Of a stretch of DNA of 64,000 nt, positions 1-64,000 are shown one piece after another. Under the pieces are notes generated by a model. It saw only the letters and a program-made list of their open reading frames with translations. It was not told the DNA's origin and made no database searches. The stretch lies in assembly GCA_034433695.1 (NCBI GenBank), contig DAOUAK010000038.1, forward strand, positions 2,758-66,757, given 5' to 3'. A program made the translations under genes and the position numbers. Source of the stretch: Chloroflexia bacterium (GTDB taxonomy: Bacteria; Chloroflexota; Chloroflexia; DTKN01). How positions within the stretch are numbered: the stretch's first letter is position 1; every line of letters begins with the position of its first letter.

Positions 1-24
1 TTGCAAAGTAACTGGAGGACTCAG

Positions 25-1443
25 ATGAAGACGCTCAAGATGCTTCCCCTGGTCCTGATCGGCGCGATGCTGATCGGTGTCCTGGCCGGGTGCGGCCCAC
101 AACCTACCGCCCCGGCTACGGAAAAACCGGCGGCGACCCCCGTCCCCACGGCGGCCCCTACGGCGGTTCCCACCCCGAAGCCCGTGACGCTCCGCTATGC
201 CAACTGGAACCTGGGCACGGAAGAGGAAAACAACGTCCAGCGCCAGCTGGTCAAGAAGTACATGGAACTCAACCCTCACGTGACCATCGAGTTCGTGGAC
301 ATGTCAGGCGAGGGCACGTGGGACGACAAACTGACCGCCCTAGCGGCCAAAGGCGCACTGCCCGACGTCTTCATGGCCGACAAGACTCCCCTCTACGTCA
401 AGAACGGCTGGTTGGCCGACCTGACCGAACTGGTGAGCGAGGACCCGGATTGGCAGAAGGTGCCGGAGGTACTGCGCAACGCCGTGACCTACAACGGCAA
501 GGTACTGGCTCTGCCGGCGGCGCAGTTTGTCATGGGCTATTTCGTCAATCTGGACCTCTTTGAAGCCAACAACCTGGGAGCGCCCACCTATGGCACCCCC
601 GTGGACGAGTTCTTCGCCGTGGTCACCAAGTTGACCGACGTCCAGAAAGGTCGCCTGGGCATGGACGAGATGGAATTCATCCTGGGCTGGTATCCCAGCA
701 CCCAGGACCCGACCCTGAAGTGGTTCAGTTTCGACGGCCAACACATGCACTATAACTCCGAAGCCTTCAAGGCCGGCGTGGCCAAGGCCGGCGAGATGCG
801 GCCGCATACCTGGCAGGGCCTCACCGACGAGCAGAAAGCCAACTTCAAGTCGCAGGGGCCGTGGGAACTCTTCCTGAATCAGGAATGCGGCGTCCGCTGG
901 GACGGCGGCTGGGCGGTGCCGGCCATCGCCCAGCAGGCCACCTTCAACTGGGACTTCCTGGGCATCCCCGGCGGCAACCAGGCCCTGGTGGGCGACTTTA
1001 TCGTCGTCGCCAAGACGACCGCCAACCTGGAAGAGGCCTTCAAGTTCGCCAAATGGATGACCTTCTCGCGCGAAGGTTACCTGGCCGAGGCCGAGATCGC
1101 CCGCGCGGCCGGCCAGGTGCCCACCCGCATGCCGGTTTTCGTGGACGCCGAAACCATCGACCTGTACCTGTCCTTCGTCGGCGATAAACCCGGCCTGCGC
1201 CAGGCCTTCGAGAACCTGGACAACAGCCTGCTCGAATCGCTGGCCAAGATCGTGCCCGGGTACGTCGCCGCCCGCTGGGAAGGTAAACCCGGCATCGACA
1301 TCGGCGAGGACAAGGATGTGAACATGTGGTACATGTTCAACTTCGCCAACGAGGGCAGGTACAAGTACGAGGATTATGCAGCCCGGTTGGAAGAGTTCGC
1401 CAACCGCCTGCTCGATGAGGCCCGCGCCGAACTCAAGCCTTAA
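25..1443 (+). CDS. ABC transporter extracellular solute-binding protein (sugar type), lipoprotein
   Basis: The ORF in the track starts at TTG 1. ATG at 25 is preceded by GGAGGA (14-19). The N-terminus [23 protein letters not shown] has a lipobox Cys followed by a Pro/Thr/Ala linker. The body looks like a family-1 sugar SBP. Confidence 0.85.
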
Positions 1444-1453
1444 AAGCGACCCG

Positions 1454-1485
1454 GAGGGGGCTGCACCAGCGCGTGCAGCCCCCTC
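1454..1485 (+). terminator. Strong hairpin after the first SBP gene (attenuating terminator or mRNA stabiliser)
   Basis: GAGGGGGCTGCAC (1454-1466) pairs perfectly with GTGCAGCCCCCTC (1473-1485) across a 6-nt loop. The following T tract (TT) is short. Confidence 0.6.
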
Positions 1486-1518
1486 TTCCCCAAGTGGTCA
1501 GAGACGCGCTCGCATGAG

Positions 1519-4413
1519 ATGAGCGGGAAAATCAGGGCGGTCCGTGTTTTGAGTCTCCTTGGGGCAATCGTCCCGCTCCTGAATCTCCTGGGGGCCGGCC
1601 AGGTGACTTCTGGGGCAGCCCGGCCGCCCGCCACCCTCGCCTTCGCAGCCCAGCCCGGCGGGCAACAGGGCCGGACCATCGAGATCCGTGCCGATACCTT
1701 CGGTCTGCCGCTCGCCAACGACGACCTGGCCCACCAGTATAACAAGCCCAGCGTCCGATTGACCCGAGGGGACAGCGCCCGCTTTTCGGTAACGATCGAG
1801 ACGGCGGGGGAATATACCATCGCCTTCGATGCCGCCGTGCCGGAGGAGGTGCTCGTCACTGCCCCGGAGGGTCAACTCCTTCTGGATGGTGCCCTGCCGG
1901 TCGAAGATGCCCGCCGCATCGTCTTCCCGCTTTTTTACCGCAGCCCGGCGGAAGAGTTTCCGCTCGACCGCTACGGCAACGAGACCCTTATCCCCGCAGT
2001 GCGCCTGGCGCGTTGGACCCAGGTCTATCTACGAGATGTCAACCTGAGCCGCAAGTACCCGCTGACCATCCACCTTTCCCAGGGCGAGCACGACTTTGAG
2101 TTTGTCCTGACCCGCGAGATCCTCCTTCTGGGCAGCATCTACCTCCGACCATTTTCGCCGGACATGCCGTATAGCGACTACCTTGCCCGGAAACCTGCCC
2201 AGGACTCTGTCGGGGTGCTGATCGAAATCGAGGCAGAAAGACCAAGTTACAAGAACGATATCTCCATCCGCCCTCTCTATGACCGCAGCCTGGAAGTCAC
2301 GCCCTACGACACCTATCGCCTGCTCCTGAACACCATCGGCGGGGAAAGCTGGCAACGCAGCGGCAGCGCACTCTACTACGAGGTAAAAGTACCGCAGGAC
2401 GGGATGTATCTTATCACCCTGCGGGTCCTCCAAAATACACGCAGTAACTTTGTCGTTTTCCGCCGCCTCACCATCAACGGAACCGTGCCCTTTGATGAGG
2501 CTAACGAAATACCGTTCGGCTATCACCCGGGATGGGAAAACGTCACCCTGCCCTATCGGGTGTACCTGCAACGGGGGACGAACGTCCTGGGGCTGGAGGT
2601 TACCACTTCCCCCTACGATGCCGCCATCAGGAACATCCGTCGCTCCATTGGGGACATCACGGCCCTCTCGCTGGAGGTCAAGCGCCTGACCGGCAACCAG
2701 GTGGACCGCTATCGGGAATGGGAAATTGCCGAATACATCCCCAACATCGAGGAGCGGCTGGATGACATCGCCGCCAGGCTCGCCGCCGACAAGGCCGCGC
2801 TACAGACCTTGAGCGGCGGGCTGAACTCGCAGGAGATCATGAACTACCAGATGGCCCTCGACAACATTCTCGTACTCCGGAACGACCCCAACAAAATCCC
2901 GGTGCGCATGAACCGCCTCTCCGAGGGGCCACAATCGGCGGCCCAACTGCTGGGCAATGTGCTCAGTGCCCTGCAGAAACAGCCGCTTATGCTGGACAAA
3001 ATCTACCTGCACTCGCCCGATGTCACGCCGCCAGAACCGCAGGTCTCGGCCTGGGAATCGGCGAGCGAGGGCATCAAGCGCTTCTTCCACTCCTTCACAC
3101 GCACCCCCTATCAATCCATCGGCGCGAGCGAGGGCGAAATCGAAGTCTGGGTCAACCGTCCCCGGCAGTATGTGGCCCTGATGCAGCAAATGGCCGATCG
3201 GTCTTTTACTCCACGGACGGGCATCGGCGTTGTATTCTCGCTCATGCCCAACGAATCGAAACTGGCCCTGGCCATCGCCGCCGACATCGAACCGGATGTG
3301 GTCCTGGGCCTCAGCACGAACATCCCCTATGAACTCGCCCTGCGCAACGCCCTGTACGATCTGCGCTCCTTTGAGGATTTCGATTCCTTCATCCGCATCT
3401 ATGCCCCCGGTTCGCTCCTGGGCTACATCATCAACGATTCGGTCTATGCCATCCCGGAGACGCAGGATTTCTGGGTGACGTTTTACCGCAAGGATATCCT
3501 GGATTCCCTTGGGCTGTCGGTCCCGCACACCTGGGATGAAGTCATCGCCATCTTGCCCGAACTGCAGCGTTATGGGATGAACTTTTACACCCCACTTTCA
3601 ACCGGCAGCGGCCTCAAGGGTTATCTCATCACGGCTCCTTATATCTGGAATTTCGGCGGCGCGTTATACAGTCCCGACGGCCTGAAGACCGGACTCGGCA
3701 GCGACGAATCCATCACCGCCATCAAATTCATGGCCGAACAATTCACCGTCTACGGGATGCCGCTCACCGCCGTCAGTTTTTACGACAGTTTCCGCAACGG
3801 CGAACTGCCGGTGGGCATCTCCAACGTGGAGACGTACATCAAACTGCGCACTGCCGCGCCCGAAATCGAAGGGCTGTGGGGAATCGACCTCTACCCGGCC
3901 ACCGTCCTGCCGGACGGGAGACAAAACCGTTACGCCACCGGCTCGGCGCAGACCTGCGTCATCCTCGCCGATACCGAAAGGCCGCAGGAAGCATGGGAAT
4001 TCCTGAAGTGGTGGATGTCCACCGAGACCCAGGTGGAGTACGAACGGCAACTCCTGATGAACTATGGCCCGGAATACCTGTGGTACACGGCCAACCTGGA
4101 AGCCTTCCGTTATCTGCCGATTCCCGAGGAGCACAAAGAGGTCATCCTCAAACAGTGGGAATGGCTTCAGGAGCCGGTCAAACTTCCCGGCACGTACATG
4201 CAGGAGCGCGAGTTAAGCAATGCCTGGAACCGGATCGTCTTCGACGGAGTCAACCCACGCGTAGCGATCGACAACGCCATTCTGACGATCAACCGTGAAA
4301 TGGCGCGCAAGATGGAGGAACTCGGTTACACCCGCAACGGCGTGCCGGTACGCGAGATTCGGGTGCCCACCATCGAGACCGTCCGCCGGTGGATGGAGGC
4401 AGCAGAGAAATGA
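1519..4413 (+). CDS. Giant (964 aa) extracellular solute-binding protein with an N-terminal CBM-like region fused to a family-1 SBP domain
   Basis: The N-terminus is hydrophobic. The N-terminal half contains two beta-sandwich-like segments ([19 protein letters not shown]). The C-terminal half (from about aa 540) has a typical sugar-SBP pattern ([32 protein letters not shown]...). Its stop overlaps the next start (ATGA). Confidence 0.75.
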
Positions 4414-5327
4414 CTACCCTCAGAACCGCCTTCCGCCGATGGCTGGCCCGGGAAGGAAGCGCTTACGCCTTCATCTTCCCCTACGCCATCCTGTTCATGG
4501 TCTTTATCGTCATTCCGGTGGCGATAGCCGTCGTCCTCTCGTTCACTTATTTCGATACCATCCAATTCCCGACCTTCATCGGCCTGCGCAACTATATCAC
4601 TCTGCTGACCCAGGATGACATTTTCATGAAACATGTCCTGCCCAACACCATCGAGTTTGCGGTCATTGTTGGGCCGGGCGGCTACATACTGGCCTTTTTG
4701 CTGGCCTGGATGCTGGCGCAACTGCCGCGCCTCCCCCGTACCATCCTGGCGTTGATCCTGTATTCGCCCTCGATGACCTCGGCGGTGACGATGGCCGTCG
4801 TCTGGCAAACCCTTTTCAGCGGCGACCAGAACGGCTATCTGAACAGTTTCCTGCTGAACCTGGGCATCATCCAGGAACCGGTGCAGTGGCTGCAATCGCC
4901 TCAGTACCTGATGCCGATTATGATCGTCGTCACGCTGTGGAGCAGCATGGGGGTGGGCTTCCTGGCCATGCTGGCCGGCATTCTGGACATCAACCCCGAA
5001 CTTTATGAGGCCGCCGCCGTCGATGGTCTGAGCAACCGCTGGCAGCAGATCTTTTACATCACCATCCCCTCGATGAAGCCGCAGATGCTCTTTGGGGCGG
5101 TGATGGCCATCGTCGGCACGTTCCAGGCCGGCTCGATCGGCGTGGCTCTTTCGGGGTCCAACCCCACCCCGCAATATGCCGGCCAGCTCATCGTCAACCA
5201 CATCGAGGACTATGGTTTCCTGCGCTACGAGATGGGCTACGCGGCAGCCGTCTCGGTGGTCCTGCTCCTGATGGTGCTGTTCTTCACCCGCCTGGCCAAC
5301 CGGCTGTTCGGCAGCGAGGAACGATAG
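4410..5327 (+). CDS. Carbohydrate ABC transporter permease (MalF/UgpA-like)
   Basis: ATG 4410 overlaps the upstream TGA (ATGA). The protein has multiple TM segments and an EAA-loop-like [22 protein letters not shown]. Confidence 0.85.
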
Positions 5328-5350
5328 CGTATACGGCGGTAGGGCTACCC

Positions 5351-6259
5351 ATGAGACTCCGTTTCCTTCAGAAATCGTACAGCCTGCGCAACAGCGGCAT
5401 CAATCCATCCGGCTTCCACCCCAGCCAGATTCAGTTCTACATCATCCTGGCTCCGGTGGTGGCCTTTATGCTCCTGCCGATCATCTTTATTATCTCCAAC
5501 GCCTTCAAGCCGCCCGAGGAACTCTTCGCCTACCCGCCGCGCTTCTTCGTCGTCAACCCAACGCTGAAGAACTTTACCGACCTTTTTACCCTGATGACCG
5601 TCTCCGAGGTGCCGGTCAGCCGCTACCTGTTCAACAGCATTGTCCTCACGGCCATCTCCATAGGGGCTTCCATTGCCATCTCCAGCACGGCGGCCTATGC
5701 CCTCTCCAAGAAGCGCTTCAGGCTCAAGCAGACGCTCTTTGCCGTCAACACCGTGGCGCTGATGTTCGTGCCCGTTGCCGTTACCATCCCGCGCTTCCTC
5801 ATCATCGCCCGTCTGGGACTGATCGATACCTTCTGGGTACACATCCTCCCTGCACTGGCCATGCCGGTCGGACTCTTCCTGCTCAAGCAATTTATCGACA
5901 CCATCCCGGACGAGGTCATCGAGGCAGCCCAGATCGACGGTGCCTCCGACCTGCAGATCTACTGGCGCATCGTCCTGCCGCTGGTCAGACCGGCCCTGGC
6001 CACCATCGCCATCCTGACCTTCCAGGCCACCTGGAACAATGCCGATACCTCGGCCATGTATATCAACATCGAAAACCTCAAGACCTTCGCCTACTATCTC
6101 AGCACACTTTCGACGACAACCGCCGGGGCGAACGTGGTGGCCGGCCAGGGTATGGCCGCAGCGGCAGCACTGATCATGTTCGTGCCTAACCTGATCATGT
6201 TCCTCCTCCTGCAAAGTCAGGTCATGAGCACGATGTCGCATTCGGGGCTAAAGGGATGA
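5351..6259 (+). CDS. Carbohydrate ABC transporter permease (MalG/UgpE-like)
   Basis: Multiple TM segments and the EAA loop [25 protein letters not shown]. Confidence 0.85.
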
Positions 6260-8271
6260 AACGTCTGCCGCTCTTCCTCGTTCTGGTGCTCTTATTGCTC
6301 CTCCTGATTCCGGGCGTGCCCGCGCAGGCCCTGACCCCTTATACGACCTGGGCGCTGGGGCCGGGCGGCCGACTCTACCTGACACAGGACGCCTACGTTC
6401 CCGTTTCGGAGGTGCCCCTGCCCTTGTCCGGTGCGGAGGATATGTTCATCACCGCAGAAGGAGACCTTTACATCGCCGATACGGGCAACGGCCGCATCCT
6501 GCGCCTGGACAGCAACTGGCAGATCGTGGCAACCTACGGCGAAGGGCTGCTCCGAAAGCCGAACGGCCTCTTTGTGGACCCCGAGGGAACGATGTACATC
6601 GCCGACGCCGGAAACAACTCCATCGTCATCCTCGACCATGACGGCACACTGGCCACGAGTTTTGGCCGGCCGAACGAGGCGCTCTTTGGCCGCAGGAACG
6701 AGTTCCTGCCTCGCAAAATCGCCGTAGACACGCGCCAGAACCTCTATATCGTCAGCGAGGGTTCGACCGATGGCCTGGTGATGATGACCCGAGACGGACG
6801 CTTCATCGGCTACTTTGGCGCGAACCCGGCCACGATGTCCTTGAAGATGCTCTTGCAGCGCCTGTTCCTGACGAGGGAGCAACTGGCGCAATTCATCAAG
6901 AACGAGGCGGCCTCGCCCTCCAATGTAGCCATCGACAGCGAAGGGATGATCCTTACCGTAACCTCGGGCACGGCCCGCGAGCGCAGCATCCGCCGTTTCA
7001 CCGTCGCCGGCCACAATATCTTCCCCGAAATCTACGGCTCGACGACCTTTCGCGACCTTCATGCCAGTCCGAACGGCCTGGTCACAGCGGTAGATGCCGA
7101 GGGACGAATCTACGAGTACGATCGGAAAGGAATGCTCCTCTTTGTCTTCGGGGCCCAGGACAAAGGGGAGCAACGCCTGGGACTGCTCCGCAACCCCACC
7201 GCCATCGAACGCTATCAGGACTGCATCTATGTGCTGGACAAGGACAAGAACGCCATCGTCGTCTACCGGGAAACGAGGTTTGCCCGTCTGGTCCATGACG
7301 GTGTGCGGCTGTATGTGGAGGGCTTTTACAGCGAGGCACGACCTTACTTCGAGGAGGTGCTGCGCTATAACGGCTTATTCATCATGGCCTACCAGGCCAT
7401 CGCCGATGCGTACTTCAAGGAGGGCGACTATATCCGCGCCCTGACCTATTATCGCTATGCCGAAGACCGCCGGGGCTATTCCGAAGCCTTCTGGGAACTC
7501 CGCAACGTCGTCCTGCAACAATACCTGGCAACCGGCCTCCTCGGGCTACTCGGCCTCCTCGTTGCCCAGGGGGCCCTCAAACGCCTCGACCGCCGCTACG
7601 CCTGCTTCGCTCCGGTACGGCGTGGACTGGCCTGGCTGTGCCGCCGCAAACTCGTGGACGACTTTCTTTTCCTCTTTCGCTTCATCAAACACCCCGCCGA
7701 TAGTTTCTATTACATCAAGGCCAAACAGCGCGGCAGCCTGGCGTTTGCCCTCCTGATCTATCTGTGGGTGGTCATCGTGCGGGTGCTGACCCCTTACCTG
7801 ACCGGATTTATCTTCAATCCCTACGCCAACCCGGGAGAAATCCGCGCCGAAAACGAGGTCGTCTACACCCTCCTCTTCCTTCTGCTCTGGAATGCGGCGA
7901 ACTACCTGGTCTCGACCATCAGTGAGGGTGAGGGCCGCGTCCGGGACGTCGTCATCGGCAGCGCCTACGCGCTCTCCCCTTACGCCATTTTTGCGCTGCC
8001 AATCGCCCTCCTCTCCAACGTCCTGAGCGCCAACGAGGCCTTTTTTTACACCTTTTCCATGAACCTGGTATGGGCCTGGACCGGGCTGATGCTTTTCCTG
8101 ATGGCCAAGGAAATCCATAACTACTCCTTCGGCGAAACGGTCCGTAACGTCCTGCTGACCCTCTTCACGATGGCTATGGCGCTGCTGGCCGGCTATATCC
8201 TGTATGTGCTGGCCTCCCAGTTCTATGACTTTATCTCGGCCATCTGGCGGGAGGCACAGTTACGTGGTTAA
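6256..8271 (+). CDS. Membrane protein with signal peptide, about 6 NHL-repeat blades, a TPR region and a C-terminal Yip1-like multi-TM domain
   Basis: ATGA overlap with the upstream gene. Signal peptide [28 protein letters not shown]-like repeats include [16 protein letters not shown] and [18 protein letters not shown]-like [24 protein letters not shown]. The last 250 aa or so are hydrophobic multi-pass. Confidence 0.7.
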
Positions 8272-8272
8272 G

Positions 8273-10411
8273 ATGAACAGGGCCTTGACCTTTTTCCTGC
8301 TTCTCCTCTTCCTTCTGCCGGCGCCGGCCGTATTCGCCGCGCCTTCTCCAGACGCTATCCCGGGAACCTATACCCTGGTTGCTGAAAACGAGAACTTTCG
8401 CCTATACGTCAATCCGGAAACCCTGGCTTTCAAGGTGCTGGACAAGCGTAGCGGTTACCTCTGGCATTCCAGCCTGGACGAAAAACTCCCCGAGGACCGC
8501 CTGAACAGGTCCTGGCTCGCTTTCGCCCAGAGCGGGTTCAGCGTGGACTGTCTGGACTGGAAAGCCAACACTCGGCGGGTTTCTATCGCCAGCGCCGAGC
8601 ACACGATGGAGGTCCGGCCCATTGAAAACGGCCTCCAGGCCCAGGTCACCTTTAGCGATGTGGCCATTTCGGTGGGGTTGCGCCTGATCCTGGAGGAAAC
8701 CGGCGTGCGGGTCGAGGTGCCATTCGAGACCATCCGTGAGGACGGCGACTTTCGCCTGGGCATGCTCCATCTTTACCCCTGGATGGGCGCGACGCGCGGC
8801 GACGAAACGCCCGGTTATATGTTCATCCCCGACGGCTGTGGGAGCCTCATCCACTTCGCCGCCGAGACAAAAGCCCGGAACATGTACTATGGCCGCTACT
8901 ACGGCATCGACCTGGGCATGGTGTCCCACCTGCCTTTCGATCCGGCCATCCGCCGGCCTTATCCCATCTCCATCCCGGTAATCGGCATGGTGCATGGCGA
9001 GGGGCAGAACGCCTACCTGGCCGTCCTGGAAAAGGGCGCGTCCTATGCCGAAATCCAGGCCCATCCCTCCGGCATCCTCACCAACTTTAACTTTCTCTAC
9101 AACGCCTTCATCTACAACGAGAGTTACTTCCAGCGCACCAGCCGGGCCGGCGATGGCGTGACCGTCGTTCAGCCCCGCACCAACCGCTTCGACATCGTCA
9201 TGCACTACCGCTTCCTCACCGGCCGGGAGGCCGACTATGTCGGCATGGCCCGCAGTTACCGGCAGTACTTGCTCGAAAAAGGGCTACTTCGCCGACAGCC
9301 GCTGCCCTCCGACGGCATCGGTATCCGTCTGGAGTTCCTGGCCGCCGAGCAGGAGAAAATCCTGTTCTGGAACCGCACCATTCCGATGACGACCCTGCCG
9401 CAGATGGAGCAAATCCTGGCCGAACTGGACGTTACGAACCCTCAGGTCATCTACTATGGCTGGCAGCCCGGCGGCGCTTCGGCCATGCCGCCTGCCTACC
9501 TGGCCCTGGATGGCAGCCTGGGCACCCTGGCCGACCTGGGCAGGGTGGCCGAACAGGTCGCTCGCCGTGGCGGGGCCTTCGCCTTGTACCTCGATCCCCT
9601 GGCGGCGATCCGGGATCAGGGGGGGTACTCGCGCTACGACCTGGCGGTAGCCATCACCGGCGATTACCCGCAAGGCTACCGGCGGGGAAAGCCCAATTTT
9701 TTCCTCAACCTTCCGGCCCTGGAAGCGCGTCTCGGTTCTCTCGGCCGGGAGATACAGAGCAAGGTCCCGGCCGGCCTGGCCCTGGATAACATCGGCACTA
9801 CCCTGTACTCCGACTTTCGCCAGGACAACCTGCTCAACCGGGAGGAGGCGATCGACGCCTACCGTTCCCTCCTGGCCGCCATACCCGTCCCGCTGGCCCT
9901 GTACATGCCGAACGACTACCTCTTCGCCTATGCCCGGGCCTATTACGATATCCCCATCGCCGACAGCGGCTACATCTATACCACGGCGACGGTGCCTTTC
10001 CTGCAAATCGTCCTTTCCGGCTATATGCCCTACTACGGCGAGGCCCTCAACTTTTCTCCTGACGTGCGCCAGGACCTGCTCCGACACGCCGAGTACGGTG
10101 TCTATCCCTCCTTCTTCCTTACCTACGAGGAAACCGCCCGCATCCTGAAGACCCGGTCGAACTGGATTTACGTCTCCGCCTACCGCCAACTGGAAGCGGG
10201 GATCGAAGATAGTTATGCCTGGCTGAATGCCCTGCTGTCCCCGGTACAGGGGGCCAGCATTGTCGGACATGCACAGGTCGCCCCCCAGGTGTTTGCCACC
10301 ACCTACAGCAACGGCAAGCAGATTCTGGTCAACTATAGCGAGCACCCCGTCTCACTCTACGGCCTCACCGTTCCGGCCCGGGATGCCATCTTGAGGGAGG
10401 TAATGCCATGA
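8273..10411 (+). CDS. Secreted or anchored 712-aa protein of unknown function (possibly DUF5696-type; putative glycoside-hydrolase-like)
   Basis: ATG 8273 lies directly after the upstream stop. Signal MNRALTFFLLLLFLLPAPAVFA. I recognise no catalytic motif. The DUF5696 assignment is from memory of similar gene neighbourhoods and is not verified. Confidence 0.55.
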   Translation: MNRALTFFLLLLFLLPAPAVFAAPSPDAIPGTYTLVAENENFRLYVNPETLAFKVLDKRSGYLWHSSLDEKLPEDRLNRSWLAFAQSGFSVDCLDWKANTRRVSIASAEHTMEVRPIENGLQAQVTFSDVAISVGLRLILEETGVRVEVPFETIREDGDFRLGMLHLYPWMGATRGDETPGYMFIPDGCGSLIHFAAETKARNMYYGRYYGIDLGMVSHLPFDPAIRRPYPISIPVIGMVHGEGQNAYLAVLEKGASYAEIQAHPSGILTNFNFLYNAFIYNESYFQRTSRAGDGVTVVQPRTNRFDIVMHYRFLTGREADYVGMARSYRQYLLEKGLLRRQPLPSDGIGIRLEFLAAEQEKILFWNRTIPMTTLPQMEQILAELDVTNPQVIYYGWQPGGASAMPPAYLALDGSLGTLADLGRVAEQVARRGGAFALYLDPLAAIRDQGGYSRYDLAVAITGDYPQGYRRGKPNFFLNLPALEARLGSLGREIQSKVPAGLALDNIGTTLYSDFRQDNLLNREEAIDAYRSLLAAIPVPLALYMPNDYLFAYARAYYDIPIADSGYIYTTATVPFLQIVLSGYMPYYGEALNFSPDVRQDLLRHAEYGVYPSFFLTYEETARILKTRSNWIYVSAYRQLEAGIEDSYAWLNALLSPVQGASIVGHAQVAPQVFATTYSNGKQILVNYSEHPVSLYGLTVPARDAILREVMP

Positions 10412-11286
10412 CATCATCCGGCCGGCCCCGCTTCACCCTTCGCCTGCGCCAGGCCCTGCAAGGCTATCTTTTCGTGGCCATCTGGATCATCGGCTTTGCC
10501 CTCTTCGCTCTGGCTCCGCTCGTTCAAACCTTCCTCTACAGCCTGAACCGGGTCATCGTCTCGGCCACCGGCGTGGAGCAGACCTTCGTTGCCTGGCAGA
10601 ACTATACCAAAGCCCTGTTCACCGACCCCACCTTCATCGAATTGCTGATCGGATACATCCTGGAGACGCTTATCTCTGTGCCGATCATCATGATCTTTTC
10701 CCTGATCATCGCTCTGCTCCTCAACCTGAAACTGCCGCTCAGGGGCATCTTTCGCACGATCTTCTTCCTGCCGGTCGTCATCACCAGCGGGCCGGTGATT
10801 CGTGAACTCGTCTCGCAGGGGGCGACCGCCGCACCGCAGATCGCACAGTCGCCGGTGGTGCTGGATTTCCTGGCCCAGTTGCCGGAGGTGCTTCGCGGGC
10901 CGGCCGAGTACCTGCTGACTTCGTTCATCCTGATTCTCTGGTTCTCGGGCGTCCAGATTCTGATCTACCTGGCCAGCCTGCAGCGAATCGACCGCAGCCT
11001 CTATGAAGCAGCCGCCATCGACGGCGCTTCGGCCTGGGAAATGTTTTGGAAGATCACCTTGCCGTCGCTTTCTTCGACCAACGTGGTGGTAGCCATCTAT
11101 ACCATCGTTATCCTTTCGCACTTTCCCGAGAACAAGGTGGTGCGCTACATTTATACCCAGACCTATGACATCAAGGGTGGCATCGGCTACGCCAGCGCGA
11201 TGTCGTTCCTGTACCTGGCCGCCCTGGTGCTCGTCCTGCTCATCGCCTACATTGTCCTGTCTCTGCGCGCCAGGAAAGTACGATAG
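10408..11286 (+). CDS. Carbohydrate ABC transporter permease
   Basis: ATGA overlap with the upstream gene. TM-rich, with EAA loop YEAAAIDGASAWEMFWKITLPSL. Confidence 0.85.
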   Translation: MTSSGRPRFTLRLRQALQGYLFVAIWIIGFALFALAPLVQTFLYSLNRVIVSATGVEQTFVAWQNYTKALFTDPTFIELLIGYILETLISVPIIMIFSLIIALLLNLKLPLRGIFRTIFFLPVVITSGPVIRELVSQGATAAPQIAQSPVVLDFLAQLPEVLRGPAEYLLTSFILILWFSGVQILIYLASLQRIDRSLYEAAAIDGASAWEMFWKITLPSLSSTNVVVAIYTIVILSHFPENKVVRYIYTQTYDIKGGIGYASAMSFLYLAALVLVLLIAYIVLSLRARKVR

Positions 11287-11312
11287 TCGGAATCGGCCTG
11301 CAAGGTGTACCG

Positions 11313-12314
11313 ATGGACCTGCATCCCATAAGGAAAACGAAATTTGGGGATCGGAGGGGGCCTCGCCTCGAGGAACTCCTCTCTCGCCTCGCCCCCCTTG
11401 GGGACAGGATTCGCGGCTTGCTATTCGGCACGCGCTCCGGTTACGGCCTGATTTTCACCGTCCTCGCCTACGCCTTGCTCATCATTATCGGCTTTGTGTA
11501 CCTCTACCCGCTCCTCTTTATGCTGGTTACCAGCCTGAAAAGTCCCACCGACCTGCTCAACCCAATGGCGCAATGGATACCCAACGAGTTGTACCTGGGC
11601 AACTATGCCAAAGCCTACCGCGTCCTGAATTACCCTTCCACCTTGCTCTCCTCCATTCTGGTCAGCGTTGTACCTTCGGTGATTCAGACCATCGTTTGCT
11701 CGGTCGTGGGCTACGGCCTGGCCCGCTACCGGTTCCCCGGCAAGCACCTGCTTTTCCTGTTGATCCTGGCCACCTTTCTCATCCCGCCCCAGAACACCGT
11801 CATCCCGCAGATGCTCACTTACCGGCAGTTCGGTCTGCTGGGGAGCATCTGGGCGATGATCCTGCCGGCCCTGTGCGGACAGGGCTTTCGTAGCGCTATC
11901 TTCATCCTCATCTTTTACCTGTCTTTCCTTACTCTGCCCAAAGCGCTCGAAGAGGCGGCCCGTCTGGACGGAGCATCCGAGGCCCGAATTTTCCTCCAGA
12001 TCGCCGTTCCGAACGTCATTCCGGCTTATATCGTCTCCCTGATCTTTTCCATCGTCTGGTACTGGAACGAGACCTACCTGACCGTCATCTTCCTGGAGGG
12101 CGGCATCCAAACCCTGCCGATGCAACTTTCCAAGTTCGCCCAGGCCTATGAGAACCTCTATCCGGCCGGCATGGTCAACATCTTCGACCGTCTGAACGAG
12201 GCGGTCAAACTCAGCGGCACCTTCCTCAACATCTTGCCCCTTCTGCTGATGTATTTTGTCCTGCAAAGGTGGTTCGTCGAATCGATCGAAAGGACGGGTA
12301 TCACCGGTGAATAG
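11313..12314 (+). CDS. Carbohydrate ABC transporter permease
   Basis: TM-rich, with EAA loop EEAARLDGASEARIFLQIAVPNV. Confidence 0.85.
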   Translation: MDLHPIRKTKFGDRRGPRLEELLSRLAPLGDRIRGLLFGTRSGYGLIFTVLAYALLIIIGFVYLYPLLFMLVTSLKSPTDLLNPMAQWIPNELYLGNYAKAYRVLNYPSTLLSSILVSVVPSVIQTIVCSVVGYGLARYRFPGKHLLFLLILATFLIPPQNTVIPQMLTYRQFGLLGSIWAMILPALCGQGFRSAIFILIFYLSFLTLPKALEEAARLDGASEARIFLQIAVPNVIPAYIVSLIFSIVWYWNETYLTVIFLEGGIQTLPMQLSKFAQAYENLYPAGMVNIFDRLNEAVKLSGTFLNILPLLLMYFVLQRWFVESIERTGITGE

Positions 12315-13668
12315 ACGGCTTGCTCTCCTCCTGGCGCTCTTTCTCATGTCTTCCTGTGGCCCGCTGGCTCCGTCTCCGCAGGCGGGAGGTGTCAGGCCGG
12401 CTGGCGTGCCCTCTCAGACGCTTGTTCCCGCACCTACCCCAACGTGGACGCCTGCTCCTACGCAAACCCCCGTCCTCGTTGCCATCGAAGAGGTGATCGA
12501 GGGGGAAATGTGCGGAGCCTTTGACTTCTTCTGGGAACAGGCCAACACCGACCCTGAAAGCCCCGGCTACGGCCTTATCCGAGACCGTTATCCCGGTTCG
12601 GAGGGCATCGCCAGCATCGCCTCGGTCGGTTTCGGCCTCACTGCCTATGTGATTGGGGCGGAAAAGGGCTATGTCACGCGCGAACAGGCCTGCGAACGCG
12701 TGGCCGGCACGCTGGACACCCTCCTGGCCCTCGAGCGCGAACACGGCTTCTACTTCCACTTCCTCGATATGCGAACCGGCAGGCGTGCCTGGCAAAGTGA
12801 GGTCTCCAGCATCGACACCGCCATCCTGTTGATGGGTGTCTTGAGCGCCGGGGAGTACTGCCGCGAGAGCCAGGCCAAGGCCGAAGAAATATACACCGGC
12901 GTGGACTGGCCCTGGTTCGTGGACCCCGATCGGAACATGTTCTACATGGCTTACCGTCCGGAAAAGGGCTTTGAGGGTTATTGGGACTTTTACGCCGAGC
13001 AACTGATGCTCTACGTCCTGGCTGCCGGCTCGCCTACCCATCCGGTTGACCCGGTGGTGTACTATACCTTTACCCGCCACTCGGCCAAATACGGGGAGGG
13101 GCAGCCCTTTATTCACTCCTGGTTCGGCTCGATCTTTACCTACCAGTACAGCCATGCCTGGATCGACTTCCGTGGTCTCACCGACCGTCGGGGCGTGAAC
13201 TGGTTCGACAACTCGGTCGAGGCCTCCCTGGCGCATTACCGCTTCGCCGTGGCGATGGACGAAAAGTACCTGACGCTGGGTCCGCAGGCCTGGGGGTTGA
13301 CCGCCTGCGACAGCCCCCACGGGTACGAGGGACGTTACGGTGCACCCCCCTCCGGCTACGACTACAGACAGCACCTGGTGGATGATACGATTGCCCCCGC
13401 CGGAGCCATCGGCTCCATCCTCTTCCTGCCGGAAGAGGCCAAACAGGCCATGGCCTACTATTACTCCTTGGAAAAACTCCGGGGGCCGTACGGCTTTCAG
13501 GATGCCTTTAACCTGACCGAGAACTGGTTCTCCAGCGATGTCATCGGCATCGACAAGGGCATCTCCCTCTTGATGCTGGCGAATTATCAAAACGACCTGG
13601 TCTACGCCGTTACGATGAAGAATGTGCACATCCAGAATGGACTGGAAAGGCTGGGAATCACGAGATGA
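12307..13668 (+). CDS. GH144-like (glucoamylase-family / endo-beta-1,2-glucanase-like) lipoprotein
   Basis: GTG 12307 gives the signal VNRRLALLLALFLMSSC (lipobox-like) and overlaps the upstream stop. (alpha/alpha)6-type motifs are present: GYGLIRDR, SIASVGFGLTAYVIGAEKGYVTREQA, HGFYFHFLD, SSIDTAILLMG. The family call is from memory. Confidence 0.7.
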   Translation: MNRRLALLLALFLMSSCGPLAPSPQAGGVRPAGVPSQTLVPAPTPTWTPAPTQTPVLVAIEEVIEGEMCGAFDFFWEQANTDPESPGYGLIRDRYPGSEGIASIASVGFGLTAYVIGAEKGYVTREQACERVAGTLDTLLALEREHGFYFHFLDMRTGRRAWQSEVSSIDTAILLMGVLSAGEYCRESQAKAEEIYTGVDWPWFVDPDRNMFYMAYRPEKGFEGYWDFYAEQLMLYVLAAGSPTHPVDPVVYYTFTRHSAKYGEGQPFIHSWFGSIFTYQYSHAWIDFRGLTDRRGVNWFDNSVEASLAHYRFAVAMDEKYLTLGPQAWGLTACDSPHGYEGRYGAPPSGYDYRQHLVDDTIAPAGAIGSILFLPEEAKQAMAYYYSLEKLRGPYGFQDAFNLTENWFSSDVIGIDKGISLLMLANYQNDLVYAVTMKNVHIQNGLERLGITR

Positions 13669-14657
13669 TCACCATCAAAGACGTTGCCCAACGTGCCGGG
13701 GTCAGCATCACCACCGTTTCTTATGTGCTTAACGGCAAGGGGAACATCAGCGAAGCCACACGCCGGGCGGTTCTGGCTGCGGCGGAGGAACTCAACTACC
13801 ATCCTAACGCCCATGCCCGCCACCTGAAGAAGCGGAGAACGCGCACCATCGGTGCCTTTGTCGGCTCTCTGGGTGGCCTGTTCTACGAGGAGATTCTGGA
13901 AGGCGTCCACGCCGCAATCTTGCAAACGGACTATGAACTCATCGTCGTCCCGGAGACACATGCTCCCAGCCGTATTCTCTGCAACCGCCAGGTGGATGCC
14001 GCCATTGTCTTCGACGTCAAGATTCCGGACGATCTGCTGGTCAGCCTGGCCTGGAAACGCTTCCCCATCGTTACCTTCGACCGCTACCTGGAAGCCGAAT
14101 ACGTCTTTCCTCTCCTCGTCGATAACCCTAGCGGTACACGCGAGGTGTTCTACCACCTCTACAACCAGGGAGTCCGGCACTTGGCCTTTGTGGCCGGCGC
14201 TCCCGATTCGTTCGACAATGCCGAGCGCAAGGAAACCTTTCTCGGCGAAGCCGAAAAGCGTGGCCTCAGCGTCCGTTGCTATCAAGGGAACTTTACCGAG
14301 ACCTCCGGCTACCAGATTGCCCGGGAAATTATCGCTTCCCGAGACCTTCCCGAAGCAGTTTTCTGCGCCAACGATCAGATGGCAATCGGCTTCCTGAAGG
14401 CCATGCACGAACACGGCCTGCGCGCCCCCCAGGATATCGCTCTGGTCGGCTTCGACGACATCCCGGTCGCCTGCTACCTGCAACCGCCGCTTTCCACCGT
14501 CCACGTCTCGCGCACGGAATGGGGCCGACAGGCGGTGGTTCGGCTGATCGACTTTCTGGAGCACGATATCTCCTTTCCCCGAGAGCGAATTCCGGTTCGC
14601 TTCGTTGCCCGCGAATCTTCGCTGATCTCACCGCAGTTCCCACGGCCATTGCCATGA
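13665..14657 (+). CDS. LacI family transcriptional regulator
   Basis: N-terminal helix-turn-helix MITIKDVAQRAGVSITTVSYVLNG followed by a periplasmic-binding-like sugar-sensor fold. ATGA overlaps on both sides. Confidence 0.9.
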   Translation: MITIKDVAQRAGVSITTVSYVLNGKGNISEATRRAVLAAAEELNYHPNAHARHLKKRRTRTIGAFVGSLGGLFYEEILEGVHAAILQTDYELIVVPETHAPSRILCNRQVDAAIVFDVKIPDDLLVSLAWKRFPIVTFDRYLEAEYVFPLLVDNPSGTREVFYHLYNQGVRHLAFVAGAPDSFDNAERKETFLGEAEKRGLSVRCYQGNFTETSGYQIAREIIASRDLPEAVFCANDQMAIGFLKAMHEHGLRAPQDIALVGFDDIPVACYLQPPLSTVHVSRTEWGRQAVVRLIDFLEHDISFPRERIPVRFVARESSLISPQFPRPLP

Positions 14658-15946
14658 AAGCAGATACCCTCCTGGCCGAAGAAATTCGGGGGGCGGTCCG
14701 GTTCTTCCTGGAGCATACCAATCTTCACCCGGAAAGCCCCGGCTTTGGCCTGACCGTGGATTCGACCAAGCGGCCGGCCAGGGCTTCCATCGCTTCGACC
14801 GGCTTTGCCCTGACCGCCTGGGTGATCGCGGCCGAACGGGGCCTTATCCCGCAACAAGAGGCCCGCCGAATCGTCCACGGCACGCTCCACACCCTGTTCC
14901 ACCATGCCGACCAGCACCGCGGCTTCTTTGCCCACTTTTTGCACATCGACAGCGCCGGCCGCTTCGGCAAAAGCGAGTACAGCACCATCGACACCGCCCT
15001 CTGCCTGAACGGCGTCATCACCGCAGCCGCATACTTTCACCACGATGCGACCATCGCCGAACTGGCCGCAGGCATCCTCGATCGCGTGGACTGGGATTTC
15101 ATCGTCTTTGAGCGAGATCGAGAGGCCCTCTTCCGTATGGCCTACAACCCTGACCCGGACGGCGATTACGTCAGCGGGCAACCGGGCTTCATCGGCCAGT
15201 GGGATATGGCCGCCGAGCAGAAGATGATGTACCTCCAGGCCTCCCTGCACCTCGAGGCCGGCCTCGCCCGCCGGCTCTACCGGGGCTTTCGCCGCGACAT
15301 CGGCTACCACGAAGGCCGGCCGATCATCATCAACCCCGGCGGCAGCCTCTTTGCCTACCTGTTCAGCGAGGCCTGGCTGGATACCGCCCGCTACCTCGAT
15401 CCCGACGGCGTGGACTGGTTCGAGAACACCCGCCGCGCGGCCCTGGCCAACCGGGCTTTCTGCATCGAGAACTCGACGTGCTTCCGGACTTATCACGCCC
15501 GCAGTTGGGGATTGAGCGCCGGGGATAGCCCGCACGGCTACGACGTCTTTGGCGCCCCTCCCTGCCTGGGCGAACCCTATCACGATGGAACGGTCTCCAT
15601 CTATGCGGCCGTCGCTTGCCTGCCCTTCCTGCCCGAGGAGATCCTGGAAATGATGACCTACCTCCACCGCCATCAGCCGCGCACCTGGGGCCGGTACGGC
15701 TTCTTCGACGCCTACAACCTGGATGTCTCGCCTCCCTGGTACAGCCGGGCCGTTTATGCCATCGACAAGGGCTGCTCGATGATCATGACCGAAAACTATC
15801 TCAGCGGCCTGGTGTGGAGTGTTTACACAAGCAGTCCTTATATCCGCCAGGCTCTCCATACCCTGGGCTTCACCGAACGGGCCGGCCGGCTCCTATCAGG
15901 GCAAAACTCTGGAACAGCATCTCCCGCAGACGGATCGATTCCCTAG
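14654..15946 (+). CDS. GH144-like (endo-beta-1,2-glucanase-like) protein, cytoplasmic paralogue
   Basis: ATG 14654 overlaps the LacI stop. There is no signal peptide. The motif set matches 12307-13668 (SPGFGLTVD, SIASTGFALTAWVIAAERGLI, HRGFFAHFLH, STIDTALCLNG). Confidence 0.7.
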   Translation: MKADTLLAEEIRGAVRFFLEHTNLHPESPGFGLTVDSTKRPARASIASTGFALTAWVIAAERGLIPQQEARRIVHGTLHTLFHHADQHRGFFAHFLHIDSAGRFGKSEYSTIDTALCLNGVITAAAYFHHDATIAELAAGILDRVDWDFIVFERDREALFRMAYNPDPDGDYVSGQPGFIGQWDMAAEQKMMYLQASLHLEAGLARRLYRGFRRDIGYHEGRPIIINPGGSLFAYLFSEAWLDTARYLDPDGVDWFENTRRAALANRAFCIENSTCFRTYHARSWGLSAGDSPHGYDVFGAPPCLGEPYHDGTVSIYAAVACLPFLPEEILEMMTYLHRHQPRTWGRYGFFDAYNLDVSPPWYSRAVYAIDKGCSMIMTENYLSGLVWSVYTSSPYIRQALHTLGFTERAGRLLSGQNSGTASPADGSIP

Positions 15947-15958
15947 AAGGAGGATGCC

Positions 15959-18265
15959 GTGAACCTGACCTTCCGTAAGGGCCTCTTCTGGCTGGATGAC
16001 CGCCCGCTCATACTCCAGGCCGGCGAATTCCATTACTTCCGCACTCCCCCCGACCGGTGGGAGCATCGCCTCGGCCTGCTCAAAGCGGCCGGCTTCAACG
16101 CCGTTGCCTCCTATATCCCCTGGCGCTGGCACGAGCCTGAGGAGGGGCATTTCGACCTGGACGGCCACAGCCACCCGATGCGCAACCTGGCCGGCTTTCT
16201 CGACCTGGCTGCCGAGATGGGCCTTTTCATCATTGCCCGCCCCGGCCCCTACATCATGGCCGAGACGATCAACGAGGGCATCCCCGATTGGGTCTTTTCC
16301 CACTATCCACAGGTCGCTTTCATCGACCAGCACGGCCGGCCGCAGAACATCGTCAGTTACCTGCACCCCGATTTCCCGACCTGCGCCGCCCGCTGGTTGC
16401 GCGCCGTCTTCGGCGTGCTCGCGCCGCGCCAGGTCACACGCGGTGGGCGTATCGTGCTCGTGCAATTGGATAACGAGATGGGCATGATGCACTGGGTACG
16501 TAACATCCTGGACATCCACCCCGATACCCTGGAGCGTTTCGCGACCTGGCTCCGGCAGACCTACGGCGAACAGTTGGCGGAGCGTTACCCGACGACGAAT
16601 CTGGTTTCCTTCCTGCGCCAGGGCATCACCCAGGCGCGGAGTCCCCATGCCGCCCGCACGGTGGAGGATTACCGCCGCTTCTTCCGTGGCTACCTGCGTG
16701 AGTATGCCGCCTTTCTGCTGAACGAAGCGCAGAAAAACGGCCTGGAAGTGCCGCCGGTGATCAACGTCCACGGCTTTGCGAACGGCGGCAAGACCTTTCC
16801 CATCGGGCTTTCCCAACTGGTCGAGGTGATGGAACTGCCCGGCGTGCTCACCGCCACCGATGTCTATCCCGGCTTCATCGGCGAGGGCAACTATCATGAA
16901 CTGCTGCTGGTCAACGAGATGACGCGCGCCCTCCAGAACCCACAGCAACCGCTCTTTTCCATCGAGTTCCAGGCCGGCGGCAACCAGGACTTTGGCGGGG
17001 CGCAGACTTCCTTCTTCGATCTGCATACCCGTCTGAGCCTCTCCGTGGGGATGCGCGCCATCAACCACTACCTCTTCTTCGATGGGGAGAACGACCCCCT
17101 GCTCAGCCCGGTGCGGCGCCACGATTGGGGACACCCCGTGCGCAAAGACGGCAGCCTGCGCCGCCACTACCACCGCTACCCCCAACTTTCCCAGACTCTG
17201 GCGGCCTATGGGGAGGCCCTTGCCCTCGCCCGCCCGCAGACCGTCACCGCCGTCGGCTTCCGGCTGGACGACTTTTCGACCGAGGTCAACACGCCCGCCA
17301 CCGAAGAGGCCACCCGAATTATCACCCACCAGCGCGAGGTGATCCTCTTCGACTTTATCGCCCGTGGTCTGGCGCTGACCCACCGGCCGTTCCGCGCCCT
17401 GGAACTGGGCCGCGCCGCGCTCGATGTACGGGAAACTCCCACCCTCTGGGTGATGAGCGAGCGGCGCTGTGAGGCCGCGATCCAGCGGAAGTTGGTCGAT
17501 TACGTCCGCTCCGGTGGCCGCCTGGCCCTCATCGGCCGGCTGTGTCTGGAGGATGGAGACGGCCGGCCCTGTACATTGTTGCGCGACGCCCTCGGCCTGA
17601 CGGCCGTCCAGAGCGACCCGCCCTTTACCCCCAGCCACATCGACGCCTTTGGCTACACCGACATACCCGTCTCGTTTGTGGAAACCTACCGCGGCGTGTT
17701 CGACCGGGTCATCGCCACCCGGCATGGCGAGACGGTGGGCTTTGTCAGGGCGCTGGGCAAGGGGCAAGTCCTTGTCCTTGGGGCAGCGCTCGAGGCCAAT
17801 ACCCTGGAAGACCTCGACCTCCTGCACCGGATGGCGCTGGAAATAGGCTGCCCCCCCGCCTTCACCCTGAGCGAGTGGGCCGACGTGCGCCTGAGCCGGG
17901 GCGAAAAGGGCGGTTTTCTTTTCATCAACAACTACCAGGATGACCCGATCGAGACCTGCATCGCCTGGCAGGGACAACCCCTCTTTGGCGGGAACGCCAT
18001 CTATCTCCCGGCCCGCCAGGGCGCCATCCTGCCGCTGGACTGGCAGGTAGCCGAAGGGGTTACCCTGCACTATGTCACAGCGGAGGTACGCCGTGTGGAA
18101 CGCCGGCCGGAGTCGCTCATTCTGGGACTGGCCCAGGACGCTTTCGCGGCCGAGTTGAGCCTGAGTGGCTGGGAATGTCCAGAGGCGCAACGCGTATCGG
18201 AGTCTGTCCCTCCCCGTCTGTTCCTGCGGGGGAGGGATGGGCAAATCGTTCTGTACAGACAATGA
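15959..18265 (+). CDS. Glycoside hydrolase family 35 protein (beta-galactosidase-like fold)
   Basis: GTG start follows AAGGAGGA. GH35 N-terminal pattern FWLDDRPLILQAGEFHYFRTPPDRWEHRLGLLKAAGFNAVASYIPWRWHEP...ARPGPYIMAE, plus LDNEMG (acid/base region). Confidence 0.75.
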   Translation: MNLTFRKGLFWLDDRPLILQAGEFHYFRTPPDRWEHRLGLLKAAGFNAVASYIPWRWHEPEEGHFDLDGHSHPMRNLAGFLDLAAEMGLFIIARPGPYIMAETINEGIPDWVFSHYPQVAFIDQHGRPQNIVSYLHPDFPTCAARWLRAVFGVLAPRQVTRGGRIVLVQLDNEMGMMHWVRNILDIHPDTLERFATWLRQTYGEQLAERYPTTNLVSFLRQGITQARSPHAARTVEDYRRFFRGYLREYAAFLLNEAQKNGLEVPPVINVHGFANGGKTFPIGLSQLVEVMELPGVLTATDVYPGFIGEGNYHELLLVNEMTRALQNPQQPLFSIEFQAGGNQDFGGAQTSFFDLHTRLSLSVGMRAINHYLFFDGENDPLLSPVRRHDWGHPVRKDGSLRRHYHRYPQLSQTLAAYGEALALARPQTVTAVGFRLDDFSTEVNTPATEEATRIITHQREVILFDFIARGLALTHRPFRALELGRAALDVRETPTLWVMSERRCEAAIQRKLVDYVRSGGRLALIGRLCLEDGDGRPCTLLRDALGLTAVQSDPPFTPSHIDAFGYTDIPVSFVETYRGVFDRVIATRHGETVGFVRALGKGQVLVLGAALEANTLEDLDLLHRMALEIGCPPAFTLSEWADVRLSRGEKGGFLFINNYQDDPIETCIAWQGQPLFGGNAIYLPARQGAILPLDWQVAEGVTLHYVTAEVRRVERRPESLILGLAQDAFAAELSLSGWECPEAQRVSESVPPRLFLRGRDGQIVLYRQ

Positions 18266-18311
18266 AACGGTGACTCTCTAGCAATGGCATAGGCCCATCA
18301 AGGAGCACACA

Positions 18312-20420
18312 ATGGACGACACCGCGTCTTTCGTCGAGAACCTTCTGGCCCAAATGACCCTCGAAGAAAAGATCGGGCAACTCCACCAGATCCACCTTGA
18401 CGACGATTTCGACCCGGACATGCTACGCCAGGGGCACGTCAGTTCGGTCCTCAACTTGCCTGACACGCTGGCCGGCTACGACCGGAGCGATTCCGGCAGA
18501 GCGGAAGCCGTCAACTACCTGCAGCGGCTGGCGCTGGAAGCCCCCCTCAAGATCCCGCTGCTCGTTGGACGGGATGTGATCCACGGTTTTCGCACCGTCT
18601 TTCCCATCCCGCTGGCCCAGGCCGCCGCGTTCGACCCCGAACTGGCCCGACAGGCCGCCGAGGTCGCCGCCCGCGAGGCCACCGCTTGCGGCATCAAGTG
18701 GACCTTTGCCCCCATGCTCGATATCGCCCGCGACCCGCGCTGGGGACGCATCGCCGAGGGTAACGGTGAAGACCCGGTGCTGGGGGCACGCATGGCCGAG
18801 GCCGTCGTCCGCGGCCTGCAGGGCGAGGATATGTCCCGTCCCGAGAAAATGGTCGCCTGCGCCAAGCACTTTGCCGGGTACGGGGCTGCCGAGGGTGGGC
18901 GGGACTATGAAAACGGCGAAATCTCCGACCCTACCTTGCGGGATATCTACTTGCCTCCCTTTGAGAGCGCCGTGCGCGCCGGGGTCGGGACGGTGATGTC
19001 CGCTTTTATTGACCTGAATGGGATGCCCGCCACCGCGAGTCGCTACCTTCTGACCGACATCCTGCGCGGCGAGTGGGGCTTCGACGGCTTTGTCGTCTCC
19101 GACTGGGAAGCGATCCGCGAACTCGTTGAGCATGGGGTGGCGGAGGACCGGGCCCATGCCGGCCGCCTGGCCCTCCATGCCGGCGTGGATATGGACATGG
19201 TCAGCGGCATCTACCTGGAAACGCTGGCCGAGGGCGTCCGTAACGGGACTGTTCCGATCGAAGAAGTGGACGAAGCCCTGCGCCGCATCCTGCGCATCAA
19301 AAAGCGCGCCGGCCTGTTTGAAAGCCCCTTCACCGATCCCGCCCGAGCCGCCCGGGATTTGCTCACTCCAGATGCGCGCCTGCTTGCCCGGAGGTTCGCC
19401 CGCCAGAGCATGGTACTGCTCAAGAACGAAGGGGGACTGCTCCCGCTGCAGGGCTTTCGCCGCATCCTGGCGGCCGGCCCCTTTGTGCACGCCCAAAGCG
19501 AGTTGTTCGGCACCTGGACGTTCGACGGGCGTGCCGAGGATGTCACCCCGGTCGATCAGGCCCTGCGCCAGACTGCCCCGAAAGATGTGGAACTGTGGTT
19601 CGCCGACTCGGCGGACCTGGCGCTGCGTATGGCATCAGCAGTGGACGCCGTGATCCTGCTGATGGGCGAGCACCCGGTGCGCTCCGGCGAGAACTCCAGC
19701 GTCAGCGATCTGGGTTTGCCACCCGGTCAGGCCGAGTTCATCGCCGCCATCGCCGCCTTGGGCAAGCCGGTGGTGCTGGTCGTCTTTGCCGGGCGCCCAC
19801 TGGCCATGACCCGGCAGGTGGAGCAGGTGCAGGCCGTGCTCTATGCCTGGCATCCGGGGATAGAAGGGGGCATGGCCCTGGGAGAAATCCTCTTCGGCCT
19901 GGAGGCCCCCGGCGGGCGGCTACCGGTGACTTTTCCCCGGGCTACGGGTCAGGTTCCCATCTATTACAATCACAAGAACTCCGGCCGGCCGATCGGTTCA
20001 AACGGGTACTTTACCCGCTACAGCGACCTGCCGTCCTCGCCGCTCTTTCCCTTCGGTTACGGCCTGACCTACACCACCTTTGCGTATGCCAACCTGCGCC
20101 TGAGCAGCGATGTGCTGCGCGGCCATGTGGAGATCAGCGTCGAGGTCACCAACACGGGCCCGCGCCCCGGCCGTGAGGTGGTCCAGTTGTACGTGCGCGA
20201 TCTGGTCGGTTCGCTTACCCGCCCGGTGCGCGAACTCAAGGATTTCCAGAGCGTCGAACTGGACCCCGGCAAAACCACCCGCGTCACCTTTTCCCTGAGC
20301 GAAGACCAACTGGCTTTCACCGGCGCCAGCGGCCGGCGGGGCGTCGAACCCGGAACCTTCCACATCTGGGTCGCTCCTCACAGCCAGGGTGGGTTGCAGG
20401 GAACGATAACGATACCTTAA
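18312..20420 (+). CDS. Glycoside hydrolase family 3 beta-glucosidase (BglX-like)
   Basis: MTLEEKIGQL, the KHFAGYG motif, the nucleophile region GFDGFVVSDW, and a C-terminal fibronectin-like domain. Confidence 0.9.
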   Translation: MDDTASFVENLLAQMTLEEKIGQLHQIHLDDDFDPDMLRQGHVSSVLNLPDTLAGYDRSDSGRAEAVNYLQRLALEAPLKIPLLVGRDVIHGFRTVFPIPLAQAAAFDPELARQAAEVAAREATACGIKWTFAPMLDIARDPRWGRIAEGNGEDPVLGARMAEAVVRGLQGEDMSRPEKMVACAKHFAGYGAAEGGRDYENGEISDPTLRDIYLPPFESAVRAGVGTVMSAFIDLNGMPATASRYLLTDILRGEWGFDGFVVSDWEAIRELVEHGVAEDRAHAGRLALHAGVDMDMVSGIYLETLAEGVRNGTVPIEEVDEALRRILRIKKRAGLFESPFTDPARAARDLLTPDARLLARRFARQSMVLLKNEGGLLPLQGFRRILAAGPFVHAQSELFGTWTFDGRAEDVTPVDQALRQTAPKDVELWFADSADLALRMASAVDAVILLMGEHPVRSGENSSVSDLGLPPGQAEFIAAIAALGKPVVLVVFAGRPLAMTRQVEQVQAVLYAWHPGIEGGMALGEILFGLEAPGGRLPVTFPRATGQVPIYYNHKNSGRPIGSNGYFTRYSDLPSSPLFPFGYGLTYTTFAYANLRLSSDVLRGHVEISVEVTNTGPRPGREVVQLYVRDLVGSLTRPVRELKDFQSVELDPGKTTRVTFSLSEDQLAFTGASGRRGVEPGTFHIWVAPHSQGGLQGTITIP

Positions 20421-20631
20421 GAATCGGGCGGCGACCCAGGGGACACCTCTCGCTCCACCGCCAATAAGTCGGTGTGGAGACGGAGCGGCGCACACGGCGA
20501 CCCACCCCTGACGGTTTCGTTGGTGCCAACGACGCGCACTCCTCCCTCACCTTCCTTTGGGACGGGCTGGCAGACACCGGCTGCTGTACAAAGGGTCTCC
20601 TCCGGAGCCGGGGGAAAATGGGGGGGGCGGA

Positions 20632-20667
20632 TGTCGGCCGGCCGACACCCGCCCCCCGTTTCGCTGG
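20632..20667. terminator. Bidirectional intrinsic terminator between convergent genes
   Basis: GGGGGGCGG (20632-20640) pairs with CCGCCCCCC (20659-20667). An inner palindrome GTCGGCC/GGCCGAC extends the stem. The hairpin is flanked by AAAA on the left and GTTT on the right, and it lies 16 nt past the A2M stop. Confidence 0.65.
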
Positions 20668-20682
20668 GGCGGCAGCGCATCC

Positions 20683-22083
20683 CTACAGCTTCACCACCAC
20701 CATACCCCCTGCCGAACGACCCCAGAGTTCGGGCCGGTACATCGGATAGGCCTCGGCCGGCAGGGCGTGGAAGGTGCCGGCCGTCGTCGCCCGCGCCAGG
20801 TAGGTGAAAGTGTGCGGACCGGGGTCGAGTTCGTTGAAGAAGAGCGCCACGGCGTCATCGTACACATCCTTGCGGCTATAGAGGTAGTGGCCGGCCCCCT
20901 CATAAGCCCGGGCGGCGTAACTCGTGGTCGCCAAGCGCTCGTTCAGCCCTTCCAGCCCGGCCGGGAGGGGGTCGTAGAGGATGACGTAGTAGGCCATCTC
21001 CGGGAAGTTCACCGTCAGATGCACCTCCACCAGGTCGCCCACCCGGAGCGGCCCCTCGATCGGCTTCCCGCCGGGCCGGGTGTACGTCCGCTCCACCCGA
21101 ACCCGGCCGGCCGGCCGGATCTCTTCCTCCACGCTATAGAGGCGCAGGACCACGGTGTAGTATAGCCGGCCGTTCCCGCCGTGGAGCAACCGTACCTCGT
21201 TTTCCCCGATCCGGAGGGCCGTGGCGGGCAATACCACCCTCGCCCCCTGTTCTACCTGGGTAAAGGCTCCCTCGGCCACCGTCTGCCCGTTCACATCCAC
21301 CCGGTAGTTCTGCTGGTCCATCTGCATCTGCACGCTCAGCACATAGTCCGATAGCGCCAGCAGGGCATAGGAGGTTTCCTGGGTGGTGTTCCAGGCGTGG
21401 CCCCGACGCTGCCCCATCAGCCAGCGCACGACCTTGGGAATCAGAGGATGGTCCGGGCGGATGTGCACCAGTGCATCCAGGGCCAGTGCCGTCGAGCGTA
21501 CCGAAGAGGACATGGTCTTCTCCCTGTAGTGGCCGTCCTCGATTCCGGTATCCCAGTAGGCCAGGTCGTCCTTCACCACGGCCTTTTCCGCCAACCTGTC
21601 CACCAGCAGGCCGGCCGTGGCATCGTCTCCGGCGGTGTAGAGGGTCAGGGCCAGCGCGGCCTGGCTAAAGGGGTCAAAGTCCTTCACCTCGCCGTTCAGC
21701 ACCCGGGAAGCCAGTACCTGGGCCCGGCCCGGCTCCACGTGGCCGGCCGTAGCCAGAGCAAAGAGGGCATAGGCCTGGGTGCGGACATCCATCGTGTCCA
21801 GATGTTGGCGCAGGTATTCGGCCCCACGGGCGATCACGCCGTCGTCAATCTCAAAGCCGGCCTGTTCGGTCATCGCCAGACCGAAGAGGATGTAGGCCGT
21901 CTGGTAATCGTGGGAAGGATCGTCGAACCACCAGCCCCAGCCGCCGTCCTCGTGCTGGAAGCCGTAGAGTTTCTGCCGGCCGACGTCCACCATCTTGGGC
22001 AGGTCCGCCTCCAGGCGCTCGTTGCGTACCCCCAGGATCCGGAAAGCCCGACCGATGATCGCATTGGGGAGCACACGGCTCAT
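20683..22083 (-). CDS. Alpha-2-macroglobulin family protein, C-terminal fragment (thioester domain onward)
   Basis: MSRVLPNAIIGRA... follows the thioester motif region. It contains an alpha-helical TED-like segment (FQHEDGGWGWW, ETSYALLAL) and a receptor-binding-like C-terminus. It is in frame with the upstream fragment. Confidence 0.8.
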   Translation of the reverse strand: MSRVLPNAIIGRAFRILGVRNERLEADLPKMVDVGRQKLYGFQHEDGGWGWWFDDPSHDYQTAYILFGLAMTEQAGFEIDDGVIARGAEYLRQHLDTMDVRTQAYALFALATAGHVEPGRAQVLASRVLNGEVKDFDPFSQAALALTLYTAGDDATAGLLVDRLAEKAVVKDDLAYWDTGIEDGHYREKTMSSSVRSTALALDALVHIRPDHPLIPKVVRWLMGQRRGHAWNTTQETSYALLALSDYVLSVQMQMDQQNYRVDVNGQTVAEGAFTQVEQGARVVLPATALRIGENEVRLLHGGNGRLYYTVVLRLYSVEEEIRPAGRVRVERTYTRPGGKPIEGPLRVGDLVEVHLTVNFPEMAYYVILYDPLPAGLEGLNERLATTSYAARAYEGAGHYLYSRKDVYDDAVALFFNELDPGPHTFTYLARATTAGTFHALPAEAYPMYRPELWGRSAGGMVVVKL

Positions 22084-22095
22084 CGTCTGTTCCGT

Positions 22096-22098
22096 TCA
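22096..22098 (-). other. In-frame TGA at the position of the A2M thioester cysteine codon
   Basis: The minus strand reads CTC ATC GAT TAC CCC TTT GGC TGA ACG GAA CAG ACG ATG AGC CGT, which translates as LIDYPFG*TEQTMSR. The canonical A2M/ECAM motif is YP(Y/F)GCxEQT. Confidence 0.9.
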
Positions 22099-25000
22099 GC
22101 CAAAGGGGTAATCGATGAGGTACTCCAGGCCGTCCAGAAGGGCGTTCACCACCGAGGGCGAAAGGCGGATCTCCAGCGTGGTCACCTCGGGAATCGCCTT
22201 CTCCGGCAAGACGATGCGCTCGATGTGTTCGCCCTGGAATTCCCCGGCCCACGTTTCCACCCGGGGCACGGCAAAGGGGCGCACCGGAATCGCGTACTGG
22301 ACGGCATCGCTCAGGCCCCCGCCCCGGGCGTAGGCGGTGACGGTGACGGCGCCCAGGGTGCCGGCTTCCAGGGCCCAATGGAGTGGGGCCGTTTCCCCGG
22401 CGGCCAGGCTTAGCGTCTGGGTAAGCGGGCTATGGAGGGCCAGACCCTGGGGAAGCAGGCCGGCCTGGAGGGATAGAGGACCTTCGCTGTAGTTATGCAA
22501 CGTGGCGGTCAGGGTGAAGGTATCGCCCTGGATGAGGAAGCGGGGGACGGCCGGCCGGATGACCAGCGGCTGGGTGACGGTGAGCGCCACCGTCCCCTCG
22601 CCCAGGCGCGTATCCACGGTGACGGCGCGGGCCAGCAGCCGCCAGCGGGTGAGCGAATCGGGCAGGCGCAACGTCACGACGGCCCGACCTTCGGCATCGG
22701 TCAGGATGCGGGGGTTCCAGTAGGCCGTATCGGGAAAATGGCGGCGCGGGTTGCCCACGTCAATGCCGTCGCCTCCACCGCCCCTCTCCGCCCCACCGAG
22801 TTCCCGCACCGGCTTGAGGGAGTGATAGGTGCGCACCAGGTTCGTCCGGCGGCTGTAGAAAGCCTCGAAGGGGTCCTGTGCCAGGTCCTGGGAAAGGGCG
22901 TAAATGGCCTCATCCACCACGGCCAGGGAAAGTTCGGCCTGCACCGGCCGGCCGGCTACATCGGTTACCTGAATGACGATTTCGGCCTCCTCCCGAGGCG
23001 CGTAGGTCGGGCGCTGCGGGGTAAGGGTCACCCGCAGGCGGCGCTCCTCCGGCGGAACGGCAAGTTCGGTACTGGCGATCAGGAGTTCGGCATCGGGGAT
23101 ACTGGTGTAACTCCAGTGGTCGAGCGGCTGGTTCGTCGGCCGGTAAATCTGCACCGTGACGAAAATGTTGGGGACAAAGTCGGCCTCCACGGGCAGGGTG
23201 ATGGCGGTGACGGTTCCGCTCAACTCCACCGGCTGCATCCGCCGCACCCGACCGCGCTCCAGGGTCAGGAGGGCCGTGCCGGTCACCGGCGAATGCACCA
23301 GAAGCCGGGCCGTCTCGCCCACAGTATAAGAGGATTTGTCGGCGCTGATGCTCAGGCCTCCGCCCTGCCCCCAGTCGACCCAGGGCGTAGCACCGGTGGG
23401 GTCATAGACCCAGATCCAATCCTCCAGTTCCTTTTCCCCCTGCACCAACACCCGGAACCACCCCTGCCGATCCACACGCAGGGGGAGGCGAGCCTGGCCG
23501 GAAGCACCGGTGACGAGTTCTCCCTGGGCCACGGGGACGTATTTCTCTCCATCCCAGTGGTAGATGCCGCCTTGGAGCCGGGCGCCGGCCACTGGCCTTC
23601 CCAGGTAATCGTGCACTACCACCTCCAGAGGAATCTCCTCCCCAGGCGAGTAAATATGGCGTCCCAAGAGCAAGGCGGCACCCTGCGGGTTTCGGTATAC
23701 CTCCACCAGGGCATGGCCGCTGACCGACTGACCGCTTCCGTCCTCCACCGTGGCCTCCAGGTCGAGGCGGGAAAGGTCGGGCGACCACCAGGAGTATTCG
23801 GCTATCCGGGCCGGGATACGCACCACCCAGCGCCCCTGGGCATCGGTAGTGCCGCCATAGTCCCCCTCCCGGTACAATTGGGCCCAGCAGTCGGAGGCAT
23901 CCATCCCGCATTCCCATTCACCGTAGGCCTGCTTGTAGACGGTCAGTTTGACCGGGGCTCCGGTCACAGGCCGGCCGAAATAGTACTGGGCCTCCACGGT
24001 CACCGTGATCGTCTCGCTCAGGAGGTAGCGCCCGCGGTCGGTCGTCACGGTGACCTGATAATCGGGCTTGCGGTACTCTTCCACCTTGAGCGCCTGGCGG
24101 GTAACCTCTTCGCCCACGACCACCTCGACGTTATAGGTGCCCAGCGTTCCACCTTCGGCCAGGGCAAAAGAGGTGTAGGCGGTGCCGAATTCGTTCAAAG
24201 GAAGCACCTGGGTGGCCAGAACGTTATCGCGGGCATCGCGCAGGCGCACGGTGATCGGGGTGCCGGCCGGGGGCAGGGAGTAGAGGGCATCGTCATCGTT
24301 GCGGACGACAGCGCGGACGTGGACCGTCTGGCCGGGCCGGTAGATAGGGCGGTCGGTATAGACATAGACGCGGAAAAGCCGGCCGGTAGGCGGGTTGGTG
24401 AGCCAGCCGCGCCAGGACCACCAGCCGCCCTGGGCATCCCACTCCGGCCCAAAGCCGCAGAGCGTCGTTTCGCCCTCCACCTCTCCCAGGGCGAGGAGCG
24501 GGTCGGTATCCCCCCCTACCGTTATCTCGAAGCGGCCCTGCTCCTCGGTCATACCCTGGCCGTAGAGCCGGCCGGAGCGGTCGTAGAGACGCACCACCAT
24601 GCCAGGGCGGGGCTGACCGGTGGAGATGCGCGTGGCGTACCCGGCCACCTGATGCTGGGCGGTGGTGCCGAGGCCGGTGGAGGCTTCCTTGAGGAGGAGG
24701 GTATAATGGGTCAGCACGACGATCAGGCGGTCGCCGTGGCCGGTGGAGGCTTGGGGGGCCAGGACATAGAGGCCGGGAGGAAGGTCGGCCGGGAGGGTCA
24801 CCTCCCTGTCCGTCTCCTCGGCTCTCCACTGGCGCACGATGGGCAATCCTTCGATGGAGATGACCACCGGGCTCTTGAGGGAGGAGGTATAGTCGGCCAG
24901 GAGGCGTTCCATCGGGAGTTGATAGAGGACAAAGATGGGAGGACAGGAGGCCGAATCCCAGCGCTCGTACTGGATACGGCGGGGGCCGGCGGCATCCATA

Positions 25001-26103
25001 ATCTGAATGTTGGGTCCGTAGCCAAAGTTCACCGCGGTCTGCCGGTAGTCGACCCGAAAGTTCCAGCGGAGCGGCTTCCGCAGGAGCGGGCTACCGTCGG
25101 CAGCACGGGCAGAAGGTTCCAGAAGCACCTGGTAGGTCTCCGAAGAAAGCTCCCCCGAAGGAACAAAGCGCAGGGCGGTTTTCTCCCATTCGAAGGTGCC
25201 GGCGAGGGTAGGGGTGATATGGAAGGCGGCCTCGACGCTGGCGTGGTCGGGTTCCCGGTCGAAGGTGATGCCGATGGTGCTGCAGGGCGAGGCCTTTCCT
25301 TTGGGGAAAACATCCACCACCCGCGAACGAGTGGTAAAGGTCCAGTGCAGCGGTTTCGCCAGGGTCATTATTCCGGCTTCATCCCGTGCCCCGGCATCCA
25401 GGGTGAGGGTATAGGTCGTCTCCACCTCCCAGCCATCTTCCGGCTCCAGAAGCAAGGTTCCTTTCGACCAGGAGAGGCGGTAGGGCGTCGCCGGCTCCAG
25501 GTGCAGGGCCTGTTCGATGGAGCGTGCGTCGACCGGATAGGGGAAGGAGAGAGATAGAGGGGCATCGGGATCGCGCCCCTGGGAGGCCCCGAGAAAGGTG
25601 GCAAAGGGCTGGGTGGTGAAGATGAGGCGAGGCGAGTTCCGGGCGCTGCGCACCTCGAGGATGTAGCGGGTTGCCGGTAGCCAGGCGGGGATGGGGGTCA
25701 GGGCCAGGGAACGTTCGTCCACGATCGTCCGGCGCAGGGGCACGCTCGGCGAGATCACGATCCGCACCGTCCTCGGGTCGATGGGGCGGTCGAAGGTGAG
25801 GACGAGAGAAGCCTGCAAGTGGGATGGGATCGGCCCGGTGCTTGTCAGGGGCGGAGATTTGCCCGGGGCGAAATCCTCCTGGAGGCGTTCCTCCACGAAC
25901 GCCCACCAGCTGATGGCCGGTGGGACGGGGGTAGGGGTAGGGGCCGGCGTGGATGTGGGGGACGGGGTAGACGTCGGGGAGGCGGTTGGGAGTGGAGGAG
26001 GCGGAGCGGCCGTCTCCCAGACGGCCGGCAGGAGCACCAGAAACAGAAGGAGCAGGAAGCCGAGAAACGGAACGGGCGCGATCAGACGGATGGACCCTTT
26101 CAT
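22096..26103 (-). CDS. Alpha-2-macroglobulin family protein, N-terminal fragment (macroglobulin domains), ending at the TGA
   Basis: ATG 26103 follows AGGAGGTG. The protein has a TM/signal anchor, a Pro/Thr/Ser linker and many MG-like beta-sandwich repeats. It ends with the ...LEYLIDYPFG motif immediately before the thioester site. Confidence 0.85.
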   Translation of the reverse strand: MKGSIRLIAPVPFLGFLLLLFLVLLPAVWETAAPPPPLPTASPTSTPSPTSTPAPTPTPVPPAISWWAFVEERLQEDFAPGKSPPLTSTGPIPSHLQASLVLTFDRPIDPRTVRIVISPSVPLRRTIVDERSLALTPIPAWLPATRYILEVRSARNSPRLIFTTQPFATFLGASQGRDPDAPLSLSFPYPVDARSIEQALHLEPATPYRLSWSKGTLLLEPEDGWEVETTYTLTLDAGARDEAGIMTLAKPLHWTFTTRSRVVDVFPKGKASPCSTIGITFDREPDHASVEAAFHITPTLAGTFEWEKTALRFVPSGELSSETYQVLLEPSARAADGSPLLRKPLRWNFRVDYRQTAVNFGYGPNIQIMDAAGPRRIQYERWDSASCPPIFVLYQLPMERLLADYTSSLKSPVVISIEGLPIVRQWRAEETDREVTLPADLPPGLYVLAPQASTGHGDRLIVVLTHYTLLLKEASTGLGTTAQHQVAGYATRISTGQPRPGMVVRLYDRSGRLYGQGMTEEQGRFEITVGGDTDPLLALGEVEGETTLCGFGPEWDAQGGWWSWRGWLTNPPTGRLFRVYVYTDRPIYRPGQTVHVRAVVRNDDDALYSLPPAGTPITVRLRDARDNVLATQVLPLNEFGTAYTSFALAEGGTLGTYNVEVVVGEEVTRQALKVEEYRKPDYQVTVTTDRGRYLLSETITVTVEAQYYFGRPVTGAPVKLTVYKQAYGEWECGMDASDCWAQLYREGDYGGTTDAQGRWVVRIPARIAEYSWWSPDLSRLDLEATVEDGSGQSVSGHALVEVYRNPQGAALLLGRHIYSPGEEIPLEVVVHDYLGRPVAGARLQGGIYHWDGEKYVPVAQGELVTGASGQARLPLRVDRQGWFRVLVQGEKELEDWIWVYDPTGATPWVDWGQGGGLSISADKSSYTVGETARLLVHSPVTGTALLTLERGRVRRMQPVELSGTVTAITLPVEADFVPNIFVTVQIYRPTNQPLDHWSYTSIPDAELLIASTELAVPPEERRLRVTLTPQRPTYAPREEAEIVIQVTDVAGRPVQAELSLAVVDEAIYALSQDLAQDPFEAFYSRRTNLVRTYHSLKPVRELGGAERGGGGDGIDVGNPRRHFPDTAYWNPRILTDAEGRAVVTLRLPDSLTRWRLLARAVTVDTRLGEGTVALTVTQPLVIRPAVPRFLIQGDTFTLTATLHNYSEGPLSLQAGLLPQGLALHSPLTQTLSLAAGETAPLHWALEAGTLGAVTVTAYARGGGLSDAVQYAIPVRPFAVPRVETWAGEFQGEHIERIVLPEKAIPEVTTLEIRLSPSVVNALLDGLEYLIDYPFG

Positions 26104-26240
26104 CGTGCACCTCCTGGACAACTCCGGTGAGACCTTTGCCCTCATGTTACATCCGAAGTCATCCCGAGGGCCGACGTCAGGGGATTTGTTGGCCTACGTT
26201 TGTTCGACGCCAGGTAGACGGGGGCGTAAGGGAACGGCTT

Positions 26241-27182
26241 TCAAGAGGATGGCCAGCGCCAGGGTTCGTCCAGCAGGTGCACCTCCACCGTCTCGATGCC
26301 GTCCAGGCCTCGCAGGGCCCGGCGCACCTGCTCGGTGAGGTAGCCGGCCAGGGGGCAGGTAGGGCTGGTGAGCACCATATCTACCTCGGCCCGTCTTCCC
26401 TCCACCCGCACGTCGCGGATCAGTCCCATCTCCACCAAATTGCCTCCGACCTCGGGGTCGGGGATGCCGCGCAGGGCCTCCCAGGCCCGGGCCCGGACCT
26501 CGTCGGGCGGGGCAGGAGGAGAGAGGGGCGAGACACCGACCAGGGCCTCTTCCAGGGCACGTACCCGCTCTTCCAGCCGGCTGTAACGCTCCAGCACCTG
26601 GCTGAGGGCCTGCATCACCGGGTCGGGCAGGCGGCCGTGCTCCAGGTAGCCGGTGAGGTCGGCCGGTTCCCGGGGACCGGCCAGCCGGGCCGGCACCCCC
26701 ACCACCGTGGCCCCGGCCGGCACCGACCGCACCACCACCGAACCGGCCCCGATGCGGGCATCGTCCCCCACGGTGATCGGCCCCAGGAGGATGGCCCCGG
26801 CCCCGATGACCACCCGGTTGCCCACCGTCGGATGACGCTTGGTCTTCTGCAGGCTGGTCCCGCCCAGGACGACCCCCTGGTAGAGGAGCACATCGTCGCC
26901 CACCTCGGCCGTCTCTCCGATCACCACCCCCATGCCGTGGTCAATGAAGCAGCGCCGGCCAATCTTGGCTCCGGGGTGGATCTCCACGCCGGTCAGGAAG
27001 CGGTTGAAATGGGAAAGCAGTCGCCCCAGGAATTTGAAGCCGTGCCGCCAGAGGAAATGGGCCAGACGGTGCAACCAGATGGCATGGAGGCCCGGGTAGG
27101 TAAAGAGGACCTCCCAGACCGTGCGGGCGGCGGGGTCTTTGGCAAAGGCGGTGGCGATGTCCTCGCGCAGCATACGGAACAT
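26241..27182 (-). CDS. cysE: Serine O-acetyltransferase fused to a C-terminal DUF59 (SufT/MIP18-like) domain
   Basis: The N-terminal 175 aa or so are CysE-like with hexapeptide repeats ([38 protein letters not shown]...). A coiled linker follows. The C-terminus [43 protein letters not shown] is typical of DUF59. Confidence 0.8.
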
Positions 27183-27198
27183 TTCGCGCTCCTGGGGA

Positions 27199-28125
27199 CT
27201 AATCCCCGAAGAGGTCGGTGCTCAGGTAGCGCTCCCCGGTATCGGGGAGGACGACGACGATGAGGGCCCCCGCGTTTTCCGGCCGGCCGGCCACCTGAAG
27301 GGCGGCATGTGCCGCCGCTCCGGAGGAGATGCCGCAGAGGATGCCCTCCTCGCGGGCCAGGCGGCGGGCCATGGCGATGGCTTCCTCGTCCTGGACCCGG
27401 ATAATCTCATCCACCAGGTCCAGGCGCAACACCTCGGGGATGAAGCCGGCCCCGATGCCCTGAATTCGGTGGGAACCCCGTTGGCCGCCCGAAAGGACCG
27501 GAGAGCGGGCCGGCTCGACGGCGATGGCCCGGAAGGAGGGTTTGCGGGCCTTGATGACCTCGGCCACGCCGGTGATCGTCCCTCCCGTGCCCACGCCGGC
27601 CACCAGGATGTCCACCTGGCCGTCGGTATCGCGCCAGATCTCCTCGGCGGTGGTGCGGCGGTGGACGGCGGGATTGGCCGGGTTGCGGAACTGCTGGGGG
27701 ATAAAGTAACGCGGGTCCTGGGCGGCCAGTTCCTCGGCCCGGCGCACGGCCCCGGGCATCCCTTCATCCCCCGGCGTCAGGATGAGTTCGGCCCCTAGGG
27801 CCCGAAGCAGCCGGCGGCGCTCCAGGCTCATCGTCTCCGGCATCGTCAGCACCAGGCGGTAGCCGCGGGCGGCGCAGACCATGGCCAGGGCGATGCCGGT
27901 GTTGCCGCTGGTCGGCTCCAGGATGATCGTGTCGGGTCCGATGAGGCCGGCCTGCTCGGCAGCCTCGATCATGCTCAACCCGATGCGATCCTTCACACTG
28001 GAACAGGGGTTGAACGACTCCAACTTGGCCAGAACGGTGGCCCCAAGCCCCCGGGCGACACGGTTCAGGCGCACCAAGGGGGTGTTGCCGATCGTCTCGG
28101 TGATATCCCTGTAGATCCGACCCAT
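27199..28125 (-). CDS. cysK: Cysteine synthase A (O-acetylserine sulfhydrylase)
   Basis: ATG 28125 follows GGAGGA. Motifs: [21 protein letters not shown], the PLP-Lys region [12 protein letters not shown], and GTGGTITG. Confidence 0.9.
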
Positions 28126-28180
28126 CGCTTTCCTCCGGAAGGTCCTCCAATCTGCCAATCCACTCCTCGAGGAAGGAGTA

Positions 28181-29968
28181 CTAATCCACCGTCAGCGTCT
28201 TGCTCAGATTGCGGGGAAAATCCGGGTCATAGCCCCGGGCCACGCTCAGGCGGTAGGCCAGGAGTTGCAGCGGAAGTACGGCCAGGAGGGGATTGAAGAG
28301 CGGGCCGGCCGAAGGCAGCACGATCAGGTCGTGGGCATTGGAGCGCAAGCGGGGGTCCTCTTCCCCGATGGCGATGGCCCGTCCGCCCCGACAGACCATC
28401 TCGTTGATGCCGCTGACCAGGAGGGGCACGTCTTCCGGGCCGGCCACAAAGAGCACGGCATAATCGTCCTGCACTGCCGAGAGGGGACCGTGCTTGAACT
28501 CGGTGGAAAGCATCCCCTCGCAGTGGGCGTAGGTAATCTCTTTCATCTTCAAGGCCCCCTCCAGGGCGATGGGATAGGTCAGGCCGTAGCCCAGACAATA
28601 GAGGTCATCCCGTTTCTCCAGGATCGGTTCCAGGGGGGCGATCTGCGGTTCCACCCGGGCAATCGTCTCTTCGAGCAGGTCGGGGAGGGCGTCCAGTTCC
28701 CCGGTGGAATGGCCGCCCAGACGCAGGGCGAGGAAAAGGAAGGCCACCGCCTGGTTCATAAAGGTCTTGGTGGCCGGCACGCTGATCTCATAGCCGCAGG
28801 CCAGGGGAAGGTAGCATTCGCTTTCGTGGCGCAGGGTGGAGCCGAGCACGTTGACCAGGGCCAGCCGGCCCATCCCCCGCTTCCGAGCCGCCTCCAGGGC
28901 GTTCAGCACGTCCTTGGTCTCCCCACTCTGGCTGACAAAGACCCCCACATCCTCCGGCCCTATGGCGTTGCCATACTGGGCGATGAATTGGGGGGCCAGG
29001 ATGGGGACGGCCGGCCGTCTGGCCAGCCGACCCAGATAGATGGCCCCCAGGAGACAGGCATGGTAACTGCTGCCGCAGCCGATCAGGTAGAGGTGATCGG
29101 CCCGGGCAATCCGCTCCACCATCGGTGCTACAAAGGGCGAGGCCTGGAGGAGGTGGAGGAGTTCCCGTACCCGCACCGGCTGCTCGTGAATTTCCTTCAG
29201 CATAAAGTGGGGATACCCCTCCTTCGTAGCCGCCTCGATGCTCTCGGTCACCCATTCCGGCTCCCGTTCCACCCGGCTGCCGTCCTCCACCTGGCGCAGT
29301 TCCACCCGATCGGGCCACAGGATAACGATCTCGCCGTCCTGCACCCGCAAGATGCGGCGGGTCAACGGCAGGATGGAGGGAAGGTCGGAGGAAACGCAGG
29401 TGGCCCAATCGGCCAGGCCGACCGCCAGGCTGGAGCCTTTCTTCAGAGCGTAGAGGCAGTCCTCGCCCATCCGGCCGATGACAAAGGCATAATCCCCGGC
29501 CAGGTCGTTATAGGCGCGGCGGATGGCCTCCACCATGTCATAGCCCCGATTCACATAGCGCTCCACGGCGTGGACGCACGACTCGCCGTCGTTGGTGGAG
29601 CGGACGATCATCCCCTCGGCCATGAATTCCAGGCGCAGTTCGACGTTGTTGACCACGTTGCCGTTGTGGGCACCGACCATATCGCCATCCGAGTCCAGGT
29701 GAGGCTGGGCGTTGGCCTGGGAGGGAGCGCCGAAGGTGGCCCAGCGGAGTTGCAGGATGCCCCGCCGACCGGCCATCTCGGCAAAGTTCAGCCGTTCGGC
29801 CACCTCGTCCACCCGCCCCACGTCCTTGCGGAGGTCAATGCCCTCGTCATCCAGGGTGGCACAGCCGACCGAATCATAGCCCCGGTAGGAGAGGCGCCGG
29901 CCGGCCTCGATGAGGATCGGCCCTAACGTCCGCCGATGATCGGTGACAATGCCAAAGATGCCGCACAT
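28181..29968 (-). CDS. glmS: Glutamine--fructose-6-phosphate aminotransferase (isomerising)
   Basis: N-terminal nucleophile MCGIFG, a GATase-2 domain, two SIS domains, and C-terminus ...NLSKTLTVD. Confidence 0.85.
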
Positions 29969-30039
29969 ACCGCCCTCCTTTTTGGCCTAGTGTACCACCC
30001 CGGCCCGATTCCGTCAAACCCAACTCCCTCCAGCACGGT

Positions 30040-30068
30040 TTGTATATCCGGGAGAGGCATAGTATAAT
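30040..30068 (+). promoter_or_regulatory. Sigma-70-type promoter candidate for the 30167 operon
   Basis: TTGTAT (30040-30045), a 17-nt spacer, then TATAAT (30063-30068), inside an AT-rich island within GC-rich DNA. Confidence 0.55.
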
Positions 30069-30166
30069 GGAAACGATAACGTCCAGGGTCAGGTCCAGAG
30101 AGGAGCGCGGTTGGAACATCGAGACCCTCTCGAAGAGGGCCGGCCCCATCGGAGCCATTTCCGGCC

Positions 30167-32227
30167 ATGCAGAAGCAACCTTCACCCATTTTCCGCCCGA
30201 TCGCTACCCTGGGGAACGTCCTCCGCCGGGAGGTCCACCTCCTGGGACAGACCCTGGGCGATCCTTTCCTGGGCCTTTTGCTTCTGGGAACGGTTCTCCT
30301 GACCTTTCTGGCCGGCCAGGCCTTTCCCCCTTTCCGATTGGACGTCGGCGAGCAGCCGGATGAGGTCTACCTGAGCGGTTTTTACGAGCCGGAGAAGGCG
30401 GCCGGGGAGTCTTTCCGCTGGAGCACGGGAGAGGGTCGGCTGGACATTCCGGCCTCGGGCATGGTCCCCCTTCGCCTCGACCTGCGCCTCTCTGCCCCCA
30501 GGCCGGCCGAAGTTCCCCCACCACGCCTGAGCCTGGCCGGGAACGGCCACCTCCTCCTGGAGACAACCGTTGCCCCCGCTCCCCGGATTTACTCCCTTCT
30601 TCTTCCGGCGGAGGCCTCTTCCTTGGGAAATCTGGAGTTACGGTGGCGCAGCGAAACGTTCTCCCCGGGTGAAAGCGATCCTCGGGTATTGGGATTTGCG
30701 CTAGATCACCTGGAGATATGGCGGGTGGGCCGGCCGCTCGTCCTCCTCCCTCCCGAAGTCTACCTCTGTTCCCTTGCCACGGTCTTCTTGGCCGTGCTTC
30801 TGGCGCGGCGGCTGGGCTGGCCACGCCCGGGTGCCCTGGGCGTGGGGTTCGTCTGCGCCCTGGCGCTGGCCGCGGCCCTGGCCTGGGCCCGCCCGCTCCT
30901 GGCACCGGGCCTGCCTTTCCTCCCCCTGGCCCTGGCCTGCTCCTGGCTCTTCCACGCCCTCCTCCGGCGGCCGTTCGAGCGTTGCTTCGTCCGCCTGGGG
31001 GGCGGACTGCCCCTTTTCGCTGAGCGCGCCCTCTGGAGCACGGCGCTTTTCTTTCTGGCCGTGCGTCTGGCCGGCTGCCTTCACCCGGCGATGGAAACAT
31101 GGGACCTCTGCTTCCACTTCCACCGCCTTCAGGATGTGGCCCGGGGCGAACCTTTCTTCACCATCACCTCCGGGGAATGGCGGGGCTTGCAGACTCTCTA
31201 CCTGCCCTCGTTCTACGTCGTCCTGGCCCCCCTCTGGGCCGTCTTCGGCGGCCGGCTGGTGCCGCTCCAGGTCGCCGCCGTCCTTCTGGATACCTCGTCT
31301 GCCCTTCTGGTAGCCTACCTGTCCTGCCGGTTGCTGGGGAGGAAGGCGACCTGGCCGGCCGCCTTCCTTTACCTGACCATGCCGCAGTCCTCCATCATCT
31401 TCTCCTGGGGCATCGTAGCCAACATCTTCGGTCAGTGGCTTTTCTTGCTCCTGCTGGCCTTTTTCTTTTCCCCGGCCGGGAGGCTATCCCGCCGGCCGGC
31501 CTGGCTTTTGGCCGCGGGACTCCTGACGCTGGTGTGGCTTTCCCACCCCGGCACGGTCCTTCTGACGGCCGTCCTGCTGGGCGGCCTGCTTTTCCTGGCC
31601 CGGTTTTTCCCCGAGGGCCAAGGCCTTCCCCGGCCGGCCGTGGGGCGCTGGGTTGGGGTGGCGTTGGGGGCGCTGGCGCTTGTTACGGCGCTCTACTACA
31701 GCCACTTTGCCCCGACGATGTGGGCGGCGCTCCAGGAGATGGGGCAGGGAAGCAATCTGGAGCAGCCCCGCCATGGGGGAATCCTCATCCGTGGGCCGGT
31801 TACAGACCCCGACCTGGGCCTGCGGGCGGTCGAGGTCCAGGGTTGGGGACAGGCCATCCTGGCCGGAGCGGAAGAAGTGGCCGCCGAGGCCCGGGCTTAC
31901 TACGATGTCTGGCCACTTCTCCTGGCTCTGGCCGCGTTGCCCGGCCTGGCCTGGCAGCGGCGAGTTCCTGCCGTCCGGCTGCTGGGGCTGGCCTTTACAA
32001 CGGCCCTGTTTTTTGCTATGATTGGGTTGGTCTGGAATCTGTATGTGCGGTACATGTACTTTCTGCTGCCCTTTGTGGCGCTGGGAGGGGCCTGGTGGCC
32101 GGCCCACTGGAGCCGGCGTGGCCTGGCCGGCCGGTTGACGGCGCTCCTTACGGGGCTTTATTTGCTCTTCTTGGGGCTATCTTTCTGGGCCGGCCATGTG
32201 CTCTATTACTCGGCCGGTTGCCGTTGA
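30167..32227 (+). CDS. Polytopic membrane protein, putative GT-C-fold (family 39/83-like) glycosyltransferase
   Basis: 686 aa with at least 10 hydrophobic segments. It is followed directly by a polyprenyl-phosphate-type GT2. The family assignment is tentative. Confidence 0.55.
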
Positions 32228-32237
32228 GGAGTTCCCG

Positions 32238-32942
32238 GTGGAAACGTTCCGCCGCCTGAGCATCGTCATCCCGGTCTATAACGAGCGCGATCGGGTCGGT
32301 CGGGTCATCGAAAAGGTCCTCCAGGCCGATACTTTGGGGCTGGAAAAAGAACTCATCATCGTAGACGACGGCTCCACCGACGGCACGCGCCAGGCGCTTG
32401 CGGCCTATGAGGGGCTGGAGAACGTGCGCATCTTCTACCAGGAACGCAACCAGGGCAAAGCGGCGGCCCTGCGCCGGGGCTTTGCCGAGGTCAGCGGAGA
32501 AATCGTCCTCGTCCAGGACGCCGACCTGGAATACGACCCGGAGAACTACCCGGCCCTGCTCCGCCCGATTCTGGAGGACAAGGCCGATGTCGTCTACGGC
32601 TCGCGCTTCCTGGGCGGTCCCCATCGGGTGCTCTTTTTCTGGCATTCTGTGGCGAATAAGATTCTCACCACCCTATCCAACATGTTCACCAATCTGAACC
32701 TGACCGACATGGAGACCGGTTACAAGGTCTTTCGCACGGAGGTCCTGCGTCGCCTCCGGTTACGCTCCAGCCGCTTCGGCTTCGAGCCGGAAGTCACGGC
32801 CAAGGTCGCCCGGCTGGGCTGCCGCATCTATGAAACGCCTATCTCCTACTACGGCCGCACCTATGCCGAAGGAAAAAAGATCGGCTGGAAGGATGCGTTC
32901 CAGGCCGTCTACTGCATTATCCGCTACGCCTTCTGGGATTAG
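32238..32942 (+). CDS. Glycosyltransferase family 2 (polyprenyl-phosphate glycosyltransferase, DPM1/ArnC-like)
   Basis: GTG 32238 lies 7 nt after GAGGAG. Motifs: [30 protein letters not shown]. Confidence 0.8.
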
Positions 32943-32997
32943 CGTTGCGGCCCTGTTCGCACCGGGTATTCTGCAACACGAAACACGGATCACGAAC

Positions 32998-33726
32998 ATG
33001 GAACGAAAACTGAGCATCTCCGCCTTCTTCCCCTGTTACAACGATGGGGGCACGATTGCCAGTATGGTGCTGAGCGCCCTGGTGACGCTCCGCCAGATCA
33101 CCGATGATTACGAGGTCATCGTCGTGGACGATGCCGGAAAGGACTATGCCCTGCTCATCCTGGAGGAATTGGAGCGCATCTATCCGGGGGAGGTGCGCGT
33201 CATCCGCCACGAGAAAAATCGGGGCTATGGTGGGGCGCTACGCAGCGGCTTTGCCGCCGCCACCAAGGAGTGGGTCTTTTACACCGACGGGGACGCCCAG
33301 TACGACCCCCGTGAACTGAAGAATCTCGTGGCGGCCCTGGAGGAGGGGGTGGATGTGGTCAACGGCTACAAGATCGACCGCTCCGACCCCTTACTTCGCA
33401 AGATCATCGGACGCATCTACCACTACACGGCCAAGTTCCTCTTCGGCTTCCGGCTGCGCGATGTGGATTGCGATTTTCGCCTGATCCGCCGGAGCATCTT
33501 CGACCGCATCTCCCTGGAATCGAACCACGGGACGATCTGCCTGGAAATGGTCAAGAAGATGCAGGATGCCGGCTTTCGCTTTGTCGAGGTGCCGGTCCAC
33601 CACTACCACCGCGCCTACGGCCGCTCCCAATTCTTCAATTTTCCGAGGCTCTGGCGAACGGCCAAAGACCTGGCCCGGCTATGGTGGAAACTGGTGGTTC
33701 GCAAGGAACATCTGAGGCAGCGGTGA
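32998..33726 (+). CDS. Glycosyltransferase family 2
   Basis: ATG 32998. Motifs: SAFFPCYNDGGTI, VIVVDDAGKD, YTDGDAQYDP. Confidence 0.8.
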   Translation: MERKLSISAFFPCYNDGGTIASMVLSALVTLRQITDDYEVIVVDDAGKDYALLILEELERIYPGEVRVIRHEKNRGYGGALRSGFAAATKEWVFYTDGDAQYDPRELKNLVAALEEGVDVVNGYKIDRSDPLLRKIIGRIYHYTAKFLFGFRLRDVDCDFRLIRRSIFDRISLESNHGTICLEMVKKMQDAGFRFVEVPVHHYHRAYGRSQFFNFPRLWRTAKDLARLWWKLVVRKEHLRQR

Positions 33727-34937
33727 TGCGTGTTTTTATGTTATCCTGGGAATATCCCCCCTATGTGGTCGGAGGCCTGGGCAAGCATGTGATGGAACTG
33801 GCCCCGGCCCTGGCCGAGCAGGGGGTCGAGGTGCATCTCATCGTTCCCTGTCTGGCCGGTGGGCCTCTGGAGGAAGGCTGGCGAAACCTCCTTATCCATC
33901 GTGTGGGGATACCCTGGGGGTACGGCCAGGACTTCCCCGGCCTGGTCTCCGAAAACAATGGGCTTTTGCGCGAGCGGGCCGAGCGGCTGATGGAGGAGGT
34001 CGGCCGGCCCGACCTCCTGCACGCCCATGACTGGCTCGTGGCCCGGGCTTCCATCGAGTGCAAACATCGCCATCGCCTGCCCCTCATCGCCACCATCCAC
34101 GCCACCGAACGGGGACGAGGCCAGGGTACCCTCTCCGGAGAGACCTCGCAGACTATCCACAGCATCGAGTGGTGGCTCACCTACGAAGCCTGGCGGATCA
34201 TCTGCACCAGCCGCTATATGGCCCACCAGGGGCAGGAATACTTTGCCGTGCCGGCCGACAAACTCGATGTCATCCCCAACGGCGTGGACCCCAGCCGCTT
34301 CCAGGCCCTCGAGGGGGAAGACCTCCGTGCCTTTCGCCAGAACTATGCGGCCCCCGACGAAAAGATGGTCCTCTATGTCGGCCGAATCGTGGCCGAAAAG
34401 GGGGTGCCAGTGCTTATCGAGGCCGTTCCCCGGATCCTGGCGCGCTACGACAGGGCAAAATTCGTCATCGTCGGGACCGGACCGCTCCTGGAGCCCCTGC
34501 GCCGGCGGGCCGAGGAACTGGGCGTGGGCCGGCGCATCTATTTTGTCGGCTACGTCCCGGACTATACCCGCGACCGCCTCTTCAAGGTGGCCGACGTGGC
34601 CGTCTTCCCCAGCCTTTACGAGCCGTTCGGCATCGTTGCCCTGGAGGCGATGGCGGCCCGCACACCGGTGGTGGTAACCGAGACCGGAGGGCTGGCCGAG
34701 GTAGTGCGCCACGCCGAGACTGGCATCACCGTCTATCCGGGCGATCCCGATTCCCTGGCCTGGGGCATCCTGCATACCCTGGAGCACCCGGAGTGGGCCC
34801 GCCTGCGGGTGGAAAACGCCTACCGCGAGGTCCTGGAGCGCTACAACTGGACGACCCTCGCCCGGCAGACCATCGCGGTGTACGAGCGGGTCCGGGAGGA
34901 GTATGAGCGAAGTGGATGGGGGAAAGCCGAGCGATGA
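33726..34937 (+). CDS. Glycosyltransferase family 4 (GlgM / glycogen-synthase-like)
   Basis: The ATG overlaps the upstream TGA. N-terminus MRVFMLSWEYPPYVVGGLGKHV, and the C-terminal EPFGIVALEAM motif. Confidence 0.8.
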   Translation: MRVFMLSWEYPPYVVGGLGKHVMELAPALAEQGVEVHLIVPCLAGGPLEEGWRNLLIHRVGIPWGYGQDFPGLVSENNGLLRERAERLMEEVGRPDLLHAHDWLVARASIECKHRHRLPLIATIHATERGRGQGTLSGETSQTIHSIEWWLTYEAWRIICTSRYMAHQGQEYFAVPADKLDVIPNGVDPSRFQALEGEDLRAFRQNYAAPDEKMVLYVGRIVAEKGVPVLIEAVPRILARYDRAKFVIVGTGPLLEPLRRRAEELGVGRRIYFVGYVPDYTRDRLFKVADVAVFPSLYEPFGIVALEAMAARTPVVVTETGGLAEVVRHAETGITVYPGDPDSLAWGILHTLEHPEWARLRVENAYREVLERYNWTTLARQTIAVYERVREEYERSGWGKAER

Positions 34938-34947
34938 GAGGTGAAGG

Positions 34948-35661
34948 ATGATGCTAGCCGAGATGACCTGGAAAGAGGTAGCCGTCTATCTGGAAAACGA
35001 TGACCGCATCATCGTGCCGGTAGGAAGCACGGAACAGCACGGCCCACGGGCGGTCATCGGAACCGACTATCTGGTGCCGGCCGGAATCGCCCGCGAGGTC
35101 GGCCGGCGCAGCGGGGTGCTGGTGGCTCCGCCCCTCTGCTACGGCATGTCCCTTCACCACATGGCCTTCCCGGGGACGATTTCCCTGCGTCCCAGCACCC
35201 TCCTCCAGGTGACCTGTGACATCCTGGCTTCGCTGGCCCGCCACGGCTTTCGACGCATTCTCCTCCTGAACGGCCACGGCGGCAACACGCCGGCCCTGCT
35301 CGCCGGCATCGCCGAAGCTAACGACCTTCACCCCGAACTGGGGATCAAACTCCTCTCCTGGTGGGAACTTGCTGCCGTCAAGGCCGTCCTGGATGAGGCC
35401 TTTGGGGAAAAGGAGGACGGTCACGGCACGCCCGGGGAGACCTCGCTGGTGATGGCCCTTTGCCCGGGAATCGTCTCCGACCGGCCGGTTGAGGTCCGGC
35501 CGGTGGTGCGGCCGGCGGTTTGGCCCAACGCCCGGGTCTGGGCCGAGCACTACCCGGACGGCTCGGGCGGCGCGGACGTCAATCTGGCCTCAGAGGAGTG
35601 GGGGCGACGCCTCCTGGAGGCTGCCGTGGCCGCAGTGCTGGACGAACTGGAACGCTGGTAA
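34948..35661 (+). CDS. Creatininase-family amidohydrolase
   Basis: The VPVGSTEQHGP motif and LNGHGGN. Confidence 0.75.
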   Translation: MMLAEMTWKEVAVYLENDDRIIVPVGSTEQHGPRAVIGTDYLVPAGIAREVGRRSGVLVAPPLCYGMSLHHMAFPGTISLRPSTLLQVTCDILASLARHGFRRILLLNGHGGNTPALLAGIAEANDLHPELGIKLLSWWELAAVKAVLDEAFGEKEDGHGTPGETSLVMALCPGIVSDRPVEVRPVVRPAVWPNARVWAEHYPDGSGGADVNLASEEWGRRLLEAAVAAVLDELERW

Positions 35662-35671
35662 GGGGTGCCCG

Positions 35672-36946
35672 ATGGATGTACATGCCGTTCGCGCCGATTT
35701 TCCCATCCTCCAACGCACCGTCCACGGCAAGCCGCTCATCTACCTGGATAACGCGGCCACCACCCAGCGGCCGCGCCAGGTCCTGGAGACGCTGGTAACC
35801 TTCTACAGCCACTACAACGCCAACATCCACCGCTCTCCCCACCTTTTGGGCCAGGAAGCCACCCTGCTTTATGCGCAGGCCCACGAAAACGTGGCCCGCT
35901 TCATCGGGGCGGAGGACGAGGGGGAGGTGATCTTTGTCCGCAACACCACCGAAGCCGTCAACCTGGTGGCAAACTCGCTCCTGCGCCGCGAAAGCGGGCC
36001 GCTGCGGTTGCTGCCGGGCGATGAGGTGCTCATCACCGTCATGGAGCACCATTCCAACCTGGTGCCCTGGCAGGCCCTTTCCCAGGAGGCCGGCCTGACC
36101 TTGCGCGTGGTAGACATCCGGGAAGACGGCACCCTAGACCTGGCCGACCTGGAGGCCCAATTGGGGCCGCGCACCCGGCTGGTCTGCTGTGCCCACGTCT
36201 CCAACGTCCTGGGGACGATCAACCCGGTAGCGGAGATTGCCCGTCGGGTCCACGCATCCGGTGCCCTCCTTCTGGTGGATGGGGCGCAGTCGGTGCCCCA
36301 CATGCCGGTGAACGTGCGGGAACTGGAGTGCGACTTCCTGACCTTTTCCGGGCACAAGATGCTGGCCCCCTTCGGCATCGGCGTCCTCTACGGCCGGCGG
36401 GCCCTCCTAGAACGGATGGCTCCCTTCCTCTACGGCGGGGATATGATCGCCGATGTCACGCTGGAGCATTCCACCTGGAACGAGTTGCCCTGGAAGTTCG
36501 AGGCCGGAACGGCCAATGTGGCCGGCGGCATCGCCCTGGGCGGAGCCGTGGACCTCTGGAGCGGCCGGAAACTGGTGGGGGCCGTGGATTACCTCCAGGA
36601 GATCGGCATGGAGCAGGTCCAGGCTCACGAGCGGGAGTTGCTGGCCCAACTCCTGCAGGGACTCCAGGCTATCCCCCGCGTCCGCGTCTACGGCCCCCTG
36701 GAGCCGGAACGGCGGGGGGCAGCCGTCTCCTTCACGGTGGAGGGCAGCAACCCTCACCTGATCGCCCAGTTTCTGGACGACGAGGGCATCGCCGTGCGGG
36801 CCGGCGGCCATTGCGCCCACCCGTTGGCCCGGCGGTTGGGCGTGGCGGGAACGGTGCGCGTCAGCCCTTATATCTACAACACTTCCGAGGAAATCGAGCG
36901 CTTCCTGGATGTTCTGGAGGGAATTGTGAGGAGGCAGGCGCTGTGA
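35672..36946 (+). CDS. Cysteine desulfurase (class V aminotransferase, SufS/CsdA-like)
   Basis: YLDNAATTQRP, PLP-Lys in FSGHKMLAPFGIGVLYG, and active-site Cys in RAGGHCAHPL. Confidence 0.85.
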   Translation: MDVHAVRADFPILQRTVHGKPLIYLDNAATTQRPRQVLETLVTFYSHYNANIHRSPHLLGQEATLLYAQAHENVARFIGAEDEGEVIFVRNTTEAVNLVANSLLRRESGPLRLLPGDEVLITVMEHHSNLVPWQALSQEAGLTLRVVDIREDGTLDLADLEAQLGPRTRLVCCAHVSNVLGTINPVAEIARRVHASGALLLVDGAQSVPHMPVNVRELECDFLTFSGHKMLAPFGIGVLYGRRALLERMAPFLYGGDMIADVTLEHSTWNELPWKFEAGTANVAGGIALGGAVDLWSGRKLVGAVDYLQEIGMEQVQAHERELLAQLLQGLQAIPRVRVYGPLEPERRGAAVSFTVEGSNPHLIAQFLDDEGIAVRAGGHCAHPLARRLGVAGTVRVSPYIYNTSEEIERFLDVLEGIVRRQAL

Positions 36947-37332
36947 GTACCCGATATACCCCGACGCTGCTGGAGCACTTTACCCACCCCCGCCACGTAG
37001 GGATGCTGGAGGATGCCGACGCTTCCGGCCAGGGAGGGGGAGGACCGCTCTGTCCGGAGGATATGGCCTACGTCTGGATCAAGGTCCGCGAGGGCCGCAT
37101 CGTCGAAATCGGCCACAAGACGATGGGCTGCCCGGTCGCCATTGCCTCCAGCAGTCTGACCTGCTCCCTGGCCGAGGGCAAAACCCTGGAGGAGGCGCTC
37201 CAGATCACCCCGGAGGTGGTCATCGAGGCCCTGGGAGGCGTCCCGGAGCGCAAAGCCGATTCGGTGGTGGCTCCGGAAGCCCTGCGCCGGGCCATCGAAT
37301 CGTACCTGGCCTCCCATGTCTCGGGTGAATGA
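36943..37332 (+). CDS. IscU/NifU-N-like Fe-S scaffold homologue (atypical Cys set)
   Basis: The GTG overlaps the sufS-like stop (GTGA). Motifs HPRHVGML, LCPEDM and MGCPVAIASSSL are present. The usual HC near the C-terminus reads DS here. Confidence 0.7.
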   Translation: MSTRYTPTLLEHFTHPRHVGMLEDADASGQGGGGPLCPEDMAYVWIKVREGRIVEIGHKTMGCPVAIASSSLTCSLAEGKTLEEALQITPEVVIEALGGVPERKADSVVAPEALRRAIESYLASHVSGE

Positions 37333-37344
37333 ACCTCAAATCCT

Positions 37345-37367
37345 ATCGAGGGCCCAGGGCCCTCGAT
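37345..37367 (+). terminator. Hairpin terminator after the IscU-like gene
   Basis: ATCGAGGGCC (37345-37354), loop CAG, then GGCCCTCGAT (37358-37367). The stem is a perfect 10 bp. The downstream T tract is poor. Confidence 0.55.
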
Positions 37368-37405
37368 CTTCGGGTGCCGCCCTCCAACTGTGTAACCTAT
37401 CACAT

Positions 37406-37434
37406 TTGACAAAGGGAAGACTTCGTGGTATAGT
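37406..37434 (+). promoter_or_regulatory. Near-consensus sigma-70 promoter with extended -10
   Basis: TTGACA (37406-37411), a 17-nt spacer, then TGgTATAGT (-10 at 37429-37434). Confidence 0.7.
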
Positions 37435-37440
37435 TTATTT

Positions 37441-37582
37441 ATCCCCGTTCGGCCTGGCCGGCGGGGTTGGAGGTTGCGTTTCGATGGACGAGGATTATCA
37501 ACGTAGTCGGGGACTGTGCGAGTCCGGGTGCGGGGCATCCGACCCGGGGGAGGTGGCTATGCCGATAGCCACCTGATCTTTT
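37441..37582 (+). promoter_or_regulatory. Structured 5' leader ending in an intrinsic terminator (attenuator / candidate riboswitch) upstream of the MgtE-N/CBS-NRMT operon
   Basis: Local hairpins CCCCG...CGGGG and GGACU-GUGCG-AGUCC. The terminator is AGGTGGCTAT-GCCG-ATAGCCACCT (37551-37574) followed by GATCTTTT. Confidence 0.6.
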
Positions 37583-37719
37583 CCCCCGGTTCCCCCGCCT
37601 GAGGTCCCCCAGTCCCCTCCGAGATCGAAAGTACGCAAAACTTCAAAGCCATCTCATAGGATGTACAGGTGGAGTACCGGGTCCAGCCGTATGGGCCTGG
37701 GAACCACGGGAGGTGGACC

Positions 37720-38976
37720 GTGCCGTATGTCAGCACGCTCCTGGGGAAGCCTGTTACCGACGTGGAAGGCAACCGCGTCGGCCGGCTGCAGGACCTCGTT
37801 GCCTCGCTCCGGGGTGCCATGCCCCATCCCATGATTGTGGCCCTGGCCGTCCGGAATCCCGAGGGCCTTCGCCTGGTCCCCATTTCTTCCGTGGCCGTCC
37901 TGATCGCTCCGGCCATTCCCCTCCGCCATCGCCTGCGGGATATTCCCTCTTACACCCCGGGCGAGCAGGAACTGTACCTGGCCCGCGATGTGCTCGATAA
38001 GCAGATCATTGATACCCGTGGAGCGCGCGTGGTGCGGGTCAACGACCTGGAACTGGCCCGGATCAACAACCACTTTTATGTGGCCAATGTAGACGTCGGT
38101 GGGCTGGGACTTTTGCGACGCCTGGGACTTGCAGGCCCGGTCGAGAAGATCGCCCGCTGCCTGAAGCGCCCGCTCCGATCCGTCAGCATCTCCTGGGACG
38201 CGGTCGAACTCCTCCCTGGCCAGAACTCGATGCGCCTGAAGGTGCCGGGGGAGAAACTGGCCGAACTGCACCCGGCCGACCTGGCCGAAATCATCAGCGA
38301 CCTCAGCCGCGTTGAGGGAAGCCGGTTGATCGAGACACTCGATGTCAAGACCCTGGCCGATACCCTGGAGGAGATCGAGCCGGACTTCCAGGCCAGCCTG
38401 ATCGAAGCCATGCCCGACGAGAAGGTGGCCGATGTGCTGGAGGAAATGGCCCCCGACGAGGCGGCGGACCTTCTGGCCGAACTGCCCCAGGAACGCAGCC
38501 GGGAACTCCTGGAACTGATGGAGGATGAGGAGGCCGAGGACGTTCGGAAACTGCTGGCCTATCCGGAGGACACGGCCGGCGGCATTATGAACACCGAGTT
38601 CGTCGCCATCCGCCCCAACCTGACGGCGGAGGAGGCCATCGCCGTCCTGCGGGAGACGGCCCACGAGGCCGAGACCATCTATTACGTGTACGTTACGGAT
38701 GAGGAGGGCCATCTCCTGGGGGTGTTCTCCCTGCAGGACCTGGTGCTGGCCCAGCCCAAGACGCCGGTAACCGACTTTATGCACCACCGCGTGGTCAACG
38801 TCCATCTGCGCGACAGCCAGGACAAGGTGGCCCAGATCGTGGCCAAGTACAATTTGCTGGCCGTACCGGTGGTGGACGATGAGGGTCGGATGCACGGCAT
38901 CGTCACCGCCGATGACGCCCTGGATAAGATCATTCCCACCGCCTGGAAGAAACGCCTGCCGAAGATGTGGGGGTAA
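37720..38976 (+). CDS. Soluble protein with two PRC-barrel-like domains, an MgtE N-domain and a CBS pair, and no MgtE TM domain
   Basis: GTG 37720 lies 4 nt after GGGAGGTGG. The MgtE_N pattern is HPADLAEIISDL...EEMAPDEAADLLAELP...LLAYPEDTAGGIMNTEF. A CBS pair follows. The protein ends about 15 aa after the CBS pair (...IVTADDALDKIIPTAWKKRLPKMWG) and has no hydrophobic segments. Confidence 0.8.
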   Translation: MPYVSTLLGKPVTDVEGNRVGRLQDLVASLRGAMPHPMIVALAVRNPEGLRLVPISSVAVLIAPAIPLRHRLRDIPSYTPGEQELYLARDVLDKQIIDTRGARVVRVNDLELARINNHFYVANVDVGGLGLLRRLGLAGPVEKIARCLKRPLRSVSISWDAVELLPGQNSMRLKVPGEKLAELHPADLAEIISDLSRVEGSRLIETLDVKTLADTLEEIEPDFQASLIEAMPDEKVADVLEEMAPDEAADLLAELPQERSRELLELMEDEEAEDVRKLLAYPEDTAGGIMNTEFVAIRPNLTAEEAIAVLRETAHEAETIYYVYVTDEEGHLLGVFSLQDLVLAQPKTPVTDFMHHRVVNVHLRDSQDKVAQIVAKYNLLAVPVVDDEGRMHGIVTADDALDKIIPTAWKKRLPKMWG

Positions 38977-38978
38977 AG

Positions 38979-40235
38979 ATGACGTTCGGGCAACGTTTCA
39001 GGCCGTTCTGGGTACGCCTCCTGGCCTTCCTGTCGGTCATTGGGCCGGGCATCATCACCGCGAATGTGGATAACGATGCCGGCGGCATCACGACCTATTC
39101 CGTCGCCGGTGCCCACTATGGCTACGATCTGCTGTGGATGATGCCGCTGGTCGCGCTGGCCCTGATCGTGGTGCAGGAGATGAGTGCCCGGCTGGGAGTG
39201 GTCACCGGACGGGGGCTGGCCGCGCTGATTCGGGAGAACCTGGGGGCGCGCCTGACGGCGGTGGTCATCGGCATCCTGGTGCTGGCCAATCTGGCCAACA
39301 CGGTGAGCGAATTTGCCGGCATCGCCGCCGGCATGGAGATCTTCGGGGTCAGCAAGTACATTTCGGTGCCGCTGGCCGGCCTGGCGGTGTGGCTGCTCGT
39401 CATCCGGGGCAACTACCGTTCGGTGGAAAAGGTCTTCCTGGTGGCCAGCGGACTTTACCTTTGCTATGTGGCCTCGGGCCTCCTGGCCCGGCCCCGGTGG
39501 GAAGAGGTCCTCCACGCCCTTGTCCGGCCCTCCTTCCGCCTGGAGAGCGGCTTTATGACCATGGCCATCACCATCGTGGGAACGACAATCGCCCCCTGGA
39601 TGCAGTTCTACCAGCAGTCGGCCATCGCCGACAAGGGGTTGAAGCCGGCCGATTACCGTTACGAGCGGCTGGATGTGATCGTGGGCTCCCTCTTTGCCGT
39701 CTTTGTGGCGGCCTTTATCACCATTTCCTGCGCTGCCACCATCTACGGCCGCGCTCACATCGAGACGGCCCAGGACGCTGCCCGGGCGCTGGGTCCGCTG
39801 GCCGGCCCCTACGCTTCCACGCTCTTTGCCTTCGGCCTCCTCAATGCCTCGCTTTTTTCGGCAGCCATCTTGCCCCTCTCCACCGCCTATGTGGTCTGCG
39901 AAGCCTTCGGATGGGAATTGGGCCTGGGCCACCGGTGGAAGGAAGCCCCCATCTTCTTCGGGACTTTTACGGCCCTGATCGTCCTGGGAGGCGGGGTGGT
40001 CCTTTTGCCGATCCCTTCGCTGGTCCAGGCGATGATGTTCAGCCAGACCCTCAACGGCATCCTTCTGCCGCTCGTCCTGGTGGTGATGCTCCGCCTGGTC
40101 AACGACCGTCGCCTGATGGGCCATTTCGTCAATGGTCGGGTGCTCAATGCCTTCTCCTGGGCCTCGGCGGGATTGGTCATCCTGCTCACGGCCCTTCTGG
40201 TGCTCAGCCCCTTTCTGCCCGTTCCGGGCACTTGA
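38979..40235 (+). CDS. NRAMP-family transporter with a non-canonical metal site (NRMT-like, putative Mg2+ transporter)
   Basis: ATG 38979 follows GGGGGT (an alternative ATG is at 38967). The fold is NRAMP-like (GPGIITANVDNDAGG...YGYDLLWMM). TM1 reads D-A-G-G instead of D-P-G-N. TM6 reads GTTIAPW instead of GATVMPH. Confidence 0.75.
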   Translation: MTFGQRFRPFWVRLLAFLSVIGPGIITANVDNDAGGITTYSVAGAHYGYDLLWMMPLVALALIVVQEMSARLGVVTGRGLAALIRENLGARLTAVVIGILVLANLANTVSEFAGIAAGMEIFGVSKYISVPLAGLAVWLLVIRGNYRSVEKVFLVASGLYLCYVASGLLARPRWEEVLHALVRPSFRLESGFMTMAITIVGTTIAPWMQFYQQSAIADKGLKPADYRYERLDVIVGSLFAVFVAAFITISCAATIYGRAHIETAQDAARALGPLAGPYASTLFAFGLLNASLFSAAILPLSTAYVVCEAFGWELGLGHRWKEAPIFFGTFTALIVLGGGVVLLPIPSLVQAMMFSQTLNGILLPLVLVVMLRLVNDRRLMGHFVNGRVLNAFSWASAGLVILLTALLVLSPFLPVPGT

Positions 40236-40249
40236 TTCGGAGGAGGAAG

Positions 40250-41968
40250 ATGGCCCGTCCTCGCCGTTTTGCGCCGTTCCTTCCCCCGGGCCCCCTCTTC
40301 GATGTGGGGGACCTGGCGGTGCTCGTCGCCCTGGCCGGCATCCTTTACCTGGGCGTGCGGGTAGCGATGGGCACGCCGGCGATCTTGCCGGGGCCGGAGA
40401 TTCGCCGGGAGGCCTGGGCCTTGCCCGTCTATGCCCTCTTCTCTCTGGGTCGGATGCTGGCGGCCTATATTCTCTCCCTGTCCTTCAGCCTCCTTTACGC
40501 CCGTATCGCCGCCCGGCGGGCGCTGGCCGGCCAGGTCATGCTTCCCCTCCTGGATGTATTGCAATCGGTGCCGATCCTTTCCTTCCTGCCGGTGGTGCTC
40601 CTCGGACTGTCGGCCGTCCTGCCTTCCGGTCTGGCGGCCGAACTGGCTGCCATCGTCCTCATCTTCACCAGCCAGGCCTGGAACCTGACCTTTTCCTTCT
40701 ACCAGGCCCTCCAGACCATCCCCAAGGAACTGGACGAAGCCGCCCGCACCTTTCGCCTGTCCGACTGGCTACGCTTTCGCCGACTGGAACTGCCCTTTGC
40801 CGCACCGGGCCTGATCTGGAACACCATCATGTCCTGGGCCGGCGGCTGGTTCTTCCTGATGGCCGCCGAATCCTACACAGTGGGAGAGCGGGACTTTCGC
40901 CTGCCCGGCCTGGGGGCCTACCTCCAGGAAGCCGCCCAGGCCGGAGACGTGCAGGCCCTTCTCCTGGGGGTAAGCGCCCTGGTCGTCCTGATCGTCCTCC
41001 TGGATCAACTGCTCTGGCGGCCGCTTTTGGCCTGGGGAGAACGCTTCCAACTGGAGATGGTCGAATCGCAAGAGCCGACCTCCTCCTGGCTCTATAGCCT
41101 CCTCCAGCGTTCACGTCTTCTTTCCGGACTCCAGCGCCGGCTGTTCCGGCCGCTCCTGGAATGGCTGGACATGCGTTTTTCCCGGCCGCCCCGGGAGATT
41201 GCGGAGGGGAATACGCCTTTACTGCGCCGGCTGGCCGTGTATACCCTGGGGGGTATCCTGGCCGGCGGCCTCCTCTATGGTGCCTTTTGGGCCGGCGGCT
41301 GGCTCCTTTCGTTGCCGGTAGCCACCTGGGGCGAGATCGCCCTGGGTACACTGGCTACTTTCCTGCGAGTCGCCGTGGCTATCGGCCTTTCCCTGCTCTG
41401 GACGGTGCCATTGGGCATCCTGATCGGCACCCGTCCTCGCCTGGCCGCCCTATTGCAGCCGGTGGTGCAAATTCTGGCTTCCGTCCCGGCCACGGCCCTC
41501 TTCCCCATCTTTCTCCTGCTCCTTTTGCGCCTGCCGGCCGGGTTACAAATTTCCTCCCTTCTCCTTCTGATGACCGGAAGCCAGTGGTACCTCCTCTTCA
41601 ATGTCATCGCCGGCGCCTCGGCCATCCCCCAGGACCTGGAATTCAGCACCAAACTCCTGGGAGTACACGGCTGGGGGCGATGGCGCATCCTCCTTCTGCC
41701 CGGCATCTTTCCCTACTTGGTGACCGGGATGATCACCGCCAGCGGCGGTGCCTGGAACGCCAGCATCGTCGCCGAATATGTGGTCTTTGGCGGGCAGAAG
41801 CAGAGCGTCACCGGCCTGGGGGGGCTGATCTCCCTGGCTACGGAAGAAGGAAACTATCCCCTCCTCCTGGCTGCGACGCTTACGATGATCGTTACCGTCG
41901 TGTTGCTCAACTGGCTCTTCTGGCGCCGGCTTTACCGCCGGGCCGAGGAACAGTATCGGATGGATTAG
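40250..41968 (+). CDS. ABC transporter permease, fused double permease (NitT/TauT-like)
   Basis: ATG follows GGAGGAGGAAG. Two tandem binding-protein-dependent permease modules are present (EAA-like ELDEAARTFRLSDWLRFRRLELP, and a second module near the C-terminus). Confidence 0.75.
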   Translation: MARPRRFAPFLPPGPLFDVGDLAVLVALAGILYLGVRVAMGTPAILPGPEIRREAWALPVYALFSLGRMLAAYILSLSFSLLYARIAARRALAGQVMLPLLDVLQSVPILSFLPVVLLGLSAVLPSGLAAELAAIVLIFTSQAWNLTFSFYQALQTIPKELDEAARTFRLSDWLRFRRLELPFAAPGLIWNTIMSWAGGWFFLMAAESYTVGERDFRLPGLGAYLQEAAQAGDVQALLLGVSALVVLIVLLDQLLWRPLLAWGERFQLEMVESQEPTSSWLYSLLQRSRLLSGLQRRLFRPLLEWLDMRFSRPPREIAEGNTPLLRRLAVYTLGGILAGGLLYGAFWAGGWLLSLPVATWGEIALGTLATFLRVAVAIGLSLLWTVPLGILIGTRPRLAALLQPVVQILASVPATALFPIFLLLLLRLPAGLQISSLLLLMTGSQWYLLFNVIAGASAIPQDLEFSTKLLGVHGWGRWRILLLPGIFPYLVTGMITASGGAWNASIVAEYVVFGGQKQSVTGLGGLISLATEEGNYPLLLAATLTMIVTVVLLNWLFWRRLYRRAEEQYRMD

Positions 41969-41980
41969 GGGAGGAAACCA

Positions 41981-43291
41981 ATGGCCCAGAACGGGGTTCT
42001 TCTGGAATTGCGCAACATCCGCCAGGTCTACGGACGCGGCCCTCGTGCCATCGTCGCCGTGGAGGGGGTTAATCTAACGGTGCGGCGGGGCGAGTTCGTA
42101 GCCCTGCTGGGACCTTCCGGCTGCGGAAAAAGCACCCTCCTGCGCATCATCGCCGGCCTGAACGTGCCTACGGAAGGGGAGGTGCTCTACCACGGCCGGC
42201 CGTTGCGGGGAGTCAACCCTCATGCTACCATCGTCTTCCAGACCTTTGCCCTTTTCCCCTGGCTGACGGTGCTCGAAAACGTCGAGGTGGCCCTCCAGGC
42301 CCGGGGCATCCCCTTGCCCGAGCGCCGGGAGCGGGCCCTGGCCCTCCTGGACAAGGTTGGTCTGGATGGCTTTGAAAACGCCTATCCCCGAGAACTTTCG
42401 GGGGGGATGCGTCAGAAGGTGGGTTTTGCCCGGGCCATGGCCGTCGAGCCGGAACTTTTGTGCCTGGACGAACCGTTTTCTGCCCTGGATGTGCTTAGCG
42501 CCGATGCCCTGCGGGGCGAACTCGTCGAACTGTGGACCGGAGGCCAGATTCCCACCCAGGCCATCATTCTGGTTACCCACAACATCGAGGAGGCCGTCTT
42601 CCTGGCCGACCGCATCGTGGTGATGGAGACGCGACCGGGGCGCATCGCCGCCGAGGTGGTGGTCGGTCTCCCCCATCCCCGCCAGCGCAAGGGAGAGGAT
42701 TTCCTGACCACCGTGGATCGGGTCTATGCGGCGGTGGCCGGCCAGACCCAGCCGCCGGCCGTGGAACTGGGCACGGCCCCCGGCGAGCCAGGCCGGACGC
42801 GGGCCCTGCCCCCGGCCTCCGTCAGTGCCCTCTCCGGGCTGATCGAGCACCTGGACGAAGAGGTGGGCAACCGGGAAGACCTCTACCGCCTGGCCGACGA
42901 CCTGCGCATGGAGATCGATGAACTCTTGCCGGTGGTGGAGGCCGGGGAACTGCTCAATTTCCTCCGGGTGGACCAGGGCGATGTCATCTTGACGCCGCTG
43001 GGAGAGACCTTCGCCGAGGCCAGCATCCTGGCCCGTAAGGAAATCTTTGCCTCCCGTGCCCGCCGCATCCCGCTCATCCGCTGGCTCCTGAAGGGGCTGC
43101 GGGCCGCCCCGGAGGGCCGGGTGCCGCGCCGGGTCTTCCAGGATGTCCTGGAGTGGGAGTTTACCCCGGAGGAGGCGAAGGTACAGATGGATCAGGCCAT
43201 CGCCTGGGGGCGCTACGGCGAACTCTTCGGCTACGACGACGACCGGGACCTGCTCTACCTGGAGACGAACGGCTCGGGATCGGCCGCCTGA
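41981..43291 (+). CDS. ABC transporter ATP-binding protein (NitT/TauT-like) with a C-terminal extension of about 170 aa (AAA-associated-domain-like)
   Basis: Walker [10 protein letters not shown], signature LSGGMRQKV, Walker [13 protein letters not shown]. The C-terminal extra domain contains [23 protein letters not shown]. Confidence 0.85.
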
Positions 43292-43301
43292 TTCCCCGGA
43301 A

Positions 43302-43802
43302 TTATTGCCCACAATAGGGGCAGACCGTCCAGGTCAGGTCCATCAATCGGCCGCAGGACAGACACTTTTTCCGAAGCGGGGTATGGCAATGGGGGCAGAG
43401 GATAAAGTCCGGTTCCACCCCCCGCTGGCAGGTGGGACAGAGGGGACGCTCCTCGATATCCTGCATGATGTATTCTCTCTCCAGGGCACGGGCGTAGCCC
43501 TCGGCCAGCGTCTCCCGGGGGCGGAACAGGAGGTAAAGCCAGTAACCGGGGAGAAAGAGAAGGAGCACCACCAAGGTGGCCAGGAGTTGCGCCGGCAGAC
43601 TCTCGCTGCGGGCACGGACATCCTGATAGGTCCAGACCACCAGGCCCAACCACACAACGGCCAGATAAATGCCCAGGACATAGCCAACGATCTCCAGGAT
43701 GGGCAAAGCCCGGGCCAGGAAAAGTTGGATCTCGGGGGGAAGGAACGACATTGTCGTCGTTTCGGTAACGGTTTGGGCCAGATGCAAACCCCAGGGTTCC
43801 AT
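43302..43802 (-). CDS. Membrane protein with a C-terminal double zinc ribbon
   Basis: ATG 43802 follows AAGGAGG. The protein has two TM segments, then CPTCQRGVEPDFILCPHCHTPLRKKCLSCGRLMDLTWTVCPYCGQ. Confidence 0.65.
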   Translation of the reverse strand: MEPWGLHLAQTVTETTTMSFLPPEIQLFLARALPILEIVGYVLGIYLAVVWLGLVVWTYQDVRARSESLPAQLLATLVVLLLFLPGYWLYLLFRPRETLAEGYARALEREYIMQDIEERPLCPTCQRGVEPDFILCPHCHTPLRKKCLSCGRLMDLTWTVCPYCGQ

Positions 43803-43881
43803 CAAAGAAAGCCTCCTTCGTCCATCGCAAATTCGCACCGAAATCGGCGGAAAATCATCCCGGCTTGAAACGGACAACGTT

Positions 43882-44232
43882 CTACCGATCGACGGTATCC
43901 AGTTGTCGCCATTCTTCGATCGGCAGGATAAAGACATGGGCGCCGCCGACCTGCACCTCCACCGGAGCGGGAGGGAAGAGCCCGCCGGTTTCCAGAAGCG
44001 GGGAGACCGGGCTCAGGTAACGGGTGCGGGCGTGGCAGTGGGTCCGAATCACCTCCAGGGCCTTTTCCACGGCCCCTTCGTCCCCGGCCAGGAGGAGGGT
44101 ATCGTTGGCTTCCATCAGAAAGCCGCCGATGCTGGCCACGTGGGTGAAGTTGAACCCGGCCTCTCCCAGTGCCCGGCCCAGTTCTTCCAAATCCCGTCGC
44201 TGGATAATGGCGATCAGGAGTTTCAAGGCCAC
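43882..44232 (-). CDS. PII-like cyclic-di-AMP receptor (DarA/PstA/YaaQ family)
   Basis: 116 aa. [10 protein letters not shown]...ASIGGFL...[18 protein letters not shown] matches the DarA pattern as I recall it. The gene overlaps the upstream gene by 10 nt. Confidence 0.75.
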
Positions 44233-45896
44233 GGTTCCCCCCCTTCTTCCCGGCGAAAGATGCGCACTCGACGTTTGGGTTCCTGCCCCTGGCTGGCCGA
44301 AGCCAGGCGGTAGCGCTCGATCATCTGGTGTTGCAGCCGGCGGATGTAGGCGTTCTGGGGTGCCAGTTCCACCTCTTCCCGTTCGCCGCTGAGCACCTGC
44401 CGGATGGCCTCCTCGGTCTCCTGCAAGGCCCGGAGAACGTCTCCTTCGGTGGGGCTGCGGCGTTCGGAGAGTAGGTGCAGGCAGTTCTCCATCTGCACGG
44501 CGGTGTTGGCCTTGAGGACATAGATGGGGACGCCGGCCTCCTCGGCCTCGCGCAACCGGCGGGGAGACTGGCGATAATATCCCTGGAGGGTGATCACGGC
44601 CTGGGCCTGGGCCAGTTCATCCACTAGGACGACCGGCATCTGGAGCAGGCGGGCAGCCCGGGCCAGGCGCTTCCGGTTGACTCCGAACGGGTAGATGCGC
44701 AGCGGCGTATCGGGGGTAGGCGAGGGGGATTCTTTTTCCTCCTTTACGGCCGGCGGATATCCTTCTTTTCGAGGCAAAACCCGACGGCCGGCCTCGGCGT
44801 GGCGTCTTTCCAGACCGCCGCCGAAGTAATTCCGCTCGATCCAGCGTTCGATCTGGCCGTCCTCGCGGCGGTGGCGAATCTCCGCCGGGGCCGGAAAGCC
44901 GCGCAGGAGCGAATCGACCACCTCGGCCACGTTGCGATGGACGGCCACCGTGTCCCAGTCCTGAATCTCCACCACGATGTCAAAGGTCGGCGGGGCCTTG
45001 CGTTCCAGGATGGTCTTCTGGGTTCCCCGCCGACGGGCCTCCTCATCGCCCAGCGTGACCGGCTGGATGCCCCCCAAAAGGTCGGAAAGGGTTGGGTTGA
45101 GCATCAGGTTCTCCAGGGTATTGCCGTGGGCCGTGGCCACCAGTTGCACGCCCCGCTCGGCGATGGTGCGGGCCGCCGCCGCCTCCAGTTCGGTGCCGAT
45201 CTCGTCAATGATGATGACCTCGGGCATATGGTTTTCCACCGCCTCGATCATCACCGCGTGCTGACGGTCGGGGCTGGGCACCTGCATCCGGCGGGCCCGG
45301 CCGATGGCCGGGTGAGGGATGTCACCGTCGCCGCCGATCTCGTTGGAGGTATCCACAATGATGACCCGCTTGCGAAAGTCGTCGGCCAGCACGCGGGCCA
45401 CCTCGCGGAGCATGGTCGTCTTGCCCACTCCCGGTCGGCCCAGGAGGAGGATGCTCTGTCCCGTCTCGATGAGGTCCTGGATGACGGCGATCGTCCCGTA
45501 GACGGCCCGTCCCACCCGGCAGGTCAGGCCGATAATGCGGCCGTCCCGGCTGCGGATGGCGGAGATGCGGTGCAGGGTCCGGGCGATACCGGCACGGTTG
45601 TCGCCGCTGAAGAGGCTGATGCGGGCCAGGACGTAATCCAGGTCCTCCTGGGTGACCTCCCGTTCGCTCAGGATGACTTCGCGGCCCGGGAAACGGGCCT
45701 CCGGCGGCCGGCCCAGGTCCAGCACGATCTCCAGGAGTTCGCTCAGTTCAGGCTCCCGACGCAGGGGGTCGTGGAGGCGGGGAGGGATGGCCTCTAGAAG
45801 GGCATCCAGGTCATCGGTCACCCGTTTCTGAACCACCGGAAGTTCCGGTGGATCGGAAGGTATCCTTTCTCTTCGAATGGTTACCGGAATCTTCAT
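44223..45896 (-). CDS. AAA ATPase with a C-terminal R3H domain (Ycf45 / SpoIIIAA-like)
   Basis: ATG 45896 overlaps the upstream TGA (ATGA). Walker [10 protein letters not shown], Walker B VIIIDEIG, and an R3H-like C-terminus ([21 protein letters not shown]). The longer 787-aa ORF extension in the track is rejected. Confidence 0.8.
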
Positions 45897-46843
45897 ATTT
45901 TCCCCAAAGACGGCGTGCTCGGCGCCGTTCCAAGAGGCGCTCCGGCCCGACGGCCGGGAAGCGCCTGACGTTGTTCGACCCGCACGGCCAGGTTTTTGGC
46001 CAGGAGGATTTGTTCGGCATAGAGACGAAAGCCCAGACGGCGGGCCACTTCCAGAAGTTCGCCCTGGTAAGAGCGCAGGACCAGGTAGACGGGGGGAGAA
46101 GCCCGTCGCAACCCCCAGACGAGCACATCTGGAGCACCTTGACGAAAGGCCGGCTCCAGAAGCACTTCCAGACGGGTGCCCCCTGTTCCCCGGGCGCAAC
46201 GCAGGTACGCCCGGACGCGGCCCTGTTCCGGCCAGATCCAGGCCTCCTCCCCCGGCCCGGCCCGCCAAAAGGCTGGATCGCGGCCCTCCACCTGTTGAAC
46301 GATGGGGGGAGTCAGGCCGGCATATAGCCCCTGCACCGCTGCCAGCATGTCGGGCTGGAGGGGTTGGGGTCTCGAGCGCGGGTGGACTTCTGGTCGGCTG
46401 CCCTCCTCCCTGAGCAGGATCATCTCCTGGGCAAAGGGGGCAAACCCGGCCCGCTGGAAGAGTTCCAGGTACTCCTCCTCCGGCAGACGGGCCAGCAGGC
46501 GCACTTGTCCCCGCCGGCCGGCCTCCATCCCCAGGCCGTGCAAGAGTTCTTCCCAGGCGTCCTCGACCGCCTCCTCGGCGGTCCACAGCCCCAGGTAGCC
46601 GACCTCCCAGGCCCCTTTTTGCCGGCCTTCCCGGGCCTGGGCGCAGGCCAGAACCTTTCCTCCTTCCCGGCAGAGCAGGGTGTACGACGGCTTCCCCAGG
46701 TGGAGGCAGGAACTGAGCAGGCCGCGCCAGGGATGGTAGGAAAAGACCCGATGCTGCACCAGGTCCAGGGATAAGGATACCTGGGGGGGAATGCCCAGCG
46801 TCACCAGGTCCAGCAAGGTGGCCGGCCGAATCTGCCGTTCCAT
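45893..46843 (-). CDS. Hypothetical protein, possibly a tandem GNAT-like acetyltransferase fold
   Basis: The translation is protein-like, whereas the overlapping frame is Pro/Gly/Arg-rich junk. The GNAT assignment is weak ([19 protein letters not shown]). Confidence 0.5.
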
Positions 46844-46847
46844 CCTC

Positions 46848-47423
46848 CTACCCCGTCATCTCCAGAAAATAGCGGTGAAACCGCTCGTCTTCGGTCAGTT
46901 CGGGGTGAAAGGCCGTCCCCAGAAGTCGGCCTTGTTGCACGGCCACCACCCGTCCGTCCTCCAGGCGGGCCAGGACCTCCACCTCCGCTCCCCACTCCTG
47001 CACATAGGGGGCGCGGATGAAGACTCCCCGGAAGGGTGGCGGACCCAGCCGTTCCACCTCCAGGTCGGTTTCGAAACTATCCAACTGCCGGCCGAACCCG
47101 TTGCGCACCACGACGACATCCAGAAGGCCCAGGAGGGGCTGGTGGGGAACCCCACCCAGGGCCGCGCGGGCCAGGAGGATCAACCCGGCGCAGGTGCCCC
47201 AGATGGGTTTCCCCTCCCGGGCCAGGGAGAGGATGGCTTCGTCCAGGCGGTAGGCCACCGCCAATTTGCCGATGGTCGTGCTCTCCCCGCCCGGAAGGAT
47301 CAGGCCGTCCAGCCCCTCCAGGTGCTCCGGCAAACGGACTTCCCGGGTCTCTACCCCGATGCGGCGGAGCATGGCGATATGCTCCTGAAAATCTCCCTGA
47401 AGGGCCAGGACACCGATTCGCAT
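46848..47423 (-). CDS. pdxT: Pyridoxal 5'-phosphate synthase glutaminase subunit
   Basis: [19 protein letters not shown], catalytic Cys in [10 protein letters not shown], and FHPELT. Confidence 0.92.
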
Positions 47424-47444
47424 ACCTTGCCTCCGTGCCGGCTT

Positions 47445-48332
47445 CTACCATCCCCGGCCGGCCAGCCGCTCCGTGGCCGGAATGGCGGCGATCTCCAGGC
47501 CGGGCATGGCCTCGCCCAAGCCCCGGGAGACCTCGGCGATGATGGCCGGGTCGCGGAAGTGGGTGGTGGCGGCGACTATGGCTTTGGCCCGGCGGAAGGG
47601 GTCGCTGCTCTTGAAGATGCCGGAGCCCACAAAGACGCCGTCCATGCCCAGTTGCATCATCAGGGCCGCGTCGGCCGGCGTGGCGATACCGCCGGCGGCG
47701 AAGTTGACCACGGGCAGCCGGCCGGTGCGGGCCACTTCCACCACGAGTTCGTAAGGCGCGCCCATCTCCTTGGCGGCGTGCATCAGTTCCTCCGGGGCCA
47801 TGCTTTGCAGCCGGCGAATTTCCCCCAGCACGGCCCGGGCATGGCGCACCGCCTCGACGATGTTGCCGGTGCCGGCCTCACCCTTGGTGCGAATCATGGC
47901 TGCCCCCTCGGCAATCCGGCGCAACGCCTCCCCCAGGTTGCGGCAACCGCAGACAAAGGGCACCCGGAAGGCGTGTTTGTCAATGTGATGCTCTTCGTCG
48001 GCGGGGGTGAGGACCTCGCTTTCATCAATGTAATCCACCCCCAGCGCCTCCAGCACCTGGGCCTCGACAAAGTGACCGATGCGGCATTTGGCCATCACCG
48101 GGATGCTGACGGCATCCATGATCTTCAGGATGAGTTCGGGGTCGCTCATCCGGGCCACGCCCCCGTGGGCGCGGATATCGGCCGGCACCCGCTCCAGGGC
48201 CATGACCGCCACCGCACCGGCCTCCTCGGCGATTCGGGCGTGTTCCGGCGTGACCACGTCCATAATCACGCCCCCCTTGAGCATCTGGGCCAGCCCGACC
48301 TTGGTCCTCCAGGTAGATTTTTCCATCATCAT
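47445..48332 (-). CDS. pdxS: Pyridoxal 5'-phosphate synthase lyase subunit
   Basis: [40 protein letters not shown]. Confidence 0.95.
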
Positions 48333-48404
48333 TCACCTCCTCGCGCACCGTTGCGCTTGACCCTGACATCCCTGTCGTGCCGTCCGGCTCTACCGGACAT
48401 TTCT

Positions 48405-48433
48405 ATTGTACTACACTCCCATCCGACCTGCAA
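48405..48433 (-). promoter_or_regulatory. Promoter candidate for pdxST
   Basis: On the minus strand, TTGCAG (48433-48428), a 17-nt spacer, then TACAAT (48410-48405). Confidence 0.55.
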
Positions 48434-48438
48434 CTGGC

Positions 48439-48467
48439 TTGCATTCTGGCCGGAAATCCCGTATAAT
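48439..48467 (+). promoter_or_regulatory. Promoter candidate for rpsA
   Basis: TTGCAT (48439-48444), a 17-nt spacer, then TATAAT (48462-48467). It sits back-to-back with the pdxS promoter. Confidence 0.65.
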
Positions 48468-48531
48468 AAGAAGTAGCAGGACCTTTCCACCCGGAAAGGG
48501 TCCTGAATCCGATGACCTTGAGGAGCGGGGT

Positions 48532-49776
48532 ATGGTCGAAAGCACCTATACCGAGGGAACTCAACCGACCCAAGAGGGCTGCCGTCCACCGGAAGTTGTT
48601 GCCCGTGGAGAAAGTGTGAGCGCCGGAGCCGTTTCCCCCGGGTCCGGCAGCGAGGAGGCCTGGCTTCGGATGCTGGAAGACCCCAACTATACGTACTCTG
48701 CCATGAACTATGGGGATGTCATCGAAGGCACGGTGATGGAGATCGGCCGGGACGAAATCCTGGTGGACATCGGGACCAAGTCCGAAGGCGTGGTTCCCAG
48801 CCGCGAGTTCCGCAAGGCGGCCCAGGCCGGAGAACTGGAGGGCTTGAAGGTCGGCTCCCCCGTCCTGGTCTTTGTCCTGCGGGCCGAAGATGAGGAAGGC
48901 CGGGCCCTTCTCTCCATCGACCGGGCGCGCCATGAAAAGAGCTGGCGCTGGCTGGAGGAAATTTACCGGAAGGGCGAGTTGATCGAGGCCACCGTAGACG
49001 GCTATAACAAAGGGGGAGTGCTGGTCAACTTGCGCGGCATACGGGGCTTTGTCCCTATTTCCCAGATCGCCGGGATGGGAAACCGGCGGAACCCTTCCCC
49101 GGAGGTGATGGCCCAGATGGTGGGCCAGACCCTCCCGCTGAAGGTGATCGAACTCAACCGCCGACGCAACCGGCTGGTCCTTTCCCAGCGCCAGGCCCTC
49201 CAGGAGCACCGGGAGAGCCGCAAGGAGGAACTGCTGGAAACGCTGGAGGTGGGCAAAATCTACCACGGCGTGGTCAGCAGCATCTGTAACTTTGGCGTCT
49301 TTGTGGACCTGGGTGGCGCCGACGGCCTGGTTCACCTCTCGGAACTCTCCTGGAAACGGGTGGATGACCCCGCCGAGGTCGTCCAGGTCGGCCAGGAAGT
49401 GGATGTCTACGTCCTGGGGGTGGATCGCGAGCGCAAGCGCATTGCCCTGAGTATGCGGCGTGCCCAGCCGGAACCTTGGGAAACGATTGCCGAACGGTAT
49501 CAACTGGGGCAGTTGGTCCAGGGCAAAGTGACTCAACTGGCTTCTTTCGGGGCCTTTGTCCAGATCGAGGAGGGGATCGAGGGGCTGGTGCACCTTTCCG
49601 AACTTTCCGATACCCCGGTGTCCCATCCTCGTGAGGTGGTCCAGGAGGGGGATGTGGTCACGCTGCGGGTGATCCGGATCGATCCGGCCCACCGCCGCAT
49701 CGGCCTGAGCCTGCGCCGGGCCCAGCATGATATGGGAGACCAAGTCGCGGAGACGGGGTCGGAGCAGGCCGGATAG
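48532..49776 (+). CDS. rpsA: 30S ribosomal protein S1 (four S1 domains)
   Basis: ATG 48532 follows GAGGAG. S1 repeats include GDVIEGTV..., GFVPISQ, GKIYHGVVSSICNFGVFVDLGGADGLVHLSE and GQLVQGKVTQLASFGAFVQIEEGIEGLVHLSE. Confidence 0.9.
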   Translation: MVESTYTEGTQPTQEGCRPPEVVARGESVSAGAVSPGSGSEEAWLRMLEDPNYTYSAMNYGDVIEGTVMEIGRDEILVDIGTKSEGVVPSREFRKAAQAGELEGLKVGSPVLVFVLRAEDEEGRALLSIDRARHEKSWRWLEEIYRKGELIEATVDGYNKGGVLVNLRGIRGFVPISQIAGMGNRRNPSPEVMAQMVGQTLPLKVIELNRRRNRLVLSQRQALQEHRESRKEELLETLEVGKIYHGVVSSICNFGVFVDLGGADGLVHLSELSWKRVDDPAEVVQVGQEVDVYVLGVDRERKRIALSMRRAQPEPWETIAERYQLGQLVQGKVTQLASFGAFVQIEEGIEGLVHLSELSDTPVSHPREVVQEGDVVTLRVIRIDPAHRRIGLSLRRAQHDMGDQVAETGSEQAG

Positions 49777-49815
49777 TTGGGATATGGGCCATCCGGGTTG
49801 CCGAGGAGGACGTGA

Positions 49816-52308
49816 ATGGGTAATCCGTTGGACCGATTTACCGAACGCGCCAGACGGGTGTTGAGCCTGGCCCAGGAGGAGGCCAGCGCCCTCAACCATC
49901 GCTATATCGGCACCGAGCACATCCTTTTGGGGCTTATTCGGGAGGGCGAGGGCACGGCGGCCCGTGTCCTGGCCGAGATGGGAGTGAACGCGGAAAAAGT
50001 GCGCGAGGCCATTGAACTCCTGGTAGGCCGGCCGGAACGGACCTCCTCCCACGAGCGAGAGTTGACGGCCCAGGCCAAAAAGGCGCTGGAGTACGCGATG
50101 GAGGAGGCTCGCCGCCTCAGCCACAGTTATATCGGCACGGAGCACCTCCTCCTGGGCATCCTCCGCGGGCAGGACAATGTGGCCACCAGCATTCTGGATA
50201 ACGTCGGAGCCAACCCCAATAAGGTGCGGGAACGCCTCCTCCAGGTCCTGCAGGAAGTTCCGGCGGCCGTATCGGCCCCGCAGACCCGGCAGAGCAAGAC
50301 CCCCTACATCGACGCCCTGGGGCTGGACCTGACCGAGGCCGCCCGGGCCGGCCGGCTGGACCCGGTCATCGGTCGCGAGACCGAGATCGAGCGGGTCATC
50401 CAGATCCTCTCCCGCCGAACCAAAAACAACCCGGCGCTGGTGGGTGACCCCGGCGTGGGCAAGACGGCCATCGTCGAAGGCCTGGCCCAGCGTATTGTGC
50501 GCGGCGAGGTGCCCGAACACCTCCTGAACAAGCGCCTCCTGGCCCTGGACATGGGCGCCGTGGTCGCCGGAACCAAATACCGGGGCCAGTTCGAGGAACG
50601 TCTGAAGCGGGTGGTGGACGAAATTCGGGAAACCGGGAGCATCCTCTTCATCGACGAGTTCCACACCATTATCGGGGCCGGCGGGGCGGAAGGCAGTCTG
50701 GACGCGGCCAACATCCTCAAGCCGGCCCTTTCCCGCGGCCAGATTCAATGCATCGGGGCTACCACCCTGGATGATTACCGCAAATACATCGAGCGCGATG
50801 CCGCCCTGGAACGGCGTTTCCAGCCGGTCTATGTGAACGAACCCTCGGTGGAAGAAACGATCCATATCCTTCGCGGCATCGCTCCCCGCTACGAGGACTT
50901 TCACCAGGTCAAAATCAGCGATGAAGCCTTGATCGCCGCCGCCCGCCTCTCCGCCCGGTATATCAGCGATCGCCACCTGCCGGATAAGGCCATCGACCTG
51001 ATGGACGAGGCGGCCGCCCGCGTGCGTATGTACCGGTTGGGCACCGCCTCTCCGTTACGCCAGGCCCTCCAGGAACTGGAGACGCTACGCCGGCGCAAGG
51101 ACGTCGCGGTGGAACAGCAGAATTTCGAGCAGACCATCGCCCTGCGGGAGGAAGAAAACCGCCTGCTGCCCCGCATCGAGGAACTGCGCCGGGGACAAAC
51201 GATGGAATCGCGCCCGATGGTTTCGGCCGAGGACATCGCCGAGGTGGCCTCGATGTGGACAGGTATCCCGATGACCCGTCTGGCCCAGGAGGAGTCGGCC
51301 CGTCTGGTGCGCATGGAGGAAGAGTTGCACAAACGCATCGTTGGCCAGGACGAGGCCATTCAGATCGTCTCTCGGGCCATCCGACGGGCACGGGCCGGCC
51401 TGAAAGACCCCCGTCGGCCCATCGGCTCCTTCATCTTCCTCGGCCCCACCGGCGTGGGCAAGAGTGAATTGGCCCGCGCCCTGGCCGAATTCCTCTTCGG
51501 CACCGAGGATGCCCTGATCAAACTCGATATGTCCGAATTTATGGAGCGCCACACCGCCGCCCGCCTGGTCGGCGCTCCCCCGGGCTACATCGGCTACGGC
51601 GAAGGGGGGCAACTCACCGATGCCGTGCGCAACCGCCCCTACAGCGTGGTCCTCCTGGACGAGATCGAAAAGGCCCACCCCGACGTCTTCAACCTCCTCC
51701 TGCAACTGATGGAGGACGGCTGCCTGACCGATGCCAAAGGGTGCAAGGTGGACTTTCGCAACGTCGTCCTGGTGATGACCTCCAACGTGGCCGCCGAAAA
51801 GATTATCCGCGGCTCCACCTGGGGCTTTTCTTCGCGCAGCGACCAGAGGGCGACGGAACTGCGCGAGTATGAGGCGATGAAGGAAAAGGTGCTGGCCGAA
51901 CTGAAGGACCTCTTCCGCCCCGAATTCCTCAACCGCGTGGATGCCATCGTCGTCTTCCACGCCCTCAACCCCGATCACATCCGCCAGATCGCCCGGTTAC
52001 AACTGCGTCGGGTGGAGGAACAGTTGCGGGAGGCCGGCTTCACCTTGGAAGTCACCGATGCGGCCGTGAACCTGCTGGCCCAGCGCGGCTTTGACAGTGC
52101 CTTTGGGGCCCGACCGCTCAAGCGGGTCATCACCAACCTTCTGGAGGACCCCCTGGCCGAGGCCATCCTGCATGGCCGCTTCCATGCCGGCGATACCATC
52201 GTCGTGGATGCCCTGGACGAGCAAATCGTCTTCCGGGCCGCCGGGGAGCCGGCCCTGGCCCCACCGGAGGACACAGGGGTGGCGCTTCAGGAGGTGAAGA
52301 CGAATTAG
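49816..52308 (+). CDS. clpC: ATP-dependent Clp protease ATP-binding subunit ClpC
   Basis: Double Clp-N repeat ([16 protein letters not shown]..., [10 protein letters not shown]), two AAA modules ([16 protein letters not shown]), and a UVR-like middle motif. Confidence 0.92.
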
Positions 52309-52398
52309 CCGGTCGGCTATATCATCTCCATGATCCCGCACGACCTGGACCTCTACTTCACCCTGTAATGTAGATCACTCGCAATTTTTAAAAGTCGG

Positions 52399-52415
52399 AG
52401 TATAATGATTATACT
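52399..52415. promoter_or_regulatory. Perfect 17-bp palindrome containing TATAAT on both strands (promoter/operator candidate)
   Basis: AGTATAAT-G-ATTATACT, inside the most AT-rich island of the window (52383-52418). Confidence 0.5.
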
Positions 52416-52579
52416 GAGCTTCTGCCACCTCTCCTACCTACCCTCCCCGGCAGAAGATGGGGCAGTACTCGGGTATCCTTTTAGGCAAGCGGGTTATAAC
52501 ATCCAAGAAAGGAGGGCTATTTGAACCTCTCTTGGACCCAGGACCTGTCTTTTGCGTTTTCCTATCTAGGAGGAATCCC

Positions 52580-54277
52580 ATGCGACGCGCACGTGTTTGG
52601 TTCCCGATTTTGGTATCCGCCCTGATCGTTGCCCTGATTTCGGTCGGTGTGACCCTGGCCGGCGGCCCACCGATCCCTCCTGACGCCACGCCGCCCCCTC
52701 CTCAACAGCCCCGGCTTCCGGAACGCCACCCCGGCAACGCCCCCGCCGGCCAGGAAACGACCGGGGCCGGCCTGACGGTCGTCCCGACCGGCCAGATCAG
52801 TTACCAGGGGAAACTCCTCCAGAACGGCGCTCCTTACAACGGCAACATCAACATCACCTTCCGCCTCTATAGGGAGGCAAGTGGCGGCACCGCCTTCTGG
52901 GAGGAGACCCAGAATGTGGCCGTCTCGAACGGCCTTTTCAACGTGTTGCTGGGCGCGGTCAACCCGATGGCCGACGCCCAGGAGTTCTATGAGCAGGTCT
53001 GGCTGGGCATCCAGCCGGCCGGAGCCTCGGCCGAACTCACCCCCCGCCAGCCGCTGAGCACCGTGGGCTATGCCATGAACCTCCTCCCCGGAGCGACGAT
53101 GGTGGACCCCGGCCTCACGGGCTACTGGACCTCGTTCTACGTAGAAAGCCATAACCACCCCGCTATATACGGTTTCTCCGACACCGACATCGCCATCACC
53201 GGCGAGACCTCCTACACCGATACCAGCGCCATCGCAGGGCTTTCCTACGGTTGGGCCGGCACCGGCCTCTACGGCTATGCCGAACAGAACGGCACCGGCG
53301 TCTACGGCTACGGTGAGGGCACCGGCGGACTCTTCGGCGGCGGTATCGGCGTCTACGGCGAGGGCAGGAACGGCTTCTTCAGCGTCGGCGTCTACGGCGA
53401 GGGCGATACCTGGGGCGTCTTTGGCACCGGATTCTTCGGCGTGGCGGGCAGCAGCATGGTCACGGAAAGTATCGGCGTCTATGGCATAAGCAGCGGGTCC
53501 GATGCCAGCGGCGTCTACGGCGATATGACCGGCGATGTGCCGTCTTGCCCCGGGGGCGACACCCACTGCGGTGCCGGGGTCTACGGCACCGCCTCCGGCG
53601 ATGCCTACGGCTCCTTCTTCTACGGGAAAAACCGTTCCAGCATCATCGCTTTGGTCGCGCCGGACAACTACTACGGCCTGTGGGTGGACACGTTGGCGTC
53701 TCCGGATGGGGTCGGCATCTGGACAGACGGCCAGAGCCAGTTCGACGACTATGTCATCTTCAACGGCGGCAAGAGCGGCTACGTCGTGGACATCGCCCGC
53801 AACGGCGGGACGGAGCCTTTGGAGCGCGGCGACGTCGTGGTCATCAGCGGCTATGACAGCCCCGTCGTCGGCAACATTCCGGTCATCGTGGTGACCAAAG
53901 CCACGGAGGCCAACGCCACCGGCGTCGTCGGGGTGGTGGACGTGCTCTATGTGCCGTGCGACCGACCCCAGGAGGAGTTACAGGCCGGCGAGGCCTGCGG
54001 CGGCTTCGAGGAGAGCGTTACCACCATCCGGCCTGGCCAGTACCTCGCCGTGGTCACGCTGGGAGCCTATGGCTACATCAAGGTGGATGCCTCGGGCGGC
54101 CCGATCCGCCCCGGCGACCTCTTGACCGCCTCCTCCGTAGCCGGATATGCCGCCAAGGCTCCGCTCCTCACCGTGGAGGGCGTCTCCTTCCACGCTCCCG
54201 GGACGATCATCGGCAAGGCCCTGGGCGGTCTGGACAAAGGCACGGGGTTCATTCCGGTCTTTGTCTCGGCCCGCTAG
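52580..54277 (+). CDS. Secreted or anchored Gly-rich repeat protein of unknown function
   Basis: ATG follows AGGAGG. Signal/anchor MRRARVWFPILVSALIVALISVGV, then a Pro-rich linker. The module ISYQGKLLQNGAPYNGNINITFRLY...WEETQNVAVSNGLFNVLLG is followed by at least 10 GVYG/GVFG-type short repeats and a beta-rich C-terminal domain. Confidence 0.7.
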   Translation: MRRARVWFPILVSALIVALISVGVTLAGGPPIPPDATPPPPQQPRLPERHPGNAPAGQETTGAGLTVVPTGQISYQGKLLQNGAPYNGNINITFRLYREASGGTAFWEETQNVAVSNGLFNVLLGAVNPMADAQEFYEQVWLGIQPAGASAELTPRQPLSTVGYAMNLLPGATMVDPGLTGYWTSFYVESHNHPAIYGFSDTDIAITGETSYTDTSAIAGLSYGWAGTGLYGYAEQNGTGVYGYGEGTGGLFGGGIGVYGEGRNGFFSVGVYGEGDTWGVFGTGFFGVAGSSMVTESIGVYGISSGSDASGVYGDMTGDVPSCPGGDTHCGAGVYGTASGDAYGSFFYGKNRSSIIALVAPDNYYGLWVDTLASPDGVGIWTDGQSQFDDYVIFNGGKSGYVVDIARNGGTEPLERGDVVVISGYDSPVVGNIPVIVVTKATEANATGVVGVVDVLYVPCDRPQEELQAGEACGGFEESVTTIRPGQYLAVVTLGAYGYIKVDASGGPIRPGDLLTASSVAGYAAKAPLLTVEGVSFHAPGTIIGKALGGLDKGTGFIPVFVSAR

Positions 54278-54287
54278 GAGGGATGCC

Positions 54288-54578
54288 ATGCGCAAGCAAG
54301 TCGGTCGGATCCTCTTCTCCCTCCTGGTGTTGACCCTGTTCGGCGGCACCGTCCTGGCGCAGACCGGCGACGGCTTCGACCTGACCTGGAACGTGATCGG
54401 CGGGGGCGGCGGAGGCGGCCCGATGACCGGGAGCGACTTCTTCGTGGACAGCACCCTCGGTCAGACGGCCATCGGGCCGGCCACCCAGGGAGACTGGTGG
54501 CTCGGCCAGGGCTACTGGTACGGCACCCCGTCCGCCTTTGGGGTCTACCTCCCGGTGGTCCTCAAGGGCTGGGATTGA
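54288..54578 (+). CDS. Small secreted protein (96 aa) with a Gly7 run and a C-terminal VYLPVVLKGWD
   Basis: ATG follows AGGAGGG. Signal MRKQVGRILFSLLVLTLFGGTVLAQ. The gene starts 11 nt after the upstream stop. Confidence 0.6.
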   Translation: MRKQVGRILFSLLVLTLFGGTVLAQTGDGFDLTWNVIGGGGGGGPMTGSDFFVDSTLGQTAIGPATQGDWWLGQGYWYGTPSAFGVYLPVVLKGWD

Positions 54579-54672
54579 GCCGGCGGCAGGGGGCGAACCT
54601 TTGCCCTGCTGCTCCGCTGACCCTCCGGGCACGTAAGGAGGGATTGCATCCACCTGGAAAGCCTATCCAACC

Positions 54673-54706
54673 GGCCAAGGCCCAGGTTCCGGCCTGGGCC
54701 TTGGCC
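54673..54706 (+). terminator. Intrinsic terminator hairpin
   Basis: GGCCAAGGCCCAGG (54673-54686), loop TTCCGG, then CCTGGGCCTTGGCC (54693-54706). The stem is a perfect 14 bp, followed by TTCTCT. Confidence 0.65.
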
Positions 54707-54780
54707 TTCTCTGGAAGGCCGGCCCGGCCAGGGCTACCCCATGGCTCCATCGGCGTCCTCCTCCGGGTATTCTCCCGCAT

Positions 54781-54809
54781 TTGACAAAACGGCTTCCCGG
54801 CTATATACT
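54781..54809 (+). promoter_or_regulatory. Sigma-70 promoter for the marR-ABC operon, with a nearby small palindrome
   Basis: TTGACA (54781-54786), a 17-nt spacer, then TATACT (54804-54809). GAATA-gaaa-TATTC at 54813-54826 is a possible MarR operator. Confidence 0.65.
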
Positions 54810-54850
54810 TCGGAATAGAAATATTCGGAAACGAATTATGGAGGTACGCG

Positions 54851-55297
54851 ATGGACGAGGCCGGCCGGAAACTCTTTACCGAGACCATCCACGCCTTCCT
54901 TTCCGTCTACCGTTACCTGCGGCGCTATTCGCGCCAGGTTCAAGAAAAAGGGCTCAGCGGCCGACAGGTCTCGACCCTGCGTTACCTCCTGGAGGCCGGT
55001 CCCCAGACGATCGGGCAACTGCGGGACTATCTCTATCTGAACGACAGCACCACCTCAGAACTCGTAACCCGCCTGGAGCAGGCCGGCCTGGTCGTCCGTT
55101 CCCGTTCCGGGAGCGATAGCCGCGTCGTCTTTGTCCACCTGACCCCGGCCGGCCGCGAGACCGCACTCCGCATCCCCCTTGGGGGCATCCCGCTCCTGCG
55201 AGAGCGGCTCAAGCGCCTGCCGCCGGACCGGCTGGCACGCATCCGCGACGCGATGCGTGAAGTCGGCGACCTTCTGGAGATCCCCGATGAATGCTGA
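54851..55297 (+). CDS. MarR family transcriptional regulator
   Basis: 148 aa with a winged-HTH pattern (LSGRQVSTLRYLLEAGPQTIGQLRDYLYLNDSTTSELVTRLEQAGLVVR). Confidence 0.85.
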   Translation: MDEAGRKLFTETIHAFLSVYRYLRRYSRQVQEKGLSGRQVSTLRYLLEAGPQTIGQLRDYLYLNDSTTSELVTRLEQAGLVVRSRSGSDSRVVFVHLTPAGRETALRIPLGGIPLLRERLKRLPPDRLARIRDAMREVGDLLEIPDEC

Positions 55298-57182
55298 GCC
55301 CCTCGCTTCCGGGGTGCCGCGCCGTAGTGGTTCGCTTCGCCTCCTGGGGCGTTGCCTGAGTTACCTGCGACCCAGCGGGCCGCTGGTCTTTTTCTCCTAC
55401 CTCTTCGACATGCTCTGCAACGGCATTGCGCTGGTCATCCCCCTGATCATCCGCGCCATCGTGGACCGGGGCATCAGGGGCGGGGATGTTCCCACGATCG
55501 GGCGGGGCGTCGCCGCCTTGATGGGACTGGCCCTCGTCCGGGGCTTGTTCACCTTCCTTTCCGGCCGCTGGACCGAGATCGCTTCGCAGAACGTTGCCTA
55601 CGATCTGCGGAATGCGTTGTACGCCAAATTGCAATCGCTTTCTTTTTCCTACCACGACCGGGCGGAGACAGGGCAACTCCTCACCCGGGCGGTGAGCGAT
55701 GTGGACCGGGTGCGTTTCCTCACCGGCCGGGCCCTCGTGCGACTGGTCGAGGCGTTGACGCTGCTTCTGGGCATCGCCGTAGCCATGATTCTGCTCCACC
55801 CTACTCTGGCGCTGGTGACCCTGGTGGTCGTTCCGTTGCTCGTTCACCGGGCGCTGGTCTTCGGCCGCCGCTACCGGCCGCTGGCGCAGGCGATTCAACA
55901 ACAACTTTCGGCGCTTACGGCCTTCCTAGAGCAGAATCTGCGGGGAGCACGGATTGTCAAAGCCTTCGCCCAGGAGAGGGCCGAGATTCAACGCTTTGAG
56001 AAGGAAAACGCTGCTCTCTTTGGGCTGAACGTGTCGGCCGCGCGTGTACGGGCGCTCAACCTGCCGCTCCTGCGCCTCCTGGTCAACACCGCCACCGTCC
56101 TTATCCTCCTCTACGGCGGGTCGCTGGTCATGGACGGAGGGTTGACGATCGGCGCCCTGGTCGCTTTCACCACCTACGTGGGGCAACTTCTGATTCCCGT
56201 CCGTCGCCTGGGCATGATCATCCCGGCCATCTCCCAGGCGCTGGCCTCGAGCGAGCGCATCTTTGAGATTCTGGATGCCCCTTCCGAAGTCGCCGACCGG
56301 CCGGATGCCGAGCCGCTCGGACCGGTGCAGGGACACATCCGCTTTGAGCATGTCCACTTTGCCTACTTCGGCCGCCACCGCGTCCTGGAGGATGTGGACT
56401 TTGAGGTACAGCCCGGCCAGGTGGTCGCCCTCCTGGGCACGACCGGCTCGGGCAAGAGCACGATTATCAACCTGATTCCCCGCTTCTATGACCCGACCCG
56501 TGGCCGCATCCTCATAGACGGACGCGACATCCGGGGGGTGACGCTGGCCTCACTGCGTAGGCAGATCGGCATCGTCCTCCAGGATACCACGCTCTTTGCA
56601 GCGACCGTCCGGGAGAACATCGCCTTCGGCCGGCCCGACGCCACGGAGGAAGAGATCGTGGCCGCGGCCCGGAGTGCTGCCGCCCACGATTTCATCATGG
56701 AACTGCCGCAACAATATGACACCCGCATCGGGGAACGCGGGGTGACCCTCTCCGGCGGCCAGAAGCAACGCATTGCCATCGCCCGGGCCATCCTCAAGGA
56801 CCCGCGCATCCTGATTCTGGACGACGCCACCTCCAGCGTGGATGCCGAAACCGAGGCGCTCATCCAGGAGGCCCTGGCCCGGCTGATGGAAGGACGGACC
56901 ACCTTCATCATCGCTCAGCGCCTGAGCACGATTCGCCGGGCCGACCTGGTTCTGGTCCTGGAAAACGGCCGCATCGTGGCCCGGGGACGCCGGACGGCGG
57001 AGCACACCGCCCACGAAGAACTCTTACGCACCTGCGGGTTGTACGCCGAGATTTACTACCGCCAACTGCGGCCCCAGGAGGAGTTACTTCAGGCCACCTA
57101 TACGCCGATGGACCTTGCTCGGCCCGAGGTTGTCTCGTCGGCGGGGGGCCACAGCGGCAACTTTGGAGATTCAGAGCGATGA
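55287..57182 (+). CDS. ABC transporter permease/ATP-binding protein (type I exporter half-transporter)
   Basis: ATG 55287 overlaps the marR 3' end. A 6-TM domain is followed by Walker A GTTGSGKST, signature LSGGQKQRIAIARA, and Walker B ILILDDATS. Confidence 0.88.
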   Translation: MNAEPLASGVPRRSGSLRLLGRCLSYLRPSGPLVFFSYLFDMLCNGIALVIPLIIRAIVDRGIRGGDVPTIGRGVAALMGLALVRGLFTFLSGRWTEIASQNVAYDLRNALYAKLQSLSFSYHDRAETGQLLTRAVSDVDRVRFLTGRALVRLVEALTLLLGIAVAMILLHPTLALVTLVVVPLLVHRALVFGRRYRPLAQAIQQQLSALTAFLEQNLRGARIVKAFAQERAEIQRFEKENAALFGLNVSAARVRALNLPLLRLLVNTATVLILLYGGSLVMDGGLTIGALVAFTTYVGQLLIPVRRLGMIIPAISQALASSERIFEILDAPSEVADRPDAEPLGPVQGHIRFEHVHFAYFGRHRVLEDVDFEVQPGQVVALLGTTGSGKSTIINLIPRFYDPTRGRILIDGRDIRGVTLASLRRQIGIVLQDTTLFAATVRENIAFGRPDATEEEIVAAARSAAAHDFIMELPQQYDTRIGERGVTLSGGQKQRIAIARAILKDPRILILDDATSSVDAETEALIQEALARLMEGRTTFIIAQRLSTIRRADLVLVLENGRIVARGRRTAEHTAHEELLRTCGLYAEIYYRQLRPQEELLQATYTPMDLARPEVVSSAGGHSGNFGDSER

Positions 57183-58999
57183 CCTTTTCTTTCGGCATAG
57201 CCCAGGGACCGGGCCACGTACTCGAGGGTTTCGGCGCCAAAGAAGCAACGGGCCGCATCAGCGGGCGCGTGCTCCTGCGCCTGCTCCGCTTCGTCCTTCC
57301 CCACTGGCGTCAGATGCTGCTTGCCGTGGCCCTGATGATCCTCTCCTCCCTGCTCAACCTGGCCGTGCCGTATCTCATCAAGGTGGCCATTGACGATCAC
57401 ATCGCCGCCGGCGATTTTCACGGGTTGCTGTCCGTCTGCCTCTATCTGGCCGGCGCCCTGCTGGTCATCTATTTGGCCTCGGCCGGCCAGACCTATATTC
57501 TCTCCTGGATCGGCCAGCGCGTCCTGTACACACTACGCCGTCTGCTTTTTCGCCACCTTCAGGACCTTTCCGTGCCCTATCACGACCGGCACATCGTCGG
57601 CGTGACGATCTCACGGGTGGTCAACGATGTCGAGGTGATCAACGAACTCCTTTCCCAGGGGCTGGTCAGTATGCTGAGCGATGGGATCCTGCTCCTGGGA
57701 ACGATCGGGGTGATGGTAGCGATGGAGGTGCGGCTGGCCCTGCTCACCTTCGGCGTCCTTCCCCTGATGGTAGGGCTTACGGTCTGGTTCGGGCGTCGGG
57801 CGCGTATGGCCTTCCGCCAGACGCGGGAGACGATCGGCGCGGTGGTCGGAGATTTGGCAGAGAACCTGAGCGGTATGCGGGTGATCCAAGCCTTTGCTCA
57901 GGAAAAGACCACCCAGGAGCGTTTCGAGGCACTGAATCGGGAGAACCGCGATGCCTATGTCGGCGCGATGTCGCTTTCGTTCATCTTCCTGCCGGCCGTG
58001 GACATCCTGAGCCTGATGGCGATCGCCATCGTCCTCTCCGCAGGTGGGGTAATGGCGGCGCAGGGGGTGCTGACGATCGGCGTGGTGGTCGCTTTCCTGA
58101 GTTATGTCAGCCGTTTCTTCGAGCCGATCCAGGACCTAAGCCAGCTTTATACCATCCTGCAGGCGGCAACGGCCGGGGGGGAGCGCGTCCTGGAACTCCT
58201 GGACCAGAGGCCGCTGGTTCAGGATCGCCCCGGCGCCATCGAGGCTCCGCCCCTGGCCGGCCGGGTGGAACTGCGCGACGTAAGTTTCGCCTATCCGGGA
58301 GGAGAGGAGGTCCTGCATCATATCCACCTGACCATCGAACCGGGGGAAACCGTCGCCCTGGTTGGCCCCACCGGGGCGGGCAAGACCTCCATCGTCAATC
58401 TGGTGGCCCGTTTCTATGAGGCGAGCGAAGGCGTGGTGCTGGTGGATGGATACGATATACGCGATCTCACGGCGGAGAGCCTGCACCGGCAGATGGGACT
58501 GGTGCCCCAGGACCCCTTCCTCTTCCCCGGCACCCTTGCCGACAACATCCGTTTTGGCCGGCCGGAAGCCGATATGGAAGAGGTTGTTGCCGCCGCCCGA
58601 CTGGCCAACGCCGACGCCTTTATTCGCAACCTGCCCGAGGGATATGACACCCGGGTTCTGGAAGGCGGGGTCAACCTTTCCCACGGGCAGCGCCAGTTGA
58701 TCTGCATTGCCCGGGCCCTTCTGGTGAATCCGCGCATCCTCATCCTGGATGAGGCCACCTCCAGCGTGGATACCCTAACGGAGGCGCTCATCCAGGAGGC
58801 GCTGGCCCGGTTACTGGCCGGCCGCACGGCCATTGTCATCGCCCATCGGCTGAGCACGGTGCGCAATGCCGACCGCATCTTTGTGCTGGACGGTGGCCGC
58901 ATCGTGGAACAGGGCCGGCACGAGGAGTTGCTGGCGGCCGGCGGGCTATATCGGGAATTGTACGAAAAGCAATTCCTTGCGCGCAACGGTTCGGTCTGA
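57179..58999 (+). CDS. ABC transporter permease/ATP-binding protein (partner half-transporter)
   Basis: ATGA overlap with the upstream gene. Walker A GPTGAGKTS, signature LSHGQRQLICIARA, and Walker B ILILDEATS. Confidence 0.88.
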   Translation: MTFSFGIAQGPGHVLEGFGAKEATGRISGRVLLRLLRFVLPHWRQMLLAVALMILSSLLNLAVPYLIKVAIDDHIAAGDFHGLLSVCLYLAGALLVIYLASAGQTYILSWIGQRVLYTLRRLLFRHLQDLSVPYHDRHIVGVTISRVVNDVEVINELLSQGLVSMLSDGILLLGTIGVMVAMEVRLALLTFGVLPLMVGLTVWFGRRARMAFRQTRETIGAVVGDLAENLSGMRVIQAFAQEKTTQERFEALNRENRDAYVGAMSLSFIFLPAVDILSLMAIAIVLSAGGVMAAQGVLTIGVVVAFLSYVSRFFEPIQDLSQLYTILQAATAGGERVLELLDQRPLVQDRPGAIEAPPLAGRVELRDVSFAYPGGEEVLHHIHLTIEPGETVALVGPTGAGKTSIVNLVARFYEASEGVVLVDGYDIRDLTAESLHRQMGLVPQDPFLFPGTLADNIRFGRPEADMEEVVAAARLANADAFIRNLPEGYDTRVLEGGVNLSHGQRQLICIARALLVNPRILILDEATSSVDTLTEALIQEALARLLAGRTAIVIAHRLSTVRNADRIFVLDGGRIVEQGRHEELLAAGGLYRELYEKQFLARNGSV

Positions 59000-59025
59000 G
59001 GGGCTGCCCTTTCCCCGTGGGTCTT

Positions 59026-60006
59026 TCATTTATCTAGCATCCGCGCCATCTCGTAGAGGCGCATATCCAGCACCTTGCGCCGGCCGGTCACCTCTTCCAG
59101 AGGAACGCTCACCGCCTCGCCGTGGGATAGGCCCACCATCACTCCCCGCTCGCCGGCCAGGAGTTTCTCCACCGCCGCCACCCCCAGCCGCGTCGCCAGG
59201 ATGCGGTCAAAGGCGCTGGGGGAACCGCCACGCTGCACGTGCCCCAGAATCGTCACCCGCGTCTCGAAGCCGGTTTCCTCCCGGTGCTGGTCCAGGTAGA
59301 CTTTGATCTCTTCGGCGCGGTGGCTGGCCCCTTCGGCCACCACGATGATGCAGTGGGACTTGCCTTTGATGTAGGCGTTCTGCAATCCGCGCAGCACTTC
59401 CTCCAGCGTAAAGGGCACCTCCGGGATCAGCACCAGTTCCGCCCCGCCGGCGATCCCGCCCATGAGCGCCAGGTAGCCGCAGTCCCGCCCCATCGTCTCG
59501 ATGAGAAAGGCCCGGCGGTGGGAAGAGGCCGTGTCCTTGATCATATCAATGGAGCGCAGGAGCGTGTTCAGCGCCGTATCCACGCCGATGGCCATCTCCG
59601 TCCCGTAGATATCGTTGTCGATCGAGCCGGGGACCCCGATTACGGTAAAGCCCTTCCGGTGCAGTTCCAGCGCCCCCCGCAGGGACCCATCTCCGCCGAT
59701 GACCACCAGGGCATCCAGGGCGTTTTCGTTCAGGTTGCGCAGCGCCTCCATCTGTCCCCGAGGGGTCATGAACTCGGGCGAGCGGGCCGTCCCCAGGATG
59801 GTTCCGCCGCGCTGGATGATGCCCCCAACGGAGCGGGCGGTCATCTCCTCCATATCGTTGTCAATGAGTCCCTGGTAGCCTCGGCGGATGCCCACGGGGG
59901 TCACCTGATGCTCCAGCGCCGTGCGCACCACGGCGCGGATGGCCGGGTTCATGCCGGGGCCATCTCCCCCGCTGGTCAGGACACCGATTCGGCGAATCGC
60001 GCCCAT
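59026..60006 (-). CDS. pfkA: ATP-dependent 6-phosphofructokinase
   Basis: IGVLTSGGDGPGMNPAIRAVV, GGDGSL, PGSIDND, MGRDCGYLAL. I prefer ATG 60006; the track's TTG start at 60012 is the alternative. Confidence 0.9.
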   Translation of the reverse strand: MGAIRRIGVLTSGGDGPGMNPAIRAVVRTALEHQVTPVGIRRGYQGLIDNDMEEMTARSVGGIIQRGGTILGTARSPEFMTPRGQMEALRNLNENALDALVVIGGDGSLRGALELHRKGFTVIGVPGSIDNDIYGTEMAIGVDTALNTLLRSIDMIKDTASSHRRAFLIETMGRDCGYLALMGGIAGGAELVLIPEVPFTLEEVLRGLQNAYIKGKSHCIIVVAEGASHRAEEIKVYLDQHREETGFETRVTILGHVQRGGSPSAFDRILATRLGVAAVEKLLAGERGVMVGLSHGEAVSVPLEEVTGRRKVLDMRLYEMARMLDK

Positions 60007-60061
60007 CTTCAACCCCAGATACCGGCCCCAGGGCCGTTTTTCCTAAAGATGCCCATTGGGG

Positions 60062-60090
60062 ATTATACTACCCCCTTCGGGTTTGAGCAA
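60062..60090 (-). promoter_or_regulatory. Promoter candidate for pfkA
   Basis: On the minus strand, TTGCTC (60090-60085), a 17-nt spacer, then TATAAT (60067-60062). Confidence 0.55.
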
Positions 60091-60160
60091 AACCTTTTGG
60101 AGTGGGCTGATCCGGTCCCGCCTACGAAGCACCGTGTTCGGCAAGCACTCCACGGGAAGA

Positions 60161-60844
60161 TCAGGACTTGCCCCTCCCACCATGCCCTCCGCCGGCCTCC
60201 CGGGCGATTTCGAGAGCCCAGGGCGTGGCCAGGCGGGCCGGCTCCAGGGCCAGGAGCGCCTGGGCTTCCTCCAGGGAACGGATTTCCCCCATCGCCCCCA
60301 GAAGACAATCCGGCCCGACGAACTCGGCCAGCCGCCGGAACATGGTCGGAGTAATCGGCTGGGGAACAAAGGTGCCGGCCAGCAGAAAATCGGCCCCACA
60401 CTCCCGGACCAGGCGCACCACTTCCCGCTGTTCTGCCAGGCTCAGGAGGTCCACGTAGATGAGCACCTTGACCCGGGCCTCGGGGTTCACCTGCCGGCAT
60501 TGCTTGAGCACATACGCCACGTCCTGCCGGAAGGTCTCCCGGTAGCCGCTTTTGTAGGCGGAAAGGTTGGGCACCAGGGTAACCTCCATAGCCCCTTCTT
60601 CCAGGGCCAGCCGCGCCTCCAGCCCTTTGACCGAGGCGGTGTGCGTCCCCATCGGGTAGCCCACCACGACGCCCATCCGCACCGGCGACTGGGCCAGCGC
60701 CAGGCCGGTAAAGCGGGCCCACACCGGGGGCACCGTCAGAGCAACCAGGTGAAGGTCTTTGGCCGCCATCGCCAGCCGACGCACCTCCTCTTCGATGCTG
60801 TCCGGACGCAGGGCAACGAGTTCCATCCGAGAGGTGATTTCCAT
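60161..60844 (-). CDS. DeoC/DERA-fold class I aldolase homologue lacking the canonical catalytic residues
   Basis: ATG follows GAGGAGG. The protein looks collinear with DERA (VVVGYPMG, VKVLIYV, GADFLLAGTFV, GAMGEIR). The Schiff-base Lys position reads Leu. Confidence 0.6.
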   Translation of the reverse strand: MEITSRMELVALRPDSIEEEVRRLAMAAKDLHLVALTVPPVWARFTGLALAQSPVRMGVVVGYPMGTHTASVKGLEARLALEEGAMEVTLVPNLSAYKSGYRETFRQDVAYVLKQCRQVNPEARVKVLIYVDLLSLAEQREVVRLVRECGADFLLAGTFVPQPITPTMFRRLAEFVGPDCLLGAMGEIRSLEEAQALLALEPARLATPWALEIAREAGGGHGGRGKS

Positions 60845-60878
60845 CGTTTCCTCCTCAAGCCCTCGGACGGCGCAGCGT

Positions 60879-61949
60879 TTAGCCGGAGATAAAGGCTTCC
60901 GTCAGCCGGTAAGCCTCTTCGTCCGGAATCTGCCGTGGGGGCGTCTTCATAAAGTAGGCCGAGGGTGCCTCGATGGCCCCCTTGAGGCCGCGGTCCAGGG
61001 CTAACTTGCAGCAGCGCACCGCATCAATGACCACGCCGGCCGAGTTGGGGCTGTCCCACACCTCCAGTTTGCACTCCAGCGTAATGGGCGAGCCGCCGAA
61101 AGCCGTGCCCTCCATACGGATGTAGCAGAACTTGCGGTCCAGAAGCCACGGTACATAGTCGCTGGGGCCGATGTGGATGTCGCCCTCCGGCAGGCGATAG
61201 TCCAGTTCGGCGGTGACCGCTCCGGTCTTGGAAATCTTTTTCGATTCCAGCCGTTCTCGCTCCAGCATGTTCAGGAAATCGGTGTTCCCGCCGAAATTCA
61301 GTTGATAGGTACGCTCCAGGCGCACGCCCCGCTGGCGGAAGAGATGGGTGAGGGCCCGGTGCAGGATGGTCGCTCCGACCTGCGATTTGATGTCGTCGCC
61401 GATCACCGGCAGCCCCCGCTCCTCGAAGCGGCGTTGCCAGTACGCCTGAGAAGCGATAAAGACCGGGATGCAGTTGACAAAGCCGCAGCCGGCCTCCAGT
61501 ACCTGCTCCACATACCACTTGGTTGCCATCTCCGAGCCGACCGGCAGGAAGTTGACCACGACATGGGTGCCGGTCTCCCGGAGGATGCGGACAATGTCAT
61601 CTGTGGAGCCGGGCGCCTTACGAATCACCTGGGAGAGGTACTTGCCCAGCCCATCGTGGGTCATCCCCCGATGCACAGGCACACCCAGGTGGGGAACATC
61701 GGCGAAGTGACGTGTGTTGTTCGGCGCGGTGAAGATGGCCTCGGATAGATCCTCGCCCACCTTGTTGGCATCAATGTCAAAGGCGGCCGAGAACTCGATG
61801 TCGCCGACGTGGTAGCCCCCCAGGACGACGTGCATCAGCCCGGGGACAAACTCCTCCGGCGGAGCGTTGCGGTAGAAATACACCCCCTGGACGAACGATG
61901 AGGCACAGTTGCCGACGCCGATGATGGCGACACGAACTTTTTCACCCAT
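60879..61949 (-). CDS. ino1: Inositol-3-phosphate synthase (MIPS)
   Basis: ATG 61949 follows AAGGAGGG. Motifs: [19 protein letters not shown], the short prokaryotic MIPS pattern, and IKSQVGATI. Confidence 0.85.
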
Positions 61950-61975
61950 ACGACCCTCCTTTGCTTGGCGAACGT

Positions 61976-62830
61976 TCACGGCATCCGCCGCCGCCAGTGC
62001 TCGATGTACCGCCTGGCGTAGCGGTCCCGACCCAGCAACAGGTCCACGGCCAGCACCGTGGTCCGAACCTTGGCTACATCCACGATGGGACAGTTGACCC
62101 CGTTCATGATGGCCAGGGCCAGGAAGGCCAGATTGAGCGCTTCCCGATCCGGCAGACCGAAGGAGACGTTGCTCACCCCCAGGGTCTGGTTGACCCCCAG
62201 TTCCTGCGATACCAGCCGGATGGCCTCCAGGGTGACCCGGGCGGCCTGAAAATCGGCCCCTACCGTCAGGGCCAGGCAGTCTATGAGGACGTCCTGGCGA
62301 GGGATACCCCGTTGCTCGGCCCGTTCGACGATGCGCTCGGCGATCTTCAGCCGCTTGAACGGGTCGGAAGGGATGCCCTCGCCGTCCATCGTCAGCCCGA
62401 TCACCGCGGCTCCGTGCTCCCGCACCAGGGGGAGAACCCGCTCCAGCGTGGATTCTTCCCCGTTGACCGAGTTGACCAGGGCCTTGCCCGGATAAAGTTC
62501 CAGGGCGGCCTTCAGGGCGGCCGGATTGGTGGTATCGAGGGAAAGAGGCACATCGGCCGCCTCCAGAGCCGTCCGGACGGCCAGCGGAAGGATGCGCACC
62601 TCGTCCACTCCGGCCGCACCGACGTTGATGTCCACGACATCGGCCCCGGCTTCCACCTGGGCCCGCACCTCTCGGGCCACGGGGGACATATCCCCGACCC
62701 GCAGGGCCTCGGCCAGACGTTTTTTGCCCGTGGGGTTGATCCGTTCGCCGATGAGGACGGTGGGCCGGTCGCGGGCGATCTGCACCGTTTTCCCGGCCGA
62801 AGAAAGGGTGGTAACGAGCACCTGTTCCAC
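61976..62830 (-). CDS. acsE: Methyltetrahydrofolate:corrinoid methyltransferase (pterin-binding, AcsE/MeTr-like)
   Basis: GTG 62830 follows AAGGAGG. Motifs: [45 protein letters not shown]. The 488-aa ORF extension in the track is rejected. Confidence 0.8.
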
Positions 62831-62841
62831 GGGAACCTCCT

Positions 62842-64000
62842 TTATCTTCTCTCCGGGAACGACATGGCCCGGATGAAGGCTTCCCGAAATCCCGGGTGGG
62901 CAGAAAGTTCGATGTAGCGGATTCGGCGGGCGAGTTCCTGGGCCCGTCGGCGCATCGGAAGCGAAAGGAGGGCCTGCACCGCCCCGGCCCCGGCGGCGTT
63001 GCCCAGCCCGATGACCCGTTCCTGGGGCATCCGGGGAATCAGGCCGATCTCCATAGCCTCCTCCCGGTCCACATCGTTGCCGAAAGAGCCGGCCAGGAGC
63101 ACCTCCTCGAGGTCGCCTTCCCCCAGGCCGGCTTCCTGGAGGAGGAGGCGCAGGCCGGCAGCGACGGCCGCCTTGGCCAGGAGGAGTTCGGCCACATCCT
63201 GTTGCGTGAGGGTGATCCTCCGCCCGGTGCCCGAGGCATCCTCCGGCACAAGCACCAGTTCTGGTCCCCGCCGGCCCTGGACGAAGAGGCCCGGCGGAGC
63301 CCGGTGCAGGAGGAAGCGGCCCCTGGAAGAAAGGAGCCCCGCCCTCCGCAGGGCAGCCGCCGCCGAGACCAGCCCCGAGCCGGCCAGCCCCATCGCCGGC
63401 TGCTCCCCCAGGACGTGCACCTCCACACGCCCGTCGGTCCACCTCACCCGGTCGATGGCCCCCGGTGCGGCGCGCATACCACAGGAGATGCGCGCTCCCT
63501 CAAAGGCCGGGCCGGCCGCCGCAGCGCAGGCAAAGAGTTCCCCCCGACGGCTCAGGATGACCTCGGCGTTCGTGCCCAGGTCCACCAGCACCCGCGTCCG
63601 GCCGTCTTCTCCCAGAGATGCGGCCAGGGCATCGGCCACGGCATCGGCCCCGACATAGCCGGATACGGCCGGGAGGAGGTGCACGTTGCCTCCCGGGGAC
63701 ATCTCCAGCCCGGCCTCCCGCGCCGGCAGGTCCAGGGGATCGGTGAAGGTGGGGACGTAAGGGGATACACCGATGGTATGGGGGTCCAGGCCCAGGAAGA
63801 GGTGCAACATACAGGTGTTGCCCACCAGGGTGGCCTCATAGATGCCCTGCGGGGAAAGACCGGCTTCCCGGCAGACCCGGGCGATCAGGGCGTTGAGCGT
63901 CTCCAGGGCAGCCCGACGAAGCGCCTCTACTTCGCCGGCATGGGCACGGTCGAGGCGGGAAAGGACATCCTCGCCGTAGATGCTCTGGCGGTTGAGGGCG
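62842..64000 (-). CDS. Corrinoid activation/regeneration protein (RACo/AcsV, ASKHA domain), 5'-truncated by the window edge
   Basis: The frame stays open upstream of the track's Met to position 64000 (..[15 protein letters not shown]...[15 protein letters not shown]). Motifs: [18 protein letters not shown]. Confidence 0.75.

Follow-up and report, generated by a model that had tools for sequence, protein, structure and literature searches.

Thioester-less proteins exist within the bacterial alpha-2-macroglobulin (A2M) family, namely those of the MagD/YfaS type, in which the CxEQ motif is degenerate and contains no stop codon. The closest described counterparts of the gene analysed here are ECAM/YfhM of E. 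coli and the A2M of Salmonella (5a42, 4ziq, 4rtd, 4u48), which have their domain order in common with its product and are its best PDB matches (E ~1e-22).

The second point of reference is the bacterial selenoproteins, which classically show UGA and Cys codons replacing each other repeatedly at the site of a catalytic Cys (PMC1794560). Nearly all catalogued selenoproteins are redox proteins, and the model of the bSECIS core calls for an apical loop of 3-9 nt, an upper stem of at least 4 bp, a G in the first two loop positions, a distance of 16-37 nt from UGA to loop and an MFE of −7.5 kcal/mol or lower (PMC13188914). Among accepted selenoprotein genes, 12.6% are without a canonical SECIS (BSepDB paper). 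The phylum Chloroflexota includes users of selenocysteine (Sec).

An in-frame UGA where homologues have the thioester cysteine

The window, by which we mean the whole 64-kb stretch of DNA that was analysed, carries on its minus strand two ORFs that an earlier note on this DNA had taken to be a single A2M gene in one frame. Translation bears this out: 26145..20683 reads as 1,820 codons in a single frame whose sole internal stop lies within LIDYPFG*TEQTMSR, and the ORF listing of the window gives products of 1,349 aa (22096..26145) and 466 aa (20683..22083). The parts of the gene are the following.

20683..26145, minus strand: complete A2M-family gene, 1,820 codons plus a TAG stop, one frame, reading through one internal UGA
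22099..26145, minus strand: part before the UGA, 1,349 codons for the MG, bait-region and A2M domains, with ...LIDYPFG at the end
22096..22098, minus strand: in-frame UGA (residue 1350) where homologues have the thioester Cys, proposed to encode selenocysteine
22084..22095, minus strand: four codons (T-E-Q-T) that separate the UGA from the next ATG, including Gln1353, the (seleno)ester partner
20683..22083, minus strand: 466-aa ORF (MSRVLPNA...), annotated separately by gene callers, with the rest of the TED and MG10, ending in TAG

Across the junction the minus strand reads CTC ATC GAT TAC CCC TTT GGC TGA ACG GAA CAG ACG ATG AGC CGT, with the TGA at 22098..22096. In a phmmer comparison with PDB sequences, 'YPYGCLEQT' of E. 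coli YfhM/ECAM (5a42, 4ziq) has its Cys opposite this TGA, which confirms the earlier placement of the stop exactly on the reactive Cys of the CxEQ thioester. The Cys that defines this motif is not encoded in the window gene, UGA standing in its place, and the xEQ part is retained; decoding of the UGA as Sec would turn the motif into UxEQ, which would work like a thioester site. The chance that a random nonsense mutation would strike exactly the thioester codon is ~1/1,820.

Pfam matches to Big_5, MG2, MG3, A2M_BRD and A2M precede the TGA and those to TED and bMG10 follow it, and in both Pfam and PDB matches the ECAM-type domain set (MG, bait region, A2M, TED, MG10) is present in order across the UGA. 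The N-terminus of the product has a hydrophobic stretch, IAPVPFLGFLLLLFLVLLPAVW, which is predicted to be a membrane anchor, followed by a P/T/S-rich linker, and no lipobox Cys is seen in the translation. The neighbours of the gene in the window are cysE-like, cysK-like and glmS genes together with glycoside hydrolases, and no pbpC adjoins it there. pbpC is a frequent, if not universal, partner of ECAM-type A2M genes.

There is no global recoding of TGA, as had been noted before: TGA is the ordinary stop of many other coding-like ORFs in the window, and no other gene in the window is broken by an in-frame TGA. Coding-type GC periodicity on both sides sets the codon at 22098..22096 apart from every other TGA in the window.

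Recurrence of the UGA in related genes

The motif was located in 35 GTDB loci, with TGA in 4 (L001, L002, L003, L030) and TGC or TGT in the other 31 (L035 among them). All four TGA-bearing loci come from Chloroflexota MAGs and show 53-90% protein identity. A further 93 metagenome stretches match YP[FY]G-TGA-xEQT, ~88 of them with open frames on both sides, and the conservation of EQ in these matches is partly imposed by the DNA search pattern. Loci found by protein similarity, independently of that pattern, retain the Gln partner and the YP[FY]G...EQT motif, and in the clade-1 and clade-2 matches found in this way the break is always at the Cys codon and always TGA. The open frame downstream of the TGA runs for 360-510 codons in Sec forms.

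In a rough NJ tree, Sec forms fall among Cys (TGC/TGT) forms and make up at least eight lineages. For the other two large clades, those Cys-form homologues that carry a name belong to Anaerolineae and Myxococcota. The same break is visible in database proteins: about 55 of the 120 best matches are C-terminal fragments that start with MSRVLPNA, and the N-terminal orthologue fragments P0027, P0041 and P0115 likewise stop at ...YPFG, with ...YPYG as the end of P0120.

Were the window considered by itself, it would be compatible with a pseudogene, a recent nonsense mutation or a sequencing or assembly error in one genome, since TGC and TGA differ by one substitution. This explanation is hardly credible, however, when independent assemblies at dS 0.4-1.0 and ~88 metagenome contigs share the TGA, when the 1,820 codons contain no further stop and no frameshift and when the downstream part evolves at a dN/dS of 0.16-0.26. 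Of the two readings offered in the earlier note, a selenocysteine candidate on the one hand and nonsense or error on the other, the first is supported by a TGA that is kept in orthologues with as little as 53% identity and in several further lineages of A2M, by purifying selection and by retention of EQT. The orthologue alignment that it had suggested gives, in place of Cys-only relatives lacking any RNA element, relatives with TGA, others with TGC or TGT, and synonymous conservation downstream.

Probable translation through the UGA

In close clade-1 pairs, dN/dS after the UGA (0.16-0.26) is as low as before it, and these substitution patterns indicate that both gene halves are under purifying selection. 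Such selection is also predicted if the gene is split, so that translation stops at the UGA after 1,349 aa and starts separately at the ATG at 22083 to give 466 aa, the two proteins perhaps assembling into a thioester-less A2M, of which the MagD type offers a bacterial precedent. In the window's clade an ATG does lie four codons past the UGA, and gene callers annotate two ORFs everywhere. We nevertheless regard a split gene as very unlikely. The Met in question is just as conserved in Cys forms (M in 29/29) as in Sec forms, so it is no special start, and upstream of it the T/V-E-Q-T codons are conserved at the amino-acid level. The codons for E, Q and T vary across Sec forms (GAA/GAG, CAG/CAA, ACG/ACC) and the residues do not, which implies that these codons are translated and that translation passes through the UGA. 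Clades 2 and 3 lack an ATG close to the UGA, and the restarts predicted for them do not agree with one another. In clade 2, C-terminal fragments with inconsistent predicted starts account for 119 of the 120 best matches, which means that there is no conserved restart codon. A split gene would also leave unexplained why the break falls always at the Cys codon and always as TGA in the clade-1 and clade-2 protein-similarity matches, why synonymous sites 18-29 nt downstream are constrained and why other clades have G-first hairpins at this place.

A conserved RNA element downstream of the UGA

The candidate SECIS region begins within the T-E-Q-T codons and contains the following features.

22067..22093, minus strand: candidate SECIS region, containing the three features below
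22082..22067, minus strand: invariant block UGAGCCGUGUGCUCCC, shared without change by the 16 distinct Sec forms of clade 1
22069..22081, minus strand: mini-hairpin GAGC[CGUGU]GCUC, 4 bp with a 5-nt loop
22093..22068, minus strand: alternative interrupted helix GGAACA.ACG[AUGAGC]CGU.UGCUCC

The invariant block is also identical in three L067-type sequences. Codons +6..+9, which form the GAGC[CGUGU]GCUC hairpin, are AGC-CGT-GTG-CTC in all 16 clade-1 Sec sequences, and they make up the only four-codon run without synonymous variation among 613 informative columns of ~1,050 aligned codons (rank 1 of 212 alignment windows). This localised synonymous constraint indicates that the element is selected as RNA in the window's clade. 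The one compensatory case is L054, whose hairpin reads GACC[CGUGU]GGUC: both bases of the third stem pair differ there, and pairing is preserved. Cys forms have CGC or CGG and never CGT at the hairpin codons, GCG or GCC in place of GTG, and CTG, with CTC just once; a hairpin of the GAGC[CGUGU]GCUC type is absent from all Cys forms compared, close relatives included.

The earlier note had described this 4-bp hairpin with its CGUGU loop, which is real (22081..22069) and starts 14 nt past the UGA where 15 had been given, a trivial difference. Its view that no convincing SECIS is present holds for energy, and the window's own hairpin is thermodynamically marginal: alone it reaches −3.8 kcal/mol, short of the −7.5 kcal/mol of the bSECIS model, and it is no more stable than synonymous shuffles (p = 0.5). 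The same view fits less well with a stretch that is under absolute synonymous constraint and that has the loop, stem, G position and spacing of that model, with a 5-nt loop, 4 bp, G as the second loop base followed by U, and a loop that begins 18 nt past the UGA. Folding of the sequence after the UGA, which had also been proposed, gives −9.1 kcal/mol for the first 36 nt, but in a different fold; this longer alternative has p ~0.2 in the window's subclade, and the 79-nt fold has z = −0.25. No Rfam family matches the element. Formal covariation is absent, the clade-1 element being invariant and the single-register helix of clade 2 no better than shuffled pairs.

Other clades have unrelated hairpins at the same place, such as CCUCGU[CGGGU]ACGAGG, GGGCAA[GGUC]UUGCCC and GGCCAA[GUU]UUGGCC, and these are more stable than synonymous-codon shuffles (combined p ~5e-6, one representative per clade). 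Under a criterion chosen after the data were seen, 63/80 Sec forms and 0/30 Cys forms have a best hairpin whose loop contains GU and starts 18-27 nt from the U of the UGA.

Selenocysteine machinery and the identity of the inserted residue

Genes for tRNA-Sec, SelA, SelB and SelD are absent from the 64-kb window, and also from ~0.8 Mb of related loci apart from L137 and L138. On L137, a clade-3 contig with Sec-A2M, a selD gene lies 5 kb from the start of the Sec-A2M/pbpC pair. Its codon at the Cys17 position, in the UxxK motif, is TGA, and a two-tier hairpin like that of the A2M gene follows this codon.

The UGA might instead be read through without Sec, by structure-stimulated near-cognate insertion of Trp or Cys, or Sec might be inserted for a redox or metal role with no selenoester. 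This would agree with the lack of Sec machinery in the window and in most related loci, with the marginal energy of the window's hairpin, with the redox character of nearly all catalogued selenoproteins (PMC13188914) and with the status of the selenoester as a prediction. Against it, the hairpins with G[G/U] loops 16-22 nt past the UGA are the signature of bSECIS elements, a Sec-type SelD with a similar hairpin is encoded on a Sec-A2M contig, UGA and Cys codons are exchanged repeatedly in the tree, as is classic for selenoproteins at a catalytic Cys (PMC1794560), and the Gln partner and YP[FY]G...EQT are kept in loci found by protein similarity. We consider these alternatives unlikely.

We favour, as a likely reading of the sequence data, that the UGA at 22098..22096 is a Sec codon and that the gene encodes a full-length A2M-type protease trap of ~1,820 residues. 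What the sequences establish directly is where the UGA lies, that it is conserved and recurs in many lineages, that coding continues beyond it and that there is localised constraint at the RNA level; from these findings we infer Sec insertion in the window's genome.

Proposed mechanism and implications

If the UGA is a Sec codon, a SelB-type elongation factor with Sec-tRNA(Sec) would be recruited by the RNA element at 22093..22067, with GAGC[CGUGU]GCUC as its core hairpin, and Sec would be inserted in place of the thioester Cys. The selenol could then attack the side-chain amide of Gln1353 in the motif U-T-E-Q, resulting in an internal gamma-glutamyl selenoester buried in the TED, and upon cleavage of the bait region this selenoester would acylate a nucleophile of the attacking protease. 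The chemical steps are modelled by analogy on the Cys-Gln thioester of A2M, ECAM and C3. Selenoesters are faster acyl donors than thioesters, so such a trap would be more reactive. Formation of a selenoester from an amide may, on chemical grounds, be less favourable than formation of a thioester, and we see the prospects of the selenoester step as roughly balanced.

A broader proposal would be that these genes form a widespread uncatalogued family of A2M-type traps with Sec for the thioester Cys and a natural intramolecular Sec-Gln selenoester, and that there have been repeated gains or losses of the switch from Cys to Sec among Chloroflexota, Myxococcota-like and other lineages. Taken jointly, these propositions have in our judgement an even chance of being correct. 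If they are, this would be the first protein selenoester crosslink, and Sec would serve as an acyl-transfer 'warhead' instead of a redox centre.

Comparison with known systems

Selenoprotein catalogues of 2026 contain no Sec-A2M: it is not among the 119 families in Table 1 of PMC13188914 and is not mentioned in the BSepDB paper (111 families). No NCBIfam model matches it. The suggestion in the earlier note that such a protein is undescribed thus agrees with the literature, as far as this was searched.

The window protein shares with ECAM/YfhM and Salmonella A2M the motif YP[YF]G-x-x-EQT. It differs from ECAM in the UGA at its thioester Cys codon, in its low sequence identity, in its hydrophobic anchor and Pro/Thr/Ser linker with no obvious lipobox Cys, and in the absence of an adjoining pbpC. 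On L137, and also on L138, the Sec-A2M gene is followed by a pbpC-like gene, which is also the arrangement of yfhM in E. coli.

Bacterial selenoproteins with Sec/Cys pairs (SelD with its UxxK motif, FdhA, Prx) likewise have an in-frame UGA at the catalytic Cys of their homologues, Sec and Cys forms interleaved in the tree and ORFs split by gene callers, and bacterial in-ORF bSECIS elements are likewise small hairpins with a G-first loop 16-37 nt downstream. In the A2M, the residue replaced is not a redox Cys; it is the one that carries the acyl group in an internal thioester.

The eukaryotic thioester proteins compared here all carry Cys, and no Sec form of them is known to us. Eukaryotic A2M, C3/C4, insect TEP1 and CD109 (7q1y, 6tav, 2pn5, 9fx2 and the C3/C4 chains) have a homologous TED and a CxEQ-type site, and differ from the window protein in domain details and processing. 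The MagD/YfaS type shares the A2M scaffold and, like the window gene, has no Cys codon at the thioester position, but the window gene, in contrast, keeps around its UGA the xEQ partner, the flanking motif and the downstream RNA element.

An in-frame TGA at the thioester codon of an A2M gene

The two minus-strand ORFs named by the earlier note, 22096..26145 and 20683..22083, are both present and lie in the same frame, and translation of 26145..20683 gives 1,820 codons of an alpha-2-macroglobulin (A2M) gene with a sole internal stop, within LIDYPFG-TGA-TEQTMSR. Around this TGA the minus strand reads CTC ATC GAT TAC CCC TTT GGC TGA ACG GAA CAG ACG ATG AGC CGT, and the stop aligns with the thioester Cys of YPYGCLEQT in E. 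coli YfhM/ECAM, which together with Salmonella A2M provides the nearest solved structures. The 466-aa window ORF has no entry in the contig index.

Features of the A2M gene and its surroundings in the window
26145..20683, minus strand: A2M gene
22098..22096, minus strand: in-frame TGA, residue 1350
5' of the internal stop, minus strand: Pfam domains Big_5, MG2, MG3, A2M_BRD and A2M
3' of the internal stop, minus strand: Pfam domains TED (thioester domain) and bMG10
26241..29968, minus strand, directly upstream of A2M: glmS-like (SIS + GATase), PALP-family cysK-like and hexapeptide-transferase genes
12256..20420, plus strand, convergent with the A2M gene: glycoside hydrolase cluster of two PF10091 glucoamylase-like genes, one GH35/GH42-like gene and one GH3 gene, with a LacI-type regulator

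The hexapeptide-transferase gene upstream of A2M is cysE-like and is fused to an FeS_assembly_P domain, and a link between these sulfur/selenium amino-acid metabolism genes and a selenocysteine (Sec) form of A2M is possible. Synteny around A2M is not kept in the relatives of the window's own clade (seven further contigs examined).

Elsewhere in the window TGA is an ordinary stop, as the earlier note had stated, and many other window genes end in it. A window-wide scan found no second TGA with coding-type GC periodicity on both flanks, and since only a single coding-flanked TGA is present, TGA is not generally recoded and global recoding is rejected. A scan for other genes with an in-frame TGA found none in the window and yielded only noise in the related loci.

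Recurrence of the TGA in relatives

If the TGA were a private mutation of this genome, orthologues should carry Cys. In the orthologue comparison that the earlier note had proposed, GTDB was scanned at one genome per species with the protein as guide, which yielded 37 loci. The thioester codon is TGA in four of them (L001, L002, L003 and L030, in the MAGs JBMFNL01, JASFBA01, DAOTVY01 and JBHIET01), three from Chloroflexia with identities of 90, 88 and 64% and one from Anaerolineae with 53%, and it is TGC/TGT in 31 others. Protein databases hold the same genes in pieces: about 55 of the 120 best matches are 450-560-aa fragments (two near 690 aa) that start MSRVLPNA, at the ATG four codons past the TGA, with 47-95% identity to the query, and four N-terminal fragments terminate at YP[FY]G. 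The DNA pattern YP[FY]G-TGA-x-E-Q-T recovered 93 metagenome contig stretches, of which approximately 88 are open on both sides of the TGA, the frame continuing for 360-510 codons past it, while five look like chance. The Gln and surrounding motif are also kept in loci recovered independently of this pattern. A sequencing error is excluded by the identical TGA in independent relatives and metagenome contigs.

A2M groups with the TGA form
Clade 1 (the window's): motif YPFG-TGA-[TV]EQTMSRVLPNA
Clade 2, large, Anaerolineae-related, proteins of ~1,100 aa: motif RYPFG-TGA-AEQTSS, e.g. L078 1933..5320; contigs L040-L130, database proteins P0121-P0240
Clade 3, ~1,950 aa: Cys relatives named Myxococcaceae or Kofleriaceae
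Several smaller A2M groups, also with the TGA form

In clade 2, 119 of the 120 best database matches are C-terminal fragments, P0121 being the sole Cys form. Its TED is ECAM-like, distant yet recognisable, and Pfam A2M and MG2 match only below threshold. Clade 2 has the look of a separate A2M superfamily branch made up mostly of selenoproteins. A rough neighbor-joining tree without support values intermingles genes of the Sec and Cys types, which implies many Sec/Cys switches. A more remote Cys form, at 25% identity, is an A2M-like protein of the Asgard archaeon Candidatus Lokiarchaeum ossiferum (CP104013.1, 207129-214616; L037) with an intact YPYGCVEQTMSK thioester motif.

Translation across the UGA

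Close clade-1 pairs have a dN/dS of 0.16-0.26 past the TGA, as low as in the upstream part, and in this clade the codons between TGA and ATG differ at the third base (GAA/GAG, CAG/CAA, ACG/ACC) but still spell T/V-E-Q-T, a pattern that is only sensible if these codons are translated. Together with the recurrence of the TGA, this excludes a pseudogene. A split gene, in which translation ends at the UGA, would account for the fragments that begin at the downstream ATG, but it is unlikely: T/V-E-Q-T would then lie untranslated, the Met that follows is equally conserved in Cys forms, and clade 2 has no conserved restart codon, its predicted starts varying between contigs. Taken together, the comparative evidence makes it probable that the window UGA is decoded as Sec.

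Two further features of the codons around the UGA were observed. At clade-1 codon -2 (window 22104..22102), adjoining the reactive residue, Sec forms have YPFG (F in 14/15) and Cys forms YPYG (Y in 27/29), a Tyr-to-Phe change. In the TEQ-type subclade (window 22093..22084; related loci L001, L002, L003, L038, L047, L085, L090 and L093) the first four codons past the UGA, ACG GAA CAG ACG, are also nearly invariant, with GAA retained although GAG would close a mismatch of the longer candidate helix described below. Neither candidate fold accounts for this, and some specific constraint close to the UGA may be at work.

RNA elements downstream of the UGA

All 16 distinct clade-1 Sec forms share the 16-nt block UGAGCCGUGUGCUCCC (window 22082..22067) without a single difference, as do three L067-type sequences of another lineage. 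Codons +6 to +9 from the UGA are invariably AGC-CGT-GTG-CTC in clade-1 Sec forms, the sole four-codon run without synonymous variation among ~1,050 aligned codons (613 informative), and they rank first of 212 four-codon windows for low synonymous variation. The 29 Cys forms have CGC/CGG (or Lys), GCG/GCC and CTG at the corresponding codons, so that codon +8 encodes Val (GUG) in clade-1 Sec forms vs Ala in Cys forms, a Val that we attribute to the RNA element. The window with the second-lowest synonymous variation in clade-1 A2M, at codons -272 to -270 (about window 22906..22914), could reflect another RNA-level or translational constraint.

The invariant block folds as a hairpin, GAGC[CGUGU]GCUC, and in L054, from another lineage, the hairpin is GACC[CGUGU]GGUC, with one stem pair altered on both strands and pairing retained. 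The published bacterial SECIS model specifies a loop of 3-9 nt, 4 or more stem pairs, a G within the first two loop nucleotides and a UGA-loop spacing of 16-37 nt (PMC13188914). The earlier note had found this hairpin unconvincing; its loop, stem, G and spacing (18 nt) all agree with the model. Its energy, -3.8 kcal/mol, fails the energy rule of the bSECIS model. When the first 36 nt are folded, the structure of minimum free energy (MFE) is a different one, an interrupted helix GGAACA.ACG[AUGAGC]CGU.UGCUCC whose energy is -9.1 kcal/mol for the window sequence and reaches -16 kcal/mol for VEQ-type relatives. Both folds depend on one invariant 3' strand. Energy tests were negative for the window and its clade: MFE folding of the 79 nt past the UGA gives z = -0.25, the hairpin does not differ significantly in energy from synonymous shuffles (p = 0.35-0.5), and the 36-nt MFE against shuffles gave p ~0.2. 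Rfam at gathering thresholds had no match in the whole window, and the one match in a permissive scan of 21900-22200, to sR48, is due to chance. In BSepDB, 12.6% of accepted bacterial selenoprotein genes are without a canonical SECIS.

Other clades have unrelated sequences here, yet carry hairpins with G in the first loop positions 16-22 nt past the UGA.

Hairpins past the UGA in other clades
CCC[UGUAU]GGG, with variable extensions
CCUCGU[CGGGU]ACGAGG
GGGCAA[GGUC]UUGCCC
GGCCAA[GUU]UUGGCC
GGCAGG[GUU]CCUGCC

By a criterion picked after seeing the data, a hairpin of this type is the best one of the sequence in 63/80 Sec forms vs 0/30 Cys forms. Several clades are individually significant against synonymous-codon shuffles (p <= 0.02), and combining one representative per clade gives p ~5e-6. 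The MFE of a 42-nt window is alike in Sec and Cys forms (-10.3 vs -11.1 kcal/mol); bulk folding energy is non-discriminating in DNA this rich in GC. Covariation tests in clade 2 were negative: RNAalifold on 30 clade-2 sequences retained three invariant C-G pairs and nothing more, and a single-register 7-bp helix in that clade paired no better than shuffled pairs (64.8% vs 63.3%); clade-2 subfamilies seem to use shifted helix registers.

Selenocysteine machinery

The 64-kb window is without tRNA, selA, selB or selD, ARAGORN found no tRNA-Sec in it or in 53 related loci, and no sel genes lie near A2M in clade-1 relatives (seven further contigs). A tblastn search with E. coli SelA, SelB and SelD against ~0.8 Mb of related sequence had no match. 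The one exception, from a separate search, is a selD homologue on the clade-3 contig L137/L138. This homologue (minus strand, L137 1..1010, TGA 880..878, likewise in L138), 43% identical to E. coli SelD, lies 5 kb upstream of the Sec-A2M/pbpC-like pair and was cut to 320 aa by the gene caller. Its own in-frame TGA falls at the Cys17 position (VKAAG-TGA-ASKLPP), the UxxK motif of Sec-type SelD, and is followed by a GC-rich two-tier hairpin, CCUCCAGG[GGA]CCUGGAGG, that resembles the A2M hairpin on the same contig, CCGCGUC[GGG]GACGCGG. Sec users are known within Chloroflexota.

A possible internal selenoester

On the reading with the best support, Sec is placed at residue 1350 by SelB-dependent decoding and a full-length A2M results. 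As Cys and Gln join in the thioester of A2M, ECAM and C3, so the selenol and Gln1353 would by analogy give a gamma-glutamyl selenoester. Upon bait cleavage, this selenoester would capture the protease covalently. Selenoesters are described as markedly faster acyl donors than thioesters, and selenoester ligation as very fast (PMC9314092, PMC8317654). We regard a functional selenoester in the window A2M, argued from these analogies, as an evenly balanced proposition.

If true, Sec would occupy a thioester-type site of covalent capture, and Sec chemistry would be widened to an internal selenoester. Because many Sec/Cys orthologue pairs exist, the family would offer a natural experiment on the choice of Sec over Cys, and protein engineering would gain a domain that is genetically encoded and makes its selenoester by itself. 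GenBank and JGI annotate the two A2M halves separately, for the most part as hypothetical proteins. In public MAGs and metagenomes, A2M genes broken into two 'hypothetical' ORFs number in the hundreds, and both gene callers and the profile sets for selenoproteins could be corrected accordingly.

The earlier note believed such a protein to be undescribed, and a full-text search of a non-exhaustive literature likewise returned nothing relevant. A2M is absent from the 119 prokaryotic selenoprotein families of a May 2026 review (PMC13188914), goes unmentioned in the papers on BSepDB (111 families) and deep-Sep, and no model in NCBIfam release 20 matches the Sec-type proteins. Catalogued selenoproteins are predominantly redox enzymes (PMC13188914). 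A Sec-A2M would join two known kinds of protein, the bacterial selenoproteins and the thioester-containing A2Ms.

What the first reader, a model, noticed from the sequence alone, without database searches (positions are those of the whole stretch)
37406..37719. Consensus promoter plus a roughly 135-nt structured leader with an intrinsic terminator upstream of a putative Mg2+ transport operon, with no visible M-box
**Elements seen, in order.**
1. A near-perfect promoter: TTGACA, 17-nt spacer, TGgTATAGT.
2. A GC-rich leader with several local hairpins.
3. A clean terminator: AGGTGGCTAT-GCCG-ATAGCCACCT followed by GAUCUUUU, at 37551-37582.
4. A C-rich tract (CCCCC x3, ending in CCCCUCC at about 37611-37619) that could pair with the downstream RBS GGGAGGUGG (37707-37715).

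**Interpretation.** Promoter, aptamer-sized leader, terminator, then transporter genes is the standard layout of a transcription-attenuating riboswitch.

**Why it may be new.** Mg2+ transporter genes, including NRAMP-related ones in clostridia as I recall, are often controlled by the M-box. I could not find the conserved M-box blocks (GUUAGGUGAGGCUCC..., ...GUGCUAAAGCUCUACG), and the leader is shorter than an M-box. It may be a different metal-sensing or protein-dependent leader.
Basis: partly seen in the sequence, partly recalled or inferred. Interest (0 to 1): 0.55.

Follow-up and report, generated by a model that had tools for sequence, protein, structure and literature searches.

The report
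Giant-hairpin leader before magnesium-transporter operon
A strong promoter is followed by a ~280-nt untranslated leader, found in only seven uncultured Chloroflexota sequences, that folds into one long G-rich/C-rich hairpin and may carry a short upstream reading frame. It probably controls a magnesium-uptake operon that one relative controls with the known M-box riboswitch, so it is a real but rare regulatory RNA whose mechanism is unresolved.

Summary
In detail: promoter, hairpin-plus-U-run, C-rich tract and absence of an M-box are all present. No Rfam family matches the window or six related leaders.

The downstream genes are a PRC-MgtE_N-CBS protein and an NRMT-type magnesium transporter (best solved match EleNRMT). 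An orthologous operon in another Chloroflexota MAG carries a true M-box.

The leader is conserved in seven distinct sequences. It is always upstream of this operon, with at least three different upstream contexts among the five loci where that DNA was seen, so it is a genuine cis-acting leader.

What is conserved is not an aptamer followed by a terminator. It is:
- an invariant block, AUGGACRAGGAU;
- a ~110-nt hairpin with a G-rich 5' arm and a C-rich 3' arm;
- an invariant GGAGGU near the tip;
- a stop codon (UGA/UAA/UAG) in fixed register.

The U-run "terminator" exists only in the window's subgroup.

My best reading (about 0.35) is a translation-sensing uORF leader analogous to Salmonella mgtL/corL. 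A direct riboswitch (about 0.15) and a protein- or RNase-targeted hairpin (about 0.25) remain open.

It is a new variant of a known kind, of moderate interest, and needs experiments.

The parts
37406..37434 (+). Sigma-70-type promoter: TTGACA, 17 nt, TGgTATAGT (extended -10). The predicted TSS is about 37441.
   Evidence: 11 of 12 positions plus TG. It is the best site in 20 kb. Promoters sit at the equivalent position in L049, L078, L090, L088, L003 and L083. The TSS is inferred, not mapped.
37443..37466 (+). 5' hairpin P0 (CCCCG...CGGGG).
   Evidence: Present in the MFE and conserved in the window subgroup. L088, L003 and L083 instead have about 95 nt of other GC-rich hairpins here.
37469..37473 (+). 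GGAGG, a Shine-Dalgarno-like element 10 nt upstream of the conserved AUG.
   Evidence: Predicted anti-SD duplex of -11 to -15 kcal/mol in window, L090, L049 and L078. It is weaker in L088 (-8.9), L083 (-7.8) and L003 (-5.8).
37483..37495 (+). Invariant block GAUGGACRAGGAU. The 20-mer GAUGGACGAGGAUUAUCAAC is identical in 5 of the 7 leaders.
   Evidence: Alignments. No conserved pairing partner was found.
37484..37576 (+). Candidate upstream ORF of 30 codons (MDEDYQRSRGLCESGCGASDPGEVAMPIAT*). It spans exactly the G-rich arm and the tip hairpin.
   Evidence: The AUG is invariant in 7 of 7 leaders, and the frame stays open to the hairpin tip in 7 of 7. Openness is not significant, however (P = 0.5-0.7 in shuffles), and substitutions are non-synonymous.
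37509..37617 (+). Giant irregular hairpin. The outer helix is GGGGACUG (37509-37516) paired with CAGUCCCC (37610-37617). The G-rich 5' arm runs 37509-37560 and the C-rich 3' arm 37583-37617.
   Evidence: MFE -67 kcal/mol, z = -4.3. All seven relatives fold to the same architecture.
37467..37646 (+). Full extended structure. It includes a basal helix (37467-37488 paired with 37618-37646) that sequesters the uORF's SD and AUG in the full-length RNA.
   Evidence: MFE. One compensatory change, U-A to G-C, occurs between window and L049 (read). The helix is clear only in the window subgroup.
37549..37555 (+). GGAGGUG, an SD-like motif in the 5' arm of the tip. GGAGGU is invariant in 7 of 7 leaders.
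   Evidence: With the following AUG CCG it resembles the main gene's initiation region (sequence).
37551..37582 (+). Tip hairpin (10 bp, loop GCCG) plus GAUCUUUU: terminator-like or a pause site.
   Evidence: It forms in the MFE of the nascent RNA in window, L090, L049 and L078. L088, L003 and L083 have no U-run.
37574..37576 (+). Stop codon in fixed register: GGAGGUN, then 3 nt, then 5 codons, then the stop.
   Evidence: UGA in 5 leaders, UAA in L003 and UAG in L088, all at the same distance from GGAGGU.
37577..37660 (+). C-rich, G-poor stretch (the C-arm plus the downstream A-rich spacer), with the composition of a possible Rho-loading (rut) region.
   Evidence: The 80 nt after the stop are 38-41% C and 14-24% G in all seven leaders. 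The rut function is an inference.
37677..37700 (+). Hairpin just upstream of the main RBS (CCGGGUCCA / UGGGCCUGG).
   Evidence: MFE. An analogous hairpin is visible at the equivalent position in several relatives (L049, L078, L088, L083) but is not clear in L003, and its sequence differs between them.
37708..37722 (+). Main RBS GGGAGGUGG and the GUG start of the PRC-MgtE_N-CBS gene.
   Evidence: The database protein P0001 has the same start. Pfam assignment. Anti-SD duplex of -15.6 kcal/mol.
37720..40235 (+). Regulated genes: the PRC-MgtE_N-CBS protein (37720-38976) and an NRMT-type Nramp (38967-40235).
   Evidence: Pfam. The best solved match is EleNRMT 7qia, E = 1e-117, with identical NDAGG and GTTIAPWM motifs. 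The NRMT motif DxxG-TxxA is taken from PMC8806188.

Best explanation
The element is a clade-specific cis-regulatory leader of an NRMT magnesium-uptake operon. I think it senses translation rather than binding a ligand directly.

Shown:
- A strong promoter drives a ~279-nt 5' UTR.
- Its core is an invariant AUGGACRAGGAU block followed by a ~110-nt hairpin made of a G-rich 5' arm and a C-rich 3' arm.
- A reading frame starting at the invariant AUG covers the G-arm and ends at the hairpin tip, never entering the C-arm.

Inferred mechanism:
- A ribosome translating this uORF keeps the G-arm unpaired, which leaves the C-rich, G-poor 3' arm single-stranded.
- That arm could then load Rho, or pair with the main RBS, and shut the operon off.
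- When uORF translation fails early, the G-arm masks the C-arm and the operon is read through.
- The acidic N-terminus MD(E/K)D would make early abortion more likely at low Mg2+. This is the intrinsic-ribosome-destabilization logic described for MgtL.
- The outcome would be ON at low Mg2+, the same sign as the M-box found on an orthologous operon.

In the window's subgroup, the tip hairpin plus UCUUUU adds an intrinsic terminator or pause site. The direction of regulation is not established: a simple model in which the ribosome melts the terminator would give the opposite sign.
For: Cis-leader status:
- Seven distinct homologous leaders, all directly upstream of the same operon.
- Upstream neighbours differ: NifU in window and L090, MoeA in L078, a divergent gene in L083, and unrelated DNA in L049.
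- No second copy elsewhere in the window or in 90 loci.

Magnesium link:
- The transporter is EleNRMT-like.
- The ortholog in L013 has an M-box scoring 130.6 bits.
- mgtE-fragment/nramp operons are often M-box regulated (PMC4072509).

Hairpin:
- z = -2.5 to -4.3 in six of the leaders (L090 was not z-scored).
- 87% of cells are paired against 82% in shuffles (1 of 500 shuffles reaches this) and 50-68% when the partner columns are slid. Nine pairs show double changes.
- The three substitutions in the tip's 3' arm between window and L090 are all U-A to U.G.

uORF:
- AUG is invariant in 7 of 7 leaders.
- An SD lies 2-8 nt upstream with -11 to -15 kcal/mol in 4 of 7.
- The frame ends within the tip in 7 of 7.
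- The register-fixed stop uses all three stop codons.
- The first six residues contain 3-4 D/E/P in all seven.

Precedent:
- The uORFs mgtL, corL and mgtM couple Mg2+-dependent translation to unmasking of a Rut site (PMC12360218).
- N-terminal DE/P peptides abort translation more at low Mg2+ (bioRxiv 10.1101/2021.02.02.429294).

C-arm composition: C is 38-41% and G 14-24% over 80 nt in all seven.
Against: - An open frame of this length is expected by chance in this GC-rich sequence (P = 0.5-0.7 per sequence).
- Substitutions in the uORF are almost all non-synonymous: 6 of 6 between window and L090, and 8 of 9 between window and L049.
- The frame relative to GGAGGU shifts by 1-2 nt in L003 and L083, so their uORFs stop 9-18 nt earlier.
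- The SD is weak in L003, L083 and L088.
- The conserved AUG block shows no synonymous variation, which fits an RNA-level constraint equally well.
- MD(E/K)D is only a modest DE/P cluster.
- Rho dependence, translation and Mg2+ response are all untested.
- In the window subgroup the default fold of the nascent RNA is the terminator-like tip hairpin. Under a pure intrinsic-termination model that gives OFF when translation fails, which is the wrong sign.
- Only seven sequences from about four lineages are available, so covariation statistics are weak.
Confidence: 0.35

Rival explanations
1. It is a direct ligand-sensing riboswitch of a new class (Mg2+, another divalent cation or a metabolite). 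The aptamer would be embedded in the giant hairpin and the invariant 5' block. Ligand binding would stabilise the tip hairpin or the whole stem and so control termination or RBS access. It would functionally replace the M-box in this clade.
For: - The leader sits where an orthologous operon carries an M-box.
- No known family matches.
- There are invariant nucleotides outside helices: AUGGACRAGGAU, GGAGGU and the asymmetric loop 3' of the tip.
- The hairpin is supported by modest covariation.
- A terminator-embedded aptamer has precedent in the HMP-PP/thiS riboswitch (PMC6478431, listed).
Against: - The conserved architecture is a single irregular hairpin, with no multi-helix junction or pseudoknot detected.
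- Internal loops and helix registers are not conserved. C-runs slip against G-runs, and MAFFT gives two different alignments of the 3' arm.
- The terminator U-run is missing in 3 of 7 leaders.
- The most conserved block starts with AUG, is preceded by an SD in most members, and opens a frame ending at the tip. That is the pattern used to reclassify riboswitch candidates as uORFs (PMC11109978).
- Seven sequences are too few for a statistically sound covariation test.
Confidence: 0.15
2. It is a structural 5'-UTR element acted on by a trans factor. The ~40-bp giant hairpin would be a processing or stability determinant, for example an RNase III substrate. Alternatively, the invariant single-stranded block with its GGA repeats would be the binding site of an RNA-binding regulator. 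Any Mg2+ control would be exerted elsewhere, for example by the MgtE_N-CBS protein gating the transporter.
For: - The long, nearly continuous duplex of 40-44 pairs is conserved as a shape rather than as sequence.
- The conserved unpaired 13-20-nt block has no identified pairing partner.
- It contains two GGA motifs, and there is a third in the upstream SD-like element (sequence).
- Many orthologs at 70-77% protein identity have short, unrelated leaders. RNA-level sensing is therefore dispensable for this operon.
- The MgtE-like fragment is proposed to provide feedback at the protein level (PMC4072509).
Against: - No candidate binding protein is encoded next to the leader.
- PRC, MgtE_N and CBS domains are not known RNA binders (my own knowledge).
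- This reading does not explain the strict G-arm/C-arm strand asymmetry, the register-fixed stop codon or the invariant AUG.
- RNase III cleavage cannot be predicted from sequence.
Confidence: 0.25
3. It is an independent small RNA gene. The promoter at 37406 and the tip terminator at 37582 would define a ~142-nt sRNA that acts in trans. The operon would then be transcribed from a separate promoter or by read-through.
For: There is a strong promoter and, in the window subgroup, a terminator-like hairpin whose default nascent fold includes the tip hairpin. A G-rich single-stranded arm would be available in the short RNA.
Against: - Conservation and predicted pairing extend well past the U-run into the C-arm and the basal helix.
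- No promoter-like site lies between 37583 and 37719.
- The element is never found away from this operon.
- Three members lack the terminator.
Confidence: 0.05
4. It is chance, or a leaky terminator belonging to the upstream suf/nifU operon, with no dedicated function.
For: Terminator-like patterns are not enriched over shuffles in this genome.
Against: - The upstream operon has its own hairpin at 37347-37370.
- A near-consensus promoter lies between that hairpin and the leader.
- The leader travels with the downstream operon into loci whose upstream genes differ.
- It is 83% identical in L049 and clearly homologous in L003, L083 and L088, whose transporter-associated proteins are only 71-76% identical.
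Confidence: 0.02

Closest known systems
Salmonella/E. coli Mg2+-transporter leaders with uORFs (mgtA-mgtL, corA-corL, mgtCBR-mgtM; Rfam Mg_sensor for mgtA)
   Same: Both are long 5' leaders of a Mg2+ importer. Both have a short uORF near the 5' end with an N-terminus rich in D/E/P (MgtL is MEPDPT; here it is MDEDYQ or MDKD.P). The uORF overlaps one strand of alternative structures, and a C-rich, G-poor segment can be masked or exposed. The expected sign is ON at low Mg2+.
   Different: There is no sequence or covariance-model similarity. The host is a different phylum. Here there is a single giant hairpin instead of the stem-loops A/B/C. There is no proline run. Rho dependence, uORF translation and Mg2+ response are all untested here.
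M-box (ykoK) Mg2+ riboswitch, RF00380
   Same: It occupies the same genomic niche. A true M-box precedes the orthologous PRC-MgtE_N-CBS/NRMT operon in L013 and probably in L014. It also precedes many mgtE-fragment/nramp operons. It is typically followed by an intrinsic terminator.
   Different: There is no cmscan signal even at E <= 10. The three-helix architecture and the conserved blocks are absent. The core here is one hairpin of about 110 nt.
uORF-type attenuator candidates from comparative genomics (for example the fthC and ilvB-II uORFC motifs of Narunsky et al. 2024)
   Same: The layout is the same: a 5' hairpin, then a conserved purine-rich SD-like region plus AUG, then a hairpin carrying the in-frame stop codon, in some members terminator-like.
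   Different: Those motifs show coding-type conservation or regulatory codon runs. Here substitutions are non-synonymous, two members shift frame, and no regulatory codon run is evident.
Terminator-embedded aptamer riboswitches (HMP-PP / thiS motif)
   Same: A simple hairpin doubles as both the sensor and the terminator (PMC6478431).
   Different: Those elements are much smaller and have a defined ligand pocket and a conserved terminator. Here the U-run is not conserved and no pocket-like conserved loop is evident.
mgtE motif (SRC-65-1) of Thioalkalivibrio
   Same: It is another rare, clade-restricted, non-M-box candidate upstream of a magnesium-transporter gene. It has a large imperfect stem.
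   Different: It is a multi-stem model (P1-P4) with the main SD and AUG at the base of P4, and it comes from gammaproteobacteria. I did not compare it at sequence level because its alignment is not held here.

Membership tests
M-box riboswitch (RF00380) | A covariance-model score at or above the gathering threshold of 44 bits. | tested here: not met
   No hit at gathering score in the window. No M-box hit at E <= 10 in 37300-37800. None in six related leaders at E <= 5. Positive control: L013 scores 130.6 bits.
M-box riboswitch (RF00380) | The conserved sequence blocks (GUUAGGUGAGGC... and ...GUGCYAAAGCYCWAC) about 140 nt apart. | tested here: not met
   A regex allowing 2 mismatches found the pair only in L013 and L014. 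It was absent from the window and from the leader-bearing loci held at that point.
Salmonella mgtA leader / Mg_sensor (RF01056) | Sequence and structure homology to the mgtA leader. | tested here: not met
   The searches covered all 4227 Rfam families. Only chance-level hits to unrelated families appeared.
Mg2+-sensing uORF leaders (functional class, mgtL/corL-like) | A translated uORF with a conserved start, an SD and an in-frame stop upstream of a Mg2+ transporter. | tested here: inconclusive
   The AUG is present in 7 of 7 leaders. The SD is good in 4 of 7 and weak in 3. The in-frame stop is at a fixed site in 5 of 7 and lies 9-18 nt earlier in the other 2. Frame openness is not significant. 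Translation is not testable here.
Mg2+-sensing uORF leaders (functional class, mgtL/corL-like) | uORF translation changes leader folding and exposes a Rut site, giving Rho-dependent termination. | not testable with these tools
   Only the composition can be checked: C is 38-41% and G 14-24% over 80 nt. The geometry also fits, since the uORF covers the G-arm that masks the C-arm.
Intrinsic (Rho-independent) terminator | A GC-rich hairpin immediately followed by a U-run. | tested here: inconclusive
   In the window there is a 10-bp stem followed by GAUCUUUU, that is 4 U after a 4-nt spacer. L049 has 4 U and L078 has 3 U. L088, L003 and L083 have no U-run directly after the tip. The feature is therefore not family-wide.
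Riboswitch (generic) | A conserved ligand-binding aptamer, meaning a covarying multi-helix fold with conserved unpaired nucleotides, plus an expression platform. | tested here: inconclusive
   A single hairpin has modest covariation support and a conserved unpaired block. No junction or pseudoknot was detected. Ligand binding is not testable here.
yybP-ykoY (Mn2+), NiCo, and other metal riboswitches in Rfam | A covariance-model match. | tested here: not met
mgtE motif SRC-65-1 (Thioalkalivibrio) | A match to the published P1-P4 consensus. | not tested
Only the textual description was read.

The most novel reading that the evidence does not exclude
The leader is a previously unrecorded class of metal-responsive RNA that took over the role of the M-box in a small Chloroflexota clade. 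It would sense Mg2+, or another cation, directly through a giant G-arm/C-arm hairpin with a terminator-embedded sensor. A slightly less radical version is that it is the first mgtL-like, ribosome-destabilization-based Mg2+ sensor outside Proteobacteria, evolved independently.
Probability: 0.13. Interest if true: 0.75.

Novelty: new variant of a known kind. Interest (0 to 1): 0.4.

Why it matters
Magnesium importers are a textbook case of RNA-level control: the M-box in many bacteria, and the mgtA, corA and mgtC leaders in enterobacteria.

Here the same NRMT operon is preceded by an M-box in one Chloroflexota lineage, by short plain leaders in many others, and by this unrelated 180-nt structure in a third. 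That gives a natural replacement series for asking how cells re-invent Mg2+ sensing.

If the uORF reading is right, sensing Mg2+ through translation of an acidic N-terminal leader peptide would extend beyond Proteobacteria. If the RNA senses directly, it is a new riboswitch class.

Either way the element is an unrecorded RNA family. Its rarity (seven sequences, all from uncultured organisms) limits both the statistics and experimental access.

Tried and rejected
1. A metagenome-wide scan with the pattern ATGGACNAGGATN{5,11}GTANTNGGGG returned 20 loci. All were chance matches in unrelated, mostly coding DNA. The pattern was also too strict, since L078 has GTAGCC there.

2. I looked up the neighbourhoods of the next-closest proteins. 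P0056, P0077, P0112 and P0011 have unrelated short leaders. Only P0002, P0013, P0122 and P0151 added family members.

3. The small hairpin GAUUAU-CAAC-GUAGUC (37493-37508) is in the window's MFE but is not conserved in L078, L088 or L003. Rejected as part of the motif.

4. I searched for a partner for the invariant block AUGGACRAGGAU. L088 has GUCCAU downstream, and the window pairs it with 37618-37629. No partner is consistent across members.

5. A G-quadruplex in the G-arm is possible in the window subgroup, which has four G-runs of at least 3. L083 has only two. Rejected as a conserved feature.

6. uORF openness as evidence: dinucleotide shuffles keep 23 codons open 48-71% of the time, so it is uninformative.

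7. Pairing of the C-tract with the main RBS gives only 5-6 bp, against about -67 kcal/mol for the G-arm. The spacing to the RBS varies from 141 to 282 nt. It is kept only as a conditional alternative.

8. Strand asymmetry of the fold: the forward strand is more stable than the reverse complement in 6 of 7 leaders, but often by only 1-4 kcal/mol. This is weak evidence.

9. The weak minus-strand Rfam hit Scr5676 (23 bits against a gathering score of 56) reflects only the palindromic hairpin.

10. MAFFT aligns the 3' arm in two different ways (and 45/66). I therefore did not build a covariance model, and I treat the per-pair counts as approximate.
Full report
**1. What is in the sequence**

- The promoter is TTGACA (37406-37411), 17 nt, then TGgTATAGT (37426-37434). 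It matches 11 of 12 positions plus the extended -10 TG.
- The hairpin is AGGTGGCTAT-GCCG-ATAGCCACCT (37551-37574), followed by GATCTTTT.
- Three C5 runs follow, ending at about 37620.

In the 20 kb around the site this is the best promoter-like match. Terminator-like patterns are not enriched there (15 found against 13 +/- 3.7 expected), although this stem is among the three best.

The upstream operon encodes a creatininase-family protein, SufS-like and NifU-like proteins. It ends at 37332 and has its own hairpin at 37347-37370. The promoter therefore starts a new transcription unit.

The predicted TSS is about 37441 (inferred). The main gene starts with GUG at 37720, behind the RBS GGGAGGUGG at 37708-37716. 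The database protein P0001 uses the same start. The 5' UTR is thus about 279 nt, of which the part up to the U-run is about 142 nt.

**2. The downstream genes**

Pfam assigns 37720-38976 to PRC + MgtE_N + 2xCBS, and 38967-40235 to Nramp.

The Nramp protein's best solved relative is the magnesium transporter EleNRMT (7qia), at E = 1e-117, against about 1e-23 for MntH proteins. It shares the NDAGG and GTTIAPWM segments exactly. These carry the NRMT-specific DxxG-TxxA site (PMC8806188).

Operons combining an MgtE cytoplasmic fragment with NrmT are known and are often preceded by M-box riboswitches (PMC4072509). "Putative Mg2+ transport operon" is therefore well founded.

**3. Known RNA families**

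- cmscan of the whole window at gathering thresholds finds nothing.
- At E <= 10 on 37300-37800 it gives only a minus-strand Scr5676 match (23 bits against a gathering score of 56) and two miRNA models, which are chance hits on a hairpin.
- Six related leader loci give nothing in the leader at E <= 5.
- As a positive control, the orthologous operon in L013 (an Anaerolineales MAG, 66% protein identity) is preceded by an M-box scoring 130.6 bits (regex match also in L014).

The absence of an M-box here is real, and the niche is one that an M-box can occupy.

**4. Relatives of the leader**

A genome scan with the MgtE_N-CBS protein gave 57 loci, nearly all Chloroflexota. Only L049 (83% identity over about 300 nt) and, weakly, L003 shared the leader.

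Two searches of the 5.8-billion-protein collection and neighbourhood look-ups added the following:
- L078-L082, one sequence from five samples;
- L083;
- L088;
- L090, 96% identical and with the same synteny as the window.

Orthologs of similar protein identity (70-77%: L001, L002, L004, L005, L084-L086, L089) have short, unrelated leaders behind a similar promoter. A profile search of 90 loci plus the window finds no further copy. My metagenome pattern scan returned only chance matches.

The family therefore has seven distinct sequences from about four lineages. It is always directly upstream of this operon, while the upstream neighbours differ: NifU, MoeA, a divergent gene, or unrelated DNA. 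That establishes a dedicated cis-leader. It excludes a leaky upstream terminator.

**5. What is conserved**

The alignments show these features.

(a) An invariant block, (G/A)AUGGACRAGGAU. The 20-mer GAUGGACGAGGAUUAUCAAC is identical in five sequences, including L088, which has otherwise diverged.

(b) GGGG(A/G)(C/U)UG opens a long hairpin that is closed by CAG(U/C)CCC. The fifth pair runs A-U (window), G.U (L088) and G-C (L003).

(c) A 5' arm that is 46-52% G, and a 3' arm plus following sequence that is 38-41% C and only 14-24% G.

(d) An invariant GGAGGU near the tip.

(e) A stop codon exactly 3 nt plus 5 codons after GGAGGUN in all seven. It is UGA five times, UAA in L003 and UAG in L088.

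Every member folds on its own into one irregular hairpin of 40-44 pairs, at -56 to -68 kcal/mol. The six that were tested against shuffles give z = -2.5 to -4.3. The hairpin persists in the MFE of the complete leaders.

On the six-sequence alignment the consensus 35-pair structure has these counts:
- 87% of cells are paired, against 82% in column shuffles (1 of 500 shuffles reaches this) and 50-68% when the partners are slid.
- Nine pairs show changes on both sides.
- The covariation score is 0.32 against 0.23 in shuffles.

Between window and L090, the three substitutions in the tip's 3' arm are all U-A to U.G.

The support is real but modest. G-runs can slip against C-runs, and MAFFT aligns the 3' arm in two ways.

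**6. What is not conserved**

- The region between the TSS and the AUG block is one hairpin (37443-37466) in the window subgroup. In L088, L003 and L083 it is about 95 nt of different hairpins. There is no common multi-helix "aptamer".
- The tip hairpin plus U-run exists in window, L090, L049 and L078 (UCUUUU, UCUUUU, UUUU, GUUU), where it is the default fold of the nascent RNA. L088, L003 and L083 have no U-run after the tip.
- Intrinsic termination is therefore a subgroup feature at most.
- The C-tract's partner is the G-arm. Its complementarity to the main RBS is 5-6 bp, and the distance to the RBS varies from 141 to 282 nt.

**7. The upstream ORF question**

The invariant AUG (37484) opens a frame that stays open across the G-arm in all seven leaders and ends within the tip. 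In five it ends at the register-fixed stop. In L003 and L083 it ends 9-18 nt earlier, after a 1-2-nt frame shift.

In favour of a translated uORF:
- A GGAGG lies 10 nt upstream in the window subgroup. The predicted anti-SD duplex is -11 to -15 kcal/mol, against about -15.6 for the main RBS. It is weaker in L088, L083 and L003.
- The first six residues are MD(E/K)D-type, with 3-4 D/E/P in every member.
- The stop codon varies among all three stop codons.
- This layout is the one used to reclassify riboswitch candidates as uORF elements (PMC11109978).

Against a coding constraint:
- Such an open frame is expected by chance (P = 0.5-0.7 per sequence).
- Six of six substitutions between window and L090, and eight of nine between window and L049, are non-synonymous.
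- The AUG block shows no synonymous variation.

If it is translated, only the act of translation, and perhaps the first few residues, matters.

**8. Mechanism**

Three Mg2+-transporter leaders in Salmonella use uORFs (mgtL, corL, mgtM). Their Mg2+-dependent translation refolds the leader and unmasks a Rut site for Rho (PMC12360218). MgtL's N-terminal EPDP aborts translation more often at low Mg2+, by intrinsic ribosome destabilization. This is a general property of N-terminal DE/P clusters (bioRxiv 10.1101/2021.02.02.429294).

The geometry here fits that logic closely:
- The candidate uORF covers exactly the G-arm.
- It stops at the tip and never enters the C-arm.
- The C-arm has rut-like composition.
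- It is masked only when the G-arm is free of ribosomes.

I therefore favour a translation-sensing leader (confidence about 0.35). Replete Mg2+ would allow uORF translation, expose the C-arm, and shut the operon off through Rho, or through the C-arm or the tip's CCACCU pairing with the RBS. Low Mg2+ would cause early abortion, hairpin formation and read-through.

All of these steps are inferred.

There is one unresolved tension. In the window subgroup the tip hairpin plus U-run would, as an efficient intrinsic terminator, give OFF when translation fails. It may instead act as a pause site or a weak terminator.

**9. Rivals**

- A direct riboswitch (about 0.15) is not excluded. The niche, the lack of any known family, the conserved unpaired nucleotides and the precedent of terminator-embedded aptamers (PMC6478431) speak for it. 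The single-hairpin architecture, slipping registers and non-conserved terminator speak against it.
- A hairpin targeted by RNase III, or a protein site on the GGA-rich block (about 0.25), explains the shape conservation but not the strand asymmetry or the stop codon.
- An independent sRNA (about 0.05) and chance or an upstream terminator (about 0.02) are unlikely, for the reasons given above.

**10. Verdict**

The element is an unrecorded, clade-restricted leader family of a known general kind, 5' leader attenuation of a magnesium importer.

It is a new variant rather than a member of the M-box or Mg_sensor families, both of which fail their sequence and structure tests. Interest is moderate (0.4). 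It is a neat natural replacement of the M-box and possibly a convergent mgtL-like sensor. However, it rests on seven sequences from uncultured bacteria, and its mechanism is unresolved.

Noticed in passing
L013:715-891 (and L014:~3568-3744): A true M-box riboswitch (RF00380, 130.6 bits) precedes the orthologous PRC-MgtE_N-CBS/Nramp operon in an Anaerolineales MAG. After the M-box terminator there is a further ~250-nt leader with its own long-range pairing, GGGGGAGGAC...GUCCUCC. For L014 the evidence is only the regex match and near-identical sequence.
   Followed up: yes
L049:2038-2500 (equivalent to window 38048-40096 missing): In the MAG contig L049 the leader is intact (83% identical). A 2,050-bp deletion fuses codon ~113 of the MgtE_N-CBS gene in frame to the last ~45 codons of the Nramp gene, at a shared VND (RVND/LVND) microhomology. 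It is either a real inactivating deletion or an assembly artefact. Homology to the window resumes through the downstream ABC genes.
   Followed up: partly
window 38967-40235: The Nramp gene is an NRMT-type magnesium transporter. It matches EleNRMT (7qia) at E = 1e-117, with NDAGG and GTTIAPWM identical to that protein. Its start overlaps the stop of the MgtE_N-CBS gene by 10 nt (38967-38976), which suggests translational coupling.
   Followed up: yes
window ~40250-41968 and 41981-43291: An ABC-transporter permease (BPD_transp_1; 572 aa in L090) and an ATPase with a long C-terminal extension follow the Nramp gene on the same strand after a gap of only about 14 nt. The arrangement is conserved in L090 and L049. 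They may belong to the same transcription unit as the leader-controlled genes.
   Followed up: no
window 37546-37567 versus 37707-37728: The tip of the leader hairpin mimics the real translation-initiation region. The leader reads GGGAGGUGG-CU-AUGCCGAUA. The gene start reads GGGAGGUGG-ACC-GUGCCGUAU. This may be a remnant of a duplication of the gene's 5' end, or a functional decoy or standby site for ribosomes.
   Followed up: partly
L089:1860-2000: Another ortholog (83% protein identity to L001) has a short leader with a hairpin plus GUUUCCCCCC. It is followed by three G7 runs (GGGGGGG ACCACA GGGGGGG UGC GGGGGGG) abutting the RBS. This is a different C-run/G-run arrangement that could mask the RBS or form a G-quadruplex.
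   Followed up: no
window 37347-37370; also 31567-31586 (+) and 25338-25313 (-): The hairpin after the NifU-like gene has almost no U-run (tail CUUCGGGUG). The two best other terminator-like sites in 20 kb have tails of the form UGCUUUUCC and UGUUUUCC. Canonical long U-tracts seem rare in this genome, which complicates calling any intrinsic terminator from sequence.
   Followed up: no
L001:3835-4000: In the closest ortholog lacking the leader (76% protein identity), a consensus promoter (TTGACA-17-TACAAT) is followed almost immediately by a terminator-like hairpin, AGAGUGGCC-UCUGGG-GGCCACUCU-UUGAGUUU. About 150 nt of leader come after it. This is an unrelated solution at the same position.
   Followed up: no

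Follow-up and report, generated by a model that had tools for sequence, protein, structure and literature searches.

The locus

Two open reading frames lie on the forward strand of the 64,000-nt stretch of DNA that we analysed (hereafter the window). Gene 1 (37720–38976) encodes a stand-alone MgtE-type sensor of 418 residues, and gene 2 (38979–40235) encodes a predicted NRMT, also of 418 residues, that was recognised by its matches to Pfam Nramp and to PDB sequences. An ORF check of the locus found both frames at these coordinates, and all features described below are on the same strand. The frame of gene 1 is open from 37669; its likely start codon is the GTG at 37720, which has GGGAGGTGG just 5′ of it, and its stop codon is the TAA at 38974–38976. 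The initial annotation had placed the start of gene 2 within or right after the stop of gene 1, and the spacer that we measured between this stop and the ATG at 38979 is indeed only 2 nt. Given this spacing, gene 2 is predicted to be closely coupled to gene 1 in translation.

We found more than 7,700 homologues of gene 1. The best 120 of these share its length and architecture, so gene 1 is a real gene and not a chance reading frame. We also considered that it might be a truncated pseudogene and rejected this, as its length and its C-terminal end are common to thousands of homologues. Homologues of gene 1 are routinely mis-annotated as "magnesium transporter MgtE".

Gene 2 carries the signature residues of NRMTs

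Among the Mg2+ importers of bacteria, NRMTs constitute the fourth class. Pfam Nramp (PF01566) matched the product of gene 2 at 5.5e-103 over profile positions 1–356 of 357. In the PDB, EleNRMT (7qia) was matched at 1e-117 (397 bits), compared with 5.8e-23 (85 bits) for the best canonical MntH. The MAFFT alignment gives 48% identity between gene 2 and EleNRMT, and the stretches NDAGG and GTTIAPWM are identical in the two proteins.

The metal-site motif in TM1 is D33-A34-G35-G36 (39075–39086) where canonical Nramps have DPGN, and the TM6 motif is G201-T202-T203-I204-A205-P206-W207-M208 (39579–39602) where they have GA.VMPH. The residues of both helices had originally been assigned by eye, and correctly so: in the HMMER alignment to DraNramp chains, D-A-G-G falls over D-P-G-N and G-T-T-I-A-P-W over G-A-T-V-M-P-H. 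D33, G36, T202, and A205 of gene 2 correspond to D55, G58, T224, and A227 of EleNRMT, so that the D, G, T, and A of the EleNRMT binding site (PDB 7qia; Ramanadane et al, 2022, eLife, PMC8806188) are predicted to form the site of gene 2 as well. The substitution pattern that the initial annotation gave as defining NRMTs agrees with this published site. The two proteins also share the α3 Glu, the α10 Gln, and a Trp in place of the first α6b histidine (W207, EleNRMT W229). They differ at the position of the second α6b histidine, which is Q212 in gene 2 and N234 in EleNRMT, neither of them protonatable. With W207 and Q212 at these positions, gene 2 has lost the proton-coupling histidines of α6b.

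These residues are nearly constant across the family. D33 and G36 were present in 80/80 surveyed NRMTs that have the column, T202, A205, and W207 were invariant (81/81), and Q356 was invariant in 80–81 of 81. EleNRMT is an uncoupled transporter of Mg2+ and Mn2+ that loses Mg2+ transport when T224 is replaced by alanine, and the same work describes NRMTs as uncoupled uniporters without a regulatory domain (PMC8806188). EleNRMT and CabNRMT are both active on their own (PMC4072509, PMC8806188). Gene 2 carries every NRMT signature residue and by its sequence is clearly an NRMT.

Gene 1 has the MgtE sensing module and no pore

In gene 1, which we refer to as the partner, Pfam identified MgtE_N (4.8e-28) and two CBS domains (2.3e-20), and the sequence matched MgtE in the PDB (2yvy) at 1e-45. 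The MgtE N domain comprises residues 183–284 (38266–38571), as delimited by Pfam MgtE_N, the alignment to 2yvy, and residue mapping. The CBS pair, which carries N378, L379, D399, and D402, comprises residues 288–404 (38581–38931). TIGR00400 (mgtE) matched over profile positions 25–252 of 450 only, with a score of 207.8 against a cut-off of 232.75; because the match ends at position 252 and stays below the cut-off, we conclude that the pore half is missing. Lacking both the plug helix and the C-terminal 5-TM pore domain, gene 1 is not an MgtE transporter.

The protein ends 14 residues past the second CBS domain and has no transmembrane domain. These last residues (405–418; 38932–38976 with the stop codon) form a basic tail, IIPTAWKKRLPKMWG, that replaces the acidic plug helix of MgtE. 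P406, T407, W409, K410, K411, R412, and P414 of the tail are invariant in Chloroflexi; across all surveyed phyla the tail is short and often basic. Partner proteins are ~ 405–435 residues long (63 complete partners surveyed plus this locus). The initial annotation had described the complete sensing portion of MgtE with its CBS pair, then a stop about 15 residues on and no pore. Our measurements bear this out, and the motifs it listed (HPADLAEII, EEMAPDEAADLL, and YPEDTAGGIMNTEF) were all found in gene 1.

We then mapped the metal ligands of the homologous MgtE from T. thermophilus (PDB 2yvx, 2yvy), using TtMgtE numbering (PMC5882242) and counting over 67 partners. D214, D246, and D250 of gene 1 correspond to TtMgtE E59 (Mg7), D91 (Mg4), and D95 (Mg6), and D399 and D402 to D247 and D250. 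D95 is conserved in 66/67 partners. The Mg4 ligands D91 and D247 are conserved in 54/67 and 55/67, respectively, and the position of E59 is acidic in 49/67. Mg5 is degraded: the residue at the position of D226 is Asn in gene 1 (N378), and most partners carry Asn, Lys, or Gly there. Mg2 and Mg3 have been lost from the partners together with the plug helix. Compared with MgtE, gene 1 thus keeps the ligands of Mg4, Mg6, and Mg7, has a degraded Mg5, lacks Mg1–Mg3 along with the plug helix and the 5-TM pore, and gains two PRC-like domains at its N-terminus. The Mg2+ ligands of the N–CBS interface are conserved in the partner, and we infer from this conservation that it binds Mg2+.

The N-terminal region is related to PRC barrels

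PRC barrels have a general role as protein-interaction domains and elsewhere bind diverse partners (RimM, the reaction-centre H subunit, archaeal division proteins). To our knowledge they have no function in metal transport, and our literature search found no paper linking "PRC-barrel" with "MgtE". Residues 1–88 of gene 1 (37720–37983) form a PRC-barrel domain. Pfam PRC scored 28.7 bits on the whole protein against a cut-off of 21.2 and matched the first half of the region in 54/66 orthologues, and the family profile of this half matched the archaeal PRC-barrel protein 8qzo at 2.8e-5 as well as reaction-centre H chains. The AF2 model has a pLDDT of 84–93 over this domain.

Residues 89–176 (37984–38247) form a second β-domain with a helical hairpin at residues 128–147. 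Pfam PRC matched this half in just 6/66 orthologues, with no match for the copy at this locus, and no sequence match was found in the PDB. Alignment of the two halves by hhalign gave an E-value of 5.7e-5 and a probability of 66%, with a ~ 22-residue insertion in the second half. Direct BLASTP between them gave no alignment, so that the repeat was detected by profile–profile comparison only. In the AF2 model the second half repeats the strand pattern of the first, with the helical hairpin in addition. Confidence over the N-terminal 175 residues was low when AF2 was given close homologues alone and rose when PRC-only sequences were added. Fold searches with the product of gene 1 were dominated by matches to CBS. 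The likeliest identity of the second domain is a PRC barrel that has diverged and carries a helical insertion. The initial annotation spoke of two PRC-barrel-like repeats, of which the first stands and the second is recognised unevenly, through hhalign and the AF2 strands more than through Pfam. Compared with other PRC-barrel proteins (PF05239; reaction-centre H subunit, PDB 8qzo, 8onw), which the first domain matches at the profile level, gene 1 is distinguished by the fusion to an MgtE sensor and by the strong divergence and helical insertion of the second copy.

The region is well conserved. The second domain has the family motif LDKQI(I/V)DT.G..VVRVNDL...VDVG..GL.RRLG...ISW, whose columns are nearly invariant, and its mean identity to gene 1 of this locus is 41%, against 29% for the first domain; conservation of the PRC module is on a par with that of the CBS pair. 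All 63 complete upstream partners have the ~ 175-residue PRC region. In a clade of Elusimicrobia, the NRMT gene is adjoined by a PRC-only gene of 200 codons, and retention of this reduced partner beside the NRMT suggests that the PRC module has a function of its own.

The partner and the NRMT are inherited together

How often MgtE-N/CBS-only genes neighbour NRMT genes was a question raised by the initial annotation. We found a partner adjacent in 69/76 evaluable NRMT loci (91%) from more than 10 phyla, one archaeon included, and the synteny is therefore conserved. The 63 complete partners are encoded on the strand of the NRMT gene and immediately 5′ of it, at a median distance of 36 nt and with some overlapping junctions. 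Starting from gene 1 homologues instead, 4/4 of those whose contigs we examined have an Nramp gene immediately downstream, while the flanking genes vary. Distances between partners and distances between NRMTs are correlated (Mantel r = 0.74), to a degree matched by 0/2000 permutations.

Because 7/76 evaluable loci have no full partner, an NRMT can evidently work partner-free, in agreement with the activity of EleNRMT and CabNRMT alone. When the NRMT was searched against 1.84 billion protein representatives, the best 150 matches, of which the longest has 546 residues, included no fusion to a partner, and fusions therefore lend no support to a physical interaction.

The leader of the operon

Upstream of gene 1 we found a σ70-type promoter-like site (37406–37434) in which TTGACA and TATAGT are 17 nt apart and TG precedes the −10 box; it has 11/12 matches and is a candidate promoter of the operon. 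One such site was found where shuffles gave an expectation of 0.4. Two other loci, L084 and L102, share the −35 and −10 boxes letter for letter, and the sequence further upstream is unrelated. A small ORF of 30 codons, MDEDYQRSRGLCESGCGASDPGEVAMPIAT, is located at 37484–37576 and has GGAGG 10 nt 5′ of its ATG. Its TGA is within the 3′ arm of a terminator-like hairpin (37551–37584) whose 10-bp stem, AGGTGGCTAT/ATAGCCACCT, is closed by a loop of 4 nt and followed by the tail GATCTTTTCC; whether this hairpin acts as a terminator is uncertain because the U-tract is short. Both L084 and L102 maintain the stem despite two changes of U-A to U-G, and the loop differs. The small ORF of L084 agrees with this one in length and frame; its codons 1–11 are identical bar one synonymous change, and the remainder has nine amino-acid changes. 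The ORF may encode a leader peptide, or it may merely be part of a conserved RNA.

A metagenome scan with a degenerate pattern for the small ORF returned 17 stretches. True copies were found only in L093 and L102, both nearly identical to L084, and the others lie inside unrelated genes. The leader has no similarity to the leaders of partner-containing loci, from Chloroflexi or elsewhere, whose NRMTs are 56–73% identical to gene 2.

No M-box was detected at 37250–37800 even at E ≤ 10, and no Rfam family reached its gathering score in the 64-kb window. M-box riboswitches are located upstream of the operon in 4/12 sampled partner-containing loci (L022, L033, L034, and L059), and in L054 an M-box precedes an NRMT gene that has no partner. 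This riboswitch is a common but not a defining feature of the operons, and the A. capsulatum pair is likewise without one (PMC4072509). Through these riboswitches in its relatives, the operon family is linked to Mg2+. A secondary possibility is that the M-box has been replaced in this Chloroflexi lineage by another conserved leader, consisting of promoter, 30-codon ORF, and hairpin, which is conceivably a new attenuator.

Discussion

Shin et al (2014) reported that most nrmT genes adjoin a gene for an MgtE cytoplasmic domain, proposed that this protein exerts feedback regulation in trans, and named the pairs "mgtE-nramp operons" (PMC4072509). The locus described here is almost certainly a Chloroflexi (Anaerolineae-like) copy of this operon, with an NRMT-type SLC11 transporter and its conserved soluble partner upstream. 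It has the same pair as the operons of C. acetobutylicum (Ca_c0685) and A. capsulatum (ACP2976/ACP2977), in the same order, and its partner is likewise a poreless homologue of the MgtE cytoplasmic region. Like the A. capsulatum pair it has no M-box; unlike Ca_c0685, which is split into two genes, the partner is a single gene without riboswitch control; and unlike the published examples, it comes from a genome of Chloroflexi/Anaerolineae type.

The arrangement is consequently less novel than the initial annotation implied, as the gene pair and the hypothesis that the partner regulates in trans are both already in print. In one experiment by Shin et al, co-expression of ACP2976/ACP2977 from A. 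capsulatum gave no added rescue of a Mg2+-transport mutant (PMC4072509). We do not regard this as decisive, because a negative regulator is not expected to boost rescue at low Mg2+. Shin et al describe the partner as a "small protein" and make no mention of PRC domains (PMC4072509), and the eLife paper on EleNRMT does not discuss the partner gene (PMC8806188). Beyond the 2014 report, we add the survey of 69/76 loci, the PRC region, the conservation of the ligands, and the PRC-only partner of Elusimicrobia.

How might the partner act? NRMTs import Mg2+ and also Mn2+, uncoupled from protons as shown for EleNRMT, and have no cytoplasmic regulatory domain of their own. A potential-driven uniporter for divalent cations needs feedback of the kind that controls CorA and MgtE, and the partner could provide it in trans. 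Rising cytoplasmic Mg2+ would close the N domain against the CBS pair via the retained acidic ligands between the two, in the way seen in MgtE. The covalent output of MgtE, the plug helix that enters the pore, is absent from the partner. Anchoring of the sensor at the cytoplasmic face of the transporter would fall to the tandem PRC module, perhaps aided by the basic C-terminal tail, and the Mg2+-closed partner would inhibit transport. Any such regulation would target a separate polypeptide of LeuT fold, in contrast to the regulation of MgtE in cis.

In this scheme we infer that the partner binds Mg2+, that it touches the NRMT, and that its effect is inhibitory. Gating in trans is a reasonable hypothesis, in keeping with the conservation of both the synteny and the Mg2+ ligands. 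As an overall explanation, the identity of the operon combined with control in trans by the partner accounts best for the data, and we lean slightly towards accepting it. For the particular mechanism, a Mg2+-closed clamp that inhibits the uncoupled uniporter in trans, we see the chances as evenly balanced. More tentatively, and with some doubt on our part, we propose from the association and from the general role of PRC barrels in protein interaction that the tandem PRC module may be a dedicated docking adaptor for NRMTs, which would make the MgtE-type clamp a detachable, non-covalent subunit on a LeuT-fold uniporter.

We also considered that the system might serve mainly Mn2+ or another transition metal, with the partner responding to that metal and not to Mg2+. 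The NrmT-clade transporter of A. capsulatum, which has the partner and no M-box, fully rescued a Mn2+-transport mutant, and its rescue of the Mg2+ mutant was confined to millimolar Mg2+ (PMC4072509). The ability of EleNRMT to carry Mn2+ besides Mg2+ and the lack of an M-box at our locus point the same way. However, gene 2 has the same binding-site residues as EleNRMT, among them T202 at the position that EleNRMT needs for Mg2+ transport, M-box riboswitches lie ahead of orthologous operons in four sampled lineages, and the carboxylate-only sites kept in the partner are the Mg2+-binding ones of MgtE. We therefore consider a system devoted to Mn2+ unlikely.

A different role for the partner, raised by Shin et al, is that of a metal chaperone or buffer that passes ions to or from the transporter and does not gate it (PMC4072509). 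The N domain is acidic and by our mapping has several cation sites, and the close translational coupling suggests that the two proteins are produced in roughly stoichiometric amounts. The homologous module of TtMgtE is, however, a low-affinity sensor (PMC5882242, PMC5529423). PRC-only variants without MgtE-type metal sites are still associated with NRMTs. Free Mg2+ is in the millimolar range, and we know of no need for a chaperone for this ion, so that we find such a role improbable.

The regulatory input could also be the energy state of the cell, sensed by the CBS pair as adenine nucleotides, instead of Mg2+; CBS pairs often bind adenosine ligands. TtMgtE contacts ATP through Y170, R187, D188, N203, and F227, and ATP binding is abolished by F227A (PMC5529423). 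Whereas Y170 is present in 51/67 partners and R187 in 46/67, the ATP-stacking F227 is replaced by Leu in gene 1 (L379) and in 44/67 partners, N203 is unconserved among partners and is His here, and R187 is Gln here. We give nucleotide sensing as the primary input little credence.

Finally, it is very improbable that the partner targets some other protein, for instance through its PRC barrels, and neighbours the NRMT by mere co-regulation in Mg2+ homeostasis: the lack of fusions among the best 150 matches, the diverse partners of PRC barrels elsewhere, and the activity of EleNRMT and CabNRMT by themselves would fit, but an adjacency of 91% over many phyla despite varying flanking genes, the short or overlapping gene junctions, the correlated divergence of both proteins, and the PRC-only form that remains beside an NRMT gene all argue against it.

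An uncoupled NRMT uniporter would need some means of avoiding Mg2+ overload. The partner is the obvious candidate because it is nearly universal, uncharacterised since 2014, and routinely mis-annotated. The locus itself is a typical example of modest significance and offers no experimental handle beyond the existing ones. If control in trans applies and the partner does gate the NRMT, a sensing module that evolved for the MgtE fold would have come to serve an unrelated fold as a subunit of its own, and PRC barrels would gain a role in transport.

A two-gene unit encoding a pore-less MgtE module and an NRMT

The interval 37720–40235 holds two ORFs, both on the + strand. Gene 1 (37720–38976) lies in an ORF that opens at 37669; it most probably starts at a GTG at 37720, preceded by the Shine-Dalgarno sequence GGGAGGTGG, and ends with a TAA at 38974–38976. 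The product read from this GTG (418 aa) is the database protein P0001 (100% identity over 100% length), and the next 119 best homologues are 408–428 aa long. Gene 2 (418 aa) begins with an ATG at 38979, 2 nt past the gene 1 stop and with a G-rich stretch immediately 5′, and ends at 40235. Directly 5′ of the pair (35672–37332, +) are a gene for a class-V aminotransferase that resembles cysteine desulfurase (Pfam 6e-143) and a NifU_N/IscU-like gene, and an ABC transporter gene lies downstream in the window. None of these flanking genes is kept beside the pair in the relatives examined, which argues that the pair is a self-contained two-gene module. One relative that shares 77% identity with gene 1 (L104/L105:491–6260) has the pair flanked by genes for an H+-pyrophosphatase and a P-type cation ATPase, surroundings that may represent a cation-homeostasis neighbourhood.

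Gene 2 matches the Pfam Nramp family over its full length (5.5e-103). Its top match among all PDB sequences was the NRAMP-related Mg2+ transporter (NRMT) of Eggerthella lenta (EleNRMT, 7qia; 1e-117), whereas canonical MntH/DraNramp chains reached merely ~1e-22 in the same search. Residue-level alignments to EleNRMT and the Nramps agreed with the manual alignment of the initial annotation. The translation contains the motifs DAGG (39075–39086, +) and GTTIAPWM (39579–39602, +). D33, E111 and Q356 align with EleNRMT D55, E133 and Q379; G36 aligns with G58 (Asn in Nramps), T202 with T224 (Ala), A205 with A227 (Met) and W207 with W229 (the first α6b His), and Q212 takes the position of N234 (the second His). 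D33, G36, T202, A205, W207 and Q356 are invariant among the NRMTs collected (n = 81). The substitution pattern, which the initial annotation gave as that of NRMTs, is that of the EleNRMT binding site, where the T224A mutation abolished Mg2+ transport (PMC8806188). Both the database matches and these residues identify gene 2 as an NRMT.

The partner carries a tandem PRC-like region ahead of the MgtE sensor

The gene 1 product, hereafter the partner, was expected to be a stand-alone MgtE cytosolic module, and this was borne out. Pfam detected MgtE_N (4.8e-28) and two CBS domains (2.3e-20), and the nearest solved sequences were the MgtE cytosolic domains 2yvy and 2oux (1e-45). The NCBIfam mgtE equivalog matched below its cut-off and at profile positions 25–252 of 450 only. 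The chain ends 14 residues past the second CBS domain with the tail IIPTAWKKRLPKMWG, and neither the plug helix nor the membrane domain follows the CBS pair. Databases label many of its pore-less homologues “magnesium transporter” or “magnesium transporter MgtE”, which is a systematic mis-annotation.

Two PRC repeats had also been proposed at the N-terminus, and Pfam PRC scored 28.7 bits against gene 1 (cut-off 21.2). We halved the first 176 residues and compared the two parts in 66 orthologues from many phyla. The first half matched Pfam PRC in 54 of the 66, and its profile also matched reaction-centre H subunits and archaeal PRC-barrel proteins in the PDB. The second half matched Pfam PRC in just six of the 66 and nothing in the PDB by sequence. 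The case for the second repeat comes from a profile-to-profile alignment of the two halves (E 5.7e-5, probability 66%), in which the second half bears a 22-residue insertion, and from an AF2 model that places the strands in the same order in both halves, with an extra helical hairpin (128–147) in the second. In our reading of the region, a clear PRC barrel comes first and a probable diverged, insertion-bearing copy second. By mean identity to the window protein, this second PRC-like domain (41%), which contains nearly invariant residues, equals the CBS pair (44%) in conservation and exceeds the first PRC domain (29%).

We compared 67 partners with Thermus thermophilus MgtE (TtMgtE), with the Mg2+ sites assigned as in Maruyama et al. 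2018 (PMC5882242). The carboxylates bridging the N and CBS domains are retained: D95 (Mg6) is kept in 66 of 67 partners (D250 in the window), D247 (Mg4) in 55 (D399) and D91 (Mg4) in 54 (D246), and the position of E59 (Mg7) is acidic in 49 (D214). D226 (Mg5) is Asn in the window protein, and the Mg2 and Mg3 ligands E258 and D259 are lost together with the plug helix.

Partner and NRMT genes are neighbours across phyla

We scanned a single genome from each species with a degenerate pattern, which returned at least 596 NRMT loci, and analysed the best 80. These came from Chloroflexota, Syntrophales and other Desulfobacterota, Omnitrophota, Acidobacteriota, Nitrospirota, Planctomycetota, Firmicutes, Spirochaetota, Armatimonadota, Elusimicrobia and one Methanocellaceae archaeon. 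Four loci with a contig end too near the NRMT were set aside. The pairing proved widespread, with an adjacent partner in 69 of the 76 evaluable loci (91%). A complete partner lay directly upstream on the same strand in 63; in the others it was upstream and cut by a contig end (three loci), split or frameshifted (one), downstream (one; L046:5853–8456, overlapping the NRMT ORF) or convergent on the opposite strand (one; L075:5979–8670). In these last two loci, gene order is rearranged, yet the pair is still adjacent. No partner matching the MgtE-N/CBS part was found at seven loci. All 63 complete partners have the PRC region, and a median of 36 nt separates them from the NRMT (≤ 100 nt in 56 of 63).

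In the reverse direction, an Nramp gene lay immediately downstream in all four contigs fetched for gene 1 homologues, each in differing surroundings. Pairwise divergences of partner and transporter were strongly correlated (Mantel r = 0.74, reached in 0 of 2000 permutations), so the two genes travel together. No partner–NRMT fusion protein was present among the top 150 NRMT representatives.

M-boxes, a PRC-only variant and the operon leader

M-box riboswitches (RF00380, 131–151 bits) were identified at L022:4417–4587, L059:68–234, L034:4448–4613, L033:4128–4304 and L054:5554–5720. They preceded the partner–NRMT operon in 4 of 12 loci sampled, and at L054 the M-box was directly upstream of an NRMT without a partner gene. 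The operons bearing them belong to Firmicutes, Geobacterales and Terriglobia. Since the M-box is a Mg2+ riboswitch, its presence upstream in relatives ties the module to Mg2+; the window and four other Chloroflexi loci lack one. EleNRMT carries both Mg2+ and Mn2+, without H+ coupling (PMC8806188). Its Mn2+ transport would fit a system centred on Mn2+; the M-boxes count against such a system, which seems unlikely.

In an Elusimicrobia clade (L043:4109–7233; L108:2733–5865; L110:2203–5696), the gene preceding the NRMT encodes a 200-aa tandem PRC-like protein that aligns to gene 1 residues 3–163, spanning both β-domains, and has neither MgtE_N nor CBS domains. It follows the corC/CNNM Mg2+ transporter gene in a phoH-ybeY-dagK-corC cluster. 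The PRC module thus stays with the transporter even without the sensor.

The 387 nt upstream of gene 1 contain a near-consensus sigma-70 promoter (37406–37434, +), a 30-codon sORF (MDEDYQRSRGL..., 37484–37576, +) and a terminator-like hairpin with a 10-bp stem and a short T-run (37551–37584, +), whose 3′ arm includes the sORF stop codon. The block running from the -35 box through the hairpin (37406–37584, +) is ~90% identical in the nearest relatives (L084:2670–2860 and L102:4122–4310) and both flanks diverge; in these relatives two stem positions change from U-A to U-G, which keeps the stem. Folding of the leader is somewhat more favourable than that of shuffled controls (z = -2.6). The leader may act as a lineage-specific attenuator, a suggestion drawn from just two sequence variants in the collections searched.

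Discussion

Shin et al. 2014 (PMC4072509) described the common additional gene, named these units mgtE-nramp operons, noted co-occurring M-boxes and proposed feedback regulation or chaperone activity. The initial annotation, which proposed that the MgtE module regulates the transporter in trans, was therefore right about both proteins and offered a plausible hypothesis, and its implied novelty does not hold.

The best-supported reading, to which we give about an even chance, is that the partner is a detachable feedback subunit inhibiting the NRMT at high internal Mg2+. The NRMT would be an uncoupled, potential-driven importer without a cytoplasmic domain. The partner retains the part of MgtE that closes upon Mg2+ binding and has lost the pore-plugging part, in place of which it has the conserved tandem of PRC-like domains and a short tail that is often basic. 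At high internal Mg2+ the clamp would close, and the docked partner would inhibit the transporter. The negative co-expression result of 2014 is compatible with an inhibitory role, since that experiment sought improved rescue of a transport-deficient strain.

A chaperone or buffer role, the former already proposed in 2014, appears quite improbable. We give equally little weight to nucleotide sensing: the MgtE ATP site is partially retained, and 44 of 67 partners have Leu in place of F227, the residue required for ATP binding in MgtE (PMC5529423), with R187 replaced by Gln and N203 by His in the window protein (TtMgtE numbering). Action on a different target is very improbable given how closely the two genes keep together.

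The partner is not discussed in the 2022 structural paper (PMC8806188), and we found no later papers on it in the literature searched, nor any that combines “PRC-barrel” with “MgtE”. Shin et al. 2014 (PMC4072509) call it a “small protein” and do not mention PRC domains. Our analysis of the feedback-subunit candidate adds the universality and conservation of its tandem PRC-like region, the pattern in which Mg2+ and ATP sites are kept or lost, the PRC-only variant and a synteny survey with counts. These additions are incremental to a known system and do not make it a new kind of system. The locus itself is nothing special; the interest rests on the function of the partner and on its undescribed PRC module.
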